Shown here: one piece after another, positions 1 through 64,000 of the stretch | Numbering within the stretch: position 1 is the stretch's first letter | How the letters are laid out: each line of letters begins with the position of its first letter | Source of the DNA: an uncultured Candidatus Saccharibacteria bacterium | GTDB taxonomy: Bacteria; Patescibacteriota; Doudnabacteria; UBA920 | Direction: 5' to 3' | NCBI GenBank assembly: GCA_964453405.1 | Contig: CAYVOF010000002.1 | Coordinates: 10,825 to 74,824, forward strand | Length of the DNA: 64,000 nt | The notes under the pieces: generated by a model | The model's input: the letters and a program-made list of their open reading frames with translations, nothing else | Told to the model about the DNA's origin: nothing | Database searches by the model: none | Program-made: the position numbers and the translations under genes

Positions 1-411
1 ACTAGCCACAAAGAATTATTCTTACAAGCTGACCACTCGCTATATAGAATAAATACTGTACCGGAATTATTTAGCAGTCAAGTTGAATCAGTAAATTTTA
101 ACGCCAATCGCCAAGAACTAACTTTTACCACACCAACCGAAATTTATTTTTATAACTTTTCCTCGGGTCAGACCGAATTATTTCACCGCAGTTCCCAAGC
201 CTTAACCCAAGCTTTTGTAGTTCCAGAACTTGGTTATGGTTTTGTGACCACTGACAAAGAAGTCTCTGCCATCGAAATAGATAATCGCAACGGTCAAAAT
301 CAATACACGCTGTATAATATGACCCCCGCTAGTATGATGCAATTATCCGATGACGAAAATCAGCTAGTTATTCTAGCAGATCAAAAATTATATTCTATTA
401 TTGTAAACTAG
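1..411 (+). CDS. Partial CDS (C-terminal 136 codons), hypothetical protein; 5' end lies outside the window
   Basis: Open frame with no stop from position 1 to the TAG at 409-411. Missing from the ORF track only because it has no in-window start codon. Confidence 0.4.
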   Translation, partial: TSHKELFLQADHSLYRINTVPELFSSQVESVNFNANRQELTFTTPTEIYFYNFSSGQTELFHRSSQALTQAFVVPELGYGFVTTDKEVSAIEIDNRNGQNQYTLYNMTPASMMQLSDDENQLVILADQKLYSIIVN

Positions 412-415
412 CGGT

Positions 416-826
416 TTATAAACTAAGGGCTTTATCGATGGCCTGATTAACCATACGATCAGCTTCTTTATTAAACTCACGTAAAATATGCTTAAAGCTA
501 TAGTTATCAAATTCCGCTAATAATCTTTTTACCTTAGCCGCCAACTCCTGTAAATGGGGTTGTTTTATTTTATACTCCCCTAACATTTGCTTAACAATCA
601 ATTCGGAGTCCATAGAAATCTCTAAATCAGTTCCGCCTAAAGTTTTGGAAGATTTAAGAGCTTCGATAAGCGCGGTATATTCGGCTACGTTATTTGTCGT
701 TTCGCCCAAATACTGACCGTGCTCTAAAATAATCGCCCCGTTTTCATCTTTAATTACCCATCCTGCACCCGCAGGTCCTGGGTTACCCCGCGCACCACCA
801 TCTGTACTAAGCAGTAATTTCTTCAT
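416..826 (-). CDS. rnhA: Ribonuclease HI
   Basis: N-terminal TDGGARGNPGPAGAG motif and an RNase H-like catalytic core; 136 aa. Confidence 0.8.
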   Translation of the reverse strand: MKKLLLSTDGGARGNPGPAGAGWVIKDENGAIILEHGQYLGETTNNVAEYTALIEALKSSKTLGGTDLEISMDSELIVKQMLGEYKIKQPHLQELAAKVKRLLAEFDNYSFKHILREFNKEADRMVNQAIDKALSL

Positions 827-2651
827 TTTGATTTAAATTTATTAGTTGTTCTTCTTGTTGTGGTTCTTGCTCAGATTCTACGCCTTCTATAAAAGTTACT
901 GGCTGTGCAACCACGACCTCTTCCTTTATTTTAACATCAATCAGGCGCATCTTTAACTTTTTTGTGCCGTTCCAGCTATCTACCATAAGTTCTCCCGCAA
1001 TAGAAATTTCTTTACCTGCTTCTAAGTTAGAGGCAGCATAAGCCATACTAAAGCCAATGGTTTCTAGCAGCGTTTCACCGCAAAGAACTTGAAGCTGTAA
1101 ATGTTGCTGATTAGCGCCAACCAAGCGATGTGAAATGACCGTGGCATCAGATAAAACAAATTTTGGTTTTGGATTACCCGCACCATACGGCTCTAGGGCT
1201 TCTATTTCTGCATAACGCTCAAAAGATAAGTCGCTTTCTGTAAGTTCGGCATCAAGCTCTAATATTGCTGGTGGGAGTTCTTCTGGCCAGTGATTATCTG
1301 TGTATTTCAGAAGTTCCATATAGAACTCGTCCATGTTTTCATTTAGTACTGTTAAGCCGGCAGCTTCTTTATGACCGCCAAACTTTTTGATTTTGTCACG
1401 GCATGCAATAAGAGCCGAGACAATATCAAACCCGCGCGCAGTACGAGCCGATCCAGTAGATTCAGTTTCACCCTTTTGCATCACTATGACGGGTTTTTTG
1501 TAGTGATCGGCTAACTTACCTGCCACAATACCAACCACGCCTTTTGGCCAGGCTTCGTCCGACAAAACTAAAATTTTTCGGTCACTAATTTGCGAGGCTT
1601 TTTCTTTGGCTTCCGAAACTATTCGCGCAGTAATATCCTGACGGCGACGATTAATTTCTTCAATACGATTTGCCAAGTCTATTCCTTCGGCATAATCTGT
1701 TGTGGTAAGCAACTTTAACGCAACATCGGCGTGCTCTAAACGACCAGCAGCATTGATGCGCGGTGCAATATTAAAACCAATGGTAATTGAATCAGGAGCC
1801 TTCTTTCTAAAATCTAATCCAGCGTTCTCTATTAATAACCGCAGGCCCTGCCAACGAGTTTTTTGCAACACTTTTAAACCAAATTTTACCAAGATGCGAT
1901 TTTCACCGAGCAAAGAATGGACGTCAGCCACTGTTCCAATCGCCACTAAGTCTAAGAGCCACTTATCCCATTCCGAATTATATTCATCTGGCTGAATCTT
2001 TTTTTGGGCAATCACTTTTTCGTGATTACTTAACAACGCCTTTGCAAATTTATACGCCACACCCACACCAGTTACTTGCTTATCAGGATACAACTCAGTG
2101 GGGTTTTTGGGGTTCACTAAAGCAAAGGCATCCGGAATGTCGCCAGTGATTTCATGGTGATCAGTAATAATTAAATCAATACCGTTGGCTTTGCAAAACT
2201 TAGCTTCTTCAACGGAGTTAGTACCACAATCCACAGTTATTACCAACTTCACCCCCATGTCTTTGATTTTTTGAAAAGCCTCAAGGTTTAAGCCATACCC
2301 TTCCGCAAAGCGGTCAGGAATATAACTTTCTACATTATCAAGTCCTAAATATCGAAAAGTTTGTTGTAAAACGGCATTAGCTGTCACAGCGTCAGCATCA
2401 TAGTCGCCGTAAATAAGAATTTTCTCACCAGTCTCGATCGCACGCCAAGTGCGGTCCACAGCTTCGCGCATTTGGCCAAATAAAAACGGATCGTAAAGAT
2501 TGTGGTAATCTGGGTTTAAAAACCAGTCTACTCTGTCAGGATCTGACAACCCCAAATTATAGAGAAGTTGCACTTGGAGACTCGAAATTTCTGGAAATTG
2601 CTCCAAAATTGCTGAAGGGACCGGATTTTTTAACTGCCAGTGTTTTGCCAT
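807..2651 (-). CDS. recJ: Single-stranded-DNA-specific exonuclease RecJ
   Basis: DHH phosphoesterase motifs (ITDHHE) and a DHHA1-like C-terminus. The track start at 2693 is a TTG; the ATG start MAKHWQ is at 2651. Confidence 0.85.
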   Translation of the reverse strand: MAKHWQLKNPVPSAILEQFPEISSLQVQLLYNLGLSDPDRVDWFLNPDYHNLYDPFLFGQMREAVDRTWRAIETGEKILIYGDYDADAVTANAVLQQTFRYLGLDNVESYIPDRFAEGYGLNLEAFQKIKDMGVKLVITVDCGTNSVEEAKFCKANGIDLIITDHHEITGDIPDAFALVNPKNPTELYPDKQVTGVGVAYKFAKALLSNHEKVIAQKKIQPDEYNSEWDKWLLDLVAIGTVADVHSLLGENRILVKFGLKVLQKTRWQGLRLLIENAGLDFRKKAPDSITIGFNIAPRINAAGRLEHADVALKLLTTTDYAEGIDLANRIEEINRRRQDITARIVSEAKEKASQISDRKILVLSDEAWPKGVVGIVAGKLADHYKKPVIVMQKGETESTGSARTARGFDIVSALIACRDKIKKFGGHKEAAGLTVLNENMDEFYMELLKYTDNHWPEELPPAILELDAELTESDLSFERYAEIEALEPYGAGNPKPKFVLSDATVISHRLVGANQQHLQLQVLCGETLLETIGFSMAYAASNLEAGKEISIAGELMVDSWNGTKKLKMRLIDVKIKEEVVVAQPVTFIEGVESEQEPQQEEQLINLNQNEEITA

Positions 2652-2703
2652 ATTTGAATGATAGCACGGTGGTTTATATTGAAACAGCAACAAAGCCCTT
2701 GCC

Positions 2704-2732
2704 TTGACAATATTAAATAAATCTAGTACAAT
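2704..2732 (+). promoter_or_regulatory. Sigma70-type promoter TTGACA-17-TACAAT upstream of the repeat-protein gene
   Basis: Consensus -35 and -10 hexamers with a 17-nt spacer, about 75 nt upstream of the ATG at 2810. Confidence 0.5.
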
Positions 2733-2809
2733 ATGGAGTTCTCAAACAGAAATCTTTTCAAAAAAAACAACATGGCAGGCTGGTAAAACCGCCCGCAAGG
2801 AGGAAAAAC

Positions 2810-3493
2810 ATGTTTAACTTTAACCGTTTTAACGTAGCGCTAGGATTAGTTATGACAGCCATAGTATGGTGGCTAACTGGCCTTTCATTGTCAGCAGGCA
2901 GCGGTGTCTTGTTCTTAATCGGAGTATTCCTTTTATCCACACCATTCCTAAAGATTAAAGGTAACCTATGGTCGCTTTTTGGCGGATTCAACCTAGATGG
3001 TAGCGTTTATTCATTGTTTAGCGTTATTCAAATTGCTAATCAGGATGCTATATCACTATTTGGTTTATCCCTTTTGCAGGGGGCCGGTAGAAAATCTATC
3101 CAAATATTTGGGGTGTCATTTATTCAAGTCGCTGGACGGGAAGCTATCCAAGCGATAGGAATCTCTATAGCTCAGCTTTCAAAGGAAGATGTGATTCAGC
3201 TCGCTGGAATCTCCTTAATTCAATTTGCATTTGAGGGAGAGGCCTTTCAGGTATTGGGATTTTTATTATTCCAAGGAGGTGAAAATGAAGCTGCTCAAAT
3301 CATAGGAGTAACTATGGTGCAAGCTTCAGGCGATACATCTGCCCAATTATTTGGACTAATACTTCTTCAACTAGCGGACGAACGAGCAGAGCAATCATTA
3401 GGTTTGTGCGCTATTAGATCCGCAGAACGAGTAACCGGCAAAACTGCTCACCTGATATATGAGAAACCGAGTAACTTCGCTATTGCCAATTAA
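2810..3493 (+). CDS. Membrane-anchored protein with eight tandem 16-aa repeats (IQxxGxSxxQxxxxxx)
   Basis: Strong SD (AAGGAGG) 6 nt upstream. N-terminal TM helices followed by a 48-nt periodic repeat in the DNA at 3050-3435. Confidence 0.6.
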   Translation: MFNFNRFNVALGLVMTAIVWWLTGLSLSAGSGVLFLIGVFLLSTPFLKIKGNLWSLFGGFNLDGSVYSLFSVIQIANQDAISLFGLSLLQGAGRKSIQIFGVSFIQVAGREAIQAIGISIAQLSKEDVIQLAGISLIQFAFEGEAFQVLGFLLFQGGENEAAQIIGVTMVQASGDTSAQLFGLILLQLADERAEQSLGLCAIRSAERVTGKTAHLIYEKPSNFAIAN

Positions 3494-3506
3494 GATCACT
3501 GACAAC

Positions 3507-3537
3507 AAAAGACTGTCCATACGACAGTCTTTTTTAT
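3507..3537 (+). terminator. Rho-independent terminator
   Basis: Perfect hairpin (agactgtc cat ac gacagtct) followed by a T-run. Confidence 0.7.
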
Positions 3538-3568
3538 TTTATAAATTTTTACGAGGCCGCGCCCCAAA

Positions 3569-5191
3569 CTACTTCAACTGCTCTTCAATCTGATCCTTTA
3601 GACTCACCGAAGTCATTTCTGGCGGCTTCTGAATACCAAAGAAGTCTAATACTGTTGGTGCCACATCCGAAACCACCCCTGAAGGCATAGTGTTAGACAA
3701 CGACAAATAGTTGCGTGTAGTTGCCTCTTTAAAAGCTAAATCTTTGGCAACAGCAATAAATGGCACTGGACTGGTACTGTGTTCGGTGTTAACGTCGCCA
3801 GTTTTGCGATCCAACATTTCTTCGATATTGCCGTGGTCTGCAGTAATAATTAACAAGCCATCAACGCTTAGCACTGCGCGACGGATTTTTTCTAAAAAGC
3901 GATCAACATATTGGACAGCTTTAACCGCAGCATCCATATTCCCTGTATGCCCTACCATATCCGTGTTAGCAAAATTGGCTAAATAAAATTGAAAATCTTC
4001 TTCTAATATTTTTTGCACTAATTTATCTGAAACTTCTATTCCCGACATCTGCGGCCTGTCTACATAATTTTTGTCATTAACTGGGCTTTGTATAATCACC
4101 CGTTCTTCGCCAGTAAATGGTTCACTTTTACCACCATTAAAAAATGAAGTCACGTGAGCAAACTTTTCACTTTCTGCAATATGAAACTGCCGCAAATTAT
4201 TTGTCGCAATAACTTCTGACAAATTATTTTTTAAATCCTGTTGAGCGAAGGCTACATGAACCGGCAGGGTACTAAAGTATTCGGTCATGGTAGCAAAGTA
4301 AAGATTTTCCAAAGGGGCGTGCTTTTTTTCGATATCCATTTCTTCGGGAACAACAAATGCTCGAGTTAACTGCAACGCACGATCCGAACGGAAATTAAAA
4401 AATATCACTGCATCATTAGGACCGACAACAGCAGTTGGCTTAATACTACCATCTTCACTGGATCGATCAACGATTACTGTTGGCGGAATCATTTCATCAA
4501 AGACACCTTGATTGTAATTATTAAGCACCGCGTCTTCTACTGTGTCTGCAGAGGCACCTGCACCTTTAACCATGGCGCGATAAGTAGCTTCGGTTTGATC
4601 CCAGTGCTTACCACGATCCATACCATAAAACCGACCGGCGATTGTGGCAATCTTTCCCACATTCTCCCTAGCCATAACTTCTTTTAACTGCGCAATGCTG
4701 TCGAGCGCAACTTTTGGCCCGGTGTCGCGACCATCAGTAAACATATGAATGAACACGTCAGTAAAATCCTGTTCGCGGCACATACCGAGCAACGCATACA
4801 AATGTTCGCTACTACTGTGAACTCCCCCGTCGCTAACCAATCCAACTAAGTGTAATTTTGATTTATTTTTCTTTGCATGTTCAATGGCTTCCAAAAATAC
4901 TGGATTAGTTAAAAAGGTGCGATTTTGAATAGCCTGGTTAATGCGTGGTAAATCTTGACCCACCACTCGACCTGCACCCATATTTAAATGGCCTACTTCG
5001 GAGTTACCTACTTCACCCCAAGGCAGTCCAACAATAGGCCCAGATGCCAACAAAGTTAACGATGGATAATGCGCAATCATATCATTAATACAATCTGGAT
5101 GCGCCAAAGCAATCGCATTACCATGTGTGTAAGTGGCAACACCAAAACCATCGAGAACAACTAGGACAATTTTTTTATAAGTTCGAGGCAT
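3569..5191 (-). CDS. gpmI: 2,3-bisphosphoglycerate-independent phosphoglycerate mutase
   Basis: 540 aa with an iPGM-like N-terminus (KKIVLVVLDGFG) and a metal-binding core. Confidence 0.9.
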   Translation of the reverse strand: MPRTYKKIVLVVLDGFGVATYTHGNAIALAHPDCINDMIAHYPSLTLLASGPIVGLPWGEVGNSEVGHLNMGAGRVVGQDLPRINQAIQNRTFLTNPVFLEAIEHAKKNKSKLHLVGLVSDGGVHSSSEHLYALLGMCREQDFTDVFIHMFTDGRDTGPKVALDSIAQLKEVMARENVGKIATIAGRFYGMDRGKHWDQTEATYRAMVKGAGASADTVEDAVLNNYNQGVFDEMIPPTVIVDRSSEDGSIKPTAVVGPNDAVIFFNFRSDRALQLTRAFVVPEEMDIEKKHAPLENLYFATMTEYFSTLPVHVAFAQQDLKNNLSEVIATNNLRQFHIAESEKFAHVTSFFNGGKSEPFTGEERVIIQSPVNDKNYVDRPQMSGIEVSDKLVQKILEEDFQFYLANFANTDMVGHTGNMDAAVKAVQYVDRFLEKIRRAVLSVDGLLIITADHGNIEEMLDRKTGDVNTEHSTSPVPFIAVAKDLAFKEATTRNYLSLSNTMPSGVVSDVAPTVLDFFGIQKPPEMTSVSLKDQIEEQLK

Positions 5192-5201
5192 TTATGTTCA
5201 G

Positions 5202-6455
5202 CTATTGATTTAGTTCGACAGCAATTTTTAATAAGCGATTATACTTTGCCATGCGCTCTCCGCGCGCCAAGCTACCTGCTTTTATATAATCAGCTGCAGC
5301 AGCCACGCTAAGGTCTGCAATAAAATCATCTAAAGTTTCGCCGCTGCGGTGAGAAATTATAACTTTGTAATTAAACTTTTTAGCGAGTTTGATAGTAGTC
5401 ATGGTTTCACTTAAAGTTCCAATCTGATTAACTTTTATTAGAATGCTGTTAGCGATTCCAGAAATTATTCCTGTTTGCAAACGTTCGGGATTAGTGACAA
5501 AAAGATCATCACCGACTAGCGATACAGTGCCACCCAGCTCGGCCGTCAATTTTTGCCAACCTTCAAAGTCATCTTCGGCACAACCATCTTCGATCACTTC
5601 TAAACCGAATTGCTTAATCCATTTTGCATACAATTTATAAACACTCGATGGTTTGTAGTGCATGCGATCGGAACTAAAATTATATACACCGCGCTCGCTA
5701 TCGAAAAATTCGCTAGCTGCGGCGTCAATTCCTAAAGCAATATCTTTACCTAATTTTAATTTCGCTTTATGAATAGCCGCGATCATAAATCGCAATGCTT
5801 TTTCATTAGAATGTACCTTTGGAGCAAACCCGCCTTCGTCGCCCAGACCAACCGACAAATTTTTACTAATAATAAGTTGGCGCAACGCCCAAATAACTTC
5901 ACTACCAATCTCTAATTTTTTAGCAAACTTACCGCGTTTTGGAATAAAGAAAAATTCCTGCACATCAGTTCCCGAGTCAGCATGCAAACCACCATTGATA
6001 ACATTCAATAATGGTGTTGGAAGTTTAGAAGGTTTAGATAGGCCATAAGCTTTTGCAAGATAACTGTATAGCGGTTGACCTTTGAGCTCGCTGGCGAGGC
6101 GCGCCACAGCCAAAGAAACTCCAAGTATCGCATTCGCGCCGAGCTTACTCTTGTTTGGTGTACCATCTTTATCGATCATCAATTGATCAATTTTTTGCTG
6201 CTCAAAAACCGAAATATTTTTTAGTAATGGCGCAACAACTTTTTCAACATTTCGACAAGCTTTAGAAACACCTAAACCACGCCAAGCTTTACCACCATCG
6301 CGCAGTTCAACAGCTTCATGACTTCCCGTAGACGCTCCACTAGGCACCGAGGCAATAGCAAAAGCCTTGTCTGCTTGCACACAGACCTCTAAAGTTGGAT
6401 TGCCGCGACTATCAAAAATCTGCCGCGCAGTAATCTTGGTTATTTGTGAAGCCAT
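5202..6455 (-). CDS. eno: Enolase
   Basis: Canonical N-terminus ITKITARQIFDSRGNPTLEV; 417 aa. Confidence 0.95.
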   Translation of the reverse strand: MASQITKITARQIFDSRGNPTLEVCVQADKAFAIASVPSGASTGSHEAVELRDGGKAWRGLGVSKACRNVEKVVAPLLKNISVFEQQKIDQLMIDKDGTPNKSKLGANAILGVSLAVARLASELKGQPLYSYLAKAYGLSKPSKLPTPLLNVINGGLHADSGTDVQEFFFIPKRGKFAKKLEIGSEVIWALRQLIISKNLSVGLGDEGGFAPKVHSNEKALRFMIAAIHKAKLKLGKDIALGIDAAASEFFDSERGVYNFSSDRMHYKPSSVYKLYAKWIKQFGLEVIEDGCAEDDFEGWQKLTAELGGTVSLVGDDLFVTNPERLQTGIISGIANSILIKVNQIGTLSETMTTIKLAKKFNYKVIISHRSGETLDDFIADLSVAAAADYIKAGSLARGERMAKYNRLLKIAVELNQ

Positions 6456-6524
6456 TTATATTTATTTGTAGTTTTTTTGTTTGTGATTTCTTTCCTGTTT
6501 TTTGGTTATTTTCCGCTAAACTGT

Positions 6525-6565
6525 GGATTTATTATACCATTTTTTGATAAAAATAAAAAATCCTC
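6525..6565 (-). promoter_or_regulatory. Putative extended -10 promoter (TGGTATAAT) for eno-gpmI
   Basis: The reverse complement of attatacca at 6531-6539 gives TGgTATAAT upstream of the eno start. Confidence 0.35.
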
Positions 6566-6595
6566 AAGAAATTTATAAAGGACCGATTAAAGATC

Positions 6596-7297
6596 TTAAG
6601 ACTTTGAAAACCATGGAGTATCCGACCAGCCAGGTTTAGCATAAAAATACAGAGTAGGCATATCGGGTAAAACATTTTTTAGTTTTGGGTCAGAGAAAGC
6701 ATGGAAAATTGAATTAGGGAATTCCGACTCTAGTATTGATTTTTCTAAATCTCTCATAACAAAGTATTTCTGAGCTGCTTCTATGTGATTTAAATGTATA
6801 TTTCTGTTTTTTGCATTGCGTTCGATCACTTCATTATTCTCAACCAGAGACCACCAATTCTTATTCTGACCCAATTGTTTTTGTCTAATTAAATCAAAAG
6901 AAATTCCATATTTCTTCCAAAGATCACTTAAAAATATGGATTTAAATCCGTATTTCTTAAAGATTTGATTGACACTTTTTATATACGATTGTATAACAGT
7001 TTTTTTATAACCGTTATGCAAACCGTGCATATCTGCAAATATAAAAGTAAAGTTAAGTCCTGGTGGATATAGATTACGTATTTCTAAATTTAAATCATTT
7101 AAAAATTTACATGCTAACTCATCATTAGAATCGGATTTTGACTTTGGCCCTACTCCCCAAAACCCAACCAATTCTATAGGTTTACTTTTTTTAACCGCAT
7201 TTTTAATCAAAAAATGGATATCTTTTGGGAGATAAGGCTTTCCCCTATTGTATCGCCGACTTCTTAACAAGGAATAGATTTGCTCTTCTATTGGCAT
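6596..7297 (-). CDS. Hypothetical protein with anomalously AT-rich composition, embedded between pgk and eno
   Basis: 233-aa ORF with no recognisable motif. The local GC is visibly lower than in the flanking glycolytic genes. Confidence 0.5.
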   Translation of the reverse strand: MPIEEQIYSLLRSRRYNRGKPYLPKDIHFLIKNAVKKSKPIELVGFWGVGPKSKSDSNDELACKFLNDLNLEIRNLYPPGLNFTFIFADMHGLHNGYKKTVIQSYIKSVNQIFKKYGFKSIFLSDLWKKYGISFDLIRQKQLGQNKNWWSLVENNEVIERNAKNRNIHLNHIEAAQKYFVMRDLEKSILESEFPNSIFHAFSDPKLKNVLPDMPTLYFYAKPGWSDTPWFSKS

Positions 7298-7314
7298 AAG
7301 GGTATTCGCACCAG

Positions 7315-8577
7315 TTATTTTCTCAAAGCCTCAATCCCAGGCAGCTTACTACCAGCCAAGTACTCCAGCATAGCGCCACCACCGGTTGAGACATGGTCAA
7401 AGTGTTCCATCTGACCAGCTTGTCGGATAGATGCCACTGTTTCACCTCCACCAGCCATAGCATAACTTGATCGAGACCCCACACCACCAATAACTTTAGC
7501 CAACGCCATCGTTCCGGCGCGAAAAGGTTTTTTTTCAAAATAACCCATGGGTCCGTTCCAGCAGATCGTTCCAGCACTTTTTAAAATTTTACTAAATGCT
7601 AAAATTGTTTGCGGACCTATATCATAAAGTTTATCTGTGCTAACCACTTCGGTAATTTTCTTTGCTTTAGCTTTATCAGGAGTTTTTATAGTTTCAACAG
7701 CCACATCGGATGGCAATACTAACTTGGCTTTAAAATTTAACAGCATTTCTTTTGCCAAAGCTAAGCTTTGATTGTCTAAACCATTTTTTCCAATATCATA
7801 ACCTTGTCCGCTTAAAAATAAGTTAGCCAAACCGCCCGCTAATAAAATTTTGTCTGCACGTTTTCCTAAATTCCTTAAAGTCTTTTCCTTATCAACAATT
7901 TTTATCCCGCCCATCACTAATATGAATGGTTTTCGAATCGCTGGAGAAAGAATATAATCCATAGCTTTGATTTCTTTTTCTAGTAGCGGTCCGGCGAAAC
8001 TTGGCAAATGTTTAGTTACACCCACAACAGAAGCAGCTGCACGGTGACAAACGCTAAAAGCATCGTTGACATAAAAGTCAGCGAGGCCAGCTAAATGTTT
8101 AGAAAATTCTTCGGTATTACTATCTTCACCTTCGTAAAAACGAATGTTCTCCAACATAACAATATCTTGCGGTGACTGAGCTTCTAAAAGTTTATGAGTT
8201 TCTGGTTCTGTTAAATTCTTTTTGAATAAAACTACATGAGAAATTGGATAAGTTGGCAATTTGGCATCGGTTTCAACAAATTTATACTCCAAAAATTTAG
8301 ACAAGCAATCTGCCACTGGGTGCAAACTAAACTCGTCCATTTCTTTTCCTTTAGGCCACTTTCCATCAGGACGACCCAAATGTGACGCAATAATAATTTT
8401 TACACCAGATTTTTGCAGTAACTTTACAGTCGGTAAAATTGCCTGAATACGAAAGTTATCTAAGAGCTTGCCTTTGTCATTCACCTCTTCGTTTAGATCC
8501 ACACGCAATAAAACTCGCTTATTTTTAAGGAATTTAGGATCTTTTTTTAAATTTTCGGTAAGACTGGAAATTGGCAA
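7315..8577 (-). CDS. pgk: Phosphoglycerate kinase
   Basis: RVDLNEE...GK motif, an R/K-rich hinge and GGGA-containing C-domain motifs; 420 aa. Confidence 0.9.
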   Translation of the reverse strand: MPISSLTENLKKDPKFLKNKRVLLRVDLNEEVNDKGKLLDNFRIQAILPTVKLLQKSGVKIIIASHLGRPDGKWPKGKEMDEFSLHPVADCLSKFLEYKFVETDAKLPTYPISHVVLFKKNLTEPETHKLLEAQSPQDIVMLENIRFYEGEDSNTEEFSKHLAGLADFYVNDAFSVCHRAAASVVGVTKHLPSFAGPLLEKEIKAMDYILSPAIRKPFILVMGGIKIVDKEKTLRNLGKRADKILLAGGLANLFLSGQGYDIGKNGLDNQSLALAKEMLLNFKAKLVLPSDVAVETIKTPDKAKAKKITEVVSTDKLYDIGPQTILAFSKILKSAGTICWNGPMGYFEKKPFRAGTMALAKVIGGVGSRSSYAMAGGGETVASIRQAGQMEHFDHVSTGGGAMLEYLAGSKLPGIEALRK

Positions 8578-8583
8578 TTTCGC

Positions 8584-9615
8584 TTATTTAATTGACTGCC
8601 CGACCAAAATCACTTGCTCAACTAAACGATTAGAATAACCAAACTCATTGTCGTACCAAGCAATAACTTTCACAAAGTTACCATTAGTAACTTTAGTGAG
8701 CGCCAAATCTACAATCGCAGATGCTGGGTTACCAACAATGTCTGAAGATACTAATGGCTCGTCACTTGTCACTAACACTCCTTTATATAAAGGATGCGTA
8801 GTGGCATCAATAAAAGCTTGATTCACTTCTTCGACCGTTACGTCGCGCTTTAATAACATAGTAAAATCGGTTAAGCTACCAACTGGTGTTGGGACGCGAA
8901 TCGCCATACCATCAAATAAACCTTTAAGTTCAGGAATTGTTTCGGTCGCAGAAATAGCAGCACCAGTGGTCGTAGGCACGATGTTCACGGCTGCGGCGCG
9001 GGCGCGACGTAAATCACCAGAGTGTTCCCCAGGAGGCGCACCATCAACTAAATTCTGTTCGGCAGTATAACTATGAATCGTAGTCATCATAGCTTTTTCG
9101 ATTCCAAACTTGGCATGCATTACTGCGGCCACAGGTGCAATACAGTTAGTAGTACACGAAGCGTTGCTAATAATGGCTTCGTCAGTATATTTATCTTCGT
9201 TAACACCAAGAACATAAGTCTTAGTAATCCCCTCATCTTTGGCTGGTGCAGAAATAATTACCCGTTTAGCGCCGGCTTTTAAATGTCCGCTGGCTTTTTC
9301 GCCACTAGTAAATCGACCAGTACTTTCGATCACCACGTCGACTTCTAATTTTGCCCAAGGTAAAGCGGCTGGATCTTTTTCTGCAGTCACTAAATAGCTT
9401 TTACCATTTACAATAATATGGTGTTCATCTGAACTAATGTCATGATCAAATTTGCCATAATTACTATCGTACTTTAAAAGATGTGCTAAAGTTTCTGGAT
9501 TACCTAAATCATTAATTGCTACAATTTCTATTTCTGGCTTATCTAAAGCAATTTTAAAAGCCTGTCGACCGATGCGACCAAAACCGTTGATTGCAATTTT
9601 TACTTTTTTTTCCAT
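8584..9615 (-). CDS. gap: Glyceraldehyde-3-phosphate dehydrogenase
   Basis: INGFGRIGR Rossmann motif and the ASCTTNCIAP active site. Confidence 0.95.
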   Translation of the reverse strand: MEKKVKIAINGFGRIGRQAFKIALDKPEIEIVAINDLGNPETLAHLLKYDSNYGKFDHDISSDEHHIIVNGKSYLVTAEKDPAALPWAKLEVDVVIESTGRFTSGEKASGHLKAGAKRVIISAPAKDEGITKTYVLGVNEDKYTDEAIISNASCTTNCIAPVAAVMHAKFGIEKAMMTTIHSYTAEQNLVDGAPPGEHSGDLRRARAAAVNIVPTTTGAAISATETIPELKGLFDGMAIRVPTPVGSLTDFTMLLKRDVTVEEVNQAFIDATTHPLYKGVLVTSDEPLVSSDIVGNPASAIVDLALTKVTNGNFVKVIAWYDNEFGYSNRLVEQVILVGQSIK

Positions 9616-9658
9616 TTTTTGTTTTTTTAATTATTTCTCTATAAAATATTCTTTTTGA

Positions 9659-9898
9659 TTACTTCACTGCTGGATTTGAGTCAATCGGTTCTACTTGATA
9701 ATTGGATGACCTGAGTAACGATGGATCAGAATCTTGCAATTCCTTTTTTACATCTTGAGAAGATTCTTTTTGAATCTCTGCAAATAACTTTACTCGCCAA
9801 GACATGATTAAACCAAGTGCTAACACACCAACAAAAAAATATATTAATAAACGGAGTCGAGTATTTTTATCTTCGAGCCCAGTACCTTGCATTCCCAT
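9659..9898 (-). CDS. Small membrane protein (79 aa), translationally coupled downstream of fba
   Basis: One TM helix. Its start lies 1 nt after the fba stop. Confidence 0.35.
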   Translation of the reverse strand: MGMQGTGLEDKNTRLRLLIYFFVGVLALGLIMSWRVKLFAEIQKESSQDVKKELQDSDPSLLRSSNYQVEPIDSNPAVK

Positions 9899-9899
9899 A

Positions 9900-10754
9900 T
9901 TATTGTGTCTTAAATGCTAATAATTTTTTCTTCGCCGCTTCTTTTACGCCTTCGATAGCGGGAGTTAAATACTTACGTGGGTCAACTTCATCAGGATGTT
10001 CTAATAATGATTGACGTAAAGTTTTTGTGAAAGCAACCCGTAATTCAGTATCAATGTTTAGAATACTAATACCTGCTTTAATAGCTTTAGCAATCACATC
10101 ATCTGGTACACCGCTAGAACCATGCAGAACTATCGGTACCTTAACTAACTCAGCCACCTTGGCGATTCGATCCACATCTACATGTGCTTCGGCTTTGCCG
10201 CTCATCTTAATAATACCGTGAATTGTACCAAAAGAACAAGCTAGACTATCAACACCAGTCGCTTCCCAAAACTGCTTAGCCTCTTCGGGTTCGGTCAGTA
10301 GACTTTCACTTTCCGTCACTGAAACCCAATCTTCATTTCCACGAATACGACCAATTTCACCTTGTACCCAGGCTCCTTCTTTGTGAGCAAATTCAACCAT
10401 AGCTTTGGTGTCTTTTATATTCTGTTCTAAAGGAAGCGAAGAATGGTCGATCATTACAGAAGAGTAACCTAGTTCAATCCCCCGTTGCAGCTGTTCCATA
10501 TCTTTACCGTGATCCATATGTAAAGCAATTGGCACTTTAGCACGAATAGCCATGCTGGCGATCATTTCAAAAATCGTATCAAGACCAGCGTACTTAATGG
10601 CGCCTTCACTAGTTTCGATGATTATCGGAGTGTTGAGTTCTTCGGCAGCATCAATTATGCCTCGAGTTATTTCGAGATTCATTGTATTAAAAGCTGGGTA
10701 AGCAAACTTTCCGCGAACGTCTTTACTGAATAATTCTTTGATATGTACTAACAT
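9900..10754 (-). CDS. fba: Fructose-bisphosphate aldolase, class II
   Basis: HMDHG metal-binding motif and class II aldolase architecture. Confidence 0.85.
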   Translation of the reverse strand: MLVHIKELFSKDVRGKFAYPAFNTMNLEITRGIIDAAEELNTPIIIETSEGAIKYAGLDTIFEMIASMAIRAKVPIALHMDHGKDMEQLQRGIELGYSSVMIDHSSLPLEQNIKDTKAMVEFAHKEGAWVQGEIGRIRGNEDWVSVTESESLLTEPEEAKQFWEATGVDSLACSFGTIHGIIKMSGKAEAHVDVDRIAKVAELVKVPIVLHGSSGVPDDVIAKAIKAGISILNIDTELRVAFTKTLRQSLLEHPDEVDPRKYLTPAIEGVKEAAKKKLLAFKTQ

Positions 10755-10765
10755 GTTATAAATAA

Positions 10766-11800
10766 TTAGGTTCTTAGCTTTCTCTCCATCCGTCCGACAA
10801 TTGCGGCGACTCTTGATTTAGCCTGTTCAGTGTTTAATTCGATTGGTTTATATGACTTCTGCTTAGATAAATTTTTAAGTAGTTGTGTCTTAGTCAACAA
10901 ACCTTCTTGGGGACCAATGGCACTAACAACACTCGCCGCGTTAACTGGACCCCATTGCAAAGCCTCTTTGTTAGACATTTTATAATGGAGCGCAGCAGTA
11001 TAAGCAGTTGTAAAACCATCACCTGCCCCGGTCGCTTCGAGTAATGGTCCAGGAAACTCTGGAATAAAATAAAAGCCTTCACTGCTATAACTATAGGCGC
11101 CTTTGCGTCCATCTGTTAACACTACAACCTTTGGCCCAAGTTTAGCTAATTTTTTGCAAAGTAATTCAAAATCTTCGCTGTCACCTACCCAGCTCTGTGC
11201 TTCTTCTTTATTAATCGACAAGACATGGGTTCGCTCTAACATTATTTTGTTAAACTTTGGACCTTTTCTTAATTGAAAAGTTCCAGGATTAAAAATTAAT
11301 TTTGCTCCGGTCTTGTCTAAGTATTTTGCGAGGTCTTTATAAATTTTTTCAAAACCGACACCAAGGCTAGTTAAATAAACAAATTCTGCAGGTGCAAATT
11401 TTGGCAGAACATACTTACGATGTTCATGATAGACAAAAATTGTTCGCTGACCTTTGTGACTTAACACTGTGGATGCATTAGTTGGGTGCTTATCATCAAT
11501 CACAATATAATCGGTAGCAACTTTTTCTTTTTGCATCTTATGGATAATCTCACGACCACCAGCATCGTGTGCCAACACAGTATAAAAAGCTGTTTTTAAA
11601 CCCAAGCGGCTCGAACCAACAGCGTTATTTGCCGCATTACCCGCTACTGTTTTATAAAAATGTTGAACCGGCAACTTGTCACCCCAATTTATAAGGGCCT
11701 TTAACTGTCCGTTAATTTTTTTAACTTCGATGTCATCAACCATTAAGAATGTGTCGATAGTAGGATCGCCGATAGCGATTAGATCAAATTTTGTTTTCAT
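10766..11800 (-). CDS. PfkB-family carbohydrate kinase (candidate phosphofructokinase or ribokinase)
   Basis: C-terminal GAGDGF signature of the ribokinase/PfkB family. Confidence 0.75.
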   Translation of the reverse strand: MKTKFDLIAIGDPTIDTFLMVDDIEVKKINGQLKALINWGDKLPVQHFYKTVAGNAANNAVGSSRLGLKTAFYTVLAHDAGGREIIHKMQKEKVATDYIVIDDKHPTNASTVLSHKGQRTIFVYHEHRKYVLPKFAPAEFVYLTSLGVGFEKIYKDLAKYLDKTGAKLIFNPGTFQLRKGPKFNKIMLERTHVLSINKEEAQSWVGDSEDFELLCKKLAKLGPKVVVLTDGRKGAYSYSSEGFYFIPEFPGPLLEATGAGDGFTTAYTAALHYKMSNKEALQWGPVNAASVVSAIGPQEGLLTKTQLLKNLSKQKSYKPIELNTEQAKSRVAAIVGRMERKLRT

Positions 11801-11827
11801 GAATTACGTAAATTATTATTTCTATAT

Positions 11828-12814
11828 TTATGGTTTACGGGCCATCACTTTTTTTACAGCCTTAATAATATCTTGAACCCCCATACCATACTTTTCGAAC
11901 AGCTCTTGCGGTGTACCACTTTGTCCAAAAGTATTGGGCATCCCAATCATTTCGATTGGGACAGGATAATTTTTGCCCAGAACTTCTGCGACGGCACTAC
12001 CTAATCCACCGTCAATTTGATGTTCTTCTACTGTTACAACGGCTTTGGTAAGTTTGGCTGCCCAAGTAATTGTTTCGGCATCGATTGGCTTAATGGTATG
12101 ACTGTTAATCACCAGCACGCTAATATTTTCTTTCCCCAACTCAAGCGCTGCCTTTATACCATTATACAGTATTGGACCGCATCCTATGAGAGTTACATCT
12201 TTACCTTCTTTTAAGATATTGGCTTTACCTAGCTCGAACGGAGAATCTGGTGTAGTAATGATAGGTGTTTTTTCACGAGTTAAACGCAAATAGGCCGGAC
12301 CGTCTATATGACTTATTGCTACGGTGGCTTTGGAAGCCTCGATACTATCAATAGGCTGAATTACGCTTAAATTAGGCAAAACTCGAGTAATAGCAATATC
12401 TTCGAGAGCTTGGTGAGTCGCCCCGTCAGGGCCCACAGAAACGCCTGTATGAGCCCCTATAACCTTCACATTGGCTTGGCTATAACATACAGACACGCGC
12501 AATTGGTCCCAGTTACGACCTGGAGAAAAAGTCGCATAACTGGCCGCGAAAGGGATCTTTCCTGCCAGTGCCAGACCAGCAGCGACACCCATCATGTTTT
12601 GCTCGGCTACGCCGCACTGGATAAAACGATCTGGAAATTTATCCGCAAAAGCTTTAACGCGCGTGCTTTCTTTAAGGTCGCTAGACAAAGCCACAATGCG
12701 TTCATCTTTTTCTCCTAACTCTAACAAAGCCTCGCCAAAACCATCGCGAGTTGGTTTTTGCTCGATATCATCTTGTCCGAGTTTTGGATTTAATTTTTGA
12801 TCAGAGTTTAACAT
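11828..12814 (-). CDS. Transketolase, C-terminal (pyrimidine-binding) subunit
   Basis: Split transketolase arrangement; its start overlaps the N-terminal subunit gene by 1 nt. Confidence 0.85.
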   Translation of the reverse strand: MLNSDQKLNPKLGQDDIEQKPTRDGFGEALLELGEKDERIVALSSDLKESTRVKAFADKFPDRFIQCGVAEQNMMGVAAGLALAGKIPFAASYATFSPGRNWDQLRVSVCYSQANVKVIGAHTGVSVGPDGATHQALEDIAITRVLPNLSVIQPIDSIEASKATVAISHIDGPAYLRLTREKTPIITTPDSPFELGKANILKEGKDVTLIGCGPILYNGIKAALELGKENISVLVINSHTIKPIDAETITWAAKLTKAVVTVEEHQIDGGLGSAVAEVLGKNYPVPIEMIGMPNTFGQSGTPQELFEKYGMGVQDIIKAVKKVMARKP

Positions 12815-13695
12815 TATTCATGTTCACTTTTAATTTTACCTTGAAGGGTGCGGAGCTCATCCAATGCCACTTTTCCCTGCTGCTCCTTTGGCGGGGCGCC
12901 AGCAATGTTAGAAATCCCTGGTGGGGCGCCATGCCATTCATACCGACCTTCCATAAAATCTACGCCCTTACCTGGAATTGTATGCGCGATAATCACAGTT
13001 GGTTTTTCGTAAACTGCTTCGGCTTCACGATATGCATCGATAACGGCTTGAATGTTATGACCATCAACTTCTATCACATGCCAATTAAAGGACTCGTACT
13101 TGGCTTTTAAATTATCCAACGGCATCACGTCTTCGGTATAACCATCAATCTGAATATTATTACGATCGATTACAGCAGTGAGGTTGTGAAGCTTTTCTTT
13201 GCCAGCCAGCATAATAGCTTCCCAAATCTGACCTTCGTCTTGCTCCCCATCAGACATTACTAAATAAACACGATTCTTTTTACCACTCATACGCATTGCT
13301 AACGCCACACCCACGGCCTGCGAAGCACCTTGCGCTAATGGACCACTGGTGGTTTCTATTCCTGGCAACGACAAGTTATGAGGGTGACCTTGTAAACGTG
13401 AGCCGTACTTACGCAAAGTTTTTAATTCGGATACTGGAAAATAGCCACGTTCGGCCATGGTTGCGTACAACACTGGACAAATGTGGCCACACGACAAAAT
13501 CAACCAGTCGCGTTCATCCCAAGTGGGTTTGTGTGGGTCGATATTCATCACTTCAAAATACAACGCCGTAAACACATCTGCCATACCCAGCGGACCAGCA
13601 CTGTGACCAGAGCCGGCTTCGACCAACATTTCGATAATATTCTGCCTGATCGTGTTAGCAGTGAGTTGTAATTCTATTGAAGAAAATTTTGACAT
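12814..13695 (-). CDS. Transketolase, N-terminal (TPP-binding) subunit
   Basis: TPP-binding motif region (GHxxxxLG...DG). Confidence 0.85.
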   Translation of the reverse strand: MSKFSSIELQLTANTIRQNIIEMLVEAGSGHSAGPLGMADVFTALYFEVMNIDPHKPTWDERDWLILSCGHICPVLYATMAERGYFPVSELKTLRKYGSRLQGHPHNLSLPGIETTSGPLAQGASQAVGVALAMRMSGKKNRVYLVMSDGEQDEGQIWEAIMLAGKEKLHNLTAVIDRNNIQIDGYTEDVMPLDNLKAKYESFNWHVIEVDGHNIQAVIDAYREAEAVYEKPTVIIAHTIPGKGVDFMEGRYEWHGAPPGISNIAGAPPKEQQGKVALDELRTLQGKIKSEHE

Positions 13696-14333
13696 TATTT
13701 TAGTGCCTCCAATAGTTCCTGATAATTTTCTTTAATATCACCTTTTAATAAGCTTGAACCAACCACGCAATCAGTTGCACCAGCGTCAATTACTGCGGCA
13801 ATATTTTTACTATTTACCCCGCCGTCAACCTCGATATTTGCGCTTGGCGCCATGTCTCGTAGTTCTAACAAACGATCAATTGTGTTTGGTAGCATTTTTT
13901 GGCCTTGCTTGCCGGGGGTTACTCCGAGCAAAGTAAAGTCATTGATCGTGTCTGTATGATATTTGAACACCGAAATTTCGGTAGTTGGTGAAATCGCAAT
14001 AGCTGGAGTCATTTTTGATTTTTTAATTGCTTCCACAGCAGCTTCTAAATCTAGTTCGCTGGCAAACGCTTCGTAATGAATAATTACTTTTTTAAACCCC
14101 GCTTTTTGATAAGCAGAAAAATCCTTTGGTGTATCCATCATTAAATGCGCTTCAAACTGTATTTTTGTTTTCGCTGGAAGTTGAACCTCTTCGATTGGCA
14201 AAGTTTTAGTCGCCACAAAATCACCATCAGCAAAGTCAATTTGAATGGTTTTGATATTCTTTAAACCCATTATAGTTTTTAGGGTTTCGGTAAATTTTTT
14301 AGGGTTATTTTCTAATATTGCTGGGATTATCAT
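13695..14333 (-). CDS. rpe: Ribulose-phosphate 3-epimerase-like TIM-barrel protein
   Basis: 212 aa with a GVTPGKQGQK ... VDGG pattern, resembling the RPE family. Confidence 0.65.
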   Translation of the reverse strand: MIIPAILENNPKKFTETLKTIMGLKNIKTIQIDFADGDFVATKTLPIEEVQLPAKTKIQFEAHLMMDTPKDFSAYQKAGFKKVIIHYEAFASELDLEAAVEAIKKSKMTPAIAISPTTEISVFKYHTDTINDFTLLGVTPGKQGQKMLPNTIDRLLELRDMAPSANIEVDGGVNSKNIAAVIDAGATDCVVGSSLLKGDIKENYQELLEALK

Positions 14334-14347
14334 GAAAAACTTCTTAG

Positions 14348-14791
14348 CTAATTTTCTAAAGCTGTTATCTTCTTAACCCGTCTCATATGCCTACTCTCCG
14401 TCGAATACGCAGTCTCGAGCCACACTTTAACAATCTTCTCTGCTAGCTTCGTATCGATGTAATCACTGGGCAAACATAGCACGTTAGACATATCATCTTT
14501 CCTGCACATCTCAGCTTCTTTTTCATTCCAGACCAGTGCCGCCCGCACTCCTTTAAACTTATTAGCGACAATACACACTCCTTGGCCACTGCGGCAAACT
14601 AAAATTCCCTCGTTGAGCATAGGATTTTTTGAAATCTGCTTTGCGACCTTGGCTGCGTACTCCGGATAATCATCCCCATCTTTAAGCTTGTGAGCACCGA
14701 CGTCAATAAATTCCCGCTTCGTTTTAACCAAAAACTTTTTGAGCTGTTCTTTTAATTTGTAACCGCCGTGATCAGCGCCAATGTAAATCAT
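14348..14791 (-). CDS. rpiB: Ribose-5-phosphate isomerase B
   Basis: N-terminus MIYIGADHGGYKLKE; RpiB/LacAB family. Confidence 0.8.
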   Translation of the reverse strand: MIYIGADHGGYKLKEQLKKFLVKTKREFIDVGAHKLKDGDDYPEYAAKVAKQISKNPMLNEGILVCRSGQGVCIVANKFKGVRAALVWNEKEAEMCRKDDMSNVLCLPSDYIDTKLAEKIVKVWLETAYSTESRHMRRVKKITALEN

Positions 14792-15504
14792 TAAGACTGA
14801 ATTATTTTATTAAAATCATCTGCAAGAAGTGAAGCGCCGCCAACCAATAAGCCGCCAATATTATGTTGGCTTAAAAAGCTAGCGCTGTTAGTACTATTCA
14901 CGCTACCGCCGTACAACACAGATTTAACATTAAACTTAGTATTAATATACAAAGCAATTTTTTCAGCATGATCAGGAATTTCTACATGCTTAGTTGCATA
15001 AGGATTACCTTTTGAGATTGCCCACACTGGTTCATACGCTACGATAACTTTTTTTGGATCAACATCTTCCAAACCTTGTCTTAATTGAGACGCAAGTACA
15101 TCGATCACCTCTAAGTCATCTTCTTCAAAAGTAGTCCCATAACCAACACACAGCACCGGCGTAATTTTATAATCCAATAGTGCCTGAATTTTTTGATTAA
15201 TTTGAGAATCATTTTCTCCCAACGCACGGCGTTCACTATGCCCTACTATACAATAACTCACTCCCAAGCTCGCCAAGTTAGCGGCAGAAATTTGCCCAGT
15301 GTAAGGGCCTTTAATCTGTTGACTCACATCCTGCGCGCCTTTGTGCAAATATTCCACTACAGCCAAAAACGGGGTCGGAGGACACAACACGACTTCGTAT
15401 TTAGAGACAACATCAATTTTTCGGGCTAAGTCTGTAGCCTCGCGCGCTGTTAATGGATTTAGCTTCCAGTTAGCAATAATAATTTTAGACATCGAGTTAT
15501 GCAT
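14791..15504 (-). CDS. tpiA: Triosephosphate isomerase
   Basis: ANWKLN start, AYEPVWAI motif and GGS C-terminal loop. Confidence 0.85.
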   Translation of the reverse strand: MHNSMSKIIIANWKLNPLTAREATDLARKIDVVSKYEVVLCPPTPFLAVVEYLHKGAQDVSQQIKGPYTGQISAANLASLGVSYCIVGHSERRALGENDSQINQKIQALLDYKITPVLCVGYGTTFEEDDLEVIDVLASQLRQGLEDVDPKKVIVAYEPVWAISKGNPYATKHVEIPDHAEKIALYINTKFNVKSVLYGGSVNSTNSASFLSQHNIGGLLVGGASLLADDFNKIIQS

Positions 15505-16507
15505 CTAGACCTCCTCGTAAAAACTTAGCCGTTTCTTCTGGTGGCATTGGATTAACCGGAATACCAGTGCCGTATTCAAATCCAGCCCAAATAGTTAAGC
15601 GTGGGAATACGGTTAAATGCCAATGATAACTTTTTTCTTCGTGCACTAAATGTTTATCGCTAACTTTTGGCATGGTGTGAATATAATAGTTTAGCGGCGG
15701 GTCGGACAATTTTACATATAAGGTCCCAAGAACTTTTTTAAGTACGTGAGCTAAGTGGAGTAACTCTACATCCGAAGTTGCTTCAAACTTAGAATGATGG
15801 CGCTTAGGTAAAATCCATGTTTCAAAGGGGCTGCGCGATGCATAAGCAGACATTACCACAAAGTAGTCATCTTCATAGACAATACGATCTTTGTGCTTAA
15901 TTTCTTCGGTGATAATTTCACAATAAATACACTTGCCTGTTTGCTGGTAATGATGGTAACAACCACGAAGCTCTTCGTGCACATGAGGTGGCACCATTGG
16001 TGTGGCTAAAATTTGGTAATGAGGATGGACTAAAGATGCGCCGGAGTCGCGTCCGTGGTTATGAAAAATCTGCACGTAATTTATTTCCGGATCTTTTTGG
16101 ATTTCTTTTATACGATCCTGAAACAATTTGAGCGACTGTTGAACAAGTACCGCAGACTGTAGCGCTGGTGGTTCGTTATGTTTGCGACTAATGATTACTT
16201 CGTGATCGCCATAACCAGCACGAGATTCATAAAAATCACGATTGCTATAAATCTTGGTTTCGTCGAGCGACTTAAATTTATTCGGTATTACACGCAGCTG
16301 CCAATCTTTATTGTTTGGGATGCGGCAGACTTCGTTGCACAAATCTGGATTTTTACCTTCATTACCTGGACAAAAGACGCAAGTTGGGTCTAATTCTGGT
16401 AAACCATAGCTCACGCTATACGTCTTAAAATCTTCTGGACGCTTGCCGCGACCAGGAGCTATTAACACCCACTGCTTATTGATTGGATTGCGTCTAAATT
16501 GAGACAT
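15497..16507 (-). CDS. galT: Galactose-1-phosphate uridylyltransferase-like HIT-superfamily nucleotidyltransferase
   Basis: CxxC zinc motif, HNHG...HPHYQI resembling the GalT HPHGQ catalytic motif. Confidence 0.7.
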   Translation of the reverse strand: MSQFRRNPINKQWVLIAPGRGKRPEDFKTYSVSYGLPELDPTCVFCPGNEGKNPDLCNEVCRIPNNKDWQLRVIPNKFKSLDETKIYSNRDFYESRAGYGDHEVIISRKHNEPPALQSAVLVQQSLKLFQDRIKEIQKDPEINYVQIFHNHGRDSGASLVHPHYQILATPMVPPHVHEELRGCYHHYQQTGKCIYCEIITEEIKHKDRIVYEDDYFVVMSAYASRSPFETWILPKRHHSKFEATSDVELLHLAHVLKKVLGTLYVKLSDPPLNYYIHTMPKVSDKHLVHEEKSYHWHLTVFPRLTIWAGFEYGTGIPVNPMPPEETAKFLRGGLDA

Positions 16508-16524
16508 TTATATTTATTTTAGGG

Positions 16525-16929
16525 TTATTGCTTATTTTGATTTAAGTAATTTTGTAAGAAGATTTGCGCTGCTAGGCTATCGATATTTTCATGTGCACCA
16601 CTACCTTGGCCAGAAATTTGTTCGGCCATAACGCTCGATAAGCGTTCATCCACCAGCTCAATCGGGATGTTTAAGCGTTGCTGCAATTGATCATTAAACT
16701 TTTGAACTTCCTCTGATTTTTGCGTAGTCTCGCCAGACATATTAACCGGCATCCCTAGGACTACTCTTTCTATTCCTTCGTCTTGGATTAACGGCTCAAG
16801 TTTCTGCCAGAATTCAGCGTTGTCATTGTCGGCGGACCAAATCCCATACTCACGGGCTAAGGTTTGCGTTTCGTCCGAAATCGCGATGCCGATTCGTTTA
16901 GTTCCATAATCAATTGCTAGTATCTTCAT
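16525..16929 (-). CDS. ruvX: Holliday-junction resolvase-like protein RuvX/YqgF
   Basis: MKILAIDYGTKRIGIAISD N-terminus. Confidence 0.8.
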   Translation of the reverse strand: MKILAIDYGTKRIGIAISDETQTLAREYGIWSADNDNAEFWQKLEPLIQDEGIERVVLGMPVNMSGETTQKSEEVQKFNDQLQQRLNIPIELVDERLSSVMAEQISGQGSGAHENIDSLAAQIFLQNYLNQNKQ

Positions 16930-16948
16930 TCGTAATTTATTTAGTCTA

Positions 16949-18163
16949 TTAGTTTGTTTGGCCCAAAGTTACTGTTACAGTTTTTTCTTGACCATTGCTG
17001 AATATTTTCATATCTACTTTGTCATTCGGTCGGTATTGCTTTAACGCTCGTGACAATGAATAATCTTCGCTTAATTTTTTGCCAGCAACTTCTAGAATAA
17101 TGTCATTTTCTTTTAAGCCTGCTTTTTCGGCTGGGCTTCCTGGTACGATCGCACTATCGGCTCGACTTCTACCACTTAAAATTAAAGCTCCGTAATCTTT
17201 AGGTAATTTTTCGGATTTTGCGATAGCTTCGGTAAGCATCAAATAGCGAACCCCAATAAATGGTCTAGTAATCTTACCGTCTTTATTGAAGCTATCCAAA
17301 GCAATTTTTACATCGCTTGACGGCAAAGCAAATCCAATTGATTGGCCCTGCTGATCAACAGCTGTATTAATACCAATTACTTTACCCGTCAGATCCAATA
17401 ATGGGCCACCAGAATTACCTGAGTTAATCGCTGCATCAGTTTGAATAACTCCATCAAGCTGTTCCAACTCACCTGCGCCACCAGCGGTAATACTACGACC
17501 GATACCAGAAATTATTCCGCTAGTCACTGTATTTTGGTACTGTCCAAGCGAATTCCCAATTGCGATAACATGTTGACCTAATTGCAACTGAGTTGAATCA
17601 GCCAAGTCTAAATGTGGCGCATCATTAATATCAATCTTTATAATGGCAATATCATTAGTTGGATCAATTGCTAAAACTTTGGCATCATAAGACTTACCAT
17701 CATTAGTAACTACCGAATACTGGGCAGACTGATCCGCCACCACATGCTTATTAGTGACAATCATTCCGTCACTGCTAACCAAAAATCCACTACCCGCTCC
17801 AACTTGTTGAACATTAGGCGTTACCGGTTGGGCTGGTTTTTGATTTTGGCCGAAAAACCCAAAGATATCAAATGGCGATTGCTGCTGACTAATATCCTTA
17901 GATATAACTACCGACACTACAGCTGGCCCAGCTTTTTTAACCACATCTGTAGTAGCAGAGGTTTCATTTACTGACACACTCTGACTATAAGAGCCATTAC
18001 TGTTAGTATGATTAAATAATTTTTGAAAGAACGGCCGCTGAGCTAAATCTAGAGAGCCGTATAAGCCTCCTACAATTCCAAACACCAAAGCTAAAACAAC
18101 AACTCCAAGTTTTTGACTTGTAATTGGATGTGAGTCATTTTGTTTATTTTCTAAATCTTGCAT
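16949..18163 (-). CDS. htrA: HtrA/DegP-family serine protease with PDZ domain
   Basis: N-terminal TM, trypsin-like core with GNSGGPL, and a C-terminal PDZ-like segment. Confidence 0.8.
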   Translation of the reverse strand: MQDLENKQNDSHPITSQKLGVVVLALVFGIVGGLYGSLDLAQRPFFQKLFNHTNSNGSYSQSVSVNETSATTDVVKKAGPAVVSVVISKDISQQQSPFDIFGFFGQNQKPAQPVTPNVQQVGAGSGFLVSSDGMIVTNKHVVADQSAQYSVVTNDGKSYDAKVLAIDPTNDIAIIKIDINDAPHLDLADSTQLQLGQHVIAIGNSLGQYQNTVTSGIISGIGRSITAGGAGELEQLDGVIQTDAAINSGNSGGPLLDLTGKVIGINTAVDQQGQSIGFALPSSDVKIALDSFNKDGKITRPFIGVRYLMLTEAIAKSEKLPKDYGALILSGRSRADSAIVPGSPAEKAGLKENDIILEVAGKKLSEDYSLSRALKQYRPNDKVDMKIFSNGQEKTVTVTLGQTN

Positions 18164-18183
18164 AAGTTTAAGTTTAATTCCTA

Positions 18184-19836
18184 CTAATTGCGCGGCGCAA
18201 ATGGAGGTGTGGTTACCGGAGCAGTGCTAGAGATTCCAGTTGGATCCTCATACTCGGATGAAGGCAAAGGAATTAATGGTTTGATTTGGGGAGTTTGTAA
18301 ACAAACGTTTTGTTCTTGTAACACACCAATACCACCGCTACTCGATGCTCCGCCGCTGATAGGTGTAAACACAAATTTATTAACCAAATTCTCTACAACA
18401 CCCGAAACCAATTTACTAATCGGACTACCTGTATTATTAGTACCCAAGTTCATGGCTCCAGAAATAGCTGCTTCTTGAACATTGAATATAGCTGAAACGG
18501 TTTTATTAACCTGATTAGTAATAATATCGCGACCAGTTTTTACACCTGGACTTAAAACTTCTTTTGCTGCTGCACTGTCGGCCTCAGCCTTAGTTTGTGC
18601 TGCTAGTCCTGAGTAATAGCTTTCCCACCACTGCGGGTAATTTTTTTCATCACTACCTAGACGAGCTAATTTTTGAGCCCAGTCAGGATCATTAGGATTA
18701 ATGGTAATATCATTGCCAACGTTTGTCGCCGCTTTAGCCGTGAATATTTTGTTTAAATCTTTTTTAGTTGGATTGATACAAAAATATTCGGGTAAGAATT
18801 TTTGAATAATTCCTTGATCCAGTGGGTCAGATACGAACTTCTTCATATACTCTACAGAATAAAATCTTCCCAACTCGTTAGAGTAATACAGTTGACTAGC
18901 AATAGCAAAACTTTTCTCGATATGAGCCACTAATTTGTCTAACATTTTGATAGAAAAATTGGCAAACGATTTAGCCAAACCCTCCGCCACCGCCTGCAAT
19001 ACATCGCGTTTTAAATCCGTAATCACTGTTACTGGTCCACCGAATTGTGCTTGAGCAGTCTTAATGAATGGTGGTCCTGTGGCTCTTTCTATTTCTTCTA
19101 AGACTGCAAAATTGTTAGCTGTTTTACTTAACTCAGTGTTAACCACCGCCATTCGGTTATCAATGACCGCATAACTCTGATAAAAATCTGGCCAAGGGTC
19201 ACTGTTTCGATCTTCGCTGTAAGAATTAGCATCATCAAAAATCTGGCCATACTTATCAAAAGCAACTAAATTAGCCTTATGAAATTCCATCATACTTTCT
19301 GGCACTGTTAAACTACGCAGATTGGCTAAAAACTTTTCTGTATCAGCTTTGGCTTTAGACAAATCTGCGCTACTGGCATTATCAGCAAACAAACTTACTG
19401 AGGCAGGACTAACGGCCTGTTTATAATTGGCCACCATAGAACTAACGGTACTGAGGTAATTAATTACAAAATCTGTATCTTTGCGGGTGCTGGTTTTAAC
19501 TTCGTTACTAGCAACTTGAGGAACTACTATCTTTTGCTTAGTTTGCAAAGTTTGTTCAACCTGTTGACGCACCACATCTTCACTGGCAATTTTTTGCAAC
19601 AACTGTTGACTGGCACCATAATTAGGCTCAAGCTCAGCTAAAAAAGCTTTGTATTGGGCTAGCTCAGCCGCAGCCTGCTTATCAGCAGCAGTGTAGTCGG
19701 TCTTGTCTCTAAAAGCCCATTCTCCGGGCTGCCAAACAGTGATAATAGCCAAGGCCACTATAGCCATCGTGATTACAGCATAGGTAACTTTTTTATTAAT
19801 GTCTGGAGACAAACTAGGGATAATTTTTTTTGGCAT
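18184..19836 (-). CDS. Hypothetical membrane-anchored extracytoplasmic protein (550 aa)
   Basis: N-terminal TM anchor; no recognisable motif. Confidence 0.5.
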   Translation of the reverse strand: MPKKIIPSLSPDINKKVTYAVITMAIVALAIITVWQPGEWAFRDKTDYTAADKQAAAELAQYKAFLAELEPNYGASQQLLQKIASEDVVRQQVEQTLQTKQKIVVPQVASNEVKTSTRKDTDFVINYLSTVSSMVANYKQAVSPASVSLFADNASSADLSKAKADTEKFLANLRSLTVPESMMEFHKANLVAFDKYGQIFDDANSYSEDRNSDPWPDFYQSYAVIDNRMAVVNTELSKTANNFAVLEEIERATGPPFIKTAQAQFGGPVTVITDLKRDVLQAVAEGLAKSFANFSIKMLDKLVAHIEKSFAIASQLYYSNELGRFYSVEYMKKFVSDPLDQGIIQKFLPEYFCINPTKKDLNKIFTAKAATNVGNDITINPNDPDWAQKLARLGSDEKNYPQWWESYYSGLAAQTKAEADSAAAKEVLSPGVKTGRDIITNQVNKTVSAIFNVQEAAISGAMNLGTNNTGSPISKLVSGVVENLVNKFVFTPISGGASSSGGIGVLQEQNVCLQTPQIKPLIPLPSSEYEDPTGISSTAPVTTPPFAPRN

Positions 19837-19881
19837 ATATTTAAATTTTTATTTTATAAAACTTTTTATGATTTTTAAATT

Positions 19882-21441
19882 TTATTCTACTAATTCTCCA
19901 CCAAATATTTTTAGGGCGTCGGTAACGGCCGTAGCTGTATCAACAATCTGCTCGCCTACTGAATCTTTGTTAATCACTACTCTAAACTCAACATTGCCAC
20001 CAGCTTTTTGACCCAAAAAATTACTAATCAATACACGTAACTTGGCATTTTCTAGATGTTCTTTATGAAATAAATATTTAACCATGACTGTAACCTTATT
20101 ACCAAAAACTTCCTGTAATGGTGAGTTCTTGAGCAATGTTGCTATTGGACTATTTACAGTCTTGACCTCTGCGATCAATTCTGGCCACCACTGCAAAACC
20201 TGTTCTTTGGTCAGCTGTAAATCACTAGCGTTTTCAGTTTCAATTTCTTGATGAACAAAAACCGCTTGTTTTTGAGGAATAGATTGAGGAATGGTTTCTA
20301 CTTCTAATTTAGCCACTGACTGCTCTAAACTACTAGCCCTACCACCAGATTTAAGCGCACTACCATTATCCACTGAAGCTGAATCATTTGGCTTAATATA
20401 CAAAGCCGCTTCGATGCTGGCCATTAACAATGGTAACTCCGCAGTCAAAGCTTTGTCGATTTCTTTATATGCTCGCATGAATAACCTAATCACATACAAA
20501 AGTTGCGCTAAAGTGAAGGATTGGATTAAGTCAGACGCTGAATTTTTATTTCCATTACTCAACGAGGCTTCGAGATGTTCCTGTAAAATTACCAAAGTCT
20601 TACGCGCAAATGAGACTGCGTCAAAGTTGGCCTGAGTCTGAATATCAAAAAATTTACTAAGTTCATGTGTTTGACCATTAGCAATTAAATTTAACAATTC
20701 GATTACCGAGGCACGTGAGGTAGTGCCTAATAATAAGTGAATATCCCCTGCTGTTGCAGAGCTATCCAAGTGTGCAGCCAGAGACAGCTGTGATAACGCA
20801 TCACGTAAACCACCTTCACTATTTTCGACAATGACATCGATAGCTTCTTTAGGTAATTTTAATTTTTCGGTTTTTATAATTTGTTGTAAGGCGGATTTGA
20901 TATGCTCGCCAGTAATTTTACGAAAATCAAATCGTTGCGTACGAGAAATGATTGTGTCAGGAACTTTTTCAATATCAGTAGTTGCTAAAATAAATAACAC
21001 ATGAGAAGGTGGTTCTTCTAAAGTTTTAAGCAAGGCATTAAATGCTGCCTTAGACAACATATGCACTTCGTCAATCACAAAAACTTTAGTGCGACCTTGG
21101 CTTGGCTGAAAACGAATATGTTCGATTAGTTCGCGAATATTTTCTACACCTGTGTGAGATGCGGCATCAATTTCTATTACATCCAAAAATGAGCCATTGG
21201 CAATATTTACACACACGTCGCAAGTACCACATGGATTACCATCTTTAAGATTATTACAATTAGCGGCCTTAGCTAAAATTCTAGCTAAAGTAGTTTTACC
21301 AATGCCTCTACTACCAGTAAATAAATAAGCATGGCCAATTTTCCCACTCGAAACAGCCTGCCTGAGGGTTTTTACAATGGCGTCTTGTCCTAGGACTTCG
21401 CTGAAGTTTTGGGGTCGATAAGTTTGATAAAATACAGCCAT
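19882..21441 (-). CDS. dnaX: DNA polymerase III subunit gamma/tau
   Basis: YRPQNFSEVLGQ start, Walker A GSRGIGKTT, and clamp-loader zinc module CGTCDVC. Confidence 0.9.
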   Translation of the reverse strand: MAVFYQTYRPQNFSEVLGQDAIVKTLRQAVSSGKIGHAYLFTGSRGIGKTTLARILAKAANCNNLKDGNPCGTCDVCVNIANGSFLDVIEIDAASHTGVENIRELIEHIRFQPSQGRTKVFVIDEVHMLSKAAFNALLKTLEEPPSHVLFILATTDIEKVPDTIISRTQRFDFRKITGEHIKSALQQIIKTEKLKLPKEAIDVIVENSEGGLRDALSQLSLAAHLDSSATAGDIHLLLGTTSRASVIELLNLIANGQTHELSKFFDIQTQANFDAVSFARKTLVILQEHLEASLSNGNKNSASDLIQSFTLAQLLYVIRLFMRAYKEIDKALTAELPLLMASIEAALYIKPNDSASVDNGSALKSGGRASSLEQSVAKLEVETIPQSIPQKQAVFVHQEIETENASDLQLTKEQVLQWWPELIAEVKTVNSPIATLLKNSPLQEVFGNKVTVMVKYLFHKEHLENAKLRVLISNFLGQKAGGNVEFRVVINKDSVGEQIVDTATAVTDALKIFGGELVE

Positions 21442-21542
21442 TTTGGTTTGTTTTTAAAGCTCTTTACTCCTTACATTATACCATAAAAAAACTGCCCTTA
21501 ATTAGGTCAGATTTTTAGAGTTTAAGGCCAAATTTTAGCGGG

Positions 21543-22223
21543 TTATTTTTTGAACACAAATAGCTTATAACCCACAAAATTCCATATTAATGATACTAAA
21601 GTGGCCATCATCTTAGCTACATTTTTAATAGTATCAGCGTTAATCATGCTGGTTAAGGATGGGGCTAGCGCTGTAGAGGCACCGACCACAATAGCGCTGT
21701 TAATTAACAATCCAACTAAACTGATTAATATAAAAATTCCAAATTGGTGTCCCACACCCACATTTGTCCCCTCTCCTACAGATAAACCAAAACCAAACCA
21801 AATAATTATTTCAAAAACAATAAAGGCTATTAAGATAAATAAGTAATAAGTATCGGCTACGCTGTACAAACCACCAACAAATACCAAAACAAAGCTACCA
21901 AAGCCCAATCCACCCACCACGATTAATCTCCACAAATTGGCTAATGGAGCGGCGTTGGTTGATGCAAATGTCCAAGCACGATTCCAAAGGTAACTCTGAA
22001 CCATCGCCATCCCAAAACTTATTACATTTAGCAAACCTAACTCTATACCAGAGGTAACTCCAAACGACTTAGTCACATAATTCAAAATGATAAAATCTAG
22101 CGCAGTGTTTAGAGAGCCAATTGCAGCAAATTTAAGCAATTGTAAAATAATTGGCTTAGCTGCTAAAAGCTGAGTTAACTTTTGGTTGAGTGTTTGGGGT
22201 TGTGCTTGTGAAGATGTGTCCAT
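21543..22223 (-). CDS. GtrA-family polytopic membrane protein
   Basis: GtrA-like N-terminal helix pair followed by multiple TM segments. Confidence 0.5.
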   Translation of the reverse strand: MDTSSQAQPQTLNQKLTQLLAAKPIILQLLKFAAIGSLNTALDFIILNYVTKSFGVTSGIELGLLNVISFGMAMVQSYLWNRAWTFASTNAAPLANLWRLIVVGGLGFGSFVLVFVGGLYSVADTYYLFILIAFIVFEIIIWFGFGLSVGEGTNVGVGHQFGIFILISLVGLLINSAIVVGASTALAPSLTSMINADTIKNVAKMMATLVSLIWNFVGYKLFVFKK

Positions 22224-22241
22224 AAATATAGACTTATAAAA

Positions 22242-22883
22242 TTAAAATTGTTCGGGTTCCGAGATATCAGCTTCCATATCTTCGTCTTTAGATTCAGAGT
22301 TGGTCATGCCACCATTAAATTCCCCGTCCTGACCGCCTTCACTGCCACCTAAGTGCTTGATAACATTTTCTACCGCAGCCCATTGAGTATCACCTTCACT
22401 TGGAACGACAATAGTAACTTCATCACCACCTTGAGCTTTAAAGTAAGTCAAAGAAGCTAATAGCACGCGGTAAGTTTTACCATCGGCAATAACCTTGTAG
22501 TCGCCGTTTTCATCTTGCATCAAAATACCGATAATCTTGCGACGCTCTACTGGACCAATTTGTTTGTATATAAAGGAGCCATCGTCCGCAATAGTAAGTT
22601 TGAGTACATCGCCTTCAACAAGTTTAGATTTAGAAGCATAGTTAGCCGGAACTGGATATTGCTTACTGTCGGGGCCAATCATGTTTTGACCATCAAAAAC
22701 ACCTTCAATTATCTTACCGCCTTGACTAACATCAAGACCGCTAGCTTTTTCGGCAAAGTTAGTTGAAGATTTTGGGATAGTTCCGCCGGCCATTTCGCGC
22801 AATAAATGCTTGGCGGATTGAATATTTTTTTCGGCTGCTTCGATCATTTGCACGATCAAAGCAAAATTACCAGAGTTGTCCAT
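22242..22883 (-). CDS. Hypothetical protein (213 aa) with an acidic C-terminus
   Basis: ORF with good spacing and no recognisable motif. Confidence 0.45.
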   Translation of the reverse strand: MDNSGNFALIVQMIEAAEKNIQSAKHLLREMAGGTIPKSSTNFAEKASGLDVSQGGKIIEGVFDGQNMIGPDSKQYPVPANYASKSKLVEGDVLKLTIADDGSFIYKQIGPVERRKIIGILMQDENGDYKVIADGKTYRVLLASLTYFKAQGGDEVTIVVPSEGDTQWAAVENVIKHLGGSEGGQDGEFNGGMTNSESKDEDMEADISEPEQF

Positions 22884-22983
22884 TTGTGTTTATTTTTCTT
22901 TTGGATTTTTGAGTTTTATTTCAAATTCAGAAACAGAATTTCTAACAAAACTATAACACCTCAAAACAAATAAAGCAAATTAT

Positions 22984-23304
22984 TTAGTCTTTACGGTCGA
23001 TAATTTCTTTTGAGGCTTTAATATGAATGATTTCGTTGTTGATAGCTTCTTCAATTTGAACATTAATAGCCGGGATCTTAGCGACCAACATCGAGATTCC
23101 TTCGTCCATTTTTTCGGGATCATCTAAATCAACCAGCTCTTGAAACTCTTTTAGCTGTTCATCATTAAGATTATTAATAACCACGCCAATAACGAGCTTG
23201 TTAAAATGGTCAGTAAGCTGAGCCATAACGGCATAACGATCATCCTCTGGGAGATCATTTACGCCAATCTCAGTTAGAACTTTTTGAATTATATCTTGGA
23301 TCAT
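22984..23304 (-). CDS. Small acidic protein (106 aa), start overlapping the stop of the giant upstream gene (ATGA)
   Basis: 4-nt overlap implying translational coupling. Acidic composition as seen in chaperone or immunity proteins. Confidence 0.45.
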   Translation of the reverse strand: MIQDIIQKVLTEIGVNDLPEDDRYAVMAQLTDHFNKLVIGVVINNLNDEQLKEFQELVDLDDPEKMDEGISMLVAKIPAINVQIEEAINNEIIHIKASKEIIDRKD

Positions 23305-26300
23305 TTTTTAACTCTCCTTTTTTCTCTTCGATAAGCACCTGCATCCTTTTCAAACTGTGCATACTTATTGCGAAGTTCATTGGCAATATTGATATTTACC
23401 TCGCCACCTTTGTTAAGTGCGTCAGCGATCTCCTCTAGAGTGTCTGATTTAACATATTTTATGAATTCTTCATCATCGGTTTCTGGTATGGTTTTTTGTA
23501 ACCCTGAATCTAAAATTGACTTAGCCTGATCTACAATCCAATCGTTTTTGTGCGCTTCAAAATACTTCTTAAATTTCTTTGACTCCGAATCCGAAACCTT
23601 GGCAGGTGTCTTTTGCTTAGCTTTCTCTAACCACTCCTCTAACTCGGGTGATTCTGCATACGGGAAGATCTCTGATACAACTTTATTTGCAAATCGTTCT
23701 GCAGTTGCATCTACAGCTCTCTGCTGTTCAGATTGCTGCTGAGGATATCTTCGATCATAACGATCAATAACCTTCTGGTCAGTATCTAACCAACGATTTG
23801 GGTTTGTTTGTCGAATCCCTGCTCGAAGCTGACCATTAATGTATTTCTCATCTAGCCTGCTAAGGTCTATTGTCATTTTACCCGGCTGAGTTTTAAAACG
23901 ATCAGAAAATTCTATTTTAATATTAGTTGGGAATCCCTTGTTAAAATTATTCTCAATAAGATCCCGGACTATTCTATTAGCTTCTAAACGATGCTGTAAC
24001 GGGAACTTTGAAAATGCCTCACTATGAGAAATGTTGTTGTTCACTTCCCATAAATCTTTGGTCTCTGGGTCTACTTGTGGAATTTCTACAGGCTTTGCAC
24101 CACGAGCTTTATCCCACGGCTTAAACTTTTCCCCTAAATTTTCCATTAATTGTTTAAAATCAGCATTAGACCAACCTTTAAATGCTGTAGCTCTGTGAGT
24201 ATCATCGCCACCGTTAGCGTAATTATTATATTTTTGAATTAACCCTTTATAAAACTTAGGGTTATCGGCTTTAATATCTTCCAATTCATCAAACTTGTTG
24301 TTAAATGTTCTTTGAGAAATATCCAATTTTAGAGCAGGTACTGATTCTCCTTCTAACTTATCAAGTAATAACTTAAAATCTGAATCTGTCCAATTTTCAA
24401 ATCCGTCCCGAAATCCATCAGATCCCCCATTAGCAAAAGATTTTAGTCTGGTAACTTGATCTTCATACCACCCTGGGTTTTCCAATTTATCCACTCTTAA
24501 CCCACGAAGTTTTCTATCAAAATATTTCGGGGTTTTAACTGTTTCTTTGTTAACTTCAAGAGGAGTTTCTTCATCGAGTTTAAGTGGATCAACTTCTAAT
24601 TTTGGGGCTTCGGTAGAACCAGATTTACGATTTTCATACTCAGACAATAATTTTTTGTATGCTCGATACTGATTAGTTGGGCTTAATTTGTTAAATCGCT
24701 TTTGTTCACCCTTTTTAAACTTAAATTTATGTTCTGTTTTTAACAAATCATAAGCTTCTTTAACTTTTGATTCTAGCATCCAATCACCAATTGCATAAAA
24801 GTTTTCCCTACTGTATGGCTTATTATTTAGCGGGATACCAACATAAAACTTCTTTTTTGAATAATTCAAATCAACTTTACTACCTCGTGGGTAAAAATCT
24901 AAAGTAACTTCGTTATTGATGTCAGATTCTTTTAACGCTGTTAAAGATTGCATGAAAAGATCGGCCAATTGGTCAATTTTTGCTTTTTGTTCTTTAGTAA
25001 TTTTATTTTGTGGCCAACGAACAACTTTTACATTTTTAAAACCAGCTTTTTTAAACCGTTCATCTATAGAATTTGGTGTAATCTCATTTTTATTACCCTC
25101 CTTAGCCTCAGTCTGGGATTCAACTTCTAGTTCTGGTGGTAGTTCTGCTTCTTTTGATGGTTCTTCCATATCAGATATCGTAGCTTCACCTAATTCTTGT
25201 AATAACCTGCTAAAATCATTATCAGTCCAGTCTTTAAACGACATCTCGCGATAATTACTAGATTTACCATTAGAAAAATCACCTAATAAACGAATTAACT
25301 CTTGGTATCTTTTATTGTCGTATTCTCTGTAGTTTTTAAATGCTTTAAGTTTACTATCAAATTCTTCTTTGGATATAGGTGTTTCAGCCTTTTCGGCTAC
25401 TTTTGGATTCTCTAGTTTTTCTAGTAATCGTTTAAAATCGCTGTCAGTCCAGTTTTTAAATTTATTTTTTCTGAAAGTATTTTCTTTACCCAAAGCAAAC
25501 TTTTTTAAATAAATACCTGCGGTTTTTTTGTAACGCTCTGGCTGATCCTCCTTCATCTTACTTAACTCTTCATACTTATCATTAAACTCCTGCTCAGAAA
25601 TTCCGGATTCCTGCTTGGCTTCTTTTGCATCCTGATTGTCAAAAGGAGAACCTTCTGGTTTAGGAATCGGGGTTTCTTCTACCTTATTATTATGCGGACT
25701 CGGCGGTGCTCCAATCGGGAATTTTTCATTATTATTACGCTTTGTAGCTTTTGAAGGCCAGCCTGGGAATTTAGCATAATCTGAACCAGCCTGCTCATCA
25801 GGAACCACTTGTGCATTCTGTTTAATATACTCAAGGTGTGTGCGAGCTTCTTGACGTTTTTGTAATGCTAAGGACTCTAACAATGAGGTTGCTAATAATA
25901 CCGAATTCATAGTAGCAAAATCAGTCGCAGTCATAATCAATGGACCTGGTTGGCTGATAATTTCTTTAACGACTGCACCTGCTTGATCTGGAGTAAAGTT
26001 CATCATTGCCTGACGAGTTGCTTCGGACAAAAAGTGTGGTTTATGACCAATGAGATGATGAATATTTTCTAACCCACCCTGAGTAAGAGGACCGTTTCCC
26101 ACGCCAATTACATTTGCTTTCTCCAACGCGGTTGCTAACTGATCAGTGCTCCAAGTGATCTCATGAACATTGGCACTAATTCCATGATGGAGTGCTTCTT
26201 TTGCTAGAGTGTCTTCAGCAAAAACTAACTGCTCTACAGTTACACCACCGGCAAAATTGGGATCAATACCTCGTTGTTCAGTTATAAAGTTATGTAGAGC

Positions 26301-27623
26301 ATCACGTGCACCACCAGTTATACCACGATGGTCTAGGTGTTGCGTAAATACGTCATGAACATTAGGTTTAACTTCTGCAGCTGTCGTAACCGTAGCCGCT
26401 CCATGTCCAATAAATTCCGAGGCAATAGCACCAACTCCGGCCGCCAAACCTGAACCCAATAATCCAAACAAAGCACCTTTACCAGCAGCTCTAGCAACAG
26501 TTCCCCACTTGCCTTTAATACCTCTTAGTCTGTGTTTTGAATAATTCTTATCTAAACTCTTTTCTATATTCTTAATCATCTCCTTGGCTTCTTTGCTACG
26601 GTTAGTACCTTCGAGTCCGTTTCGTTCGCCTTGAGATAATTTTAAAATGTATTCGATTTTGTCACGTTCACCCATATTGGCAAACTTGCCATCTTTTTTA
26701 TCAAGCTCGGTCTGCATTTCGGCTCGAGCCTGATACAGACTTACTAAAATTTGTTGATATTCCTCAGGTGAGGCATCAAATTTTTGTTTAGCCCAAAGGT
26801 CTTCGAGCTTGCCAAGCATGGCAGCTTTTTCAAGATAGCTAGAATTATGAAAACGATCCATGATTTCTCGTGGATTATAAATTTTAGATTCGCGCCAAGC
26901 AGCCTTAAAACCTTCGATACCTGCACCCGCTGCAGCACCTGCACCTAATAGAACAGGAATACTAGCACCAAACGCAGCGATTGCTCCAAGTTTTACAGCA
27001 ACTCTAGCACCTGTTCCTACTACTACACCACCAAGAAATGAACCCCACTTAACATTTTTTATTGTATCTTTAGCCTGAACAAGTACGGCTGTCCTTGCTT
27101 CTTCGGAGGTATTAAGTGTGTTAAAAGTATTCCGAACATTATTTAAAAAGCTTTTTTTACCCTGGGGAGAAGTTAAAGCATTCAATACCTGGTCACCTTG
27201 TTCTTTAGATATGGTCTGATTGTCAACTAAGAACTTTATCTGTTTTTCGGGATTTTCTGTAAGTTCTTTTGCCGCGTCCTCTACGCCTTTTTCTACCTCA
27301 GCTTTGGCTTTTTCAAGTTCTTTTTGGCGCTCCGGATCTGGATTCTGCTCTTGTCTTACAACTCCCTTAATAAGCTCCTCAGTAGTTATAGGATCCGGCT
27401 CATTTTTGTCTTTACCACCTTCTTTGCTTGACTTTCGAGCCTTTTCTTTTCTTTTTCCTTCCCTAAACTGATCTCTTACTTCACGATCAGCTTCATTACG
27501 AAGATCCGCCTGTTCATTTTCGTATTCCATATCACGATTAACAGGGCCTTTATACTTGCCGGTAGTTTCCGGATTATTTTTTAATGCTGCAGCTAGGTCA
27601 AAATTTGACTCGCCTTTTCCCAT
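23301..27623 (-). CDS. Giant protein (1440 aa) with two glycine-zipper TM segments and four C-terminal ~62-aa repeats
   Basis: Charged N-terminus; Gly-rich hydrophobic segments at aa 196-236 and 382-410 (nt 26916-27038 and 26394-26480); repeats at aa 676-1165 (nt 24129-25598) containing the recurring motif FKNWTDSDFKRLLEKL. Confidence 0.6.
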   Translation of the reverse strand: MGKGESNFDLAAALKNNPETTGKYKGPVNRDMEYENEQADLRNEADREVRDQFREGKRKEKARKSSKEGGKDKNEPDPITTEELIKGVVRQEQNPDPERQKELEKAKAEVEKGVEDAAKELTENPEKQIKFLVDNQTISKEQGDQVLNALTSPQGKKSFLNNVRNTFNTLNTSEEARTAVLVQAKDTIKNVKWGSFLGGVVVGTGARVAVKLGAIAAFGASIPVLLGAGAAAGAGIEGFKAAWRESKIYNPREIMDRFHNSSYLEKAAMLGKLEDLWAKQKFDASPEEYQQILVSLYQARAEMQTELDKKDGKFANMGERDKIEYILKLSQGERNGLEGTNRSKEAKEMIKNIEKSLDKNYSKHRLRGIKGKWGTVARAAGKGALFGLLGSGLAAGVGAIASEFIGHGAATVTTAAEVKPNVHDVFTQHLDHRGITGGARDALHNFITEQRGIDPNFAGGVTVEQLVFAEDTLAKEALHHGISANVHEITWSTDQLATALEKANVIGVGNGPLTQGGLENIHHLIGHKPHFLSEATRQAMMNFTPDQAGAVVKEIISQPGPLIMTATDFATMNSVLLATSLLESLALQKRQEARTHLEYIKQNAQVVPDEQAGSDYAKFPGWPSKATKRNNNEKFPIGAPPSPHNNKVEETPIPKPEGSPFDNQDAKEAKQESGISEQEFNDKYEELSKMKEDQPERYKKTAGIYLKKFALGKENTFRKNKFKNWTDSDFKRLLEKLENPKVAEKAETPISKEEFDSKLKAFKNYREYDNKRYQELIRLLGDFSNGKSSNYREMSFKDWTDNDFSRLLQELGEATISDMEEPSKEAELPPELEVESQTEAKEGNKNEITPNSIDERFKKAGFKNVKVVRWPQNKITKEQKAKIDQLADLFMQSLTALKESDINNEVTLDFYPRGSKVDLNYSKKKFYVGIPLNNKPYSRENFYAIGDWMLESKVKEAYDLLKTEHKFKFKKGEQKRFNKLSPTNQYRAYKKLLSEYENRKSGSTEAPKLEVDPLKLDEETPLEVNKETVKTPKYFDRKLRGLRVDKLENPGWYEDQVTRLKSFANGGSDGFRDGFENWTDSDFKLLLDKLEGESVPALKLDISQRTFNNKFDELEDIKADNPKFYKGLIQKYNNYANGGDDTHRATAFKGWSNADFKQLMENLGEKFKPWDKARGAKPVEIPQVDPETKDLWEVNNNISHSEAFSKFPLQHRLEANRIVRDLIENNFNKGFPTNIKIEFSDRFKTQPGKMTIDLSRLDEKYINGQLRAGIRQTNPNRWLDTDQKVIDRYDRRYPQQQSEQQRAVDATAERFANKVVSEIFPYAESPELEEWLEKAKQKTPAKVSDSESKKFKKYFEAHKNDWIVDQAKSILDSGLQKTIPETDDEEFIKYVKSDTLEEIADALNKGGEVNINIANELRNKYAQFEKDAGAYRREKRRVKK

Positions 27624-27757
27624 GTTTTTGTTTCAAAAGTTGATAAAATTCTTATAAACATTATACCACAATTATAAAGGAAATAAAAAAAACAGGACTA
27701 AGATATACTTAGCCCCGTTGCGAAAAGAAACTCGCCAGGTTGATCCGTTAGGATCGG

Positions 27758-28561
27758 TTACTGTCGTTGATCGTTTCGAGTTCCAAGGTCTCTATCCCAA
27801 ACTGAGAGATTAATCTCTTGATGATAGTTTGTACGACCTTCTCCTACGGCTGGCAACTGCGTCTGTCCACCGTAATTACTACCTCTGACCGGCATCAGTA
27901 GAGCAACGACGTTATTATTGTTTCCGCCATTACCCAGTGGTTGGTAACCATTGCGGTTGCCGTAACCGAGGTTGTTCTGGTAAAAATCTCCTTCAAACCT
28001 TCGGTAGTCCCGACTCAGAATGTTGAGATTACGATGACCAATATATCCCCCAAGCCACAATAGAAACAAAGATGCGACAAGGAAAAATAAAAACGTGTAC
28101 ATCGGCCAGCCCGTTAAAAATTCAAGATTACCAAGCCTTCTTTTGACATCTGTGATATCAGCGGTGTGACCATTGATGATCTCGGCGTGTTGGGTAATTA
28201 ACTCACCCTGCGCATTCTGAGTATTTTCGATGGTAACGATCTTGCCATCCTGAATCCCATTGGCCAATCTCGCTTCCTTGTCGACACCATTCATATAGTA
28301 GCGTTTGTTAACCACTCGATTGACGACAACGTTACGTGACGAACCGCCGCGATTGTAAGAACCCTGCGGGATCGGTAGAACCGGAACTCGTCCTGCCGGA
28401 GCCGAAGCTGTTGGCGGCGGAGTTGCCGTGCTCGAAGCGTTGTTCGAAGTGTTAAACGGTTGAACGCGCTGCGGTCTCTGATCGAGTTGAGCGGAAGCCG
28501 ACATTGCGAAAGCGAAAAAAGAAAGAACGAAAATAGAAACAAGCGATGTTATTCTTTTCAT
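27758..28561 (-). CDS. Secreted or single-pass membrane protein (267 aa)
   Basis: N-terminal signal peptide, a Pro/Thr-rich linker, an internal TM (WPMYTFLFFLVASLFLLWLGG) and an Asn/Gly-rich C-terminus. Confidence 0.5.
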   Translation of the reverse strand: MKRITSLVSIFVLSFFAFAMSASAQLDQRPQRVQPFNTSNNASSTATPPPTASAPAGRVPVLPIPQGSYNRGGSSRNVVVNRVVNKRYYMNGVDKEARLANGIQDGKIVTIENTQNAQGELITQHAEIINGHTADITDVKRRLGNLEFLTGWPMYTFLFFLVASLFLLWLGGYIGHRNLNILSRDYRRFEGDFYQNNLGYGNRNGYQPLGNGGNNNNVVALLMPVRGSNYGGQTQLPAVGEGRTNYHQEINLSVWDRDLGTRNDQRQ

Positions 28562-28829
28562 AGTATTTTATATGGCCCTCCTTAGGCCTTGTGAAAACAA
28601 ATTTAGGTCTTGCGGACCGTTTTTTACAACGGTCACACGTGTGCATGACCTGTAGAAAACCACATTTTTATAGTATTTATGGACTTCTAGAGGAAATTCA
28701 CAATATTCAGTTTGACCCTGTAGTATACACTATTTTTTGCTTTTTGTCAATACCTATGACAAAACCAATAAAAAAAGAGTAAAAATGAAGAATTTCTTCA
28801 CCTTTACTCTTAAAATCAATACACAATTG

Positions 28830-29279
28830 TTAAATTACTAATTTAGCCTCAGAAACGGTGGAACCTTTGGCTTTCTGTGCCTCCCAGTAGTCAATAGTAG
28901 CCTCATCATAGGCTTGTTCAAGCCATGGAGCCACAACCCAGCCTACTAGAGCTAAAGCTTGAATTAAACCTGTCCACTGCTCTAAACCAAATGGAAAGCC
29001 GAATTTACCAACAAGACAAAGCATGTTGACTATAGTTAAAATGATACCTGTCATCATCAGTGTCAACCAAAGATACCGTGTCCATTTAATAAATTCTGCC
29101 AGAGTCGGATATTTGTATGCCAACATAACCGAAATAGCCGATCCAACTGTGAGAGTGAGCAACATAAAATTCATTGGCTTTGATGTAGGCATTCGCACCA
29201 CATACATCAACCCAACAACCATCAACGCCGATACAATAAAAAACAAAATTGTATTTTCAGTATTTGTTCTTCTGTTCAT
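28830..29279 (-). CDS. Small polytopic membrane protein (about 4 TM)
   Basis: SD (AGGAGG) 6 nt upstream of the ATG; the track start is a TTG 3 nt earlier. Confidence 0.5.
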   Translation of the reverse strand: MNRRTNTENTILFFIVSALMVVGLMYVVRMPTSKPMNFMLLTLTVGSAISVMLAYKYPTLAEFIKWTRYLWLTLMMTGIILTIVNMLCLVGKFGFPFGLEQWTGLIQALALVGWVVAPWLEQAYDEATIDYWEAQKAKGSTVSEAKLVI

Positions 29280-29376
29280 CAATTTCCTCCTAAATTATTT
29301 GAACCTAAAAAAATTTCAATTAAACGTTAAAAACTTCTTGGAAAAGAATATCACAGAAAACTGGTTTTGGCAAGAC

Positions 29377-31935
29377 CTAAACTGTCTTCTCTACTGCGCC
29401 TGGTCCAGCAGCCATCATATCAGCAACTTGGCTAGCTTCTAGGATTTCTGACTCAACTTCACTGCGTGGACGGCCAAATTTTAACCGCGACAGTTGACGA
29501 ATAGCCTCGGCAGTTTTCTTTTGCTCTTCATTAGCTTTTGGTAGCGGATAAGTTGCCATATTAAACGGTTTACTAGCCGTTCCCTTAATCATCAATTTTA
29601 CAAACGCGTTAAAGCGATCAACGTTTAATAAATCGAACTCGTTAAATGTTGGGGCAAATTCTTTAGCCATAACTTCACTGTCTTCTACACCGATACGGAA
29701 CGTGACCATACTACCAGCATTTCCAAACACCGCATCGCGAAGATCGTTACTTGCCGCACCTTGTGCACCCGCAGCTTGACCAAGCTGCGCCAAGAACTGG
29801 TGACCAATAATTAAGTTTAATCGATACTTACGGGCTTCACTTAAAATAGATGAGAAAGCATCAGTAATAAAGTTCTGGAACTCATCTACATATAGATAAA
29901 AATCTTGACGTTGATCTTCGGGAATATCAGCGCGCGACAACGCTGCCATCTGAATCTTACTAACCAAAATCAAACCAATCAGTTTGGCGTTCATTTCCCC
30001 TACTTTTCCTTTGGCCAAGTTCACTAAGAGGATTTTTTTATTATCCATGATGTCTCTAAAATTGAAGGCGCTCTTTGGCTGACCAACAATATTACGCATC
30101 ATGGAGTTTTCTACGAAGCGACCAACTTTGGAAACCAAATAACCCAACATTTCGGACTTATGAAAGTCGCTAGTTTTAGCCATTTCTTTTTCCCAAAAAG
30201 CACGAACCACTGGATCATTTAATTTAGAAACTTTGTACTTTTGGAATTCGGTGTCAGTAAAAATGCGCGGTACCTCGACAATTGTGCCTGGGTTTTGTTC
30301 ATCCGCCATCAACGTAAGCATGGCGTTGCGCATATTATGTTCGAACATTGGTCCAAGCATGGCAGGGTCGGTAACCAATTTATAAAAGATCGAGATCATT
30401 TCTTGTACAGCAAAATCTTTTTGACCTTCACTAGTCACTTCGAGCATGTTCAAACCCATTGGCCGGTCTGTATCGAATGGATCAAACAAAATTACATCTT
30501 CGGCACGCTCTTTTGGAATATGAGGTAAAACGTCTTCAATAAAATCACCGTGTGGGTCAATAATACAAATTCCGTCACCATTCTTAATATCCTGCACAGA
30601 CATGTACTTCATGATTTCGGTTTTACCCACACCAGTACGCCCTAGAATATACATATGACGACGACGATCATCGCGCGACATATGAATCTTAGTTTCTTGG
30701 CCACGATAAATATTACGACCTAATAAGATTCCTTCTTCTGGCAAATTAATTGGAGGTGGAGCTTTTTTAGATAGCAACCATTTGATGTTTGGTGTTTCTA
30801 AAAATGGTGTTGGGAGATGCCAAATGCTAGTTAATTCTTCGGTGTTTAAAATGGCTTTACGGCCATAACGACGATAGATGCGAAAAATATAATCTTTAAT
30901 AATACGTTTTTTGGCACGGCGCTTTACGCGAAAACCATTAAACGGCGCCATGTTGTACTGCAAAAATGAAGCTACTAAGTTATGCATATTAACTTTGGCT
31001 TCTCCAGGAGTTGGAGACGCAGTAATTAACCGAATGTTAGTAAAAAATCCTGGACGACTGGCTTTTTCTTCAAAGCGCTTTACCATTTCTTGCTGCATTG
31101 GGGTTAAGTTAATCGCCGAATATCGTCCCGATAAATCAGTGCGTTGCTGCATTTGATCTTTACTTAACTCACCACTTCCTAATGCACTGGTTTTTGCAGT
31201 ACTGGCAACTTCACGCGCAAAACGACCAAACGCACTCTTGGCAACAATGTTTGGATTTTTCCCTTGCTGAATTTCCAACGCCATATGACGTGGTCGGTGC
31301 TGCCAATGCTCGCCTGCGGGATATAAAATCATTTGAATCACGGCGCCGTCTTCATCGCCAAGTTTTGACATTGCATTAGTAAGGGAGTTAAGTGGATCAG
31401 TTTCCATGCTCTTATAAGTTCGGAAAGGATACATATAAGGTTTCGTAAGACGAAGCTCAGTTGCCTCAATCTGACCTTTGGCCGGAAAAGGATTATAGCC
31501 TTTAATCTCTTCGATAAAGGCATGAGGATACTGCGCCTGAACCTGCTTTTCAATTAACTCTTGTAGCTTGCGCGGGCAATTAATATAAAACGAAATCTTT
31601 TTATCAATACAGGCAATTTCGAAACTAATATATTCTTTAGGTTGAAAAAACCAGTTGTCATGACTTATACCCGAGAGCGTAGTAAATAACTGTTCCGCAA
31701 TACCAATTAGTAGTTTTTTCTCTTCATCTCGTTGATACTTTTCTTTATCTTCGCTATTATCTTTTGGCATTTGAATTTCTAAGAACACCCAATCTTTAGT
31801 GCGCGGCAAAATTACGCGGCCATAATACCAATGCCGGTGCAAATAATAAACCAGGAAAACCAAAAACACTATTACTAAAATTCCTAGCAATAGTGATGCA
31901 ATAATAATTGTATTAAGTTCTAATCCGAACGGCAT
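29377..31935 (-). CDS. Membrane-anchored FtsK/HerA-superfamily ATPase of type IV secretion type (VirB4/VirD4/TraD-like) with an atypical ~400-aa N-terminal domain
   Basis: N-terminal TM; Walker A GRTGVGKT (aa 432-439) followed by IIDPHGD; Walker B LYVDEFQNF (aa 680-688); 852 aa. Confidence 0.6.
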   Translation of the reverse strand: MPFGLELNTIIIASLLLGILVIVFLVFLVYYLHRHWYYGRVILPRTKDWVFLEIQMPKDNSEDKEKYQRDEEKKLLIGIAEQLFTTLSGISHDNWFFQPKEYISFEIACIDKKISFYINCPRKLQELIEKQVQAQYPHAFIEEIKGYNPFPAKGQIEATELRLTKPYMYPFRTYKSMETDPLNSLTNAMSKLGDEDGAVIQMILYPAGEHWQHRPRHMALEIQQGKNPNIVAKSAFGRFAREVASTAKTSALGSGELSKDQMQQRTDLSGRYSAINLTPMQQEMVKRFEEKASRPGFFTNIRLITASPTPGEAKVNMHNLVASFLQYNMAPFNGFRVKRRAKKRIIKDYIFRIYRRYGRKAILNTEELTSIWHLPTPFLETPNIKWLLSKKAPPPINLPEEGILLGRNIYRGQETKIHMSRDDRRRHMYILGRTGVGKTEIMKYMSVQDIKNGDGICIIDPHGDFIEDVLPHIPKERAEDVILFDPFDTDRPMGLNMLEVTSEGQKDFAVQEMISIFYKLVTDPAMLGPMFEHNMRNAMLTLMADEQNPGTIVEVPRIFTDTEFQKYKVSKLNDPVVRAFWEKEMAKTSDFHKSEMLGYLVSKVGRFVENSMMRNIVGQPKSAFNFRDIMDNKKILLVNLAKGKVGEMNAKLIGLILVSKIQMAALSRADIPEDQRQDFYLYVDEFQNFITDAFSSILSEARKYRLNLIIGHQFLAQLGQAAGAQGAASNDLRDAVFGNAGSMVTFRIGVEDSEVMAKEFAPTFNEFDLLNVDRFNAFVKLMIKGTASKPFNMATYPLPKANEEQKKTAEAIRQLSRLKFGRPRSEVESEILEASQVADMMAAGPGAVEKTV

Positions 31936-31979
31936 TTATTTTTTATTTTGGTTTCTACTTAACGAACTATTTATAATGG

Positions 31980-32333
31980 TTAATTTTGCAGATCGCCCAT
32001 TATTTTATTTACTAATTCCCTAGCCGAGCTACTATCATCAGTTTTAATATCATTTTCATCGTAGAGCTCCGTTTTAATATCTTCCACACGTTTTTCACCC
32101 GAAGCTATCGCTTCTATAATAGGAGGTTCTAAAGCTGATTCTATAGATAATTTAGAAGCATCCACTTGAGCAGGCGCCTCGGACTGCTCTATAGGGACTT
32201 CTTGTTCAACTGACTTAACTTGAGCTGGAATAGTTTCGGAAATTGAAGACTCAGCAACTTCTTGCATGCCAAGATTTTCTGTTGCTTTTTCCGGTTCAAA
32301 ACCTTCTGGAGTTTTTCGTATTGGGTCTGCCAT
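31980..32333 (-). CDS. Small acidic low-complexity protein (117 aa)
   Basis: ORF preceded by a TGGTATAAT -10 element ending 9 nt before the ATG, so likely a leaderless mRNA. Confidence 0.4.
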   Translation of the reverse strand: MADPIRKTPEGFEPEKATENLGMQEVAESSISETIPAQVKSVEQEVPIEQSEAPAQVDASKLSIESALEPPIIEAIASGEKRVEDIKTELYDENDIKTDDSSSARELVNKIMGDLQN

Positions 32334-32375
32334 AATGTATAAATTATACCATAAAACGACTTAAAAATACAAATA

Positions 32376-32410
32376 AAAAAGCGCTATTTTTTAATACAAT
32401 AGCGCTTTAA
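32376..32410 (-). terminator. Rho-independent terminator downstream of the SDR gene
   Basis: Hairpin aaagcgctatt ... aatagcgcttt followed by a T-run on the minus strand. Confidence 0.65.
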
Positions 32411-32417
32411 AACTGTT

Positions 32418-33128
32418 CTAAAACTGATAATCTCTTGGGATAGACATTTCTTTAAAATATTCCGTTTGACTAACCACAGAGTCTACAATAACCCGAGCAA
32501 CCTTAGATGGATCTAAAAACCCATCAAAATTATCTTGCGGATTATTATCCCAAAATGGAGTTTGCATACCACCTGGCATAAATAAGCTGACTTTGATGTT
32601 GGATTTAAGTCGTTCGGATTCTAAGCCTAAACTCCGAGTGAACCCAACCTGAGCATGCTTAGTTGCAACATAAATCGCCTCATCGTCTCTGGCTTTCATT
32701 CCTGAAGAAGATGAAATCACAACAAACTGACAATCTCTATTAGACTTGAGCATCTCTCTCCAAACTGCATGAGCAATCAAAACAGAGTTACGAAAATTTA
32801 TATCCACCAAATGACGAATGGAAAAAAAATCTTGATCTGCAAAATCTCCCTTTAATAATGAGCCGGCAACCCAAAAAAATCTATCGATTGTCGGTATTGT
32901 TGGAAATTCCAGAATATTCTGACCCAAACGATCACAAATAACATGGATAGAGTGATCATTGCTTAGATCGCACGGTAAAAGCAATTTATCGTCATTAAAA
33001 AATTCAGTCTTGATTGAACTACCTCCTACTACAATATAATCACCGTTAGCTTGGCATTGGTTAACAATACTTGCCCCGAGACCCTTAGTCCCACCCAAAA
33101 CAAACGAAACCAGTCTATTATTCTTCAT
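32418..33128 (-). CDS. Short-chain dehydrogenase/reductase (SDR) family oxidoreductase
   Basis: GGTKGLG Rossmann motif and YVATK (YxxxK) catalytic motif. Confidence 0.7.
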   Translation of the reverse strand: MKNNRLVSFVLGGTKGLGASIVNQCQANGDYIVVGGSSIKTEFFNDDKLLLPCDLSNDHSIHVICDRLGQNILEFPTIPTIDRFFWVAGSLLKGDFADQDFFSIRHLVDINFRNSVLIAHAVWREMLKSNRDCQFVVISSSSGMKARDDEAIYVATKHAQVGFTRSLGLESERLKSNIKVSLFMPGGMQTPFWDNNPQDNFDGFLDPSKVARVIVDSVVSQTEYFKEMSIPRDYQF

Positions 33129-33187
33129 ATTAACTCCTTTTTGCTTTATTTTCTGATAATAAATTCTATCTCATTTGCAGATATTAG

Positions 33188-33300
33188 TAAAGTCCAGAGA
33201 TTTTGTTATAAAGCGAAATCATCAGCGCACAGCCGTAGCTCGCAAAGCGAGCGTAACGGCGTAGCGGTGCAGATTGAGCGATAACAAATCTCTGGACTTA
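33188..33300. repeat. GC-rich palindromic intergenic element, copy A
   Basis: About 20-bp AT-rich inverted arms (taaagtccagagattttgttat / ataacaaatctctggactta) flanking a GC-rich core containing gctcgcaaagcgagcg. Confidence 0.6.
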
Positions 33301-33330
33301 ATAAAAAATCCTACAAAAGTAGGATTTAAT

Positions 33331-34608
33331 TTATTTCTGATAATCATGCATGGTCAGCTGCGCTTCGACCTGCTTAATGCTTTCGATTACTACTGCAACC
33401 ACAATCAGCAAGCCGGTTCCGCCAAAGGTTAAAGCTTTAGTACCAGTCCAAGTTTGCAAGATAAATGGCAAGATGGCAATCAAACCTAAGAATAAAGATC
33501 CAGGCAAGGTAATGCGGTTCAAAACTTTGTACAAGTAATCCGCAGTCTGTTTTCCTGGACGAATCCCAGGCACAAATCCCCCACTACGTTGCATGTTCTC
33601 AGCAACTTCATCAGGATTTACAACAATATTTGTGTAGAAATATGTAAACACCACTACCAGTACAAAGTAAGCGATGCCATACCACATACCTTGGTTGTTG
33701 GTGAAATCAATAGCGCTTTGCGCAAAGTGAGCAATCGCTGCAGTTTTAGCGTGTAAAAAGAACTGCGCAATAATCGCTGGGAATAACAGCAAAGAAATTG
33801 CAAAAATGATTGGAATTACACCAGCTTGGTTAAGGCGTAAAGGTAAGAATGAATTCACTCCCCCAACCTGACGATCACCACTCATACGTTTAGCATACGT
33901 AACAGGCACGTTACGCTGGGCCTCTGTCACTAGTACCACACTAGCAATAACAATTAAGCCGACGATAACGAATCCAATAATAGTTGGTAACTGGCTTGGG
34001 TCGTATAATTGAATCAACGAACCAATGCTGTTTGGTAACTGGGAAACGATTCCTGCAAAAATAACTAATGACACACCATTACCAATGCCGTATTCAGAAA
34101 TAATTTCACCGATCCACATCACCAACATTGTGCCAGCAGTTACAGTTAACAAAGTTAAGAACCATTGAAAAGGAGAAAATGTTCCAAGTAGTTCGGCACC
34201 ACCTTGGCTTTGTAATAAGCGGATGGTTCCAAAACCAGATAATACTGCTAAAGGAATAGTTAAGAAACGAGTGTACTGGTTAATTTTGACGCGGCCAGCT
34301 TCTCCGCTTTCTTTTTGTAATTCAGTAAGAGAAGGCACCACCATTGTTAATAACTGCATAATAATCGACGCAGTAATATAAGGACCTACTCCAAGCATGG
34401 CAATAGAAAAGTTCTTTAAGCCGCCACCGGAGAAAACATTTAATAAGTTTAAAAATTGATTGCTTTCAAAAAAGGCTTTTAACCCAGAAACACTAATTCC
34501 TGGAATTGGGATATGTGCCAAAACGCGAGTTAACAATAGTAAAATCACCACCATCATAATTTTCCAGCGGAGATCTTTAGTTTTCCAAATTAAACTAATT
34601 TTATTCAT
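33331..34608 (-). CDS. secY: Preprotein translocase subunit SecY
   Basis: 425 aa with 10 TM; typical SecY N-terminus and conserved loops. Confidence 0.95.
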   Translation of the reverse strand: MNKISLIWKTKDLRWKIMMVVILLLLTRVLAHIPIPGISVSGLKAFFESNQFLNLLNVFSGGGLKNFSIAMLGVGPYITASIIMQLLTMVVPSLTELQKESGEAGRVKINQYTRFLTIPLAVLSGFGTIRLLQSQGGAELLGTFSPFQWFLTLLTVTAGTMLVMWIGEIISEYGIGNGVSLVIFAGIVSQLPNSIGSLIQLYDPSQLPTIIGFVIVGLIVIASVVLVTEAQRNVPVTYAKRMSGDRQVGGVNSFLPLRLNQAGVIPIIFAISLLLFPAIIAQFFLHAKTAAIAHFAQSAIDFTNNQGMWYGIAYFVLVVVFTYFYTNIVVNPDEVAENMQRSGGFVPGIRPGKQTADYLYKVLNRITLPGSLFLGLIAILPFILQTWTGTKALTFGGTGLLIVVAVVIESIKQVEAQLTMHDYQK

Positions 34609-34644
34609 ATTTGTATTATACCCGAATCGGGTTTATTTAGCACT

Positions 34645-35079
34645 TTACTTTACACTACCACCTGCGGCTTCGATAGAAGCTTTGGCTGTAGCGGACACAG
34701 GCACAGCAACTACAAGCTTACGTTTGAGTTCACCCTTAAGGATTTTTACCTTCTTTACACCATCATCAATGATGCCGTTAGCTATTAAGCAGTTTAAGGT
34801 TACTTCGGTGCCGTCAGCAAGCACATTTAACAAGTCCAATTTAACAGCAAACGCGTTTGGAGCCAAGCTCTTAAACCCACGCAATTTACCGATCTGGCGA
34901 ATCAATGGTTGACGTCCACCTTCAAATCGCGCTGGAGACTTAGAGTGACCAGTACGAGCTTTTTGTCCTTTAGCACCACGAGTAGAATATGTACCGTGAC
35001 CACTACCAATACCGCGACCAACAACTTTGCGGCGCTTTGTAGCTTTAGGGTGACGTTTTAATTGATGTAATTTAATCAT
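34645..35079 (-). CDS. rplO: 50S ribosomal protein L15
   Basis: RRKVVGRGIGSGHGTYSTRGAKGQKAR motif. Confidence 0.9.
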   Translation of the reverse strand: MIKLHQLKRHPKATKRRKVVGRGIGSGHGTYSTRGAKGQKARTGHSKSPARFEGGRQPLIRQIGKLRGFKSLAPNAFAVKLDLLNVLADGTEVTLNCLIANGIIDDGVKKVKILKGELKRKLVVAVPVSATAKASIEAAGGSVK

Positions 35080-35098
35080 ATATTTAATGGTTGAGAAT

Positions 35099-35173
35099 AA
35101 ATTTATTTGCTAAGAGAACAGTTTGCGAGCGCACGAGCGAAGCGAGGAGCGCTGTTCTCGTGCAAATAAATTT
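35099..35173. repeat. GC-rich palindromic intergenic element, copy B, occupying the usual L30 (rpmD) slot
   Basis: About 23-bp arms (aaatttatttgctaagagaacag / ctgttctcgtgcaaataaattt) around the core tttgcgagcgcacgagcgaagcgaggagcg; it overlaps the rpsE stop codon. Confidence 0.6.
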
Positions 35174-35672
35174 AGGCTCGACTTTTTAATATTTCTTCTT
35201 TGCTGCGCATCATTTTAAAAGCTTCGAAGGCAGCACGAACATTATTGGTCTTGTTATTAGAACCAATCATTTTACTAATTACGTTCTTAACACCAGCCAT
35301 ATCTAATACACTACGAACTGCACCACCAGCGATTACACCAGTACCAGGACGAGCAGGAATCATTAACAATTTACTAGACTTGTATTTAATATTAACCTGA
35401 TGAGGAATTGTATCGTTTACAATTGGTACCACAATCATGCTCTTTTTAGCCGCATTAACTGCTTTGTTAATAGCTTCGGTAACATCCATACCTTTTCTTA
35501 AACCAATACCAATTTTACCTTTGTGATCACCAATAACGATAAGTGCGCGAAAACGCATACGCTTTCCACCACCAGTTACACGGGTGACACGTTTAACCTC
35601 AACCAACTTTTGGTCGAATTCACGGGCCTCTTGGCCTTCTCTTGGATTGTTTCTACGTTGTCGTTTTTCCAT
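35172..35672 (-). CDS. rpsE: 30S ribosomal protein S5
   Basis: Conserved S5 dsRBD and C-terminal domain. Confidence 0.9.
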   Translation of the reverse strand: MEKRQRRNNPREGQEAREFDQKLVEVKRVTRVTGGGKRMRFRALIVIGDHKGKIGIGLRKGMDVTEAINKAVNAAKKSMIVVPIVNDTIPHQVNIKYKSSKLLMIPARPGTGVIAGGAVRSVLDMAGVKNVISKMIGSNNKTNNVRAAFEAFKMMRSKEEILKSRA

Positions 35673-35686
35673 AAAATTAAATTAGT

Positions 35687-36040
35687 TTAGAATTGTAACC
35701 CAGCTTCGCGAGCTGCTTCTGCTAATGCTTTAATACGACCATGATACTTATAACCACTACGGTCAAATACTACTGCTTTAACACCTTTTGCTACTGCTTT
35801 GTCAGCGATATCCTTACCTACTAAGCCAGCTTGTTCAACTTTATTGCCTTTAGCTTTTAGATTTACACTTGAAGTAGCAGCAATTGTCTTACCAGTAACA
35901 TCATCAATAACTTGTGCATAGATTTGAGAGTTGGATCGAAACACGCTTAACCGAGGACGTTGTTCTGTACCGCTAATTCGGCTGCGAACGCGACCCTTGC
36001 GAAGTTTGTGCTTTAAAATTTTGTGCTTCTGTTGATTCAT
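35687..36040 (-). CDS. rplR: 50S ribosomal protein L18
   Basis: Sequence similarity and position in the spc operon. Confidence 0.9.
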
Positions 36041-36060
36041 ATATTTAAATTATCTGGAGA

Positions 36061-36642
36061 TTATTTACCGACGGCTTTAACAACTTTACCTGCTTTACGC
36101 AAAATAGTTTCATCACTGTAACGAATCCCTTTACCTTTATAAGGTTCTGGCTTTTTTAATTCGCGAATATTAGCAGCAACTTGGCCAACTAAATGCTTAT
36201 CAATTCCAGAAAGAGTTACTGTAGTTTGGTACTGAGCAATAGTTACTTTAGCTGGGTCTTTTTCTACCTTAACCTGAATACCTTCTGGAATTGGAAAATC
36301 AATAGCATGAGAAAAACCAAGATTCAAAACCAAAGTTTGACCACGCATCTCAGCTTTAAAACCAACGCCAACAATATCCAACTGCTTAGAAAAACCAGTA
36401 GTTAGTCCATCAACCATATTCTGTACCAAAGCTCGGGACAATCCCCAAAGAGCTTTTTCTCGCTTGTCTTCTTTTTTAGCAACATCAACAGTAAGTTCGT
36501 TGTCTTTAAGCGCAACAAGAACCTTTGGATGGATATCCAACTCTAAAGTACCTTTACTACCTTTGATAGTGAGATGCTTGTCTTTAAGCTCGGCGGTAAT
36601 GCCTTGCGGTAAGATGACTGGTTTTTTTCCTATTCTGCTCAT
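36061..36642 (-). CDS. rplF: 50S ribosomal protein L6
   Basis: Sequence similarity and operon position. Confidence 0.9.
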   Translation of the reverse strand: MSRIGKKPVILPQGITAELKDKHLTIKGSKGTLELDIHPKVLVALKDNELTVDVAKKEDKREKALWGLSRALVQNMVDGLTTGFSKQLDIVGVGFKAEMRGQTLVLNLGFSHAIDFPIPEGIQVKVEKDPAKVTIAQYQTTVTLSGIDKHLVGQVAANIRELKKPEPYKGKGIRYSDETILRKAGKVVKAVGK

Positions 36643-36660
36643 ATATGTATTATTTAAAAA

Positions 36661-37053
36661 TTACCAGACTTGGCAAATTACTTCGCCACCAATGCGATCT
36701 TTACGAGCGCGCTTATCTGTAACTAGACCTTTAGAAGTAGAAACAACTGTAATTCCAAAACCACCGTTAGTACGAGGAATCTTAGTCACTGGCATGTAAA
36801 TGCGCTGACCTGGAGTGCTCACGCGCTTAACACCAGAGATTACAGGATTACCAGATTGATCATACTTTAAGTTGATTTGGAGCATTTTAATGCGGCCTGG
36901 AAGTTCATTTACACCAGAGATAAAACCTTCTTCTAAAAGAACTTGAGCTAAGCTGTGTTTAAACTTAGAGTAAGGCATAACTAAATCAGCCTTGTTGCTA
37001 GCTAAGGCATTGCGGATTCTGGTTAACATGTCGGAAATTGGATCTGTGTACAT
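36661..37053 (-). CDS. rpsH: 30S ribosomal protein S8
   Basis: MYTDPISDMLTRIRNA N-terminus. Confidence 0.9.
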   Translation of the reverse strand: MYTDPISDMLTRIRNALASNKADLVMPYSKFKHSLAQVLLEEGFISGVNELPGRIKMLQINLKYDQSGNPVISGVKRVSTPGQRIYMPVTKIPRTNGGFGITVVSTSKGLVTDKRARKDRIGGEVICQVW

Positions 37054-37070
37054 AGTAGTTTAGTTATTTC

Positions 37071-37265
37071 TTACCAAGAGGCTTTTGATACACCTGGAAG
37101 TTCTCCACGGCTGGCTAATTCTCTAAAACAAATACGGCAAAGGGAGAAGTCTCTCATAAAAGCAGCTTTTCGACCACACTTAAAACAACGACGAATCACC
37201 CGAGTGGAAAATTTCGGCTTTGTCAGACTTCTGGTTGCTTTTGCGATTAGAGATTTTTTTGCCAT
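37071..37265 (-). CDS. rpsZ: 30S ribosomal protein S14, type Z (zinc-binding)
   Basis: 64 aa with CxxC...CxxC. Confidence 0.9.
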
Positions 37266-37274
37266 TGTTGTTAA

Positions 37275-37814
37275 TTAATCTTTGAAGGGAAACTTCATTT
37301 GCTTTAATAATTCGTAAGCTGGTTCATCTTTACCAGCAGAGGTTACAATCGTTACTTGAAGACCGAAAATATGTTCGAGAGCTTCTTGAGAAATTTCTGG
37401 GAATACTAAATGTTCTTTAAGTCCAAGGTTGTAATTACCACGTCCGTCAAAACCTTTTTTAGATACACCACGGAAATCTTTAATTCTTGGCATAGCCACG
37501 CTGATCAGTTTATCTAGAAAGTCGTACATGCGAGGACCGCGGATAGTAACAGTTAGACCAACTTGCTGACCTTCACGAACTTTGAATCCAGCGACCGACA
37601 GACGAGCCATAGTTTCGACAGGAGCTTGCCCAGCCAACTTTGTGAAGTCTTTTTTAATTGACTCCATAAATTTGTTGTCTTTGAGGAAACGTCCGACACC
37701 GATATTAAGGTTAACCTGTTTGATTTTAGGTACGGCCATAATATTAGTGTAACCAAATTGCTTTTGCAAAGCAGGAGCTATCTCTTTATTATATTGTGTT
37801 TGTAATCGGTTCAT
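37275..37814 (-). CDS. rplE: 50S ribosomal protein L5
   Basis: The MNRLQTQYNKEIAP start lies at 37814; the longer track ORF overlaps rplX. Confidence 0.85.
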   Translation of the reverse strand: MNRLQTQYNKEIAPALQKQFGYTNIMAVPKIKQVNLNIGVGRFLKDNKFMESIKKDFTKLAGQAPVETMARLSVAGFKVREGQQVGLTVTIRGPRMYDFLDKLISVAMPRIKDFRGVSKKGFDGRGNYNLGLKEHLVFPEISQEALEHIFGLQVTIVTSAGKDEPAYELLKQMKFPFKD

Positions 37815-37818
37815 ATAA

Positions 37819-38142
37819 TTAGATGGCCTTTCCTGACTGCTTAGCAATTCGCTGCTTAGTGCCATTTTCTAAGATTGAATAACCCACGCGCGTTGGCTTG
37901 CCAGAGTGCGGGTCGATCAACTGTACCTTAGAAGAAGCCATTGCTCCAGCAAAGACAATCTTTTGACCAGGCTGACCTGCTCGGCGGCTGCGTTCAAACT
38001 TGGTGTGCATGTTGACGTTTTCGACTACTACTTTAGAAATAGTAGGAATAACACGCAACACTTTACCAGTTTTGCCTTTATCTTTGCCAGACAATATCTT
38101 AACGGTATCGCCTTTCTTAATTTTTAACTTGTTATTGGACAT
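37819..38142 (-). CDS. rplX: 50S ribosomal protein L24
   Basis: KOW motif KIKKGDTVKILSGKDKGK. Confidence 0.9.
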   Translation of the reverse strand: MSNNKLKIKKGDTVKILSGKDKGKTGKVLRVIPTISKVVVENVNMHTKFERSRRAGQPGQKIVFAGAMASSKVQLIDPHSGKPTRVGYSILENGTKQRIAKQSGKAI

Positions 38143-38162
38143 AAATATATTAAATTACTCTA

Positions 38163-38534
38163 CTAGATTACCTCTGGTGCTAATGATGCGATCTTAGCAA
38201 ATCCAGCGTCGCGGACTTCTCTTGGAATTGGTCCAAAGATACGAGTACCACGTGGTTCGCCTTTTTCTTTATCTACTAATACACCAGCGTTCTCATCGAA
38301 GCGAATGTAAGAACCGTCTTTGCGACGAATTTCTTTTTTAGTGCGAACAATTACTGCGTAGATCTTATCACCTTTTTTAACCTGACCATTTGGTGCGGCT
38401 TGGCGAACAGACCCAGCGACAATATCCCCAACTCGTGCAAAGCGACGTTTGTTTTTTCCGTTCACTGCGAACAAGTTGACGACTTTAGCGCCAGTGTTAT
38501 CTGCGATTTTAATGTAAGATCTAATTTGTAACAT
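38163..38534 (-). CDS. rplN: 50S ribosomal protein L14
   Basis: [18 protein letters not shown]-terminus. Confidence 0.9.
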
Positions 38535-38589
38535 AAATTTATTAAGGGTTTATTGAATAGTTTAGTGCGGCTCACTGCCCGCGCCCGCC

Positions 38590-38886
38590 TTATTCTGTAG
38601 GCTTTACTTCTGGCTGACGACCTCCAACTGCGCCATCCTTGATAACAGTAAACTTTTTATCACGGCTCATCGGACGAATAGCCTCGATAGTGACCTTATC
38701 ACCGATCTCGCAGCTATTGTCTTCATCATGAGCTTTGTAGCGATAAGACTTAGTATAACTCTTATGGTACTTAGGGTGACGCTTTAAAATGTCAACCTTA
38801 ACCACGACAGTTTTATCCATCTTATTTGACACTACGGTGCCGGTCATCTGTTGTTTAGTAATTTGCTCTGTCATTTTCTTAGACAT
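38590..38886 (-). CDS. rpsQ: 30S ribosomal protein S17
   Basis: Sequence similarity and operon position. Confidence 0.85.
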   Translation of the reverse strand: MSKKMTEQITKQQMTGTVVSNKMDKTVVVKVDILKRHPKYHKSYTKSYRYKAHDEDNSCEIGDKVTIEAIRPMSRDKKFTVIKDGAVGGRQPEVKPTE

Positions 38887-38909
38887 ATAAATATAATTAG
38901 TTGCGCGGC

Positions 38910-39107
38910 TTAGCGACTAGCTCCCGAATTAGCTCTTAGAAAGGTCATGATGCGGGCGATATCCTTTTTAACCATTGAGAGTTGATTAGTGTTTTTAACC
39001 TGACCAAGCTTGATCTTCATCTTGAGGTTTTCGCGCTTTTCTTGCAAAGTTGTTAACTCCTTGCGCAAAGCTTCGACTGATTGTGACTTAACTTCTGAAT
39101 ATTTCAT
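38910..39107 (-). CDS. rpmC: 50S ribosomal protein L29
   Basis: 65 aa in the expected operon position. Confidence 0.85.
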   Translation of the reverse strand: MKYSEVKSQSVEALRKELTTLQEKRENLKMKIKLGQVKNTNQLSMVKKDIARIMTFLRANSGASR

Positions 39108-39108
39108 C

Positions 39109-39516
39109 TTATTGCTTGATTAGGAATTTAGTCTTTACGGGTAATTTGTGAGCAGCTAAACGCATGGCTTCGCGAGCAGCAACTTCTGGAACACCGTCCA
39201 TTTCGAACAAAATACGACCAGATTTAACAACTGCTACGAAGTGAGATACAGAACCCTTACCACTACCCATTACAGATTCGTTACCGTGATCAGTCATTGG
39301 CTTATCTGGGAAAATACGAATCCAAATTTTGCCACCACGTTGAACACTACGAGTCATAGCTCGACGAGCAGCTTCGATTTGGCGAGCAGTTACAAAACTG
39401 CCTTCCATAGCTTTAAGGGCATAGCTTCCAAAAGCAATAAAATTGCCAGAAGTTGCTTTACCTTTGTTATGACCGCGATGATGTTTGCGGTGTTTGACCT
39501 TTTTTGGAATTAACAT
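39109..39516 (-). CDS. rplP: 50S ribosomal protein L16
   Basis: [16 protein letters not shown]-terminus. Confidence 0.9.
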
Positions 39517-39548
39517 ATTCTTGTTCTAAATAAACGTTATCTAATTAT

Positions 39549-40208
39549 TTAAGTGATTATTGGCGCCTTACCGGTGGCAAAAATGTCTCCGCGATAAATC
39601 CAGACTTTAATACCAATTGTTCCGTAAGTAGTATGAGCAGTTGCTTTAGCGTAATCAATATCAGCGCGCATAGTATGCAAAGGAATCTTACCACTAGACA
39701 AATGTTCAGTACGAGCAATTTCTGCTCCGTTCAAACGTCCACCGATAGAAACTTTTACACCTTTAGCACCAGCTTGCATGATCTGTTCTAGTGATTGCTT
39801 CATTAAGCGACGAAAAGCTACGCGGCGTTCGATCTGTTCGGCAATACCATTTGCAATTACTTGCGCATGCATATTAACGTCACGGATTTCTTCGATATTT
39901 ACTTTAAGTTCACTCTTGATCTTAAGCTGCTTTTTAACACGCTTCTTAAGTTCTTCGATTCCCGCGCCACCTTTACCGATAATTAAACCAGGTTTAGTAG
40001 TGCGAATACCGATAGTGATAGTGCCGTCGTTAAGACGTTCGATATCGATACGCGCTAGACCAGCTTTGCGAAGGTGCTTTTCGAGATATTCTCGGATCGC
40101 TACGTCTTCTTTAAGCTGCTGGACGTAATTGCCTTTAGAGTACCACTTGGACTTCCAAGTGTCGGTAATCTTAAGTCTAAATGAAGTTGGATTAATCTTA
40201 TTTCCCAT
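39549..40208 (-). CDS. rpsC: 30S ribosomal protein S3
   Basis: MGNKINPTSFRL start and KH domain. Confidence 0.9.
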   Translation of the reverse strand: MGNKINPTSFRLKITDTWKSKWYSKGNYVQQLKEDVAIREYLEKHLRKAGLARIDIERLNDGTITIGIRTTKPGLIIGKGGAGIEELKKRVKKQLKIKSELKVNIEEIRDVNMHAQVIANGIAEQIERRVAFRRLMKQSLEQIMQAGAKGVKVSIGGRLNGAEIARTEHLSSGKIPLHTMRADIDYAKATAHTTYGTIGIKVWIYRGDIFATGKAPIIT

Positions 40209-40213
40209 ATTAT

Positions 40214-40867
40214 TTATTTAGTAGTGTTATCGCTATCTGTTTTTGCTGGAATTGAATCTGCTTCGTTTTCGTGATGAACTTCCTTAGCTTTTGGAGCTTC
40301 TTCAATTTTTTCTTCCTTGCCCATTTCTGGTAAACCAAGTGAACCTTCTACAGTTTGAACTGGCTTGGATTCTTTCTTAGTTTTTGGAACTTTTGCAGCT
40401 GCTTTTTTAGCTTTGATAGCCTTTTCTTCTAGAACCACATTTACGTGACTCATCTTGTGACGGATTACAAAAGCACTACCACGGGCACGCGGAAAGGCAC
40501 GTTGGAGAACTGGCCCCATGTCGCAGGTAATGCTCTTAATAACTAAACCATCACGATTTAAAGAAAAATTATGTTCAGCGTTTGCTACAGCAGATTGTAA
40601 AAGTTTCGCAATCATTGGTGCACCTTTTTTATTGGTGAACTGTAATTGAACCAAGGCATCGCCAACGCGCATGTTTTTAACCATGTTGGTAACCAAGCGA
40701 AGCTTACGTGGAGAAATTCTAAGATTACGAGCGTGAGCACGTACCATTTGCTTTGGCTTTTCTACCACAGCTGTCGCAGTCTTTGAGGCAACCTTAACAG
40801 GAGCCTTGCTAGCTGGGGCTTTTGTAGTAGTCTTAGTATTCTTTTTTGCAACAGTTTTATCTGCCAT
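40214..40867 (-). CDS. rplV: 50S ribosomal protein L22 with long Lys/Ala-rich N- and C-terminal extensions
   Basis: L22 core (AHARNLRISPRK...) inside a 217-aa protein. Confidence 0.85.
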   Translation of the reverse strand: MADKTVAKKNTKTTTKAPASKAPVKVASKTATAVVEKPKQMVRAHARNLRISPRKLRLVTNMVKNMRVGDALVQLQFTNKKGAPMIAKLLQSAVANAEHNFSLNRDGLVIKSITCDMGPVLQRAFPRARGSAFVIRHKMSHVNVVLEEKAIKAKKAAAKVPKTKKESKPVQTVEGSLGLPEMGKEEKIEEAPKAKEVHHENEADSIPAKTDSDNTTK

Positions 40868-40903
40868 ATAATTGATTAGAAATTGAGGAAATTATTTGAG
40901 AAA

Positions 40904-41191
40904 TTATTTAGAAGCGGCTTCTGCTTTTTGCTCTTTAGCAAGCTTACCGCCATGACTAATGAACTTACGAGTTGGAGAGAATTCACCTAACTTATGTCCG
41001 ACCATGTTTTCGGTTACAAAAACTTCGAGATGGGTTTTACCATTGTGCACCATAAAAGTATATCCAACCATTTCTGGAGAGATTGCACAATCGCGAGCCC
41101 AAGTTTTGATTTTGTCGCCTGGCTTACCAGCTACAACTTTCTTCATCACTCGAGGATCTATAAATGGACCTTTTTTTAAACTTCTAGACAT
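40904..41191 (-). CDS. rpsS: 30S ribosomal protein S19
   Basis: [13 protein letters not shown]-terminus. Confidence 0.9.
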
Positions 41192-41231
41192 AAATTAAAT
41201 TAATTAACGTTTCTTAGATTGCGCTTAGCGC

Positions 41232-42077
41232 TTATCTCTTCTTAGTTCTTCGCTTAACAATAAACTTAGACGAACCTTTCTTCTTATCACGAGTCTTAAC
41301 ACCGAGCGCATGCTTACCCCAAGGAGTCTTAGGATATTTCATACCAATCGAGTTACGACCTTCACCACCACCATGAGGGTGATCAACTGGGTTCATTACT
41401 TTACCGCGAACTTGTGGTCTCCAGCCCATGTGGCGCTTACGACCTGCGGTTCCGATGCGAACATTCATCCAGTCACTGTTTGAAATTTGACCGATACTCG
41501 CTGCGCAAGTTTCGCGAACTTTACGAATTTCACCGGATGGTAGCTTTAGAAAAGCATAACCAGCTTCGATGTTCTGTAACAATACGCTATTACCAGCACT
41601 ACGAGCAAGCTTCCCACCACGACCTGGAATTAATTCTACGTCATGGATTAAGCTTCCCACAGGAATACTTGCAATTGATAAACGATTACCAGGATGAATT
41701 TCGGCTGTTTCACTATAAATAACTTTATCGCCGACTTTTAGACCCATAGGAGCAAGAATCAATCGCTTTACACCGTCATTATAATCGATTAACGAAATAA
41801 ACGCTGTGCGAGTTGGATCATACTCAATGGTCTTAACTGTTCCGGGAATATCTTTTCGATCGGCACGAACAAAGTCCACAATGCGAACTTTCTTTAGTGC
41901 GCCGCCGCCACGATGGCGGACAGTGATCTTCCCAGAATTATTACGACCAGCACTATTAGCTTTGCTCATTATTAAAAACTTTGGAGTTTTCTCTTTTTTG
42001 TTAAGCACTGCTGCATAATCGGTTACGCTAGATAAACGACGGCCTGGTGTAGTTGGTTTGTATAATTTAACTGCCAT
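41232..42077 (-). CDS. rplB: 50S ribosomal protein L2
   Basis: 281 aa with a conserved C-terminal GGGEGR region. Confidence 0.9.
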   Translation of the reverse strand: MAVKLYKPTTPGRRLSSVTDYAAVLNKKEKTPKFLIMSKANSAGRNNSGKITVRHRGGGALKKVRIVDFVRADRKDIPGTVKTIEYDPTRTAFISLIDYNDGVKRLILAPMGLKVGDKVIYSETAEIHPGNRLSIASIPVGSLIHDVELIPGRGGKLARSAGNSVLLQNIEAGYAFLKLPSGEIRKVRETCAASIGQISNSDWMNVRIGTAGRKRHMGWRPQVRGKVMNPVDHPHGGGEGRNSIGMKYPKTPWGKHALGVKTRDKKKGSSKFIVKRRTKKR

Positions 42078-42082
42078 ATATA

Positions 42083-42502
42083 TTAACTTGGTTCTACAAT
42101 ATCAATTTTCTTGCTTTCAGGTGTTAATGTGATCATTGCCTTTTTAAAACCGCTGCGCATTCCTTTGCTGCGACCAAACTGACGGCTTTTTCCACGAACT
42201 TGAATCATATTGATGTTAGCGATCTTTACACCATACATTTTTTCTACTGCTTGCTTAACTTCAATCTTGTTGAGTTTGCCATGAATAGTAAAAATGTATT
42301 GGTTAAAGCGACCTACGAATCCAGCTTTTTCGGAAACACGAGGAACAATTAAACCCTTGCTACCAAGACCACTATGAACAACATCCACCATTGCTTTTGG
42401 GGTTTGGTCATCCGAAGTCGCAGTTGGTGCAGCAGCTTTGTCAGCTACAGGAGCATCAACTACAGTTTCGCCAGTATTCTCTTTTTTAGAAAAAATTGCC
42501 AT
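42083..42502 (-). CDS. rplW: 50S ribosomal protein L23 with N-terminal extension
   Basis: L23 core (YQYIFTIHGKLNKIEVKQAVEKMYGVKI) in a 139-aa protein. Confidence 0.85.
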   Translation of the reverse strand: MAIFSKKENTGETVVDAPVADKAAAPTATSDDQTPKAMVDVVHSGLGSKGLIVPRVSEKAGFVGRFNQYIFTIHGKLNKIEVKQAVEKMYGVKIANINMIQVRGKSRQFGRSKGMRSGFKKAMITLTPESKKIDIVEPS

Positions 42503-42528
42503 TTAATTAGTTTAGTATAGAGGGATAA

Positions 42529-43287
42529 TTATTCTTGATCTTCTTTTTTAGTTGCAGGTTTAGCTTCTGCCTTAGCTGGAGCTTTTTCTGCCTTTGCTTC
42601 TACTTCTTTCTTTGCAGATGGCTTAGCCTTTGCTACTTTTGCAGTTTCTTTTAAGTAAGTCTTTTCGATTACTTGTAAGCTATCTTTAGTTACCAACATT
42701 GCGTCAGCCTTTAATATATCGGTGATGTTCAAGCTTGTTGCAAATGCAGTGTTAATTTCTTGTAAGTTGCGAGAAGCGCGAATTAAGTTGTCATCTTTTT
42801 TAGGAAGAACCATCATTTGCTTGTTACCCAAAGTTGGTAATTTAGCATGAAAGGCCTGCATAACTTTGATGAATTCTTTTGTCTTAGGAGCTTGTAGATT
42901 GATTCCATCAATAATGATGAATTTTCCGTCGCGAGCTTTGTCAGACAAAGACATGAATAATGCTTTAGTCTTAGCTTTCTTGTTGATCTTTACACTCCAG
43001 TTACGATCAGAAGTTGGACCAAAGGTGACTCCACCGTGGCGCCAGATAGGGCTACGAGTAGAACCAACGCGAGCGCGTCCAGTTCCCTTTTGCTTCCAAG
43101 GCTTTTTACCGCCACCACTAACTTCGCCGCGAGTTTTGGTGTTAGCCAAACCCTTACGAGCATTGTTAGCTTGCGCACGGACGCTTTCGGCCATTAGATG
43201 CAAAGATGGCTTAACGTCAAAGATTTGATCGCTAACTTCCATTTCGCCAACGGCTTCGGCATTTTGATTGTAAACTTGAATTTTCAT
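42529..43287 (-). CDS. rplD: 50S ribosomal protein L4 with Lys/Ala-rich C-terminal extension
   Basis: L4 core plus a roughly 50-aa KA-rich tail. Confidence 0.85.
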   Translation of the reverse strand: MKIQVYNQNAEAVGEMEVSDQIFDVKPSLHLMAESVRAQANNARKGLANTKTRGEVSGGGKKPWKQKGTGRARVGSTRSPIWRHGGVTFGPTSDRNWSVKINKKAKTKALFMSLSDKARDGKFIIIDGINLQAPKTKEFIKVMQAFHAKLPTLGNKQMMVLPKKDDNLIRASRNLQEINTAFATSLNITDILKADAMLVTKDSLQVIEKTYLKETAKVAKAKPSAKKEVEAKAEKAPAKAEAKPATKKEDQE

Positions 43288-43290
43288 AGA

Positions 43291-43962
43291 CTATTTCTTC
43301 TTTTTAGGATCTTCGACAACAGCGACGAATAATGGTTTAGTCACACCAGTAGTAGAAATGCGAATCATTCCATTACGAGTTCCTGGGACTGCACCTTTAA
43401 TCAAAATTAAATTCTTTTCAGCGTCAACATCAACAACTTGTAAATTTTTAACAGTTACGTTTTGAGTTCCCATATGACCGGACATGCGATGACCCTTGTT
43501 AACATGTTGAGGATATCGTTGACCGATAGAACCAACACTACGAGGTCGGTTATGACCATGACTCATTGGAAAACCGTGAAAACCATGACGCTTCATAGCA
43601 CCAGCAAAACCACGGCCTTTCATTACACCAATTACATCTACCATTTCGCCAATTTCGAATTGAGCAACTTCCACCTTTTGGCCAACTGTAAAGTCTTGTG
43701 GATTTTCTACACGAAATTCTACAAACTTTCCAAAGTTACCTAAATCTTTTTGGTGGCCTGCTTTTGCTTTGTTTGCGTTCTTGCTTCCAGCAATACGAGA
43801 GTTAACACCAACTTGAACAGCATTGTAGCCGTCTTTAGAATCAGCGGTCTTAACTTGAGTTACGATCATTTCTGGAGCTTGAACAACAGTAGCAGGAATA
43901 ACCTCGCCATTTTCTGCGAAGTAGGTTGTCATATTTAACTTTTTACCAACAATGAATTTCAT
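43291..43962 (-). CDS. rplC: 50S ribosomal protein L3
   Basis: Sequence similarity and position after rpsJ. Confidence 0.9.
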   Translation of the reverse strand: MKFIVGKKLNMTTYFAENGEVIPATVVQAPEMIVTQVKTADSKDGYNAVQVGVNSRIAGSKNANKAKAGHQKDLGNFGKFVEFRVENPQDFTVGQKVEVAQFEIGEMVDVIGVMKGRGFAGAMKRHGFHGFPMSHGHNRPRSVGSIGQRYPQHVNKGHRMSGHMGTQNVTVKNLQVVDVDAEKNLILIKGAVPGTRNGMIRISTTGVTKPLFVAVVEDPKKKK

Positions 43963-43975
43963 ACGGTTTTGATTG

Positions 43976-44080
43976 GTCTTGTCAGGTATGAGTATTTGTT
44001 ACTGAAACAGTCTGCGAGCGCCAGCTTGCGAAGCAAGCGAGAGCGCTGTTGAAGAAACAAATACTCATACCTCCAAGACT
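43976..44080. repeat. GC-rich palindromic intergenic element, copy C, between rpsJ and rplC
   Basis: Arms ggtatgagtatttgtt...aacaaatactcatacc (extended by gtcttg / caagac) around the core cagtctgcgagcgccagcttgcgaagcaagcgagagcgctg, which is related to the copy B core. Confidence 0.6.
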
Positions 44081-44246
44081 TCAAGTCTTATTAAATAAAA
44101 AAATGTGGCTAATCACCACATAAAAACAATTCATCTATTTATTGTCGCAGGCGACAAAACGATGCTTTGCTTGTATTTGGCGAATAGTTATCTAAGCTTA
44201 GTAGCTGTTTGGGCTGAAAAAAGTTTAGAACAAATTCACACTATCT

Positions 44247-44570
44247 TTAACTCATTTTAATCTCTACGTCTACTCCAGCTGGTAAAGCGAGGTTAGTAAG
44301 AGAATCGATGGTTTTTGGGGTCGGATCGAGAATGTCGATCATGCGCTTATGAGTGCGCATTTCAAACTGTTCTCGGCTATCTTTATGTACAAAAGTCGAA
44401 CGAAGCACTGTGTACTTTCGCTTTGCGGTCGGCAAAGGCACTGGTCCAGAAACACTGGCTCCAGTTCTCTTGGCGGTATCAACGATTTGCTTAGCACTCT
44501 GATCGATTAACTTATGATCATATGCGCGAATCTTGATGCGAATTTTTGGCTTGTGTTCGGCCTTTTCCAT
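44247..44570 (-). CDS. rpsJ: 30S ribosomal protein S10
   Basis: [17 protein letters not shown] motif. The track start at 44585 is a TTG; the ATG start MEKAEH is at 44570. Confidence 0.9.
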
Positions 44571-44674
44571 AAAATAGATTGACAATATGCTGTTTTTGGC
44601 TTATTTATAAAAGATTTTAGCCACTATTCAGCAATTAAAAGCACTAGCTTTATTGCTAGTAGAACTTAATCAAA

Positions 44675-44704
44675 ATTTTATCCCATATTTAGCAGAGTGT
44701 CAAG
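44675..44704 (-). promoter_or_regulatory. Putative promoter (TTGACA-18-TAAAAT) with a ~100-nt leader for the S10 operon
   Basis: Hexamers read on the minus strand; a long leader is expected for an S10 operon under autoregulation. Confidence 0.4.
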
Positions 44705-44739
44705 TTTTTATTGGGGAAAATATGAGATATTGATGGATA

Positions 44740-44768
44740 TTGACAAAATCTTAGATTTATGGTAAAAT
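44740..44768 (+). promoter_or_regulatory. Sigma70-type promoter TTGACA-17-TAAAAT (with TGG extension) for the methyltransferase gene
   Basis: Consensus hexamers 35 nt upstream of the ATG at 44803; SD GGAGG. Confidence 0.5.
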
Positions 44769-44802
44769 AAGTTGGTTTTTATGTCTAAGTTATGGAGGAA
44801 TT

Positions 44803-45666
44803 ATGAAACCAACTATTTACCAGGTAGGCGCTCCAACCAGTGAAGTTAGGCGTCTTGAGAATTTGGAGTGGCCAAATGAAGTTAGCAAAAGTATCCTCGA
44901 AGCACTTCATGCTGGAATCCCAATCACTTCCCTACTCGATGCAGGAGCCGGCCCAGGAACACAAATGGCGGAACTGTGTTATAAACTCGATATTGAGTAC
45001 AGAGCATTTGACAATGGCAAAATGTCGACCCCAGTCGGCGACGTTTATATGGCTGACATTCTTAAAAGGAATCTGTGGGATAAAGGCCTTCTAGGCTCTT
45101 CGGTTGTTGCCGACGTATTGACCGTTGGACTAGACTCATTTGGTGACCGTAATTACGATCTGCGCGATAACAGTCTTCCTGATATTGTCCACATGCGGTT
45201 CGTACTTATGCACTTGCCAGCTTGTGAATGGGCTATGGCAATTATGAATATGCTCATGCTAGCACAGAAACGATTAATTTTGATGGAATACGATTGGCGA
45301 ACTGTTAAAAGTTCATCGCACCCCACATTAATCGAAGAAAGTGTAAAAACTTTTGAACGATTTGCCAAGTTGGTAAATCTCAACCTCTACGCCGGCCGGA
45401 ATCTAACAAACGAGGCAAATGGATTTGGTTACCCTGTAACTGAATGCGTATATTCCAGAGCTGAAGGTCATTATGCGCAAGAGCTGGCCTCTAAACTCCC
45501 GACAGGAATCGAGACGGCGAGGAAAATTGGCGAGATCGATCTGGCAAATGAGCTGCAAAATATAATGGATACTATCCTAGGATATGGAAATGGGTTAACA
45601 CTCGTTCCAGCAGAAATTCACGCCGTTGTGATCGATACATCAAAGGAACGCATTCGACGCGTTTAA
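44803..45666 (+). CDS. Class I SAM-dependent methyltransferase
   Basis: Motif I LDAGAGPGTQ. GC content is somewhat higher than in neighbouring genes. Confidence 0.65.
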   Translation: MKPTIYQVGAPTSEVRRLENLEWPNEVSKSILEALHAGIPITSLLDAGAGPGTQMAELCYKLDIEYRAFDNGKMSTPVGDVYMADILKRNLWDKGLLGSSVVADVLTVGLDSFGDRNYDLRDNSLPDIVHMRFVLMHLPACEWAMAIMNMLMLAQKRLILMEYDWRTVKSSSHPTLIEESVKTFERFAKLVNLNLYAGRNLTNEANGFGYPVTECVYSRAEGHYAQELASKLPTGIETARKIGEIDLANELQNIMDTILGYGNGLTLVPAEIHAVVIDTSKERIRRV

Positions 45667-45686
45667 ATTATGGTGAATATTCACCA

Positions 45687-45717
45687 CTCCGGAACTAAAC
45701 GTTCCGGAGTTTTTTAT
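45687..45717 (+). terminator. Rho-independent terminator
   Basis: ctccggaac taaac gttccggag followed by T6. It is preceded by a perfect 14-bp palindrome GGTGAATATTCACC at 45672-45685. Confidence 0.7.
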
Positions 45718-45721
45718 TTTC

Positions 45722-45750
45722 CAAAAAAAAGAAGCAATTACTTGCTTCTT
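45722..45750 (-). terminator. Rho-independent terminator for the minus-strand 156-aa gene
   Basis: gaagcaa ttac ttgcttc followed by a T-run on the minus strand. Confidence 0.6.
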
Positions 45751-45755
45751 AGATG

Positions 45756-46226
45756 CTAGCTATGATTAACCATAGCTTTTAGAACTTCGACTGAATTAAC
45801 TTGTGTAGGAATAGCAATCTCTACACGCTTATCACTATCTCCCCCACCATCCAAAACTGGATCAATCGGTGGTTCACTTATAACTAAACAATACTGCAAG
45901 TCGTGTGGATTTCCATTAATCTCTTCAGCATCGAGATGAATTTCAAAGCCCAGCGCCTCTTCTAAAGATTCAAGATATGTTTGCAAGACTTTAAAATCTG
46001 CTGCGGATAACTTTTCTAAAATAATTTCCAGATTGCGATTAGTGATGGTTATGCGGTCAACACCAAAACGAAACAATCGTAGCAAATTATTATCGGACAG
46101 TTCTTCTAGCTGTTGTAATATTTGAATGACGATTAACGTAATCGGAATGGAGCTACGTAGCATCCGCTGTATTGTATCGACACTCTTCCACTGAACTCTT
46201 CTCATATAATGTTCAATTTCCTCCAT
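45756..46226 (-). CDS. Hypothetical protein (156 aa)
   Basis: ORF bounded by terminators; no recognisable motif. Confidence 0.45.
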   Translation of the reverse strand: MEEIEHYMRRVQWKSVDTIQRMLRSSIPITLIVIQILQQLEELSDNNLLRLFRFGVDRITITNRNLEIILEKLSAADFKVLQTYLESLEEALGFEIHLDAEEINGNPHDLQYCLVISEPPIDPVLDGGGDSDKRVEIAIPTQVNSVEVLKAMVNHS

Positions 46227-46312
46227 TTTAAACTTAGACCCATTTTATCTAATCAAGTATTCTTCGTCAAAGAAAAAAGCGCTACCTCGATAGCACTTTT
46301 TTTAAAATAATT

Positions 46313-46672
46313 TTATAAACTACACTCTTGGTATAAAGTTCGAGTGTCCGGATTCGTCATAGTTTGACCTGTGACCTTTGCGTTATAAACGGAACATGTA
46401 TCTGTTGCAGGGATCCAGAACGTAGTTACTATGACATCTGAAGACACTGCTGATGCAGAACCAGAAGTAGTTGGCTTAATTGACCAGCTTCCACCAGTTT
46501 GAGATTTAATTGCCCAACTCCTACCAATATTAAAGTTTGCTGATGAAGGTGTGCCTTGAATATCTGCAAACGGACCGACATGGTAATAACGTGATGTCCA
46601 AAAAAAACCGACCAATGCACCAATGACTAGCATCAGTACTATTAGCATCATATTTTGTTGATTTTTTATCAT
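46313..46672 (-). CDS. Small signal-anchored, Cys-containing protein, paralog 2 (119 aa)
   Basis: Shares N-terminal TM plus the R.Y..GP.A..QGTPSSAN module with the adjacent gene; its own terminator lies downstream. Confidence 0.55.
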   Translation of the reverse strand: MIKNQQNMMLIVLMLVIGALVGFFWTSRYYHVGPFADIQGTPSSANFNIGRSWAIKSQTGGSWSIKPTTSGSASAVSSDVIVTTFWIPATDTCSVYNAKVTGQTMTNPDTRTLYQECSL

Positions 46673-46744
46673 TATAATTTAACAGTTAATTAATACCTTA
46701 AGTATGAGGCTTTTAAAAAAATCTGCCAAACGAGTTATCCCCAA

Positions 46745-46790
46745 ACAAAAAACTCCCCCCATATAAGAAGGGAGTTTTTTTATATTTTTA
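46745..46790 (-). terminator. Rho-independent terminator after paralog 1
   Basis: aaactccc ... gggagttttttt hairpin with T-runs on both strands. Confidence 0.6.
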
Positions 46791-47087
46791 ATTACCAGTT
46801 CCACCTGGGGTACTTGACCAATTCTCAGTCCAGTAATCACGACCATTGACCCGGCGGTGACATCTCATGTCTTCGCCCAGAGTCCCTGCGGCGCCACTAC
46901 TATCAAAATAACATAGATCTCCTGGTCGATGACCAGCCGACCCTTGTAAATTAGCAGAAGACGGTGTCCCCTGCAAACCAGCTAATGGTCCTGCTCCATA
47001 ATTACGAGCAGTAAAAGCCCAACCAATGAAGATGCCGATTGCGATCATTCCAACACCAATCAGGAGATCTTTTTGTTTCTTTTCCAT
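46788..47087 (-). CDS. Small signal-anchored, Cys-containing protein, paralog 1 (99 aa)
   Basis: N-terminal 47 aa paralogous to the 46313-46672 gene; two cysteines in a divergent C-terminal part. Confidence 0.55.
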   Translation of the reverse strand: MEKKQKDLLIGVGMIAIGIFIGWAFTARNYGAGPLAGLQGTPSSANLQGSAGHRPGDLCYFDSSGAAGTLGEDMRCHRRVNGRDYWTENWSSTPGGTGN

Positions 47088-47159
47088 TTTATTTTAAACA
47101 ATTAATTATTACTTTAAGTATGAGTTTATTTATAAAATAGTGCAAACAAGTTATCCACA

Positions 47160-47196
47160 AACAAAAACTCCCCCACCTCGGAGGAGTTTTTAAATT
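47160..47196 (-). terminator. Rho-independent terminator downstream of tuf
   Basis: aaaaactcctccgaggtgggggagttttt hairpin followed by a T-run on the minus strand. Confidence 0.6.
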
Positions 47197-48384
47197 TTAC
47201 TTAGTAATCTTTACAACAACACCAGCACCAACGGTTCGGCCACCTTCACGGATCGCGAACTTACCTTTTTCTTCCAAAGCAATTGGAGTAATAAGCTTAA
47301 TGTTGATGTTTACAGTATCACCAGGCATAACCATTTCTTGGCCTTCTGGCAAGATAACTTCACCGGTTACGTCAGTTGTACGTACGTAGAACTGTGGCTT
47401 ATAACCCTTGAAGAAAGGAGTGTGGCGTCCGCCTTCTTCTTTGTTCAAGATATAAACTTCAGCTTCGAACTCAGTGTGAGGAGTAATAGAACCAGTCTTA
47501 GCCAAAACTTGGCCGCGTTCTACTTCTTCCTTCTTAACACCGCGAAGTAATAGACCAGCGTTGTCACCAGCCATACCCTTGTCCAACTGCTTGTTGAACA
47601 TTTCGATACCAGTTACAACAGTCTTAGAAGTTGGTTTGATACCAACGATTTCGACTTCTTCGTTGATGTTGATCATACCGCGTTCGATACGACCAGTAAC
47701 TACAGTACCACGACCTTCGATTGTGAAGATGTCTTCGATAGGCATCAAGAAAGGTTGGTCAGTAGCACGAGATGGATCAGGGATGAAAGTATCCAAAGCT
47801 TCTACAAGCTTTAAGATAGATGGTTCACCCATATCAGATGTGTCGCCTTCCAAAGCTTTTAATGCACTACCACGGATGATAGGTGTGTCTTTGCCTGGGA
47901 ATTCGTACTTGTTAAGCAAGTCGCGGATTTCTTCTTCTACTAAATCCAAAAGTTCTGGATCAGAAACCATGTCGCACTTGTTCATGTAAACTACGATGTG
48001 AGGTACACCTACCTGACGAGCGAGCAAGATGTGTTCGCGAGTCTGAGGCATAGGACCATCAGTAGCAGATACTACAAGAATAGCACCGTCCATTTGAGCA
48101 GCACCGGTAATCATGTTCTTGATGTAGTCGGCGTGACCAGGACAGTCTACGTGAGCGTAGTGACGAGTTGCAGATTCATATTCTGCGTGAGAGGTATTAA
48201 TTGTAATACCACGAGCTTTTTCTTCTGGAGCGTTGTCGATGCTAGCGTAATCGCGAGCTTTAGCGCCACCAGTTTTAGCTAACACAGTTGTGATAGCTGC
48301 AGTCAAAGTGGTCTTACCATGGTCTACGTGACCGATAGTACCAACGTTGACGTGAGTCTTAGAACGATCAAATTGCTCTGCCAT
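47197..48384 (-). CDS. tuf: Elongation factor Tu
   Basis: [14 protein letters not shown] and NKCD G-motifs; 395 aa. Confidence 0.97.
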
Positions 48385-48647
48385 TTGATACCTTTCTGTT
48401 CTATAAATTCGGTTCTAGCCCCGAGATACCCTCTCTACTTCCCCTTATCATCCTGATCGGGACTGGCTAGCTAAAGCGGGCTAAAGCTGGCGATTCGGGA
48501 AAGAAGGGAGGGTTTCTCTTTTTTTCGCAAGGAATCCAGGTGACGAGAAAAGAGATTTATAGTTTTTTAATGATTTTAAAATTGGCGACGGAGACGCGCG
48601 CCAATCACAATGTATTGTAAGTGGTTTTGGGTGAGTTTGTCAAGGGT

Positions 48648-48676
48648 TTGACAGCAATAGAAAAGTTGCTTACAAT
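48648..48676 (+). promoter_or_regulatory. Sigma70-type promoter TTGACA-17-TACAAT for the lipoprotein gene
   Basis: Consensus hexamers; an adjacent TTGTCA ... TTGACA inverted repeat overlaps the -35. Confidence 0.5.
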
Positions 48677-48699
48677 ATTGAGTCAATACAGGAGGACAT

Positions 48700-49149
48700 A
48701 TGAATATAACATTTAGACCAGTTTACAAAATTATTGTGCTGATGATCTTGATGCTTTTTGTCGGTTCGGCCACTGGTTGCAAATCGGATGCCAAAATTGC
48801 TGAAGCTAAGGTGGAAAAGGAAATAGAAAGGGAACAAAAGTTAACCCAGCTTAAAACGTACTCAGACGAAACTTGGACAGTAAAGCAAATTAATTTGCAA
48901 AACGATTCTTCTATAACAAATGATAATACATACGCTGTGATTATCGAAAACCCGAAGGGCGAGCGTAGGTATCTCAAGGCTGTAGAATCAAACCGTAGAG
49001 ACTATGGCAAATTACAAAGTTGGATGCTGGCCCACGATGACCAATTAAAATTTGCCATTAATGAATCAGTTTCTGTATTTAATTCTGAAGGTGACTTGCC
49101 CTATCTAATACTCGTGGAGAGAAATGGTAAAGTTATGACTCCTCATTAA
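48700..49149 (+). CDS. Putative lipoprotein (149 aa)
   Basis: Signal peptide with lipobox ATGC; SD AGGAGG. Confidence 0.55.
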   Translation: MNITFRPVYKIIVLMILMLFVGSATGCKSDAKIAEAKVEKEIEREQKLTQLKTYSDETWTVKQINLQNDSSITNDNTYAVIIENPKGERRYLKAVESNRRDYGKLQSWMLAHDDQLKFAINESVSVFNSEGDLPYLILVERNGKVMTPH

Positions 49150-49166
49150 CGAGGAGTTTTTTATTG
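49137..49166 (+). terminator. Rho-independent terminator
   Basis: actcctc attaac gaggagt followed by T6. Confidence 0.6.
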
Positions 49167-49239
49167 ACTAACTTCTTTAAAATCTATACAATTCAAAACC
49201 TAAGATAAACTCTTAGATAAAAATATAAGGAGGTGTAAT

Positions 49240-49479
49240 ATGAATTACCCAATATTCAAACAGCGATGGGTTAAAACCTTGCCTGATGGCAAAGTTGCAG
49301 AAGTGTACTCTATACACCTCACCCCAGAATCAGCAATTGAATTTATCGAACAGCAAAGACTCCAGCCAACATACCCAGAATATATAGCTACTGGTCATCC
49401 CGTGCCAGATATGGTCAACGAAGAAATTTTTAATTACTTAACTACGGCCAAAAATTGGTGGACAGAAGAAGAACATTAA
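49240..49479 (+). CDS. Hypothetical small protein (79 aa)
   Basis: SD AAGGAGG 7 nt upstream; bidirectional terminator hairpin at 49496-49525. Confidence 0.5.
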   Translation: MNYPIFKQRWVKTLPDGKVAEVYSIHLTPESAIEFIEQQRLQPTYPEYIATGHPVPDMVNEEIFNYLTTAKNWWTEEEH

Positions 49480-49525
49480 GTAAATCAGAATTAACAAAAC
49501 GCACCCGTTTGGATGCGTTTTTATT

Positions 49526-50010
49526 TTATATGTCGTCAAAGTTGGGTTTGATTTCTTCGTCCGCTTCTGTTTCGACTAAAGGTTGAGCTAATGGCATACC
49601 AAAACTTGGATCCATTACTTCTTCTCGCAAGTCATATTGAGGTGGCTCTTGTCGGCCGTAGGGTTGGTTGATAAACAAATCTTTGGCGCGTTTAGAAAGA
49701 ATATTTTTTATCGGCGTCGGCATGATTACCGAATGAGGTGCTGTGTTAGGTACATCATCTGCAATAGTTTCTAGATTAATGTTTGTAGTGTCCACGATAT
49801 CGGTGAGCTGGGCTTCTAATATTTCACGGTTAATTTTTTCTGGGTCTGGACCAGTAGGAGTTGAACTTGCTACGCCAGTCAAAACCGTACCACCAGCCAT
49901 GCGCTGATATTCAGCAAAGGACAAAAATACACCCTTCACTTTCCCATCTTCGCCAACAATCATTACTTTTCCATCTTGCCCTGCAAATTGTATTAAATCT
50001 TTAAGGTTCA
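49526..50010 (-). CDS. Hypothetical protein with a Phd/YefM-antitoxin-like N-terminal ~50 aa and an acidic Pro-rich tail
   Basis: An N-terminal pattern (KVMIVGEDGKVKGVFLSFAEYQRM) resembles Phd/YefM. The ATG at 50010 lies 7 nt after a TTGCCA-17-TATAGT promoter, so the mRNA is likely leaderless; the track TTG start is at 50047. Confidence 0.4.
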
Positions 50011-50137
50011 TATTTAATACTATAGTCGGCTCAGTCAATATTGGCAAATAAATATGGGTTAAGCTTGGGATACTTACAAATCGCTTTACAAATCCAAATA
50101 GATTATCTACAAAGTAAAGTCTAAATAAGGAGGAAAA

Positions 50138-50347
50138 ATGGCAAAATATTTTGTTAGTGGTTTAATCACAACTGTTCGTTCTCAAGTTGGTGATGACAAT
50201 AAAAAACATTTTGATCGATTTATAGATTACCCGCTTATCGTTTCGGAAGCTGATTATGCTGACTTTAGAAACGAGCTTGCGGAAAAACTAAACGCACACC
50301 CAACAGATCTTGAAGTCACTAATCTGAATGTTCTTTTCAAAACCTGA
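50138..50347 (+). CDS. Hypothetical small protein (69 aa)
   Basis: SD AAGGAGG; followed by a bidirectional terminator at 50357-50392 shared with fusA. Confidence 0.5.
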   Translation: MAKYFVSGLITTVRSQVGDDNKKHFDRFIDYPLIVSEADYADFRNELAEKLNAHPTDLEVTNLNVLFKT

Positions 50348-50399
50348 CATTACAAAAACCGTCCCCATGTTAGAGACGGTTTTTTTATTTCTATTAAAT

Positions 50400-52529
50400 T
50401 TACTGCATACCCTTACGAACGTTCATGCCCGCACGGGATTCAATAATATTTGCGGCAACATTCTTTGGAACTTCTTCATAGTGATCAAATTCCATGATGC
50501 TGGATGCCTGACCTTGAGTCATAGAACGCAACTGTGTTGCATAACCAAACATTTCGGCTAGCGGTACAAATGCAGTTACAACCTTGCGACCAGTAATATC
50601 TTCCATATCCTGAATCTTAGCGCGCTTAGAGTTTAAGTCACCGATTACATCACCCATGTTAAGTTCTGGCGTAGTAACAACAACTTTCATGACTGGTTCT
50701 AAGATAATAGGATCACCTTTCTTAACAGCTTCTTGTAAACATTTTGAAGCAGCAATTTTGAAGGCCATTTCGGAAGAGTCAACTTCGTGATAGCTACCGT
50801 CGTAAACAGCAGCACTAAAGTCTACTAATGGATAACCGGCAATAACACCGTTTGCGGCAGATTCCTGAATACCTTTATCAATTGGCTTGATGTATTCTTT
50901 TGGAATTACACCACCAACAATTTCGTCTTTAAATTCATAACCCTTACCTGCTTCGAGCGGTTCGACACGCAAGTAAACGTGACCATATTGACCGCGTCCA
51001 CCAGACTGACGAATATACTTAACTTCGGCAGTAGCCATTTTCTTAAAGCTTTCTTTGTAAGCAACTTCTGGTTTACCGACGTTAGCCTCGACTTTGAATT
51101 CGCGCTTCATACGGTCTACCAAAATTTCTAAGTGCAATTCACCCATACCAGCAATAATTGTTTGCTGAGTTTCGTCGTTAGTAGAAACTTTAAAGGTTGG
51201 ATCTTCTTCTGCAAGTTTTTGCATCGCAATACCCATTTTTTCTTGATCAGCTTTGGTCTTAGGTTCGATCGCCATGCTGATAACTGGTTCTGCGAATTTA
51301 ATCTTTTCTAATTCGATTGGAGAAGATTCAGCACAAAGAGTATCAGCAGTGATAGTGTCTTTTGGACCTACCAACGCGCAGATGTCTCCAGCAAATACTT
51401 CTTTAACTTCGTCACGTTGATCAGCGCGCATACGTACGATACGACCAACGCGTTCTTTGTTACCGCTACGAGCGTTAAGTACGTAAGAACCGGCTTCCAA
51501 TTTACCAGAGTAAACCCGGAAGAAAGCTAAACGTCCAACGAAAGGATCAGTTGCAATTTTAAATGCCAAAGCAGTAAATGGTTCGTCATCAGTTGGATGA
51601 CGAAGTAGTTCTTCACCAGTTTTTGGGTTATGACCTTTAACTGGTTCTTTGTCGGTTGGAGATGGCAAGAAGTTAGCAACACCGTCTAATAATGTACGCA
51701 CAATGATCCCGCGACCGTCACCACCGAATACTGGGAAGAATTCACCAGAGCGAGTAGCTTTGCGAATCGCTAGCAATAATTCTTCTTCGGTAAGTTCTTT
51801 ACCTTCTAAATATTTTTCCATTAACTGATCGTCGAATTCAACAACTTTTTCAATCAATTCGTGGCGGTACTTTTCACACTTTTCTTTTAAGTCCGCTGGT
51901 ACTTCACCGATGGTAAATTCTTTGTCAGTAAAATCTTTGTAGGTATAGGACTTCATTTGAACAAGGTCAACAACACCAACAATGTCTTTTTCAAATCCAA
52001 TTGGAATTTGAACAGGAAAAGCATTCTTAGTTAAACGGTTGTGAATTGATTCAAGCGATTTAAAGAAGTCACCACCGGTTTGGTTGATTTTGTTAATGAA
52101 GCACATGCGTGGTACGCCGTACTTGTCGGCTTGGCGCCACACAGTTTCGGACTGAGGTTCTACACCCATTTTTCCGTCGAACACGGTAACTGCGCCGTCG
52201 AGTACGCGCAAAGAGCGCTCTACTTCTACGGTAAAGTCTACGTGACCTGGAGTGTCGATAATGTTAATTTTGTATTCTGGAAGTTCGTCCGCTAACTTAA
52301 CGTACTGAGGCTTCCAATAACAAGTTACAGCCGCGGATGTAATTGTAATACCGCGTTCGCGTTCTTGTTCCATCCAGTCGGTCACAGTTTCACCTTCGTG
52401 AACCGCACCGATCTTGTGGATCATACCGGTGTTGTACAAGATACCTTCGGTAGTTGTAGTTTTACCAGCGTCGATGTGAGCGATAATCCCGATATTACGG
52501 GTCGCTTCTATTTGATAATCTCTGGGCAT
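50400..52529 (-). CDS. fusA: Elongation factor G
   Basis: AHIDAGKTT and DTPGHVDF G-motifs; 709 aa. Confidence 0.97.
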
Positions 52530-52574
52530 AATTTAATGGTTAATTTATAGTGTTTTTGGGTTTTTGTTCAATAC

Positions 52575-52603
52575 TTGACAATTTTATAATTATATGATAT
52601 AAT
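52575..52603 (+). promoter_or_regulatory. Perfect consensus sigma70 promoter TTGACA-17-TATAAT
   Basis: Seen directly in the sequence; it drives the small + strand gene lying antisense to the str operon. Confidence 0.6.
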
Positions 52604-52630
52604 GTAGTCAAACTGAGTTGGAGGAACTTT

Positions 52631-52828
52631 ATGAAAGCTAAAAATGTTGTTGGAATAATTCTGATCATTCTTGGAATAATTACCATTCTGTTCGGCCTTA
52701 TCGAAACAAACTGGTTGAGTATGTGGGAACTAGTTACACAAAGATTCGTTACCGGGTGGAAATTAATCCTTAGCATCATTATTGGTTGTATTCTTATACT
52801 GTCAGGTCGATATCTTCGACAGAGGTAA
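52631..52828 (+). CDS. Small hydrophobic two-TM protein (65 aa) encoded antisense between rpsG and fusA
   Basis: Consensus promoter, SD GGAGG 6 nt from the ATG, and terminator hairpin gatccgcc...ggcggat plus T-run at 52856-52890. Confidence 0.55.
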   Translation: MKAKNVVGIILIILGIITILFGLIETNWLSMWELVTQRFVTGWKLILSIIIGCILILSGRYLRQR

Positions 52829-52890
52829 AAGAATTACAACAGTTTGGGATCCGCCTAGTTTTACTGGCGGATTTTTTATTTCCCTGTTCC

Positions 52891-53403
52891 CTACTTACGC
52901 TTCGCACCGAATCTTGCAAAGTGAGCGAAAGCTTTGTTGGCTTCGGCCATACGGTGAGTGTCTTCACGCTTCTTTACTGCAGCACCGGTCTTGTTAAATG
53001 CATCAACAACTTCCTGTGCTAACTTAGTAGCCATAGGCGCACCTTTGCGGGCGCGTGCGGCTGCGATCATCCATTTCATTCCAAGTGCAGTGCGGCGAGG
53101 TTCTTGAACTTCCATTGGTACCTGATAGTTAGAACCACCAATACGGCGACCTTTAATTTCCATAATTGGGCAAACATTTTTTAAAGCGATGTCAAAAATT
53201 TGACGAGCGTCGGTAACTTCGGCATCTTTGTTTGCCTTCATCTTTTCTTCAACAATATCTAATGCAGAATAAAAGATTTTTTGCGAAACAGTTTTCTTAC
53301 CGCGTTCCATCAAATAGTTAATGAACTTAGCGTACTTTACACTGCTAAATTTTGGATCTGGTTCTGGAGTGTGTTTTTCGTAACTACGTGCTCTTCGTGG
53401 CAT
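52891..53403 (-). CDS. rpsG: 30S ribosomal protein S7
   Basis: MPRRARSYEK start and conserved S7 core. Confidence 0.92.
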   Translation of the reverse strand: MPRRARSYEKHTPEPDPKFSSVKYAKFINYLMERGKKTVSQKIFYSALDIVEEKMKANKDAEVTDARQIFDIALKNVCPIMEIKGRRIGGSNYQVPMEVQEPRRTALGMKWMIAAARARKGAPMATKLAQEVVDAFNKTGAAVKKREDTHRMAEANKAFAHFARFGAKRK

Positions 53404-53451
53404 GTGAGTTTTTCCTTTCTATAATTTCTATGGCGCGAGCCATAAATAAAT

Positions 53452-53877
53452 TTAAGCAGCGGCAGATGGACGCTTGGTTCCATACTTACTGCGAGAGCGT
53501 TTTCGACCGTCAACGCCTAAAGTGTCGAGCTTACCTCGAACAATGTGATAACGAACACCAGGTAAATCTTTTACACGACCACCACGGATCATGACTACAC
53601 TGTGTTCCTGCAAGTTATGACCAACTCCTGGAATGTAAGCAAGAACTTCCATACCGTTAGTTAATTTAACTTTTGCAATCTTACGTAAAGCCGAGTTTGG
53701 CTTTTTTGGTGTAGAAGTATACACCTTGAGACATACACCACGCATAAATGGCGCGCCAGTTTTGATGAACAAAGTTTTGTTCTTGATCAAGTTTTGGCGA
53801 CGCTGTAATGCCGGTGATGCACTTTTCGTGGTAAGAGGCTTACGCGCCTTACGCACCAATTGGTTAATTGTTGGCAT
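53452..53877 (-). CDS. rpsL: 30S ribosomal protein S12
   Basis: [12 protein letters not shown] start and [10 protein letters not shown] motif. Confidence 0.95.
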
Positions 53878-53892
53878 CTATTGATGACCTTT

Positions 53893-53947
53893 CTTTAATT
53901 GCTGGGGGCACTCGCGCTGCGCATGTTACGCCGCGCGCCCAATTAAT
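53893..53947. repeat. Possible additional GC-rich palindromic element (copy D) in the rpsL leader
   Basis: 7-bp AT-rich arms (ttaattg / caattaa) around the GC-rich hairpin gggcactcgcgc...gcgcgccc. Confidence 0.35.
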
Positions 53948-54175
53948 TTACAAAATAAAAACAGGCATAGAGCCAGTCTCTATAGTTCGCTATTTTGGTA
54001 CTCTGACGAAGCCTGTGCCAGTTGTTTCCCAATTTAGCGGCAAATGTGCCAGTAATTCCTTAAGTTAGGGGCTTCTAATGAATTGTGTTCAGATTATATC
54101 AATAATTGTATATTTGGTCAAATATTGACAGGGCACGATAAAAAATGACAGAATCTAATTTCAAAGGAGGAAAAT

Positions 54176-54913
54176 ATGTCACAACTACTAAGTCTGGACG
54201 ATCCAGAAGTAATTAAGGTAAAAAGAATTTTTGAAGCAAATAAAATTAGCTACAACAGAGGTGATCATAAAGGAGTTTTGACCTTTGATGAATTATTCAC
54301 TTTATTCTCAGATCCCGCTAACACTTTTGCCAAAATTGGTAAACTCGATAAAACATGTAAACAAAATATGAGTGTTAAGTACGCTACGTATTTTGCTCCC
54401 TTGTTCCCGATAGATTTAGAAACGGGAATGGGACGGAGAAAAGCTGCCAGACAACTAAGATGGCAAAATAATTTCCACCCCGAAAGCCCTGCAGGATTAT
54501 TAGCTAACTTGATTAAGGAAAAGCAGATACAGCTTAATGTAAATGGGATATCCCAAGCTTCTGGACCCGCTAAACCAATGTGGCACTATGTCAAGATTAA
54601 TGACAATCTCATCTTTGTCGCCATATGTAAACAGTCTACCCCTCAACCGCACACCATTAGAAAGTATTTTAGATTCTCTCTAAGTAATAAGACTTTAGCA
54701 AAGGTTGAATTCGTTTGCTTTATCACCATGTGTTCGTCAGGTCCAGACGTATATATTCTTTCGAAAAAAGATTTCAGTCATCACAACAGTCGTAGCAATG
54801 TTTACTACATTCCTGACCCAGAAAGTCCGAAAATCGGTTATGGGGCCAACCCTATAATTAATTGGGGGTTCCATAAAAATAACTGGGCACTATTAGACCA
54901 AAACGCGAAATAA
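54176..54913 (+). CDS. Hypothetical protein (245 aa)
   Basis: SD AGGAGG 7 nt upstream; terminator cgcgaaataacttcgcg plus T-run at 54905-54932. Confidence 0.5.
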   Translation: MSQLLSLDDPEVIKVKRIFEANKISYNRGDHKGVLTFDELFTLFSDPANTFAKIGKLDKTCKQNMSVKYATYFAPLFPIDLETGMGRRKAARQLRWQNNFHPESPAGLLANLIKEKQIQLNVNGISQASGPAKPMWHYVKINDNLIFVAICKQSTPQPHTIRKYFRFSLSNKTLAKVEFVCFITMCSSGPDVYILSKKDFSHHNSRSNVYYIPDPESPKIGYGANPIINWGFHKNNWALLDQNAK

Positions 54914-54977
54914 CTTCGCGTTTTTTATTTTGATATTTTAACAGCTTTTCACCTATTTTCAGCCTTTTTATAGCCTA

Positions 54978-55006
54978 TTGACAAAAACTGTATTATATGC
55001 TATAAT
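54978..55006 (+). promoter_or_regulatory. Perfect consensus sigma70 promoter TTGACA-17-TATAAT
   Basis: It lies about 245 nt upstream of the GTG start of the GC-rich gene and just outside the left inverted repeat. Confidence 0.55.
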
Positions 55007-55065
55007 TAGCAATTAAATCTTATAGCGGCTGTTTAGTTATCTAGCCAGTCGCTTAGATCTAACGC

Positions 55066-55087
55066 TTGTACATTTACAAAAAGCAGA
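55066..55087. repeat. Left 18-20 bp inverted repeat flanking the GC-rich cargo gene
   Basis: tacatttacaaaaagcag is nearly identical to the reverse complement of 56079-56100 (catatttacaaaaaagcag). Confidence 0.55.
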
Positions 55088-55252
55088 GATTGTCTCGCTA
55101 ATTAAGTCCCCCAGCAAAAACCGTAACATATTTATTTAGTACGAACTTTTACTGAGGGCTTAAACTAGCGAGGCAACTCGTGAAATTTTTTGGCACCGGC
55201 CCCAGGCCACTGTCAATTCGTTACTCACTTCAGAATATAGGAGATAAAAAAG

Positions 55253-56073
55253 TGAAAATACCTTTCGAAATTTGTATTAAAGCGAGCGAATTCTTTAACC
55301 ACATGGCAATCGGTCTCAAGGGCAAGTTTTGCCCATTCGACGATGGTCAACATTGGCCCGAGCTCACGATCAGCCACACAAAAGACGGCAAGATCGAAAT
55401 TTCAAACGATCGAAACGGCCTAATAACGATGAACCAGGATGATACACTCAACGTGAATCAGAAAGGACACATCGGCTTAATCTTCGGACCAGCCCGCTTC
55501 GGTAAAAATCGCGTTAAGGCAGCAATCGCAGCAACCTCACTACTCAGCCGGGATGTTGAATTCAATAATACCGATGTGTTCATCCCTATGAATGGACACT
55601 ATGTAATCGTGTTTGACGCTAACAAGCCTGACGGTCAGCATGAGCAAAGAATCAACGAAGTCGGCACAGTCGTCCAAGGACACGACGCTGTAATTCTCTT
55701 CGACCGAAACGACAACCCGGTTAAGGCTTGGCTTCGGAACGACGCGCAAACCACACTCGCCTTTTTGGCCAGCTGTGCAAAACGCAAACCGTCAGGAGCG
55801 ATGCAAATCTTCTTTGACCGCGGCCTCGAAGCATTCAATGCTACCGTAGCGGCGAATGCGCTCAAGAGCCAGCGTAATACAGAGCTGGAAGCGCTGACCA
55901 AGAAGCTCGAAGTCAACAAACCAGTCAAGGTCATGGTCGGCAACAAAAAATTCGTCGTCAGTTGGCGCAAAGTCAACCGCGGCGAAATGGTCAGCGCAAA
56001 ACGAGCTGATCTCAGAACCCTGTACGATACGGGTGTTCTCCACGAGATCGTCGCCCAGGTTTCGACTCATTAA
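55253..56073 (+). CDS. Hypothetical protein encoded in a roughly 50% GC segment, likely horizontally acquired
   Basis: GTG start with SD AGGAG 9 nt upstream. The track ATG at 55180 lacks an SD. No recognisable motif. Confidence 0.5.
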
Positions 56074-56076
56074 TTT

Positions 56077-56100
56077 CACACTGCTTTTTTGTAAATATGC
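56077..56100. repeat. Right inverted repeat flanking the GC-rich cargo gene
   Basis: Reverse complement of the 55066-55087 repeat with one mismatch and one indel; it sits between the stop codon and the terminator. Confidence 0.55.
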
Positions 56101-56135
56101 CCCGACGTTTGTAATGAACGTCGGGCTTTTTTTAT
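56099..56135 (+). terminator. Rho-independent terminator
   Basis: gccccgacgtt ... aacgtcgggc followed by T7. Confidence 0.7.
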
Positions 56136-56145
56136 TTCAAAATTT

Positions 56146-56751
56146 TTAAAAACTGATTCCGAATAGTCTAAAAAATAAGGTAACGACTGGAGATAAAATT
56201 TTATCCAATATCCCTAAAAATAAGAAAATTACCACAATCATGAATCCATAGCGCTCCATTTCGAGCAGTTTGTACATAATATTATACGGCAGCATCGAAG
56301 CCAAAAGTTTACTGCCATCCAACGGCGGGATAGGTAGAATATTAAATACAGCTAACACTAAATTTATTTTCACAGCGTACAACCAAATATCCGCCACCAC
56401 ACCAGAAACCAATCCAAATTTAACTGGTAATATAAAAAGAACGGCCAATACCAAATTACTTAGTGGTCCAGCCAAGGATACCAAGGCCATCCCCCATCGT
56501 TTAGGATGAAGATTATTAAAATTAACAGGTACAGGCTTAGCTGCTCCAAATACAATCGGACTACCAACCGCTAGTAATAATCCGGGTAACAAAATAGAAC
56601 CAAACGGATCAATATGCGGAATTGGATTGAGGGTTATTCGGCCTTCGTCACGGGCAGTGCTATCCCCTAACTTTTCGGCCATTAATCCATGACTAACTTC
56701 GTGCACAATTGCAGAGAACAATAATATAACTAATGTAATTAAGATTTCCAT
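56146..56751 (-). CDS. Site-2 protease family (peptidase M50) intramembrane metalloprotease
   Basis: HEVSHG (HExxH) inside a TM helix; polytopic. Confidence 0.7.
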   Translation of the reverse strand: MEILITLVILLFSAIVHEVSHGLMAEKLGDSTARDEGRITLNPIPHIDPFGSILLPGLLLAVGSPIVFGAAKPVPVNFNNLHPKRWGMALVSLAGPLSNLVLAVLFILPVKFGLVSGVVADIWLYAVKINLVLAVFNILPIPPLDGSKLLASMLPYNIMYKLLEMERYGFMIVVIFLFLGILDKILSPVVTLFFRLFGISF

Positions 56752-56788
56752 ACTGATATTTTAGCATAAATAAAAAAGCCTTGAATGT

Positions 56789-57364
56789 TCAAGGCTTATC
56801 ATCAAAGTCCAAACCAAGATCACCTTGGTTAACTTCTTTGGAAATAAATACCATAATTTGTTCGTATGTTCCAAGCTTTGCATCTAGCTTAGTAATAACT
56901 TCACGAGAGTCATTTTCAATTAGAGCTTGATCTTTCTTGGAAAAACTTAGAGTCAGTGGTTTTAAATAAACATTGCCCGAAAAAATTACACCTGGACAGA
57001 ACTTAACTTTACCAGATAAAACAACTGTTTCGATTACATTGTTTGGTTCTGTTAATTTGGTGTATTCAATCTTGACGTCGCCAGCTTGCAAAGTAGTAAT
57101 AGTTGTATCGCCGTCTACAAACCAATGGTCAAGAACTTTCAAATTTTTACTTACATCACTGAATATAAGATCAGGTGTAACCTGACCAGCCAATTTGATT
57201 CTTTGGGTTTGTAAAGAAAAAAAATCAATGACTGTGTAAAATAACAGACCCAATAATAAAGTTATCGCCAAGAGCAATGCGTAATCGTAGACATCAAACG
57301 AAGCAAAATTCATAATACCTCCTGTACTTTGGAGTATTATAGATAAAAACCTTCGTTTAGTCAA
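56789..57364 (-). CDS. Hypothetical membrane-anchored protein (191 aa)
   Basis: N-terminal TM; no recognisable motif. Confidence 0.45.
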   Translation of the reverse strand: MTKRRFLSIILQSTGGIMNFASFDVYDYALLLAITLLLGLLFYTVIDFFSLQTQRIKLAGQVTPDLIFSDVSKNLKVLDHWFVDGDTTITTLQAGDVKIEYTKLTEPNNVIETVVLSGKVKFCPGVIFSGNVYLKPLTLSFSKKDQALIENDSREVITKLDAKLGTYEQIMVFISKEVNQGDLGLDFDDKP

Positions 57365-57380
57365 GAATAAGACCGGACTC

Positions 57381-57409
57381 TTGCCAAATTTCTAATAAAA
57401 GTGTATACT
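57381..57409 (+). promoter_or_regulatory. Promoter TTGCCA-17-TATACT for rpmB
   Basis: Hexamers with a 17-nt spacer about 30 nt upstream of the ATG. Confidence 0.4.
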
Positions 57410-57439
57410 AGCTAAGTATCTAATTTAACTATCAAATTT

Positions 57440-57631
57440 ATGCCAAGAATGTGCACCATTTGCGGCAAGACTTACTCCAAAACTGTTAAGCGTTCCCACA
57501 GTATGCGTGGCTCAATCGTTCGATTGAAGTCCAATCTACAATGGACTCGCAACGAAGACAATAACCGAGTTAAGGCTTGTACCCGCTGTATCAAAGCAAA
57601 GACTAAAAAACTAACTAAAGTCGCTGCTTAA
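57440..57631 (+). CDS. rpmB: 50S ribosomal protein L28
   Basis: MxRxCxICGK...SHS...PNLQ pattern; 63 aa; terminator at 57632-57668. Confidence 0.8.
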   Translation: MPRMCTICGKTYSKTVKRSHSMRGSIVRLKSNLQWTRNEDNNRVKACTRCIKAKTKKLTKVAA

Positions 57632-57670
57632 AAAAACCGCTCTATAACAGAGGCGGTTTTTTGTTTTACT

Positions 57671-58138
57671 TTATTTATTGAGTTGTTGAATTTCCTTGGT
57701 CAATTTAGTAGCGATATACACCCAGATTATATATGGCACCAAAAGTAGCGCAGCAAAGTGAGAAGTTATAAACATGATGATAGCCGCAACAATTGTAGTG
57801 GCGTTTAAATACTGCATCCACTTGATGGATTTTTTAAAATTATGTTCCACAAAAAAAGCTTTGTTCCAGTAGGCGTTAAGATAAGCATTAACTAACATTA
57901 TCGCACCCACAACATACTGCCAAACCCCAAAGGCTGGGACATTCCAAAACCACAACATTGCAAAGCCTGTTAATAGATATAATATAGTCCAAATCTGCCC
58001 AATCATCTGACCCGTTGGTGTCCACTTTGGTTTGTGCAAATGTGAATACCAACCGTGCAGACCGCGCTTTGTAAAGCGGCTGCCTTTGTAAGCAGTAAAA
58101 GCAATGATCGCAGGAATAATAAGAAAATTAAATTTCAT
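57671..58138 (-). CDS. TspO/MBR (tryptophan-rich sensory protein) family membrane protein
   Basis: WY..L.KPKWTP...W..LY pattern and 5 TM helices. Confidence 0.6.
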   Translation of the reverse strand: MKFNFLIIPAIIAFTAYKGSRFTKRGLHGWYSHLHKPKWTPTGQMIGQIWTILYLLTGFAMLWFWNVPAFGVWQYVVGAIMLVNAYLNAYWNKAFFVEHNFKKSIKWMQYLNATTIVAAIIMFITSHFAALLLVPYIIWVYIATKLTKEIQQLNK

Positions 58139-58763
58139 ATGTTTTGTTTAATTCTGGGTCAATAAATTTTAAACCTAATTTTTCGCACCACATTTTAGAG
58201 AATCGGTAGAACGCTCCCCCACCATCGGTGATGAAACCATCGTGAATTGGAAAATTAATTTGTGCTTTAATGCCTGCTAAGTAATCTAAAGTTTCGCTGA
58301 CCTTGCTCCACGGCGCGGCGATCGGAATTAAAAGAACTTCCACAGTTTTTGGCGGGGTAAATAACATATCACCTGGATGAAAAATTTTATCGTTTATTAA
58401 ATAGCCGGTGTTTTGAAACTTTGGTAAATCTGGGTGCATAATGGCGTGTTCGTTGCCATAGGCTTCGAGGGTAAAGGTGCCGATTGTGGTTGTAGCGCCC
58501 GCCTCGACAACTTCGCAAGCAATATTATTCTTGTCTAATTCAGCCTTAACTTCGGTGTTAGTAATAATGCGTGGATTATTCTTTAACAATGGTTGCAATT
58601 TTTCCATATCAACATGGTCTTGATGAACGTGGGTAATGATAATTGCGTCCACTGTCAAATCAGGAATATTACTATAGACCCCTGGATCAAATAAAATTTT
58701 TGTTTGGCCATCGTAGAGCAATATGCACGAATGGCCATATTTAGTTATTTGCATGATTGACAA
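58128..58763 (-). CDS. MBL-fold metallo-hydrolase
   Basis: THVHQDHVD (HxHxDH) motif. Confidence 0.7.
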   Translation of the reverse strand: MSIMQITKYGHSCILLYDGQTKILFDPGVYSNIPDLTVDAIIITHVHQDHVDMEKLQPLLKNNPRIITNTEVKAELDKNNIACEVVEAGATTTIGTFTLEAYGNEHAIMHPDLPKFQNTGYLINDKIFHPGDMLFTPPKTVEVLLIPIAAPWSKVSETLDYLAGIKAQINFPIHDGFITDGGGAFYRFSKMWCEKLGLKFIDPELNKTYEI

Positions 58764-58810
58764 TTTTTAAAAAATATCGTAAGATTTTATATTACTTGAA
58801 GGAGGAAAAT

Positions 58811-59044
58811 ATGAGCAAAGTTCTTAGAGCTGGGAAATGTTACTGTGACTGTCATCGCCCTGGATCACGCACAATGCATATGGTCGCCTGCTGTCATACA
58901 TGTGAGTTCTGCGGCGAAGATGAAATTACTACGATACATTCGCATAAAATTGTCTGTGAGCGTAACCCAAAAAACGGTGGCACACCAATAACCGTCGAGG
59001 AAAAATATCGAAACATAGCCCTGAGAAAAAAATACTTAGGCTAA
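58811..59044 (+). CDS. Small cysteine-rich protein (77 aa; possible metal-binding)
   Basis: SD AAGGAGG 6 nt upstream of the ATG at 58811; nine Cys residues (CYCDCH, CCHTCEFC); terminator at 59043-59070. Confidence 0.5.
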   Translation: MSKVLRAGKCYCDCHRPGSRTMHMVACCHTCEFCGEDEITTIHSHKIVCERNPKNGGTPITVEEKYRNIALRKKYLG

Positions 59045-59078
59045 ACCGCTAATACAGCGGTTTTTTATTTATCCAGAT

Positions 59079-60911
59079 CTACCAACTTCCTCCACCTCCG
59101 CCGCCTCCACCTCCGCCAACGCCGCCCCCACCAAAACCACTTCCTCCGCTAGCTGCGGTGTTCATAGAAGTCACAGCAGATTGCATAGAGCTAGAAAAGT
59201 CGCCGATTGAGCTGGATAGTAAAGCCACATTAAACGCAGCGCCAGTAGAATCATTATACCAAGTTGGCTGTTGATTATAAATTCCTTCAAATTGCTTTGC
59301 CCATTCTTTTTCTACCCCTAACGCTACGGCGTAAGGCAACAAAGCCTCAAACTGTTCTGGTTTTTTGTCCGGTGCATTGGCAAACGCCAAGCGATCTTTT
59401 TCCGCAACTCCAAGATATAATTTTAAACCTAAAATGTATTCGCGCATCTCGGCTCCTTTTTGAGTACGAGCTGGCATTATCAAACCAAAGATAGCAATTA
59501 TCACACCAGAAGCAATAGCGCTAACAACACCTAAAACATCAAACCATTGATACAAAAAAACGGAAAGACCAAACCCTACCAACATAGCTGCCGCAGCATT
59601 TAAATTTCTAATTGTAAAAGGATTATACTTATAATAACCCTCGCGTTTTAAAGCCTTGAATACATCATTAGGCATCTCACGCAAAATATCACCAAAGCCA
59701 AGATTAGTTTTCAAATGTGATAAGTTAACCTCAATTAAATTTTTTCCTGTACTGTCAAATTTTAATTCAGATTTGGATGGTGCAAATATATTCTTAGTCA
59801 ACAAATCACTTAATTCTTCAAAAACAAACAAACCTGTTAGTAATTGTTTGGTTTGCACTGGCAACTTATCATCTGGCTCTTTAAGTTTAATCAATTTATA
59901 ATCCGAACCTTTAAAAAATAATAATTTTTTGGTTTCTATTTTTTCGATTTTAATATAACCCTGAACGGCCAAGTAAATTAATTCCGCCGAAAAATCACGG
60001 TTATCTAATTTACCATCAACCAACGTTCCTATGTATAAAGGAGTCAAACCGGTTGGTGGTTCAAATTGTGCCACAATTGTGCCGCGACCTTTGCCGTCTT
60101 TGCCAAACTTTCGCCACACAAAAAACATAATAATAAAAACGACGACAGGCAAAGCTACAATGCCGTTATCCTTAATAAAGTCTAAAACTTTTTGTTGAGT
60201 GGTTGGTTTGGTGATTGTGCCTGCAGGCATACCAATCACGATGGTAAACCCTTCATTTTGCTTTAGAACATTATCATAATTAAATTGAGGCTGAGCGGCG
60301 ATAGAAGCTGTCTTAAGACAATTTGTGCTATTACTTCCTTTTGAACCGACGTAACATTCCACTTGTATTGCTGCTGCTGGTAAATTAACTAACACAGAAC
60401 TCTTCAAAATTGGCACTGTCCAATCAGTGCCGATTGCGTTCCAGTATAACTCATCGTGATCGGGGAAAAAATTAATGGCTCGAGAAACTGAGTAATTAAT
60501 GTCGTAAGTGTGCTTGCCGATAATAGTCTGATTAGGGTCGCCAATCTTTATGGAAAACTTTCCGTCATTTCTTGTTTTGGTAAATCCAGCCGGAGTACCA
60601 CTGCTAGCGGTTACAGAAATGTCTGAAATTCGTAAGTTAAATTTCCCATAAGAATTATCATATTGATAAGGGATATCTCGAAAAATTCCGTGATGATCTC
60701 TGTCTGCAAAATCATATTCGATATGCTCCTTAATATAAATTTGACCATTTGCTTGCACGTCGATAACCACTTGGTAATTATCAATGTGTTCTACTTTAGA
60801 AAAGTCTTGCTTAAAGGGTTGCTGAGCCAAAACCGTAGTGGTGGTCGATCCAAAAAATCCTAAACCAGCTAAGACAATTAAACTAAAAATTAAAGATTTA
60901 AATGCTTTCAT
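59079..60911 (-). CDS. DUF2207-like membrane protein with C-terminal poly-glycine tail
   Basis: Signal peptide, an extracellular domain, TM helices and a terminal GGGGVGGGGGGGGGGSW tail. Confidence 0.55.
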   Translation of the reverse strand: MKAFKSLIFSLIVLAGLGFFGSTTTTVLAQQPFKQDFSKVEHIDNYQVVIDVQANGQIYIKEHIEYDFADRDHHGIFRDIPYQYDNSYGKFNLRISDISVTASSGTPAGFTKTRNDGKFSIKIGDPNQTIIGKHTYDINYSVSRAINFFPDHDELYWNAIGTDWTVPILKSSVLVNLPAAAIQVECYVGSKGSNSTNCLKTASIAAQPQFNYDNVLKQNEGFTIVIGMPAGTITKPTTQQKVLDFIKDNGIVALPVVVFIIMFFVWRKFGKDGKGRGTIVAQFEPPTGLTPLYIGTLVDGKLDNRDFSAELIYLAVQGYIKIEKIETKKLLFFKGSDYKLIKLKEPDDKLPVQTKQLLTGLFVFEELSDLLTKNIFAPSKSELKFDSTGKNLIEVNLSHLKTNLGFGDILREMPNDVFKALKREGYYKYNPFTIRNLNAAAAMLVGFGLSVFLYQWFDVLGVVSAIASGVIIAIFGLIMPARTQKGAEMREYILGLKLYLGVAEKDRLAFANAPDKKPEQFEALLPYAVALGVEKEWAKQFEGIYNQQPTWYNDSTGAAFNVALLSSSIGDFSSSMQSAVTSMNTAASGGSGFGGGGVGGGGGGGGGGSW

Positions 60912-60921
60912 AAATTAAAAT

Positions 60922-61425
60922 TTACAAACGACCTGCGAATTGACCAACAGCAATTCCCACCACGATTGCTATACCACCCATAACCAAAGTGAAAATGCCG
61001 TCGCGCCATGCCCGAATATGGAATAGTTTGGCATTAAACACGCCCAATAAGAACAGTGAAACCAAAGTTAATCCAATTGACGCAATAACTGCTGCTCTGG
61101 ACGCAGAATAAAAAAATGGTGCTAAAGGAATAAGTCCTGCCAACAAGTATGAAGCAAACATTACAATCGCAGCTGTAAGTGATTTAGTTACGGAGACTTC
61201 GCGTTGGGCTTCGTACTCTTGAACAGATTGTTCCGATAATAAACTACCAACTGCCATCGAAAATGCTTCGACTGAGATCAATACCATCCCAGTAATAATA
61301 ATTTCTTTTTGATCAAGTCCAGCAATAGCAACACCAGCGAGCAAGCCGACTGTCGAAACCAAACTATCCTCTACTCCAAAAGTAAAGTTACGAACAAACA
61401 CTCCGTATTTTTTATTTGTATTCAT
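60922..61425 (-). CDS. VIT1/CCC1-family (putative Fe/Mn transporter) membrane protein
   Basis: FGVEDSLVSTVGLLAGVA motif and 5 TM helices. Confidence 0.5.
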   Translation of the reverse strand: MNTNKKYGVFVRNFTFGVEDSLVSTVGLLAGVAIAGLDQKEIIITGMVLISVEAFSMAVGSLLSEQSVQEYEAQREVSVTKSLTAAIVMFASYLLAGLIPLAPFFYSASRAAVIASIGLTLVSLFLLGVFNAKLFHIRAWRDGIFTLVMGGIAIVVGIAVGQFAGRL

Positions 61426-61853
61426 TAGTTTCCTGTACTCCCAAACCGACCATCGCCTCGCTCGGTATCATCAAGCGAATCAACAAAAACTGGTTGGGGT
61501 AAAATAATTTTTTCTATAATAAATTGCGCGATGCGGTCGCCGGGTTTTACTTCAAAATCGGCACTACCGTGATTGGCTAAAACAATTAGAAGTTCTCCCC
61601 TGTAATCAGGATCTATAACGCCGGCTAAAGTATCAATGCCGAACTTTGCTGCCAAGCCAGAACGTGGCGCAACGCGACCATAGTATCCTTCTGGAATTGC
61701 GACAGCAATGCCTGTACTGGCTATAGAAAAACCTTGCGCTGGAATAGTCAGGGCGCTAGATGCATACAAATCCAAACCAACGGATTTACTGCTACCCCGC
61801 GTCGGCAAAACAGCCTGATCATTTAGTTTTTTAAAGGGTAGCTGTTCGTCCAT
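61425..61853 (-). CDS. dut: dUTP diphosphatase
   Basis: GVIDPDYRGE and RFGSTG motifs. Confidence 0.9.
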   Translation of the reverse strand: MDEQLPFKKLNDQAVLPTRGSSKSVGLDLYASSALTIPAQGFSIASTGIAVAIPEGYYGRVAPRSGLAAKFGIDTLAGVIDPDYRGELLIVLANHGSADFEVKPGDRIAQFIIEKIILPQPVFVDSLDDTERGDGRFGSTGN

Positions 61854-61930
61854 ATCTAGTCTAATTATAGCACTAAACTAAAACCGCCTGGCTTTTAGGC
61901 CAAACGGTAAATTATTAGAACTTTATTTAA

Positions 61931-62395
61931 TTATCGCTTTTTAAACTTTGGGACAAACATTGGAACCCTCCGTTTATATGCACGATAGTCTTCTACAAAT
62001 TTATCTTCAAGGATTCTTTCCTCCAGATTAGCCCAAAAAGATAAAACTATCATTAACCAAACCACGATAGATAACATTTGATATGAAGGGTTCCAAATAA
62101 AAAGAGATAAACCTAAAATAATGTCTGCCAGATACATTGGATGCCTAACTGCAGCATATCTACCTTCAGTTATTAGTTGATCAATATTCTGAGGGTGACT
62201 AAACACTCTAGGATGAACTTTAATAATACTAATATAGACATACGCCCAATTAAGCAAGGCTAAAATGAAAACTATCACAGCAAATTGATTTTGATCAAAA
62301 AAATAACCAACCGGCACGATCTGCCATAATATGAAGCCACCAACCAACACAGTCAACCACATCACCAATGGATGAAATAATTTATTTTTATTCAT
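61931..62395 (-). CDS. Isoprenylcysteine carboxyl methyltransferase/PEMT-family membrane methyltransferase
   Basis: RHPMY...EE..L...F...Y..Y...VP C-terminal signature and 4 TM helices. Confidence 0.6.
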   Translation of the reverse strand: MNKNKLFHPLVMWLTVLVGGFILWQIVPVGYFFDQNQFAVIVFILALLNWAYVYISIIKVHPRVFSHPQNIDQLITEGRYAAVRHPMYLADIILGLSLFIWNPSYQMLSIVVWLMIVLSFWANLEERILEDKFVEDYRAYKRRVPMFVPKFKKR

Positions 62396-62455
62396 GAAAG
62401 AATTTAATTATTTATATTTTACACTAAATATCACTATTTGAGAATGGAACTTAAT

Positions 62456-63472
62456 TTAAACCACAAAATAATTGTCTTCTACGGGCTTACCATCGGCATC
62501 TTCCACGCGGCGCATAATGTCTTCGAGGTCTTCGTCGGAGAAAAATTCGATGGTGATTTTTCCACCCCGACCTTGGCGCGAAACTTTAACCTGAGTACCA
62601 AACTTGCCCCGCAGTTTTGTTTCGATCGCCATAAGTTTTGGGTCTGGTACAGCAGAATCCACCACTTTGCGCTTGGCAAACTCACGTACCCGAGCCTCTA
62701 CTTGGCGCACGCTCATGCCTTGGTCTAAAATTTGTTTATACATCAACAACTGTTTTTCGATATCAGGAAGAGTAAGAATGGCGCGACCATGACCTTCAAA
62801 AATTTTACCTTCAATAATACCACGCTGAATCTCAGCAGGTAGTTGCAGCAAGCGCATGGTATTGGCAACACCCGAACGCGACTTACCCACCTTAACAGCA
62901 ACTTCAGCTTGGTTAAGCCCGAACTTTTGCATTAAGCGTTGGTAGGCCTGTGCTTCTTCGATTGAGTTTAACTCTTGGCGCTGAATGTTTTCGATCAAAG
63001 CAACTTCGAGCTTGGTTTGATCTTGCAAAGTTTTTTTAACAATTGCTGGAACTCTAGTTAAGCCAGCCAACTGCGACGCTCGAAAACGGCGCTCTCCTAC
63101 TACTAATTCATAACCGGCTTCTGTCTCGGTAACTACCACAGGCTGAATCACGCCATGCTCTTTAATCGAATCCGCTAATTCTTGCAAAGCTTCTGGTTTA
63201 AAAACTTTGCGAGGCTGATACGGATTAGCAACAATTTTGGAAACTTCAATTTCTTGAATAGTACTATCGGTATACGAAACTTTTTCGGAAGGTTCTAAAT
63301 TTATAGTTTCGTTACTTGCTTCGTCAAGATTAATTACATCTGGTGCCAGTGGTTCAGCAATGCTAGGAGTGGGATTATCAGAAACAAAATTATCGCTTGG
63401 AGCTATTGCGCTACCGAGCGATTCATCTTGATTTAAATTATTTGTAATGTTAGTTGGATAGATTGAATCCAT
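62456..63472 (-). CDS. parB: Chromosome partitioning protein ParB/Spo0J
   Basis: ParB box VVGERRFRA and HTH. The start was trimmed to MDSIYP at 63472 because the longer track ORF overlaps the tRNA. Confidence 0.85.
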   Translation of the reverse strand: MDSIYPTNITNNLNQDESLGSAIAPSDNFVSDNPTPSIAEPLAPDVINLDEASNETINLEPSEKVSYTDSTIQEIEVSKIVANPYQPRKVFKPEALQELADSIKEHGVIQPVVVTETEAGYELVVGERRFRASQLAGLTRVPAIVKKTLQDQTKLEVALIENIQRQELNSIEEAQAYQRLMQKFGLNQAEVAVKVGKSRSGVANTMRLLQLPAEIQRGIIEGKIFEGHGRAILTLPDIEKQLLMYKQILDQGMSVRQVEARVREFAKRKVVDSAVPDPKLMAIETKLRGKFGTQVKVSRQGRGGKITIEFFSDEDLEDIMRRVEDADGKPVEDNYFVV

Positions 63473-63480
63473 AAGTTCTG

Positions 63481-63566
63481 TGGTGCCGGTGGTGGGAGTC
63501 GAACCCACACGCCCTTGCGGACAGTGGATTTTGAGTCCACCGCGTATGCCATTCCGCCACACCGGC
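63481..63566 (-). tRNA. tRNA-Leu (anticodon CAA), type II with long variable arm, CCA encoded
   Basis: Manual cloverleaf: acceptor GCCGGTG/CACCGGC, 3-bp D-stem, anticodon loop CTCAAAA, variable arm of 15 nt, T-loop TTCGACT, and a CCA 3' end. Confidence 0.85.
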
Positions 63567-63622
63567 ATATAAATAATAACTTCCTAATTCTATCAAAAAC
63601 TCTCTGCTTCCGCAAAGAGTAT

Positions 63623-64000
63623 CTAGATAAGCTGACTAACAATTATCCCTATAATTAAGCCGGAAATAAGCGAAAAGATTACGTCTTTAGGGTAGTGATA
63701 TCCAAGCACCACCCTTCCCAAACCAGTTAATGCAGCGATCACAAAAAATAATATCGCGAAAATTGGTTGTGAAATTAGCATGGCACCGCTTGCCGCTGCG
63801 ATTGATATTACATGACTGGAAGGAAATGAATTAGTCGATTTTGTTTCAAAAGACAAAAACATAGAAGTCAGCGGCTGAAAATCAAATGCCTGATATGGTC
63901 GCGACGTTGGAAAGAAAAAAGATAAAATTGGTTTTAAAATTAATCGCGCAATTATAAACGCAACAGCGATGCGGGTAATTAATTTGGCATCAGCTGCATA
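63623..64000 (-). CDS. PAP2-family phosphatase (partial; continues beyond the window end)
   Basis: PSSH...RVVLGYHYPKDV PAP2 motifs. The frame stays open upstream of the track M (63862) through position 64000 with a K...RP motif. Confidence 0.6.
   Translation of the reverse strand, partial: YAADAKLITRIAVAFIIARLILKPILSFFFPTSRPYQAFDFQPLTSMFLSFETKSTNSFPSSHVISIAAASGAMLISQPIFAILFFVIAALTGLGRVVLGYHYPKDVIFSLISGLIIGIIVSQLI

Follow-up and report, generated by a model that had tools for sequence, protein, structure and literature searches.

In bacteria the str and S10 gene sets form distinct operons. Small insertions at the boundary between the two are a recurrent, documented event, with bfd-bfr in Enterobacterales and their relatives and ilv-leu in Sporolactobacillaceae as examples (PMC8046335). 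The window analysed here, a 64,000-nucleotide stretch of DNA from an uncultured bacterium of the Patescibacteria (CPR), holds a spacer between tuf and rpsJ that resembles these cases (PMC8046335; PMC6735719). As in the known examples, tuf and rpsJ are separated by a small number of genes unrelated to translation, the orientation and order of the flanking operons are kept, and the insert, shorter than 10 kb, has been passed down in a clade, some of whose descendants have altered or lost it. The locus differs from them in three respects: its host is a CPR bacterium, outside the taxa that those studies covered; its spacer genes are orphans, unlike the recognisable metabolic genes of bfd-bfr or ilv-leu, and spacer content differs from genome to genome; and the same genome is also interrupted within the str operon, between fusA and tuf.

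Gene order in the window runs rpsL-rpsG-fusA-...-tuf-[2611 bp]-rpsJ-rplC-rplD-..., all on the minus strand, and the str and S10 operons are still collinear. The spacer occupies positions 44586-47196 (2611 bp) and contains four ORFs: a methyltransferase gene (MT), a gene for a 156-aa protein (h156) and two genes for small cysteine-containing proteins (sp119 and sp99), as the earlier note had described. Of the two boundary genes, rpsJ encodes a product that shares 92-96% identity with the S10 proteins found at related loci, where Pfam Ribosomal_S10 is matched, and tuf shares 85-94% identity with its counterparts at the clade loci. The closest L3 proteins come from MAGs labelled Ca. Saccharibacteria or Doudnabacteria. 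The features of the spacer and its boundaries are as follows.

44247..44585, minus strand: rpsJ (ribosomal protein S10; ORF call), first gene of the S10 operon and lower boundary of the spacer
44642..44703, minus strand: rpsJ promoter and leader region, with a promoter-like site TTGACA-17-TAAAAT at 44703-44675 (promoter scan) and a leader hairpin followed by a U-run at 44661-44642 (scan)
44740..44768, plus strand: MT promoter-like site, TTGACA-17-TAAAAT with an upstream TG, 11/12 matches, back to back with the rpsJ promoter
44803..45666, plus strand: MT (ORF), 287 aa, predicted orphan class I SAM-dependent methyltransferase, divergent and Methyltransf_23-like
45686..45710, plus strand: putative intrinsic terminator of MT, 10-pair hairpin and T-run (scan)
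45729..45750, minus strand: terminator-like hairpin of h156 (scan), convergent with the MT terminator
45756..46226, minus strand: h156 (ORF), 156 aa, no transmembrane segment, acidic C-terminal part
46242..46270, minus strand: promoter-like site of h156, TTGACG-17-TAAAAT (scan)
46313..46672, minus strand: sp119, 119 aa, with an N-terminal transmembrane helix and a GPFADIQGTPSSAN motif; a disordered linker leads to a small beta domain that contains Cys93 and Cys117
46673..46746, minus strand: sp119 promoter cassette, with a TGGGGATAA box at 46743-46735 and TTGGCA-17-CATACT at 46729-46701
46755..46774, minus strand: sp99 terminator hairpin (scan), abutting the sp119 cassette
46788..47087, minus strand: sp99, 99 aa, a paralogue that shares the 46-residue N-domain of sp119 but has an unrelated, Gly-rich C-terminal part containing Cys59 and Cys76
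47088..47162, minus strand: sp99 promoter cassette, with a perfect TGTGGATAA box at 47159-47151 followed by TTTGCA-like and CATACT hexamers
47170..47186, minus strand: tuf terminator hairpin (scan), abutting the sp99 cassette
47197..48384, minus strand: tuf (EF-Tu; ORF call), upper boundary of the spacer

Each of the four spacer genes has its own promoter-like site and terminator hairpin, and the four are predicted to be independent transcription units; the promoter assignments are consensus matches, from a scan that returned 18 promoter-like sites against 15.6 expected in shuffles. For MT, the consensus promoter and the terminator, both reported in the earlier note, were found again. The TTGACA and TAnAAT hexamers of this promoter are conserved in four aligned genomes. 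On the other side of the divergent pair, the rpsJ promoter and leader hairpin sequence is conserved in the window and in loci L002, L004 and L085; no Rfam family matched in the spacer or the rpsJ leader.

Among the loci sampled from other genomes, tuf and rpsJ are indeed normally adjacent, as the earlier note had assumed. The median spacer measures 90 bp, and 46 of the 58 sampled loci have one of 400 bp or less; spacers longer than 1 kb are a trait of the window's clade and unusual outside it. What these spacers contain varies. Besides MT, the spacer of L002 holds a TPR-like gene and one for a 285-aa protein, that of L004 an h156 homologue and a TPR-like gene, and that of L085 a TPR-like gene, an h156 homologue, a gene for a 131-aa protein and one for a DUF5648 protein. 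L005, L006 and L007 carry unrelated genes, and the spacers of L009 and L010 are empty, at about 370-380 bp. A novel neighbourhood common to related genomes, which would point to one ancestral event, is seen for MT only. The earlier description of accessory content inside a highly conserved locus holds insofar as the genes are not housekeeping genes and differ among relatives, but it overstated how exceptional this is, given the documented str/S10 insertions.

MT is a predicted class I SAM-dependent methyltransferase, with fold, synteny and conservation documented here. Motif I, the SAM loop with the pattern D/E-x-G-x-G-x-G, is present as LLDAGAGPGT at residues 44-53, and its D46, G48 and G50 are invariant in all seven family members. 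An AlphaFold2 model (pLDDT 83.4, pTM 0.83) shows the alternating beta/alpha, Rossmann-like core, and Foldseek aligns it with 693 PDB chains at E <= 0.001, of which the best 50 are all methyltransferases at probability 1.0. Top matches include 3mgg, LahSb, TleD, PMT, OxaG, TmtA and HvrF, with TM 0.45-0.6. Profile searches, which the earlier note had proposed for defining the substrate class, are less decisive: Pfam Methyltransf_23 scores 18 bits against the window protein, below its cut-off of 27, six of the seven family members give weak matches to the same family (best E = 4e-6), NCBIfam has no match, and a PDB profile search returns nothing significant (best E = 0.69).

The closest structural comparison is with Methyltransf_23/25/11-type class I enzymes that carry a helical cap, such as 3mgg, LahSb (6uak), TleD (5gm1), the phosphoethanolamine methyltransferase 4mwz, TmtA (5egp) and HvrF (9e72). 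MT shares with them the seven-stranded Rossmann-like core, motif I (GxGxG) and, following strand 2, an acidic residue; Foldseek gives probability 1.0 and TM 0.45-0.65. It differs in that identity is just 11-17%, the window protein falls under the Pfam gathering threshold, and the family has invariant motifs of its own, EYDW, S-x-x-HP and RFVxMH. By its modelled fold MT comes closest to small-molecule, natural-product and peptide methyltransferases, and we infer that its substrate is a small metabolite or peptide and not rRNA or DNA.

Only six relatives of MT were found among 5.8 billion proteins, which makes a family of seven. In all five contexts recovered (the window, L002/L003, L004, L085-88 and L089) MT adjoins rpsJ, even in L089, where its orientation is inverted and identity is down to 33%. 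MT identity (58, 51, 50 and 33%) falls in step with that of L3 (87, 83, 80 and 67%), and four genomes show conservation of the rpsJ-MT intergenic region, including both promoters. L005, L006 and L007-L011 have no MT, and in a neighbour-joining tree of L3 and S10 the MT-lacking L005 and L006 fall among the MT-bearing genomes. Its position beside rpsJ in five contexts and its tracking of L3 therefore suggest that the ancestor of a small clade probably had MT and that two losses followed; since the tree has 343 columns and carries no support values, ancestry plus two losses is a parsimony argument. MT is probably an old resident of this clade, which already stood next to rpsJ in the common ancestor and has since disappeared from some members. 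The ancestral arrangement in relatives that the earlier note had named as evidence against an insertion is thus found in part, for MT.

Homologues of h156 with 29-32% identity lie in the same spacer of L004 and L085, and h156 and MT occur together in three of the five genomes. Profile searches gave no Pfam, NCBIfam or significant PDB match, and a word-indexed protein search found nothing beyond the window's own protein. As its sequence lacks a hydrophobic segment, h156 is probably cytoplasmic.

The small proteins can be compared with secreted proteins and peptides in which the N-terminal export region is conserved and the disulfide-bonded C-terminal part hypervariable, such as Sec-dependent class II bacteriocins and polymorphic surface or effector families. 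sp119 and sp99 each have a basic N-terminal region, a single hydrophobic segment at residues 8-26 (highest 19-residue Kyte-Doolittle average 2.2-2.5) and exactly two cysteines. They align by BLASTP over residues 1-47 with 47% amino-acid identity (E = 9e-15), and an 81-nt repeat upstream of the two genes is about 78% identical in nucleotides. Their C-terminal halves are unrelated, and a frameshift in sp99 concealing an sp119-like C-terminus can be dismissed, as tblastn matches residues 1-47 only in any frame. In the model of sp119, which is of modest confidence (pLDDT 70, pTM 0.39), residues 3-30 form a helix, and a disordered linker and a small beta domain are also seen; a fold search with this model found nothing (best E = 2.7).

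Exhaustive profile searching defined the family; a word-indexed search returned just the window's own proteins. At E <= 0.001 there are 14 matches, namely the two window proteins, 11 others of 93-281 aa and a marginal one at the end of a 1351-aa protein. Overall, about a dozen members, 93-151 aa long except for one of 281 aa, come from other assemblies, and most align at residues 1-47 only. They share a 46-residue N-domain, made of one transmembrane helix and a juxtamembrane motif G-P-L-A-G-L-x-G-x-P-S-S-A-N, followed by unrelated C-terminal domains, and 11 of 12 aligned members have exactly two cysteines after the N-domain. One full-length relative of sp119, P0011, sits in another genome at another locus with 53% identity in the family alignment (E = 8e-28). 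Searches of Pfam and NCBIfam and by protein sequence and fold linked sp119 and sp99 to no known family, a five-member alignment run against metagenome contigs gave 30 pattern matches, none confirmed, and a search of the literature turned up no relevant account of comparable secreted small proteins in Saccharibacteria.

sp119 and sp99 accordingly match the earlier picture of tandemly duplicated small secreted cysteine proteins in being paralogous beyond chance, anchored and equipped with two cysteines. Since their C-terminal halves are unrelated and P0011 lies at another locus, their paralogy is old, and tandem family members describes them more accurately than tandem duplication. They appear to be old paralogues in a clade-restricted family of exported proteins. 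The family is like the bacteriocins and the surface or effector families named above in its conserved N-terminal module and unrelated C-terminal domains, its fixed cysteine pair, its tandem members and its small size (93-151 aa). It is unlike them in that no immunity or transporter genes lie nearby, and in its N-region, a full transmembrane helix with a juxtamembrane motif about 20 residues beyond, which seems to correspond neither to a standard Sec signal peptide nor to a lipobox, a double-glycine leader or a type IV pilin signal. Cleavage signals of the lipobox or pilin type are lacking in sp119 and sp99 themselves, where S-S-A, the sole small-residue motif that is conserved, stands about 20 residues past the helix. 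How the small proteins are exported and processed is inferred from their sequences: the N-domain would insert into or cross the membrane, it might then anchor the variable C-terminal domain on the cell surface or be cut near SSAN to free it, and the two-cysteine domain is presumably disulfide-bonded.

Expression of these genes may be governed by a common element. The box upstream of sp99, TGTGGATAA, is the reverse complement of the DnaA-box consensus, the plus strand reading TTATCCACA. This 9-mer is perfect in four of five cassettes (sp99, L085, L090 and L095) and has one mismatch in sp119. A 23-nt upstream motif of sp119 and sp99 occurs twice where 0.01 is expected, and 257 kb of clade DNA contain five copies of the cassette, each preceding a gene for a small N-terminally anchored protein. 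These comparisons draw on four independent contexts for the small genes, against five for MT. A metagenome scan with a 21-base cassette motif gave two chance matches only, both in human-gut contigs and in a membrane-protein ORF, which we take, as a guess, to be uppP. DnaA boxes are known to act as transcription-factor sites at DnaA-regulated promoters in E. coli and B. subtilis. The cassette resembles such promoters in having a consensus 9-mer just upstream of the -35 hexamer; it differs in that the box is single, not clustered, and the window has no dnaA gene or origin. A replication origin or DnaA-box cluster was considered for the window and set aside, as just four loose-consensus boxes occur in 64 kb, scattered. 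The shared cassette would drive expression of the sp119/sp99 family, and the TGTGGATAA box, which precedes the -35 hexamer by about 5 nt, is presumably the site of a common regulator; the motif might just as well serve a regulator other than DnaA or form part of the promoter proper.

Several other accounts of the spacer can be weighed against this evidence. By calling it an insertion, the earlier note implied a recent, horizontally acquired island or mobile cassette placed between tuf and rpsJ. The spacer genes are orphans with very few relatives, content is not constant among related genomes, and MT lies on the opposite strand with the lowest codon score of the set (z = -2.0), all of which would suit such an origin. 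Yet the composition is native: in the GC and codon-usage comparison that the note had suggested, GC, GC3 and codon-score z values lie mostly within about 2 sd of the 62 other window ORFs, MT stays within 1.4 sd for GC and GC3, and the sole spacer value beyond 2 sd is the overall GC of sp99 (z = 2.3). Pfam, NCBIfam and PHROG revealed no integrase, recombinase or transposase in seven spacer proteins, no direct or inverted repeats bracket 44586-47196, and the only tRNA of the window, at 63481-63566, is not at the spacer. A prophage or defence island was also considered and rejected, with no PHROG, PADLOC, phage or plasmid matches. MT moreover occupies the same site in five genomes, its identity declining with that of L3 and its promoter region kept in four of them; the island account is very unlikely overall and for MT already largely refuted. 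Doubts about the small ORFs fare even worse. If sp119 and sp99 were not genes and the repeat were a duplicated non-coding terminator-promoter element, it would make sense that the upstream non-coding part is better conserved (about 78% in nucleotides) than the coding part (47% in amino acids over 47 residues) and that no obvious Shine-Dalgarno sequence is read near either ATG. About a dozen proteins with the same N-domain in other assemblies, a full-length relative of sp119, the two-cysteine pattern in 11 of 12 aligned members and the promoter-like site and terminator that bracket each ORF make this scarcely credible.

Function invites two further proposals. MT might be tied to translation, methylating EF-Tu, a ribosomal protein or rRNA, and be kept by rpsJ for co-regulation through the shared divergent promoter region. 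Its constancy beside rpsJ in all five contexts, including the inverted copy of L089, its persistence as other spacer genes turn over and the conserved back-to-back promoters speak for this. However, its nearest structures are small-molecule, natural-product and peptide enzymes with helical caps, not known rRNA or ribosomal-protein methyltransferases; its lack in L007-L011 and in L005 and L006, which are nested in the clade, marks it as dispensable; and gene order is generally conserved in the clade, so the adjacency may be inertia. We regard the translation link as improbable. Still less probable, indeed highly improbable, is a RiPP or bacteriocin-like cluster in which sp119 and sp99 are precursors whose leader is conserved and whose Cys/Ser/Thr-rich core varies, and MT tailors them. 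The family does combine a leader-like conserved part with a hypervariable core containing two cysteines, and LahSb (6uak), a RiPP C-terminal methyltransferase, ranks third among the structural neighbours of MT (E = 4e-11), but that match, at TM just 0.5 and 11% identity, is like those to dozens of other class I methyltransferases. Precursor and enzyme do not keep company either, with MT present and no family gene in L002 and L004, family loci L090, L093 and L095 lacking MT, and none near P0011, P0013 or P0015. The spacer genes include no cyclase, dehydratase, leader protease, ABC exporter or immunity gene, every gene is a separate transcription unit with MT divergent, and the supposed leader contains a transmembrane helix, unlike known RiPP leaders.

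We therefore favour as quite probable the view that the spacer is a lineage-specific, variable and mostly vertically inherited region at the str/S10 boundary of a CPR genome, made up of four independent transcription units, in which genes would be gained and lost between fixed flanks. With MT probably an old clade resident and not a recent insertion, the tuf-rpsJ spacer is a genuine example of a pattern already known, and a rather ordinary one.

A second interruption, missed by the earlier note, lies between fusA and tuf inside the str operon:

48385..50399: fusA-tuf interruption with three genes (ORF call)
48700-49149, plus strand: h149, with a lipoprotein-like N-terminus
49240-49479, plus strand: h79
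49526-50047, minus strand: h173, conserved in the clade
50400-52529, minus strand: fusA, flanking this second interruption

The h173 product is 62% identical to its counterpart in L004 and 32-39% identical to those in L006, L009 and L010. Further breaks of the cluster occur in the lineage after secY and, in a relative, at nusG/rplK.

A bolder extension, which we think doubtful, would make the small genes members of an undescribed CPR regulon of exported peptides. The N-module would serve export and cleavage, the hypervariable single-disulfide peptides would be adhesins, effectors or bacteriocin-like toxins that an epibiont directs at its host or at competing cells, and the family would be co-induced through the DnaA-box-like TGTGGATAA, possibly coupled to replication or growth state; separately, the MT-rpsJ linkage might reflect a translation-related substrate.

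The locus does not overturn current understanding. It does show that even the most conserved bacterial operon cluster has been repeatedly interrupted in a CPR lineage, and it extends to CPR an interruption pattern until now seen mainly in Proteobacteria and Firmicutes. Two leads emerge: an orphan methyltransferase family of seven members fixed beside rpsJ, and a small family of presumably exported two-cysteine proteins with a common, recognisable promoter cassette. Both matter in organisms where most genes are uncharacterised, and the cassette offers a possible handle for finding surface or secreted proteins under shared control in these bacteria, which probably depend on a host.

The window comes from a Patescibacteria (CPR) genome. 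Its L3 protein is 76% and 72% identical to that of the closest MAGs, which are labelled uncultured Candidatus Saccharibacteria, and 59-65% identical to that of a second group bearing the label Saccharibacteria or Doudnabacteria; for classical Saccharibacteria, as for unrelated phyla, the figure is near 45-50%. The minus strand carries rpsL, rpsG, fusA, tuf, rpsJ, rplC, rplD and onwards through secY, with 2611 bp separating rpsJ (44247-44585) from tuf (47197-48384). The ORFs listed in this spacer agree exactly with the four-gene layout described in the earlier note:

44803-45666, plus strand, ORF of 287 aa, the predicted class I SAM methyltransferase MT
45756-46226, minus strand, ORF of 156 aa, h156
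46313-46672, minus strand, ORF of 119 aa, small two-cysteine protein sp119
46788-47087, minus strand, ORF of 99 aa, small two-cysteine protein sp99

The observation is thus confirmed, and its interpretation as an accessory insertion is partly supported: the genes do vary among relatives, but native composition, missing mobility marks and the constant position of MT beside rpsJ argue against recent insertion. GC, GC3 and codon usage of the four genes lie about 2 sd or less from those of 62 other window ORFs (extremes: MT codon score, z = -2.0; sp99 GC, z = 2.3), so the compositional check proposed for MT did not set it apart. The spacer shows no tRNA, bracketing repeat, integrase or transposase, its proteins match nothing in PHROG or PADLOC, and tblastn of MT finds no match in phage and plasmid collections.

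Comparison with related loci separates one constant gene from its changing neighbours. MT adjoins rpsJ in every genomic context recovered; it is divergent from rpsJ in L002/L003, L004 and L085-L088, and L089 reads tuf>MT>95-aa ORF>rpsJ in one orientation throughout. The remaining content differs from genome to genome. Homologues of h156 occur in L004 and L085 (29-32% identity) and not in L002, while three relatives carry beside MT a family of TPR-like proteins, 241-253 aa long and about 41% identical to one another, that is absent from the window:

L002, 10961-11686, TPR-like protein
L004, 11466-12206, TPR-like protein with a Pfam TPR_12 match
L085, 4501-5262, TPR-like protein

L005, L006 and L007 hold unrelated genes in the spacer, and in L009 and L010 it is empty. 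Among 58 fetched loci containing both the tuf 3' end and rpsJ, the window excluded, the spacer measures at most 400 bp in 46 (median 90 bp) and exceeds 1 kb in nine. Eight of these nine belong to the window's own clade; L002 and L003 are both counted, and their MT protein is the same. The site is therefore a variable spacer peculiar to this clade, with a single long-standing resident, rather than a recent insertion of foreign DNA. Small insertions at the str/S10 boundary have been described elsewhere, for example bfd-bfr in Enterobacterales and relatives and ilv-leu in Sporolactobacillaceae (PMC8046335).

The inheritance of MT follows that of the ribosomal genes. Identity to the window MT (58, 51, 50 and 33%) falls alongside L3 identity (87, 83, 80 and 67%). 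In a neighbour-joining tree of L3 and S10 (343 columns, without support values), the MT-less L005 and L006 fall among MT-bearing genomes, and no MT remnant is detectable in either even at E = 5. Most parsimoniously, MT would have been acquired once in an ancestor and then lost twice.

As a protein, MT belongs to a small family: a big protein database contains, besides MT, only six relatives at 33-58% identity. The HMM search suggested in the earlier note yields only a sub-threshold Pfam match to Methyltransf_23 (18 bits against a cut-off of 27), and NCBIfam gives none. In the family alignment, motif I (DAGxGPG) is invariant and an acidic residue follows strand 2 (FDxG); the invariant motifs RFVxMH, EYDW and S-x-x-HP are peculiar to the family. 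An AlphaFold2 model built from this alignment is confident (pLDDT 83.4, pTM 0.83), and in a Foldseek comparison with the PDB it resembles class I methyltransferases at probability 1.0. The highest-ranking of these are 3mgg, LahSb, TleD, phosphoethanolamine N-methyltransferases, OxaG, TmtA and HvrF, with TM-scores of 0.45-0.65 and 11-17% identity. Because of motif I, the confident model and these matches, the class I fold of MT is established at the level of prediction. Its neighbours in predicted structure are methyltransferases that act on small molecules, natural products and peptides. A translation-related role has one pointer, the lasting adjacency to rpsJ, and is improbable; against an essential role of that kind speak both the fold neighbours and the two losses.

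Each of the four spacer ORFs has a sigma-70-like site 5' and a hairpin plus T-run 3' by consensus and hairpin scan. For MT, these are TTGACA-17-TAAAAT with an upstream TG and a 10-pair hairpin, in line with the consensus promoter and terminator that had been noted for it. Terminators are significantly enriched in the scan (11 found, 4.8 expected), and promoter-like sites (18 found, 15.6 expected) are not significant on the scan alone. Conservation in four genomes extends over the 220 bp between rpsJ and MT, including the back-to-back promoters, whose hexamers are kept, and the rpsJ leader hairpin. This hairpin, TACTAGCAATAAAGCTAGTG, lies in the rpsJ 5' leader (44642-44661, minus strand), is followed by a U-rich run and is kept in the window, L002, L004 and L085. 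It has no Rfam family match and may be a clade-specific S10-operon leader or attenuator.

The two small proteins share 47% identity over residues 1-47 (E = 9e-15), and about 80 nt of upstream DNA are common to their genes at 78% identity; the C-terminal parts show no relationship, whichever frame is read. A word-indexed protein search recovers only these two. Searched exhaustively with a profile, 1.84 billion representative proteins give 14 matches at E <= 0.001: the window pair, 11 others of 93-281 aa and, marginally, the end of a 1351-aa protein. In nearly all, the alignment is confined to the N-domain. The consensus comprises a short basic N-terminus, one transmembrane helix, the motif S/T-R-x-Y-G-x-G-P-L-A-G-L-x-G-x-P-S-S-A-N/D and a hypervariable region. 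Beyond the N-domain, the number of cysteines is exactly two in 11 of the 12 aligned members and six in the twelfth. In the sp119 model, of modest confidence (pLDDT 70), residues 3-30 form the helix, 43-64 a disordered linker and 80-118 a small beta domain; the model matches no PDB fold. P0011, a full-length relative of sp119, is encoded in a different genome between nusG and rplK. Judged from sequence, the C-domain types of sp119 and sp99 are therefore both old lineages, and the tandem pair did not arise by recent duplication; what stands of the proposed duplication is the paralogy. The family probably consists of exported or surface-anchored proteins with one disulfide, and its variability suggests that the members interact with something extracellular. 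The family members P0014, P0015, P0016 and P0018 end in P-(L/M)-L-(E/D), and a 131-aa N-terminally anchored two-cysteine protein in the L085 tuf-rpsJ spacer (5938-6333), which lacks the GPLAGL motif, ends in NPTLN; these endings may be a second conserved signal, at the C-terminus.

A shared promoter cassette precedes several of these genes, including that of the L085 protein:

window 46673-46746, 5' of sp119
window 47088-47162, 5' of sp99
L085 about 6334-6399, minus strand, 5' of the 131-aa protein
L090 about 9905-10000, 5' of P0011
L095 about 7925-8000, 5' of P0015

It starts with a GC hairpin and T-run, the terminator of the preceding gene, and continues with GTTTG, TG(T/G)GGATAA, about 5 nt, TTG(C/G)nn, about 17 nt, the -10-like (C/T)A(T/G)A(C/A)T, TTAAG, an A/T-rich TAATTAA stretch and ATG. 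The TGTGGATAA box sits about 5 nt 5' of the -35 hexamer and equals the DnaA-box consensus TTATCCACA in reverse complement; DnaA or another factor may bind it. In 257 kb of clade DNA, the cassette occurs five times, only before genes for small N-terminally anchored two-cysteine proteins; the 9-mer box occurs ten times, five in cassettes and five within coding sequence. A scan of public metagenomes for the exact motif returned chance matches only. The cassette appears to be under its own selective constraint, which accounts for the "duplication" being more strongly conserved in its non-coding DNA than in its coding DNA.

The small proteins resemble leader/core peptides and LahSb is among the structural matches of MT, which together could suggest a RiPP-like cluster. 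This is unlikely, since MT and the small genes are never found together elsewhere, other maturation or export genes are absent and the units are predicted to be transcribed separately. P0013 follows an RNase H gene and P0015 lies beside a thioredoxin-like gene; near these two and P0011, no MT homologue is found.

Interruptions occur at other points as well. The str operon is also broken between fusA and tuf (48385-50399) by h149 (plus strand; lipoprotein-like N-terminus, ...SATGC), h79 (plus) and h173 (minus), the last kept in the clade at 62% identity in L004 and 32-39% in L006, L009 and L010. Such fusA-tuf gaps of 0.5-7 kb are common among the fetched CPR loci; the gap is 29-177 bp in five loci, not all non-CPR (L043, L048, L060, L061, L080). 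In L090, from a related genome, the secE-nusG-rplK-rplA cluster (8981-13011) is broken by a 34-aa ORF and P0011 between nusG and rplK, and by 255-aa and 108-aa ORFs between rplK and rplA. Downstream of secY, other genes replace the usual spc/alpha continuation (23301-33128):

23301-27623, 1440-aa protein with no Pfam match
29377-31935, VirD4/TrwB-like coupling ATPase of 852 aa
32418-33128, short-chain dehydrogenase
within 23301-33128, a 117-aa ORF and a 267-aa ORF

As read from translations, L23 (139 aa; 42083-42502) has an N-terminal extension of about 40 residues and L4 (252 aa; 42529-43287) a Lys/Ala/Glu-rich C-terminal tail of about 40, with similar lengths in relatives. A ParB gene near the right end (62456-63568) and a cumulative GC skew falling over the profiled 38-54 kb suggest a replication origin beyond that end. 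As listed, the ParB ORF overlaps tRNA-Leu(CAA) (63481-63566), so the gene probably begins further downstream.

Collectively, the spacer offers a fresh example of a known event, in which a few lineage-specific genes lie between str and S10. Two by-products are modestly novel: the orphan methyltransferase family that keeps its place beside rpsJ, and a new family of putatively exported, small two-cysteine proteins whose promoter cassette is recognisable.

What the first reader, a model, noticed from the sequence alone, without database searches (positions are those of the whole stretch)
46313..47196. Tandemly duplicated small signal-anchored proteins with a conserved N-terminal module and divergent Cys-containing C-termini
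The two genes (119 and 99 aa) share an N-terminal 47 aa (TM plus R.Y..GP.A..QGTPSSAN) and about 85% identical upstream promoter/terminator DNA. Their C-terminal halves differ completely, and each has two cysteines. A conserved leader with a variable mature region is the pattern seen in diversifying secreted peptides such as bacteriocin-like peptides, pilin-like proteins and host-interaction factors.
Basis: seen in the sequence. Interest (0 to 1): 0.55.

Follow-up and report, generated by a model that had tools for sequence, protein, structure and literature searches.

The report
Small exported proteins with swappable tails
Two neighbouring small genes just after the EF-Tu gene belong to an undescribed, rare family in uncultivated bacteria, in which a constant promoter and membrane-targeting head is joined to interchangeable two-cysteine tails; what these proteins do is still unknown.

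Summary
Genes A (46313..46672, -) and B (46788..47087, -) share a 47-residue N-terminal module with 47% identity. Their upstream DNA is 76-81% identical, against 51% in shuffles. Their C-terminal halves are unrelated, and each has two cysteines.

Both genes are real. Synonymous sites between them are saturated, yet the protein motif and the promoter are conserved.

An exhaustive HMMER search found about a dozen relatives. With two more found later, the family has 15 members. No member matches Pfam, NCBIfam or PDB.

All 15 members have:
- a hydrophobic helix with invariant G18 and G22;
- the linker [ST][RK]xYGxGP[LI]AxLxGxxS-x-A;
- a hydrophilic C-terminal tail with an even number of cysteines.

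Two close relatives share a 181-nt block (promoter, 5' UTR and 35 codons) at 99.4% identity, followed by unrelated tails. The gene is also present or absent at otherwise identical sites.

Six promoters carry a motif matching the DnaA-box consensus, TGTGGATAA(C), 4-5 nt upstream of the -35 element.

Best reading: these are exported proteins, anchored or released, with disulfide-stapled tails that vary by exchange, probably in a CPR-like lineage. They fail the tests for class IIa bacteriocins, type IV pilins and lipoproteins.

The parts
46788..47087 (-). Gene B, 99 aa, a family member with a so far unique C-terminal tail (Cys59, Cys76)
   Evidence: ORF. Scores 90.7 bits against the family N-terminal HMM. 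Present as a called protein, P0002, in the public collection.
46313..46672 (-). Gene A, 119 aa, a family member with a beta-rich C-terminal domain (Cys93, Cys117) shared with P0006 and P0007
   Evidence: ORF. Scores 88.4 bits against the HMM. Ortholog P0006 and relative P0007. Purifying selection. In the AF2 model residues 84-118 are beta strands with pLDDT 74-82.
46947..47087 (-). Constant N-terminal module of B (codons 1-47): Lys-rich n-region, hydrophobic helix with G11/G18/G22, then TARNYGAGPLAGLQGTPSSAN
   Evidence: AF2 predicts a helix over residues 3-30 with pLDDT 82-94.
46532..46672 (-). Constant N-terminal module of A (codons 1-47)
   Evidence: AF2 predicts a helix over residues 3-30 with pLDDT 86-96.
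47088..47164 (-). Conserved promoter and 5' UTR block of B. It holds the DnaA-box-like TGTGGATAA at 47151..47159, a -35-like TTGCAC at 47140..47145, and a -10 CATACT at 47117..47122
   Evidence: Alignments. Motif search. Hexamer positions are assigned by homology with gene A's scanned promoter.
46673..46748 (-). Conserved promoter and 5' UTR block of A. It holds the DnaA-box-like TGGGGATAA at 46735..46743, a -35 TTGGCA at 46724..46729, and a -10 CATACT at 46701..46706
   Evidence: Promoter scan..
47170..47186 (-). Intrinsic terminator of tuf. It is the 5' edge of the duplicated unit
   Evidence: It aligns with the terminator that precedes gene A.
46755..46774 (-). Intrinsic terminator of gene B. 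It makes B a monocistronic unit
46273..46296 (-). Probable terminator of gene A: GUGCUA-UCGAGG-UAGCGC followed by U6
   Evidence: Read directly from the sequence. The scanner did not list it. The next gene has its own promoter, TTGACG-17-TAAAAT, at 46270..46242.

Best explanation
A and B are two old paralogs of an undescribed family of small exported proteins, found in a narrow lineage of uncultivated bacteria that is probably CPR/Patescibacteria-like. Each gene is its own transcription unit.

Proposed order of events:
1. The gene is transcribed from a conserved sigma-70-type promoter. An operator matching the DnaA-box consensus, TGTGGATAA(C), sits 4-5 nt upstream of the -35 element. The 5' UTR is AT-rich and lacks a Shine-Dalgarno sequence.
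2. The Lys-rich N-terminus and the roughly 20-residue hydrophobic helix send the protein to the Sec machinery, N-terminus in and C-terminus out.
3. The helix stays in the membrane as an anchor. It carries a conserved face of small residues (small-x6-G18-x3-G22), which suggests packing against itself or a partner.
4. The conserved linker [ST][RK]xYGxGP[LI]AxLxGxxS-x-A acts as a constant stalk.
5. The stalk presents a small, hydrophilic C-terminal head, closed by a disulfide, on the cell surface.

The head is the variable part. It changes by recombination within the constant 5' block, and by gain and loss of whole gene cassettes. Related strains therefore display different heads, plausibly for contact with hosts, partners or phages.

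Shown here: the family and its architecture; purifying selection on the module and on A's head; a promoter conserved above the neutral level; head replacement between close relatives; presence/absence of the gene at one site.

Inferred: export, topology, disulfide formation, retention of the anchor, who binds the operator, and the biological role.
For: Family and architecture.
- 15 members share the module (78-91 bits against the N-terminal HMM; 52-56 bits for a degenerate copy). G18, G22, G33-P34 and A45 are invariant; Y30, L38 and S43 are nearly so.
- A small residue (G/A/S) sits at the position 7 before G18 in 12 of 13 members.
- AF2 predicts a confident helix over residues 3-30 in both A and B.

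Extracytoplasmic heads.
- Every member has an even number of cysteines in the tail: two in 13 members, four in one, six in one.
- No cysteines occur in the module, except one inside the helix of P0006.
- The tails are hydrophilic, with GRAVY -0.06 to -1.02.

The genes are real and constrained.
- A versus B, module: pS 0.80, pN 0.32.
- A versus P0006, tail: pS 0.80, pN 0.28.

Promoter constraint.
- A versus B is 81% identical, and A versus its ortholog's promoter is 77%, while synonymous sites are saturated.
- TG[GT]G[GT]ATAA occurs once per locus, and only upstream of the family gene, across 55 kb of related loci.
- It lies 63-72 nt before the ATG in six independent promoters.
- Only two perfect copies occur in the 64-kb window.

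Modular exchange.
- L012 and L013 share 181 nt at 99.4%, then have unrelated tails; the downstream flank is 92% identical.
- P0008 and P0012 occupy the same RNase H-PEGA slot with unalignable tails, and the window lacks the cassette at that slot.
- A second tandem pair occurs in L007/L008.
- Close relatives carry different members at different sites. Window S10 is 100% identical to that of L009, and EF-G is 92% identical to that of L011.
Against: - No signal-peptide or topology predictor could be run.
- Flanking charges do not settle the orientation: the N-flank is 0 to +2, the C-flank -1 to +3, and a conserved Arg/Lys follows the helix.
- 11 of 15 members have a canonical small-x-small site just before [ST][RK]xY. 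S43-x-A45 also fits the -3/-1 rule. Cleavage and release are therefore just as compatible with the sequence (reading).
- The AF2 models of the tails have low to moderate confidence, and no fold match was found.
- No expression or proteomic data are available.
- The family is tiny in public data: about a dozen clusters at 50% identity among 1.84 billion. Generalisations therefore rest on few sequences.
- The DnaA-box match is a 9-10-mer. A different regulator could bind it.
- Four loci lack the box (L004, L010, and both L007 genes).
Confidence: 0.5

Rival explanations
1. The N-terminal helix is a cleavable Sec signal peptide. Alternatively, the whole 45-residue module is a pre-pro leader. The mature proteins, 50-95 aa and stapled by a disulfide, are released as diffusible factors such as signals, inhibitors or bacteriocin-like proteins.
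For: - 11 of 15 members have A/V/G-x-A/G/S directly before [ST][RK]xY, for example AVA|S, ALA|T, ATA|R and VMA|S.
- The invariant A45 and near-invariant S43, with a variable residue 44 and a frequent Pro at -4, fit the signal-peptidase -3/-1 rule.
- The hydrophobic core of 17-20 residues is borderline between a signal peptide and an anchor.
- A constant promoter and leader with variable mature parts is the layout of class II bacteriocin-like gene families (own knowledge).
- The motif [AT][ST]R.YG.GP resembles the N-terminus ATRSYGNGV of Sec-dependent enterocin P (recalled from memory, a lead only).
Against: - Gene A has no acceptable proximal site (FFWTS|R has Trp at -3).
- B, P0007 and P0008 have Phe at -3.
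- The S-x-A site lies about 20 residues beyond the hydrophobic core, which is unusually far for signal peptidase I.
- Invariant G18 and G22 and a conserved small-residue face are unusual for a disposable h-region.
- The tails are hydrophilic and mostly acidic or neutral (net -8 to +1), unlike cationic amphiphilic bacteriocins.
- No immunity-like, transporter or modification gene is a conserved neighbour.
- No member matches Pfam Bacteriocin_II, even at E<=10.
Confidence: 0.3
2. The proteins are subunits of a non-canonical surface filament and work like pilins. The constant hydrophobic helix polymerises, and the variable disulfide-bonded head is exposed. The tandem copies would be major and minor subunits.
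For: - A conserved N-terminal hydrophobic helix with Gly/Pro breaks, plus a variable C-terminal head with a Cys pair near the C-terminus, mirrors type IV pilin design. The second Cys is 2 residues from the end in A and P0006, and 7-10 residues from the end in several others.
- Tandem paralogs occur twice.
- The constant region acts as a recombination substrate.
Against: - There is no class III signal: no Gly at -1 before the helix and no Glu at +5.
- No prepilin peptidase, assembly ATPase or platform gene was seen next to any member.
- The loci are scattered single genes.
- The filaments so far described in CPR bacteria are Sec-dependent Ig-fold donor-strand pilins, which are unrelated in size and fold (bioRxiv 10.64898/2026.03.03.709456).
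Confidence: 0.07
3. The topology is inverted, with the N-terminus out and the C-terminus in. The tails would then be cytoplasmic, and the cysteines would serve in metal or redox chemistry rather than in disulfides.
For: - A positive residue (R/K28) immediately after the helix is conserved in all members.
- The N-flank charge is only 0 to +2.
Against: - A strict even cysteine count, mostly exactly two, fits disulfides. A zinc site would usually need four ligands.
- There are no His/Cys clusters.
- Rapid replacement of the tails is typical of exposed parts, not cytoplasmic ones.
Confidence: 0.05
4. The ORFs are chance or decaying reading frames in an intergenic spacer downstream of tuf. The similarity would reflect only a duplicated terminator and promoter.
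For: The proteins are short, match no database family, and the window genes have no close (90% identity) cluster mates.
Against: - The amino-acid motif is conserved while synonymous sites are saturated.
- There are 15 members across at least 9 genomic contexts.
- An ortholog of A is under purifying selection over its whole length.
Confidence: 0.01

Closest known systems
Mycoplasma variable surface lipoprotein families (M. bovis Vsp, M. agalactiae Vpma)
   Same: These are multigene families whose members share a conserved 5' UTR and signal peptide, followed by divergent mature surface-exposed parts. New variants arise by recombination in shared 5' sequence (PMC5634654). Here the promoter, 5' UTR and first 35-47 codons are constant and the rest is exchanged.
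   Different: - There is no lipobox or lipoprotein cleavage motif, since the module has no cysteine.
- There are no internal repeats.
- No Xer-type recombinase or inversion sites were seen.
- Each copy has its own promoter and terminator, rather than one promoter serving a cluster.
- Copies are scattered singly or in pairs.
- There is no sequence homology.
Class II bacteriocin-like peptide gene families (double-glycine or Sec leaders; pediocin-like class IIa)
   Same: They have a constant regulated promoter and a constant leader, with variable Cys-pair-containing mature parts, often in tandem (own knowledge). The motif YGxGP recalls the YGNGV box (lead from memory).
   Different: - The leader is a hydrophobic helix, not a double-glycine leader.
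- There is no CxxxxC after the YGxG motif.
- The tails are 48-105 aa (one of 232 aa), hydrophilic and mostly acidic.
- There are no conserved immunity or ABC-transporter neighbours.
- No member matches Pfam Bacteriocin_II.
Type IV pilins
   Same: They have a conserved N-terminal hydrophobic helix and a variable C-terminal head with a disulfide near the C-terminus. The constant region serves as a substrate for recombination (own knowledge).
   Different: There is no prepilin-peptidase site (Gly-1, Glu+5). No assembly genes lie nearby. The conserved linker YGxGP...SSA has no pilin counterpart.
Polymorphic toxin systems (C-terminal displacement)
   Same: C-terminal domains are replaced by recombination while the N-terminal trafficking part stays constant (PMC3482391 abstract).
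   Different: The proteins are 10-50 times smaller. There are no recognisable toxin domains, no immunity genes, and no silent cassettes in the window.
DnaA box (TTATCCACA) as a transcriptional operator
   Same: The promoters of B, P0006, P0010 and P0015 carry the exact reverse complement, TGTGGATAA. Those of A and P0016/P0018 carry one-mismatch versions. The motif sits at a fixed 4-5 nt from the -35 element. DnaA is known to act as a transcription factor in E. coli and B. subtilis (own knowledge).
   Different: There is a single box rather than a cluster. It is not at an origin, as the GC skew is monotonic across the window. Binding was not tested. Four family loci lack the box.

Membership tests
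Class IIa (pediocin-like) bacteriocins | A YGNGV box followed at once by a CxxxxC disulfide in a cationic mature peptide of 37-48 aa | tested here: not met
   YGxGP is present, but LAGLQG...SSAN follows it. The first Cys comes 16 or more residues later. The tails have net charge -8 to +1. No Pfam Bacteriocin_II hit at E<=10 for 13 members.
Double-glycine leader peptides (class II bacteriocins, competence pheromones) | A non-hydrophobic leader of 15-25 aa ending in GG, with a peptidase-C39 ABC transporter nearby | tested here: not met
   The N-terminus is a hydrophobic helix of about 20 residues. No ABC transporter or C39 peptidase appears among the neighbours.
Type IV pilins / pseudopilins | A class III signal: a short basic leader, Gly at -1, a hydrophobic helix with Glu at +5, and a prepilin peptidase | tested here: not met
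   No member has G|[FM]TLIE or a Glu in the helix.
Bacterial lipoproteins (including Vsp/Vpma-type variable lipoproteins) | A lipobox [LVI][ASTVI][GAS]C at the end of the signal peptide | tested here: not met
   There is no Cys in residues 1-45 of 14 of 15 members. P0006 has C13 in the context VAFC, which is not a lipobox.
Sec signal peptide cleaved by signal peptidase I | n-, h- and c-regions with small residues at -3 and -1, located 3-7 residues after the h-region | tested here: inconclusive
   By rule, 11 of 15 members have a proximal small-x-small site. A, B, P0007 and P0008 have Trp or Phe at -3. A second invariant S-x-A lies about 20 residues downstream. No predictor was available.
Extracytoplasmic disulfide-bonded proteins | An even number of cysteines in the exported part, and an oxidising compartment | tested here: met
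   The tail cysteine count is even in 15 of 15 members (2, 4 or 6). Formation of the bond itself cannot be tested here.
Polymorphic toxins | A large N-terminal trafficking or filament region, a C-terminal toxin domain, and an adjacent immunity gene | tested here: not met
   The proteins are 91-151 aa (one is 281 aa). They have no Pfam domains and no conserved downstream partner.
DnaA-regulated promoter | A 9-mer matching TTATCCACA that is bound by DnaA and alters transcription | tested here: inconclusive
   The sequence criterion is met in six promoters at a fixed position. Binding and effect cannot be tested with these tools.
Known RNA elements (riboswitch or sRNA) in the conserved upstream block | A match to an Rfam covariance model | tested here: not met
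   Nothing reached the gathering score. The only hit at E<=1 is RsaJ at 16 bits against a gathering score of 100.

The most novel reading that the evidence does not exclude
The constant block (operator, promoter, AT-rich leader and 45-residue targeting/stalk module) would be a portable 'express-and-display' cassette specific to a CPR-like lineage. Recombination would plug different disulfide-stapled heads into it. The cell's own DnaA, or another cell-cycle-linked regulator, would read its operator. Surface display of host- or phage-facing heads would then be coupled to replication status in an episymbiont. A variant of this reading is that the GxxxG helices assemble into a new kind of surface filament.
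Probability: 0.1. Interest if true: 0.7.

Novelty: new variant of a known kind. Interest (0 to 1): 0.45.

Why it matters
Uncultivated, probably symbiotic bacteria with tiny genomes have very few characterised surface or secreted factors. This family offers:
- a sequence signature that can be searched for;
- a defined constant and variable architecture;
- direct evidence of head swapping between close relatives;
- a family-specific promoter element that can be tested.

If the heads mediate contact with hosts or phages, the family would be a marker of strain-level specificity in this lineage. It would also be a compact natural scaffold for displaying small disulfide-stapled domains. If the DnaA-box-like operator is real, it would link the expression of surface proteins to the replication machinery.

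Tried and rejected
Searches that found nothing useful.
- K-mer-prefiltered protein searches with A, with B, and with a 13-sequence module profile returned only self-hits and one extra member, P0018.
- Both scans of GTDB species genomes found nothing, not even the source genome. The first used poorly chosen N-terminal patterns; the second used GP.A..QGTPSSAN.
- Both JGI metagenome scans found nothing.
- IMG/VR and the phage records gave no relatives, so a phage origin is not supported.
- Pfam, NCBIfam and PDB sequence profiles gave nothing beyond transmembrane-helix noise.
- Rfam found nothing.
- The Foldseek PDB search with the gene A model had no match below E=3. The afdb50 library was unavailable.
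- The AF2 model of B's tail is low confidence.
- A literature search for the sample and assembly accessions returned nothing.

Ideas considered and dropped.
- P0014 (1351 aa, a repetitive eukaryote-like protein) was set aside as a spurious low-score hit.
- The Pam pili of CPR bacteria are Ig-fold donor-strand pilins and are unrelated.
- The missing Shine-Dalgarno sequence is not a special feature. 51 of 69 window genes lack one.
- There are no silent cassettes for the tails in the window.
- The other near-matches to the DnaA-box motif in the window are not in comparable promoter positions.

Full report
**What is in the window**

Two ORFs lie on the minus strand immediately downstream of tuf (47197..48384). 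Gene B is at 46788..47087 (99 aa) and gene A at 46313..46672 (119 aa).

The surrounding gene order, read along the minus strand, is:
- rpsL, rpsG and fusA;
- four small ORFs with no database family;
- tuf, then B, then A;
- a 156-aa ORF;
- a methyltransferase-like gene on the opposite strand;
- rpsJ and the S10/spc operon.

Each of B and A is bracketed by an intrinsic terminator upstream and a terminator downstream, and has a sigma-70-like promoter. They are therefore separate monocistronic units. The duplicated unit is terminator, promoter, then gene.

**Check of the observation**

BLASTP aligns only residues 1-47: 22 identical, E=9e-15. The tails do not align. Each tail has two cysteines.

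The two intergenic regions are 76% identical overall and 81% identical from the conserved box to the ATG. Shuffles give 51 +/- 2%.

The important detail is at the codon level. Of the 20 non-Met codons that encode the same residue in both modules, 16 use different codons (pS 0.80, saturated; pN 0.32). The duplication is therefore old and the amino-acid motif is maintained by selection. The non-coding promoter and 5' UTR are conserved far above the neutral level.

**The family**

Word-indexed searches found only the genes themselves. An exhaustive HMMER search of 1.84 billion cluster representatives found 14 proteins at E<=0.001. Those 14 include the self-matches for A and B. One long repetitive protein (P0014) was set aside as spurious, which leaves 11 new relatives.

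A profile search added P0018. Six-frame scanning of fetched loci added an unannotated tandem partner of P0011. The total is 15 members.

All 15 members share three features.
- A Lys-containing n-region.
- A hydrophobic helix of about 20 residues. G18 and G22 are invariant, and a small residue sits seven positions before G18 in 12 of 13 aligned members.
- The linker [ST][RK]xYGxGP[LI]AxLxGxxS-x-A. G33-P34 and A45 are invariant; Y30, L38 and S43 are nearly so.

AF2 models the helix over residues 3-30 with high confidence in both A and B.

No member matches Pfam, NCBIfam or any solved structure by sequence. The upstream block matches no Rfam family.

**The tails**

Gene A, P0006 (53% identical, an ortholog) and P0007 share a beta-rich domain with a conserved Cys pair. 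The AF2 pLDDT for residues 84-118 is 74-82. P0010 and P0011 share another tail type.

Several other members (P0008, P0012, P0013, P0016, P0017, P0018) read like helix-turn-helix hairpins with a Cys at each end. This is an inference from the sequences. B's tail is so far unique.

Every tail has an even cysteine count: two in 13 members, four in one, six in one. The tails are hydrophilic, with net charge -8 to +1.

A versus P0006 shows purifying selection in the tail (pN 0.28 against a saturated pS). A given tail type is therefore conserved once it is in place.

**How the variation arises**

L012 (P0016) and L013 (P0018) come from related organisms. They share a 181-nt block at 99.4% identity.
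- The block starts exactly at the promoter box and ends at codon 35.
- The remaining coding sequence is unrelated.
- The downstream flanking gene is 92% identical.
- The upstream flanks differ.

This is C-terminal replacement, or transfer of the constant block, between close relatives.

P0008 and P0012 occupy the same slot between RNase H and a PEGA-domain gene, and have unalignable tails. The window has the same RNase H end and the same shared terminator, but no cassette there.

The relatives are close. Window S10 is 100% identical to that of L009, and EF-G is 92% identical to that of L011. Even so, L009 carries a different member upstream of rpsJ, and L011 carries a 281-aa member directly after fusA.

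Four contexts lie in the translation-gene clusters:
- after tuf (the window);
- after fusA (L011);
- upstream of rpsJ (L009);
- between nusG and rplK (L001).

I have no explanation for this preference beyond high expression and strong terminators.

**The promoter element**

Six independent promoters carry TG[TG]G[TG]ATAA(C) 63-72 nt before the ATG and 4-5 nt upstream of the -35 hexamer. These are A, B, P0006, P0010, P0015, and P0016/P0018 counted as one.

In 55 kb of related loci the pattern occurs only there, once per locus. The 64-kb window has only two perfect copies, one of them at B.

The perfect form is the reverse complement of the DnaA-box consensus TTATCCACA (own knowledge). Whether DnaA or another factor binds it is unknown. 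Four loci lack the box (L004, L010 and the L007 pair).

The lack of a Shine-Dalgarno sequence is normal for this genome. 51 of 69 genes lack one.

**Organism**

This is inferred.
- Even the EF-Tu has no cluster mates at 90% identity.
- L30 is absent between S5 and L15.
- Many neighbouring genes have no database family.
- Glycolysis and pentose-phosphate genes, HtrA and a type IV secretion coupling-protein-like gene are present.

These features fit a CPR/Patescibacteria-like lineage but do not prove it.

**Interpretation**

The most economical reading is a family of Sec-targeted small proteins. A constant helix and linker carry a variable, disulfide-closed, hydrophilic head outside the cell.

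I favour retention of the helix as an anchor (confidence 0.5). The reason is that specific glycine and small residues on one helical face are invariant, while everything else, including synonymous sites, has diverged.

Cleavage and release remains a strong rival (0.3). Eleven members have a canonical small-x-small site just before [ST][RK]xY, and S43-x-A45 also fits the -3/-1 rule.

A pilin-like assembly (0.07), an inverted topology (0.05) and an artefact (0.01) are less likely.

Membership of the following was tested on defining features and is not met: class IIa or double-glycine bacteriocins, type IV pilins, lipoproteins and polymorphic toxins.

The closest functional analogy is the Mycoplasma Vsp/Vpma families, which share a conserved 5' UTR and signal peptide ahead of variable mature parts (PMC5634654). 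Here there is no lipid anchor, and no invertible promoter or internal repeats were seen.

**Verdict**

This is a real, previously undescribed but small family: a new variant of a known kind. Its function is still unknown. Interest is moderate.

Noticed in passing
window 300-480 (-), compared with L004:1250-1740 and L010:5870-6400: The 3' end of RNase H and the shared bidirectional terminator are homologous in all three. The roughly 360-bp family-gene cassette present in L004 (P0008) and L010 (P0012) is cleanly absent in the window genome.
   Followed up: yes
window 50103-50111 (-), upstream of the 173-aa ORF at 49526-50047: A one-mismatch copy of the box (TGTAGATAA) sits in the fusA-downstream spacer. 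In L011 the homolog of this 173-aa ORF (41% identical) is preceded by family member P0015 directly after fusA. This may be a remnant of a lost family promoter.
   Followed up: partly
P0009, P0010, P0011 and P0013 (L005, L006, L007, L009): Four members with otherwise different tails end in the same extreme C-terminal motif, (E/G/P)P(L/M)L(E/D). It could be a sorting or processing tag. Neither window gene has it. B and P0007 instead both end in GG(N)T(T)GN.
   Followed up: no
L013:1042-2316: An AAA_14/DUF4143 ATPase gene is inserted between P0018 and the flanking gene that L013 shares with L012. The insertion is bounded by a direct repeat of about 49 nt at 88% identity.
   Followed up: partly
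window 35080-35171: Only 92 nt separate rpsE (S5) from rplO (L15), so there is no L30 gene. This fits, but does not prove, a CPR/Patescibacteria origin.
   Followed up: partly
whole window: Shine-Dalgarno use is bimodal. 18 of 69 crude gene models have a GGAG-like motif, and many of those are ORFs with no database family or lie on the plus strand. The others, including all the ribosomal protein genes of the S10/spc operon, have AT-rich leaders without one; only rpsL, rpsG and tuf among the translation genes show a weak AAGG/AGGA match.
   Followed up: partly
window 29377-31935 (-): An 852-aa protein has TrwB/TraG-type type IV secretion coupling-protein domains. It lies just downstream of the secY end of the ribosomal operon.
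   Followed up: no
window 48400-50400: Four small ORFs with no database family lie between fusA and tuf: 69 aa, 173 aa, 79 aa, and a 149-aa protein with a lipobox-like SATGC. The 156-aa ORF after gene A has a 40%-identical counterpart just upstream of rpsJ in L009. The str-S10 spacer is therefore a fast-evolving insertion zone in this lineage.
   Followed up: partly
window 46649-46672: The public gene call for A (P0001, 111 aa) starts at Met9. The family alignment (MxKKQQN in ortholog P0006) supports Met1, giving 119 aa.
   Followed up: yes
L006:6331-7380 (-): Family member P0010 converges on a 349-aa AhpC/redoxin/thioredoxin-like protein. This could be relevant to oxidation of the Cys pair, but it is seen at this locus only.
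   Followed up: no

Follow-up and report, generated by a model that had tools for sequence, protein, structure and literature searches.

A split str operon with a conserved small gene and a candidate leader RNA upstream of tuf in a lineage of Patescibacteria

Background

In bacteria the genes fusA and tuf are normally joined in the str operon, which has the gene order rpsL-rpsG-fusA-tufA. The Patescibacteria (CPR) represent a large part of bacterial diversity. Their genomes are tiny, and the majority of the genes specific to their lineages have not been characterised. Two described systems are of interest here. The Phd/YefM antitoxins are mobile, often multicopy and patchily distributed, and share an N-terminal beta-alpha-beta-beta-alpha fold for dimerisation and DNA binding. 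Acidic C-terminal tails which serve for docking are found in SSB (...DDDIPF), in FtsZ (peptide D-I-P-x-F) and in the stalk P-proteins of archaea and eukaryotes, where they recruit translational GTPases. We know of no dedicated RNA leader family that has been described for tuf.

Here we analyzed the region between fusA and tuf on a 64,000-nucleotide stretch of patescibacterial DNA (the window) and compared it with related loci.

Results and discussion

Composition and arrangement of the fusA-tuf region

The original prediction of about 2 kb between fusA and tuf holding four ORFs was borne out, including the places of the ORFs. The gap is 2015 bp in size (48385-50399) and its ORFs, here named A to D, are in mixed orientation (Table 1). 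The gene order and orientation of the canonical str operon were kept and are followed by the S10 operon (rpsJ, 44585-44247). However, every junction was opened. The junction rpsG|fusA measured 360 bp and contained a 65-aa ORF on the opposite strand, fusA|tuf held gene C together with three small genes, and tuf|rpsJ comprised 2.6 kb with four ORFs.

The EF-G genes of the compared loci were homologous and carried the Pfam EF-G domains, with 91-95% amino acid identity between the fusA product of the window and those of near relatives. The SD of tuf was GAAAGG, approximately 8 nt before the ATG. A hairpin between fusA and gene D, flanked by T-runs on both strands, is likely a bidirectional terminator common to fusA (minus strand) and D (plus strand). 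Terminator-like hairpins stand behind both fusA and C, and tuf is preceded by a consensus promoter. The genes fusA and tuf are neither adjacent nor, judging from these signals, co-transcribed as in a str operon. In the relatives the gap ranged from 0.7 to 7 kb and the operon was likewise split in all of them. The comparison shows the str operon to be permanently split in this lineage of Patescibacteria, the putative units being rpsL-rpsG, fusA, C and tuf.

Our overall reading joins this split operon with a vertically kept gene C, a leader RNA of tuf, flexible islets and inferred roles of C and of the RNA. Taken jointly, we give it a probability of roughly 70%.

Table 1. Features of the fusA-tuf region (positions in the window)
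Feature	Position	Strand	Basis and remarks
tuf (EF-Tu, 395 aa)	47197..48384	-	ORF; downstream border of the gap
Structured RNA motif, ~85 positions	48417..48542	-	CM, RNAalifold consensus, covariation
5'-terminal hairpin of the tuf mRNA (UGAUUGGCG...CGCCAAUUUUAAAAUCA) with a U-run behind it	48571..48607	-	predicted fold; near clade
tuf promoter, TTGACA-18-TACAAT	48614..48643	-	scan; back to back with the promoter of A
Gene A, 149 aa	48700..49149	+	ORF; N-terminal hydrophobic segment, lipobox-like SATGC
Gene B, 79 aa, pI 4.8 (acidic), no known domain	49240..49479	+	ORF, family
Intrinsic bidirectional terminator common to convergent B and C	49496..49521	.	scan, 11-bp stem
Gene C, 161 aa, "tuf-upstream acidic protein"	49526..50011	-	ORF, homologue alignment, synteny
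C promoter, TTGCCA-17-TATAGT	50019..50047	-	promoter scan; no SD
Gene D, 69 aa, pI 5.1 (acidic), no known domain	50138..50347	+	ORF, family
Hairpin with T-runs on both strands (AAAAACCGTCCCCATGTTAGAGACGGTTTTTTT)	50357..50390 (approx.)	.	by eye, absent from the terminator-scanner list
fusA (EF-G, 709 aa)	50400..52529	-	ORF; upstream border of the gap

Gene C is a constant neighbour of tuf

A word-indexed search assigned 81 clusters to the family of C, and an HMM search of 1.84 billion proteins returned 111 representatives (clusters at 50% identity). Judged by these searches the family is small, confined to the Patescibacteria and devoid of a Pfam domain; neither Pfam nor NCBIfam gave a match for C. 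No relatives were found in the viral contigs that were scanned. A description of the C family or of the tuf leader was not found in the literature either.

We examined 42 related loci, each of them retrieved by way of C or of the RNA motif described below. In every one C was located upstream of tuf and shared its strand, and it stood between fusA and tuf wherever the contig reached both. Two protein-based searches gave the same arrangement in 36/36 loci. Among the metagenome loci retrieved by the RNA pattern, 19 had sequence enough for judging this, and C was present upstream in 18 of them. Three remote loci (P0193, P0198 and P0165) formed compact fusA-C-tuf units, even though their EF-G and EF-Tu were only 64-71% and 71-75% identical, respectively. 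In a further remote locus (P0200, E 7.5e-4) C was found between a sigma-70-like gene and tuf, which it directly precedes. The window contained one copy. The synteny shows C to be a lineage-specific, vertically inherited single-copy gene that is always placed upstream of tuf on the same strand. Mere vertical inheritance in small and stable genomes may account for this fixed position.

The start of C was set at the ATG (MNLK) because the alignment of homologues fixes it there, giving 161 aa, whereas the mechanical ORF begins at a TTG and has 173 aa. Since the -10 box of its promoter ends 7 nt before this ATG, the mRNA is predicted to be leaderless. The arrangement, in which a TAnnnT box precedes the ATG by 6-8 nt and an SD is missing, was kept in 22/22 loci of the near clade, in line with the initial description of C as apparently leaderless. 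At the terminator shared by B and C a weak match to the Rfam family SpF10 (E 0.02) was discarded as terminator-like similarity only.

The C protein is acidic (pI 4.35; family 4.1-4.6). Its N-terminal module, residues 1-40, is of the alpha-beta-beta-alpha type. Behind it, invariant motifs are set apart by variable linkers: the helix NREILxAQL (57-72), the helix RAxxLF (101-113), DLREEVMDPSF and the C-terminal DEEIKPNFDDI; the tail is otherwise disordered. Order in an AF2 model was restricted to residues 3-38, 57-72 and 101-113. Within the N-domain the model showed helix 3-13, strands 15-19 and 25-30 and helix 32-38 with pLDDT of about 61-77, and lacked the first strand. Foldseek of this model against the PDB returned nothing below E 0.3, the best local likeness being half a CBS domain, and neither the family profile nor two tail peptides gave anything meaningful in a search of PDB sequences.

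C as a possible antitoxin

The N-terminus had originally been called Phd/YefM-like. This would make C a type II antitoxin whose toxin is encoded elsewhere or was lost, with an N-domain that binds DNA and a tail that neutralises the toxin, for instance a Doc-like kinase targeting EF-Tu. There is some ground for the comparison. Weak, below-threshold matches to PF02604 occurred in 11/28 homologues (best E 0.0028), one JGI homologue is annotated as PHD/YefM antitoxin, and hhalign placed the N-domain in register with the beta2-beta3-alpha2 region of YefM. The C pattern GKVVVVGEDGxVKGVFLSxxEYQKL is in register with a 24-residue segment of E. coli YefM. Furthermore, C shows several traits typical of antitoxins: a small structured alpha/beta module at the N-terminus and behind it a disordered acidic tail, as well as an acidic pI and a predicted leaderless mRNA.

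However, the likeness provides a weak lead at most. The protein of the window itself had no Pfam match at E<=1, and the alignment of the C family with E. coli YefM by hhalign reached a probability of 1.6% (E 0.03). The HMM of C returned only 111 proteins, compared with a very large Phd/YefM superfamily. The N-domain has a pI of 6.0 and hence is not basic. To our knowledge the motifs NREILxAQL and DLRxEVIDPSF do not occur in Phd/YefM proteins. An adjacent cognate toxin gene, which was to be sought, was not present beside C: as the gene downstream is either convergent (B) or variable in every locus, C shares its operon with no toxin. PADLOC gave no match for C, and A, B and D had no toxin or defence family match in Pfam, NCBIfam or PADLOC. 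Unlike mobile toxin-antitoxin modules, the family is single-copy and vertical, with its position fixed upstream of tuf. An antitoxin identity of C is therefore considered unlikely. We infer that C, rather than being a canonical antitoxin, is an acidic protein whose small N-terminal module probably oligomerises and whose tail is disordered.

The tuf leader contains a covarying RNA motif

A TTGAC-N16-19-TAnAAT box was found 170-455 nt upstream of tuf in 29/29 loci tested. Members of the near clade (L005, L019 and L020) kept the 5'-terminal hairpin of the tuf mRNA, its stem sequences differing between them.

The leader (48385-48647) had been described as GC-enriched and free of ORFs and tRNAs. 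This holds: its GC content was 0.44 compared with 0.35-0.38 in the flanking small genes, no ORF was present on the tuf strand, and ARAGORN found neither tRNA nor tmRNA. Scanning with Rfam 15 (4227 families) gave a tRNA at 63484-63566 as the sole gathering-threshold match in the window and none in the leader, and at E<=10 over 46000-53000 nothing in the leader emerged, so that no known Rfam RNA explains the gap. Identities as SRP, 6S or tRNA-like RNA were dropped, each being without Rfam or ARAGORN signal. The leader is nevertheless more than a GC-rich spacer, since it carries a conserved covarying RNA structure.

The motif consists, in this order, of CUGGAU, a small variable hairpin, AAAAAAAG and a long hairpin. 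The latter is composed of an outer helix (GAGA..CCCUC / GAGGG..UCUC) and a covarying inner stem. Its apex is AUCGAU in most relatives; the copy of the window has an apex insertion of ~42 nt. With the CM R1 the motif of the window scored 75 bits (E 4e-18), and a second copy was absent from the window. Each locus had one strong match (55-97 bits); 49 matches immediately preceded tuf and shared its strand, or the contig ended there. The matches include 15 genome and 22 metagenome loci that had not been part of model building. An independent RNA-pattern scan of metagenomes yielded 27 matches, 22 of which were confirmed by the CM and all of these were directly upstream of tuf or cut by the contig end. 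The other five had neither CM confirmation nor tuf and were rejected as chance matches.

Covariation was evaluated on three alignments, two of them fitted to the model and one made by MAFFT only, which agreed. Among 47 distinct sequences, 8/19 pairs of the main helix had changed on both sides, and 89-90% to 92-93% of the cells were paired. The covariation score was 0.32-0.34 against 0.08-0.18 for slid controls and was reached by 0/500 shuffles, the sequences being related to each other.

The conservation could in principle stem from signals at the DNA level, such as operators of dimeric regulators or promoter elements, or from a hidden small ORF. Several variants of the apex are palindromic (AUCGAU, UGCGCA, AUGCAU), as expected for a DNA inverted repeat, and no sequence change occurs in the outer helix or in the CUGGAU block, which thus show no covariation. 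Against this, the inner stem is wholly different between clades yet paired (CUCUUUUUCC/GGGGAAGGAG versus GGCACUGAUGC/GCAUUAGUG). G-U pairs are frequent and antisense matches of the CM reached only ~20-40 bits, which is 35-60 bits lower; therefore the structure belongs to the sense strand of tuf. Additionally, the insertions are of variable length, confined to hairpin apexes and not multiples of three, which argues against an ORF in the leader. We regard a DNA-level or coding origin as improbable and favour a structured RNA.

According to these data tuf is shown in the clade of the window to have a consensus sigma-70 promoter of its own and a predicted leader of ~230 nt, which holds a covarying motif found only upstream of tuf. 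The motif represents a previously undescribed candidate class of structured RNA. By inspection, no SD-sequestering or terminator platform downstream of the motif and no pseudoknot partner of CUGGAU was consistent across clades. The remote compact loci possess C and lack the motif, and therefore the two are not obligatorily coupled.

A, B and D belong to flexible islets

The genes A, B and D are less conserved. In the 27 gaps compared, the B family was present in 9, D in 4 and A in 2, and relative position and orientation were fixed. Since a word-indexed search found no homologue of A but itself among 5.8 billion clusters and returned the query alone for B, the homologues of B, D and A were identified by synteny-guided local blastp. 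B was always convergent with C and showed the invariant residues W10, S24, H26, F35, G52 and W74. Homologues of D (27-35% identity) were found in L019, L020 and L021, in each case directly after fusA on the opposite strand. For A there was one homologue, in L005, with 25% identity (E 2e-6) aligned over 126 residues.

Expression signals were found for all three. A is preceded by the promoter TTGACA-17-TACAAT (48648-48676, 11/12) and the SD AGGAGG (48690-48695) and followed by a terminator (49137-49158). B has the promoter TTGACT-17-TACAAT (49164-49192) and the SD AAGGAGG (49227-49233), and D the SD AAGGAGG (50127-50133). Concerning A, the proposed consensus promoter was thus found, while its designation as a lipoprotein is uncertain: the hydrophobic segment is followed by a lipobox-like SATGC (...LFVGSATG-C, Cys at residue 27), but the Cys is not kept in the sole homologue, which reads GGATGM.

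A, B and/or D might be chance ORFs in an AT-rich spacer between transcription units that are not expressed. They are short, without domain matches and without homologues in the word index, and 39/111 gap ORFs across the relatives were singletons. Searches of A to D and five neighbouring small ORFs against Pfam, NCBIfam, PHROGs and PADLOC gave nothing significant. However, each of the three has a strong SD at proper spacing and a terminator, with promoters of 10-11/12 for A and B. Within the B and D families, invariant residues persist at 21-38% identity and position and strand are fixed, and A has its aligned counterpart in L005. Chance ORFs thus appear to be a poor explanation, and the view of the original prediction that the four look genuine is strengthened by promoters or SDs, terminators and homologues of C, B, D and A at the same relative positions.

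To speak of inserted genes, as was done originally, is misleading. C is ancestral, as each related locus examined had it upstream of tuf, and B, D and A recur patchily. When the synteny of the fusA-tuf junction was compared, the relatives did not lack all of the ORFs; C was kept and B, D and A in part. A recent horizontally acquired insertion of this genome, a mobile element or phage remnant with the four genes as cargo, would fit the mixed orientation, the GC content of 0.35-0.38, which is below that of the flanking genes, and the missing word-index homologues of A and B. Yet B, D and A have divergent homologues (25-38% identity) at the same relative positions, which indicates old residence with turnover rather than recent arrival. 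PHROG matches and C relatives in viral contigs were absent, and neither integrase nor repeats nor tRNA flank the gap. For C, B and D this explanation is largely refuted by the position-conserved homologues, and for the gap as a whole we consider it highly improbable.

The comparison instead shows that the spaces flanking C, as well as those between rpsG and fusA and between tuf and rpsJ, act as flexible islets, to which A, B and D belong. The islets are occupied chiefly by short ORFs that evolve fast; many of these lie on the opposite strand, and roughly one in three has a hydrophobic segment. In L006, whose EF-Tu is 98% identical, the gap consists of C and one unrelated 225-aa ORF.

Putative roles of C and the leader

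As tuf is the only invariant neighbour of C, we would name EF-Tu, or translation elongation or its regulation, as its most likely partner or process, with the odds still somewhat against this tentative assignment. The invariant tail peptides (NREILxAQL; DLRxEVIDPSF / EEIKPNFDDI) would dock on a conserved partner. Being acidic and hydrophobic, they might bind an elongation factor or the ribosome, analogous to tails of the stalk-protein or SSB type.

For the RNA motif we lean towards a cis-acting leader that would control translation or stability of the tuf mRNA through binding of a protein or small ligand, as opposed to a purely structural or stabilising role. Such a leader could set EF-Tu levels by autogenous binding of EF-Tu, by binding of another protein or as a nucleotide-sensing riboswitch. 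That C is a Patescibacteria-specific partner or regulator of EF-Tu and the leader a new riboregulator, both forming one lineage-specific control module, seems doubtful at present. If true, C and the leader would control the translation factor of highest abundance in organisms whose regulatory repertoire is minimal.

Irrespective of such a module, C is a testable candidate for a lineage-specific factor associated with translation, and a concrete one because its place beside tuf was kept across deep divergence while the surroundings turned over. The tuf motif is a candidate for a new class of structured RNA with good covariation.

Comparison with known systems

The tail of C resembles those of SSB, FtsZ and P-proteins in being disordered and acidic and in ending with [DE]E[IV]x(x)P[SN]F... 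(EEIKPNFDDI-COOH). The likeness should serve as a lead only; the spacing of the motif differs from all three, and no sequence match was found in the PDB. Compared with Phd/YefM (PF02604), C shares the general layout and differs by the missing significant profile match and adjacent toxin gene and by its constancy.

The tuf motif is similar to the ribosomal-protein leaders of Rfam (L10, S15, L20), where a covarying structure occurs solely in the 5' UTR of a single translation gene, lies on its sense strand and has a dedicated promoter. However, it matches none of the 4227 families and no recognisable expression platform was found.

As in flexible genomic islets or integration hot spots, gene content varies between close relatives within conserved flanks (EF-G 91-95%, EF-Tu 90-98%). 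Here, in contrast, integrase and repeats are absent and the variation takes place within an operon that is normally among the most conserved of bacteria. Even the str operon can apparently be broken into promoter-driven units which host gene islets. The locus differs from the canonical operon in that fusA, C and tuf each have a predicted promoter and terminator of their own, and in gene C as an additional conserved gene, which this lineage has as a constant part of the locus.

Organization of the str locus

This lineage has a split str operon. In the window, fusA and tuf are separated by a gap that holds four small genes, here named A, B, C and D (see table). These ORFs were present as originally described and carried expression signals. 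Shine-Dalgarno sequences of the AGGAGG type were found upstream of A, B and D, and the promoters of A and B matched 10-11 of 12 consensus positions. One terminator is located 3' of A, a bidirectional terminator is common to B and C, and a hairpin with T-runs on both strands, as read by eye, is common to D and fusA. Searches of Pfam, NCBIfam, PHROGs and PADLOC with the four proteins gave no match.

The suggested Rfam scan of the tuf leader was run, and no Rfam match was obtained within the gap even at E<=10. A weak Rfam match to the Streptococcus sRNA SpF10 (28.9 bits at E 0.02, where the gathering cut-off is 60) coincided with the B/C bidirectional terminator and most likely reflects similarity of terminator shape only. 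As originally noted, no tRNA was found in the leader or elsewhere in the gap; the sole RNA gene detected in the window was a tRNA-Leu (CAA).

Coordinates of the analyzed features in the window
Feature	Position	Strand	Remark
rpsL	53877-53452	-	
rpsG	53403-52891	-	
rpsG-fusA junction	52530-52890		360-bp gap
65-aa ORF	52631-52828	opposite	two TM segments
promoter of 65-aa ORF	52575-52603		12/12, TG extension
fusA	52529-50400	-	
fusA-tuf gap	48385-50399		2015 bp
gene D	50138-50347	+	69 aa
gene C	50011-49526	-	161 aa
B/C terminator	49496-49521		bidirectional
SpF10 match	49494-49539	-	weak
gene B	49240-49479	+	79 aa
gene A	48700-49149	+	149 aa
tuf promoter	48643-48614		
tuf mRNA 5' hairpin	48607-48571	-	followed by U-run
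RNA motif	48542-48417	-	75 bits
apex of RNA motif	48440-48495	-	insertion of ~42 nt
tuf	48384-47197	-	
tuf-rpsJ junction	44586-47196		2.6 kb
99-aa ORF	47087-46788	-	
119-aa ORF	46672-46313	-	
156-aa ORF	46226-45756	-	
287-aa ORF	44803-45666	+	Methyltransf_23, E 0.0026
rpsJ	44585-44247	-	
tRNA-Leu (CAA)	63481-63566	-	

The tuf-rpsJ junction was opened as well and contained lineage-specific ORFs. Of these, the 99-aa and 119-aa ORFs lie in tandem and are paralogous (N-terminal 47 aa 47% identical, with a TM segment), and the 81-nt regions upstream of them are repeated with 78% identity. The 287-aa ORF was weakly methyltransferase-like (Pfam). Homologues of the 156-aa and 287-aa ORFs were present in the related loci L006 and L007, respectively, both between tuf and rpsJ. 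At the rpsG-fusA junction the small opposite-strand ORF, preceded by a perfect promoter, had counterparts in L001 (102 aa) and L004 (143 aa).

Conservation and distribution of gene C

Related loci were gathered from EF-G cluster members, from C homologues, from GTDB species representatives searched with the C alignment (31 loci) and from a metagenome scan for the RNA pattern described below. The C homologues came from MAGs labelled by their submitters as Candidatus Saccharibacteria, Ca. Doudnabacteria or Patescibacteria group.

In all 36 loci obtained by protein-based searches, tblastn located a C homologue upstream of tuf and in the same orientation; if the contig extended to fusA as well as tuf, the homologue lay between them. 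Across these loci identity fell from 95% to 81% for EF-G and from 69% to 29% for C, and the distances ranged from 53 nt to 5 kb (fusA to C) and from ~0.35 to 2 kb (C to tuf). Gene C is thus ancestral and fixed upstream of tuf, contrary to the original description of an inserted four-gene block.

Searched in full with the family HMM, 1.84 billion representative proteins yielded only 111 members. No paralogue was found within the window and no relative in viral contigs. Synteny was checked for six remote members. Compact fusA-C-tuf units were present at P0193, P0198 and P0165, the last on a marine GOS contig, with EF-G and EF-Tu 64-71% and 71-75% identical to those of the window, respectively. 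The members P0115 and P0200, the latter a borderline match (E 7.5e-4), were directly upstream of tuf. Since remote loci keep C directly before tuf, at P0200 even without fusA, the invariant relationship is C followed by tuf. At the locus of P0200, the most distant putative member (L041, 231-2267), the upstream gene was sigma-70-like (Pfam Sigma70_r2, weak) and not fusA.

Structure, expression and putative role of C

Using an alignment of 28 members and the sequences of more distant ones, we delimited an N-terminal module of ~40 residues (MNLKDLLQLAGxQGKVVVVGEDGxVKGVFLSxxEYQKL), an invariant helix (E/D)x(I/V)NREILxAQL, a helix ERIDSLLSKRAxxLF in some subfamilies and a peptide DLR(A/E/S)EV(I/M)DP(S/T)F(D/G)F near the C-terminus. 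The window's subfamily carries an extra terminal peptide, DEEIKPNFDDI, apparently a degenerate repetition of the shared motif [DE]E[IV]x(x)P[SN]F. The elements are joined by linkers of variable length and sequence. In the AF2 model (mean pLDDT 64) only residues 3-38 (alpha-beta-beta-alpha), 57-72 and 101-113 were ordered. The family is uniformly acidic (pI 4.1-4.6); C of the window has a net charge of -13, with an N-domain of pI 6.0.

The promoter of C in the window is TTGCCA-17-TATAGT, its -10 box ending 7 nt before the ATG, and a Shine-Dalgarno sequence is lacking. All 22 loci of the near clade, the closer relatives of the window, showed a TAnnnT box ending 6-8 nt before the ATG without Shine-Dalgarno sequence, often accompanied by a TTGCCA-like -35 box; three loci had an extended TGn -10 box directly after the fusA terminator. 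Leaderless expression from an own promoter, already suspected for the window, is therefore conserved in the near clade.

The evidence for the proposed Phd/YefM-like N-terminus was weak. Matches to PF02604 below threshold occurred in 11 of 28 homologues (best E 0.0028), one JGI homologue is named as Phd/YefM, and hhalign placed the N-domain in register with YefM, but with a probability of 1.6%. However, C of the window itself had no Pfam match, the family HMM did not recruit the Phd/YefM superfamily, and the gene occurs as a single copy at a fixed position. The gene downstream of C is convergent or variable, so that no toxin is co-transcribed, and no adjacent cognate toxin gene was found. On these grounds we rejected filing C under Phd/YefM, and an antitoxin-type role appears improbable. 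Foldseek gave no fold assignment; the best local similarity was to half a CBS domain (probability 0.4-0.5, E>0.9).

An antitoxin-like architecture of a folded N-module and a disordered partner-binding tail nevertheless remains a fair description of how C may work. It would act as an acidic adaptor or regulator whose short peptides dock on a conserved partner. Because tuf is the sole constant neighbour of C, EF-Tu or translation elongation is the leading, still tentative, candidate, ahead of the antitoxin-type role. Alternatively, the position of C may be a frozen accident.

Flexible islets around C

From 27 fusA-tuf gaps 111 ORFs of at least 50 aa were taken and clustered. C was the sole near-universal family, clustered in 25 gaps; the copies in L010 and L030 were located by tblastn. 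B-like proteins, with the invariant residues W10, S24, H26, F35, G52 and W74, were found in nine gaps; in each case they are encoded just 3' of C on the opposite strand, so that the two genes converge. D-like proteins (27-35% identity) occurred in four, each time directly following fusA in opposite orientation. For A a single homologue was found, a 149-aa protein of L005 (25% identical across 126 residues, E 2e-6) encoded between C and tuf in opposite orientation; 5.8 billion clusters contained no other relative. The Cys of the lipobox-like site in A of the window is absent from this homologue, so that the original reading of A as a lipoprotein gene is uncertain.

Singletons accounted for 39 of the 111 ORFs, and 32 of the 86 non-C ORFs had a strongly hydrophobic segment. 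Gene content differed even among close relatives: L006 encodes an EF-Tu 98% identical to that of the window, yet its gap held only C and an unrelated 225-aa ORF. These patchy families at fixed positions and the differing content therefore identify the spaces around C as flexible islets, with A, B and D as old, patchily kept residents. A single recent insertion of all four genes is contradicted by the presence of C in all loci examined and the recurrence of the B, D and A families in other gaps.

Larger inserts were seen in some gaps. In L016 (3065-7965) and L018 (3750-7935) a co-oriented block of about 5 kb with four or five genes lies between fusA and C and encodes proteins of 491, 274-279, 350 and 281-283 aa, plus one of 238 aa in L016; an islet can thus take operon-sized cargo.

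Structured leader of tuf

Alignment of the 330 nt upstream of tuf across loci revealed conserved blocks within otherwise unalignable sequence. A promoter TTGAC-N16-19-TAnAAT was found in each of the 29 loci tested. At the very start of the predicted tuf mRNA the hairpin with its U-run, UGAUUGGCG...CGCCAAUUUUAAAAUCA, was conserved in the near clade, and its stem sequences differed in L005, L019 and L020. This hairpin may either stabilise the 5' end or act as an early terminator-like element.

The RNA motif consists of CUGGAU, a small variable hairpin, AAAAAAAG and a long hairpin, in this order. Some loci form the small hairpin from UUCC/GGAA with GNRA loops and others from ACGCC/GGCGU, and large insertions occur in still others. 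In the long hairpin the outer helix GAGA..CCCUC / GAGGG..UCUC was conserved in sequence, the inner stem differed wholly between clades with pairing kept, and the apex was usually AUCGAU. The window copy has an insertion in place of this loop. Other apex insertions were seen in L020 and L024, and several variant apexes were palindromic (AUCGAU, UGCGCA, AUGCAU).

RNAalifold predicted the long hairpin with 8 compensatory pairs. A covariance model trained on 18 sequences gave one strong match per locus (55-97 bits), just upstream of tuf and on its strand, including 15 genome loci outside the training set. A degenerate pattern scan of metagenome contigs yielded 27 matches. The model confirmed 22 (60-97 bits), all directly upstream of tuf or at a contig end, with C upstream in 18 of the 19 loci with enough sequence; the other five lacked both model support and tuf and were taken as chance. 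Pair counts agreed across three alignments: MAFFT only (88.9% of cells paired, covariation score 0.343, slid controls at most 0.176) and model-fitted with 29 (89.7%, 0.324, at most 0.154) or 47 distinct sequences (89.5%, 0.322, at most 0.159), the main helix being 92% paired in the last. Antisense matches reached only ~20-40 bits and G-U pairs were frequent; this places the structure in the sense RNA of tuf. The motif was absent from the remote compact loci.

Hence tuf is preceded by a promoter of its own and, in this clade, by a structured, covarying leader, located in what had been described as a GC-enriched stretch without ORFs. No conserved terminator or Shine-Dalgarno-sequestering element was found after the motif, so its mode of action can only be inferred: binding of a protein or ligand would affect translation or stability. 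We favour a cis-regulatory leader over a mere stabiliser (probability about 0.6).

Relation to known systems

The locus offers two well-delimited, testable new elements with candidate functions beside a central gene of a poorly understood phylum. The literature searched contained no description of such a tuf leader. C and the RNA motif are not members of any described family and represent familiar categories, namely a lineage-specific conserved hypothetical protein and the structured leader of a translation gene, respectively.
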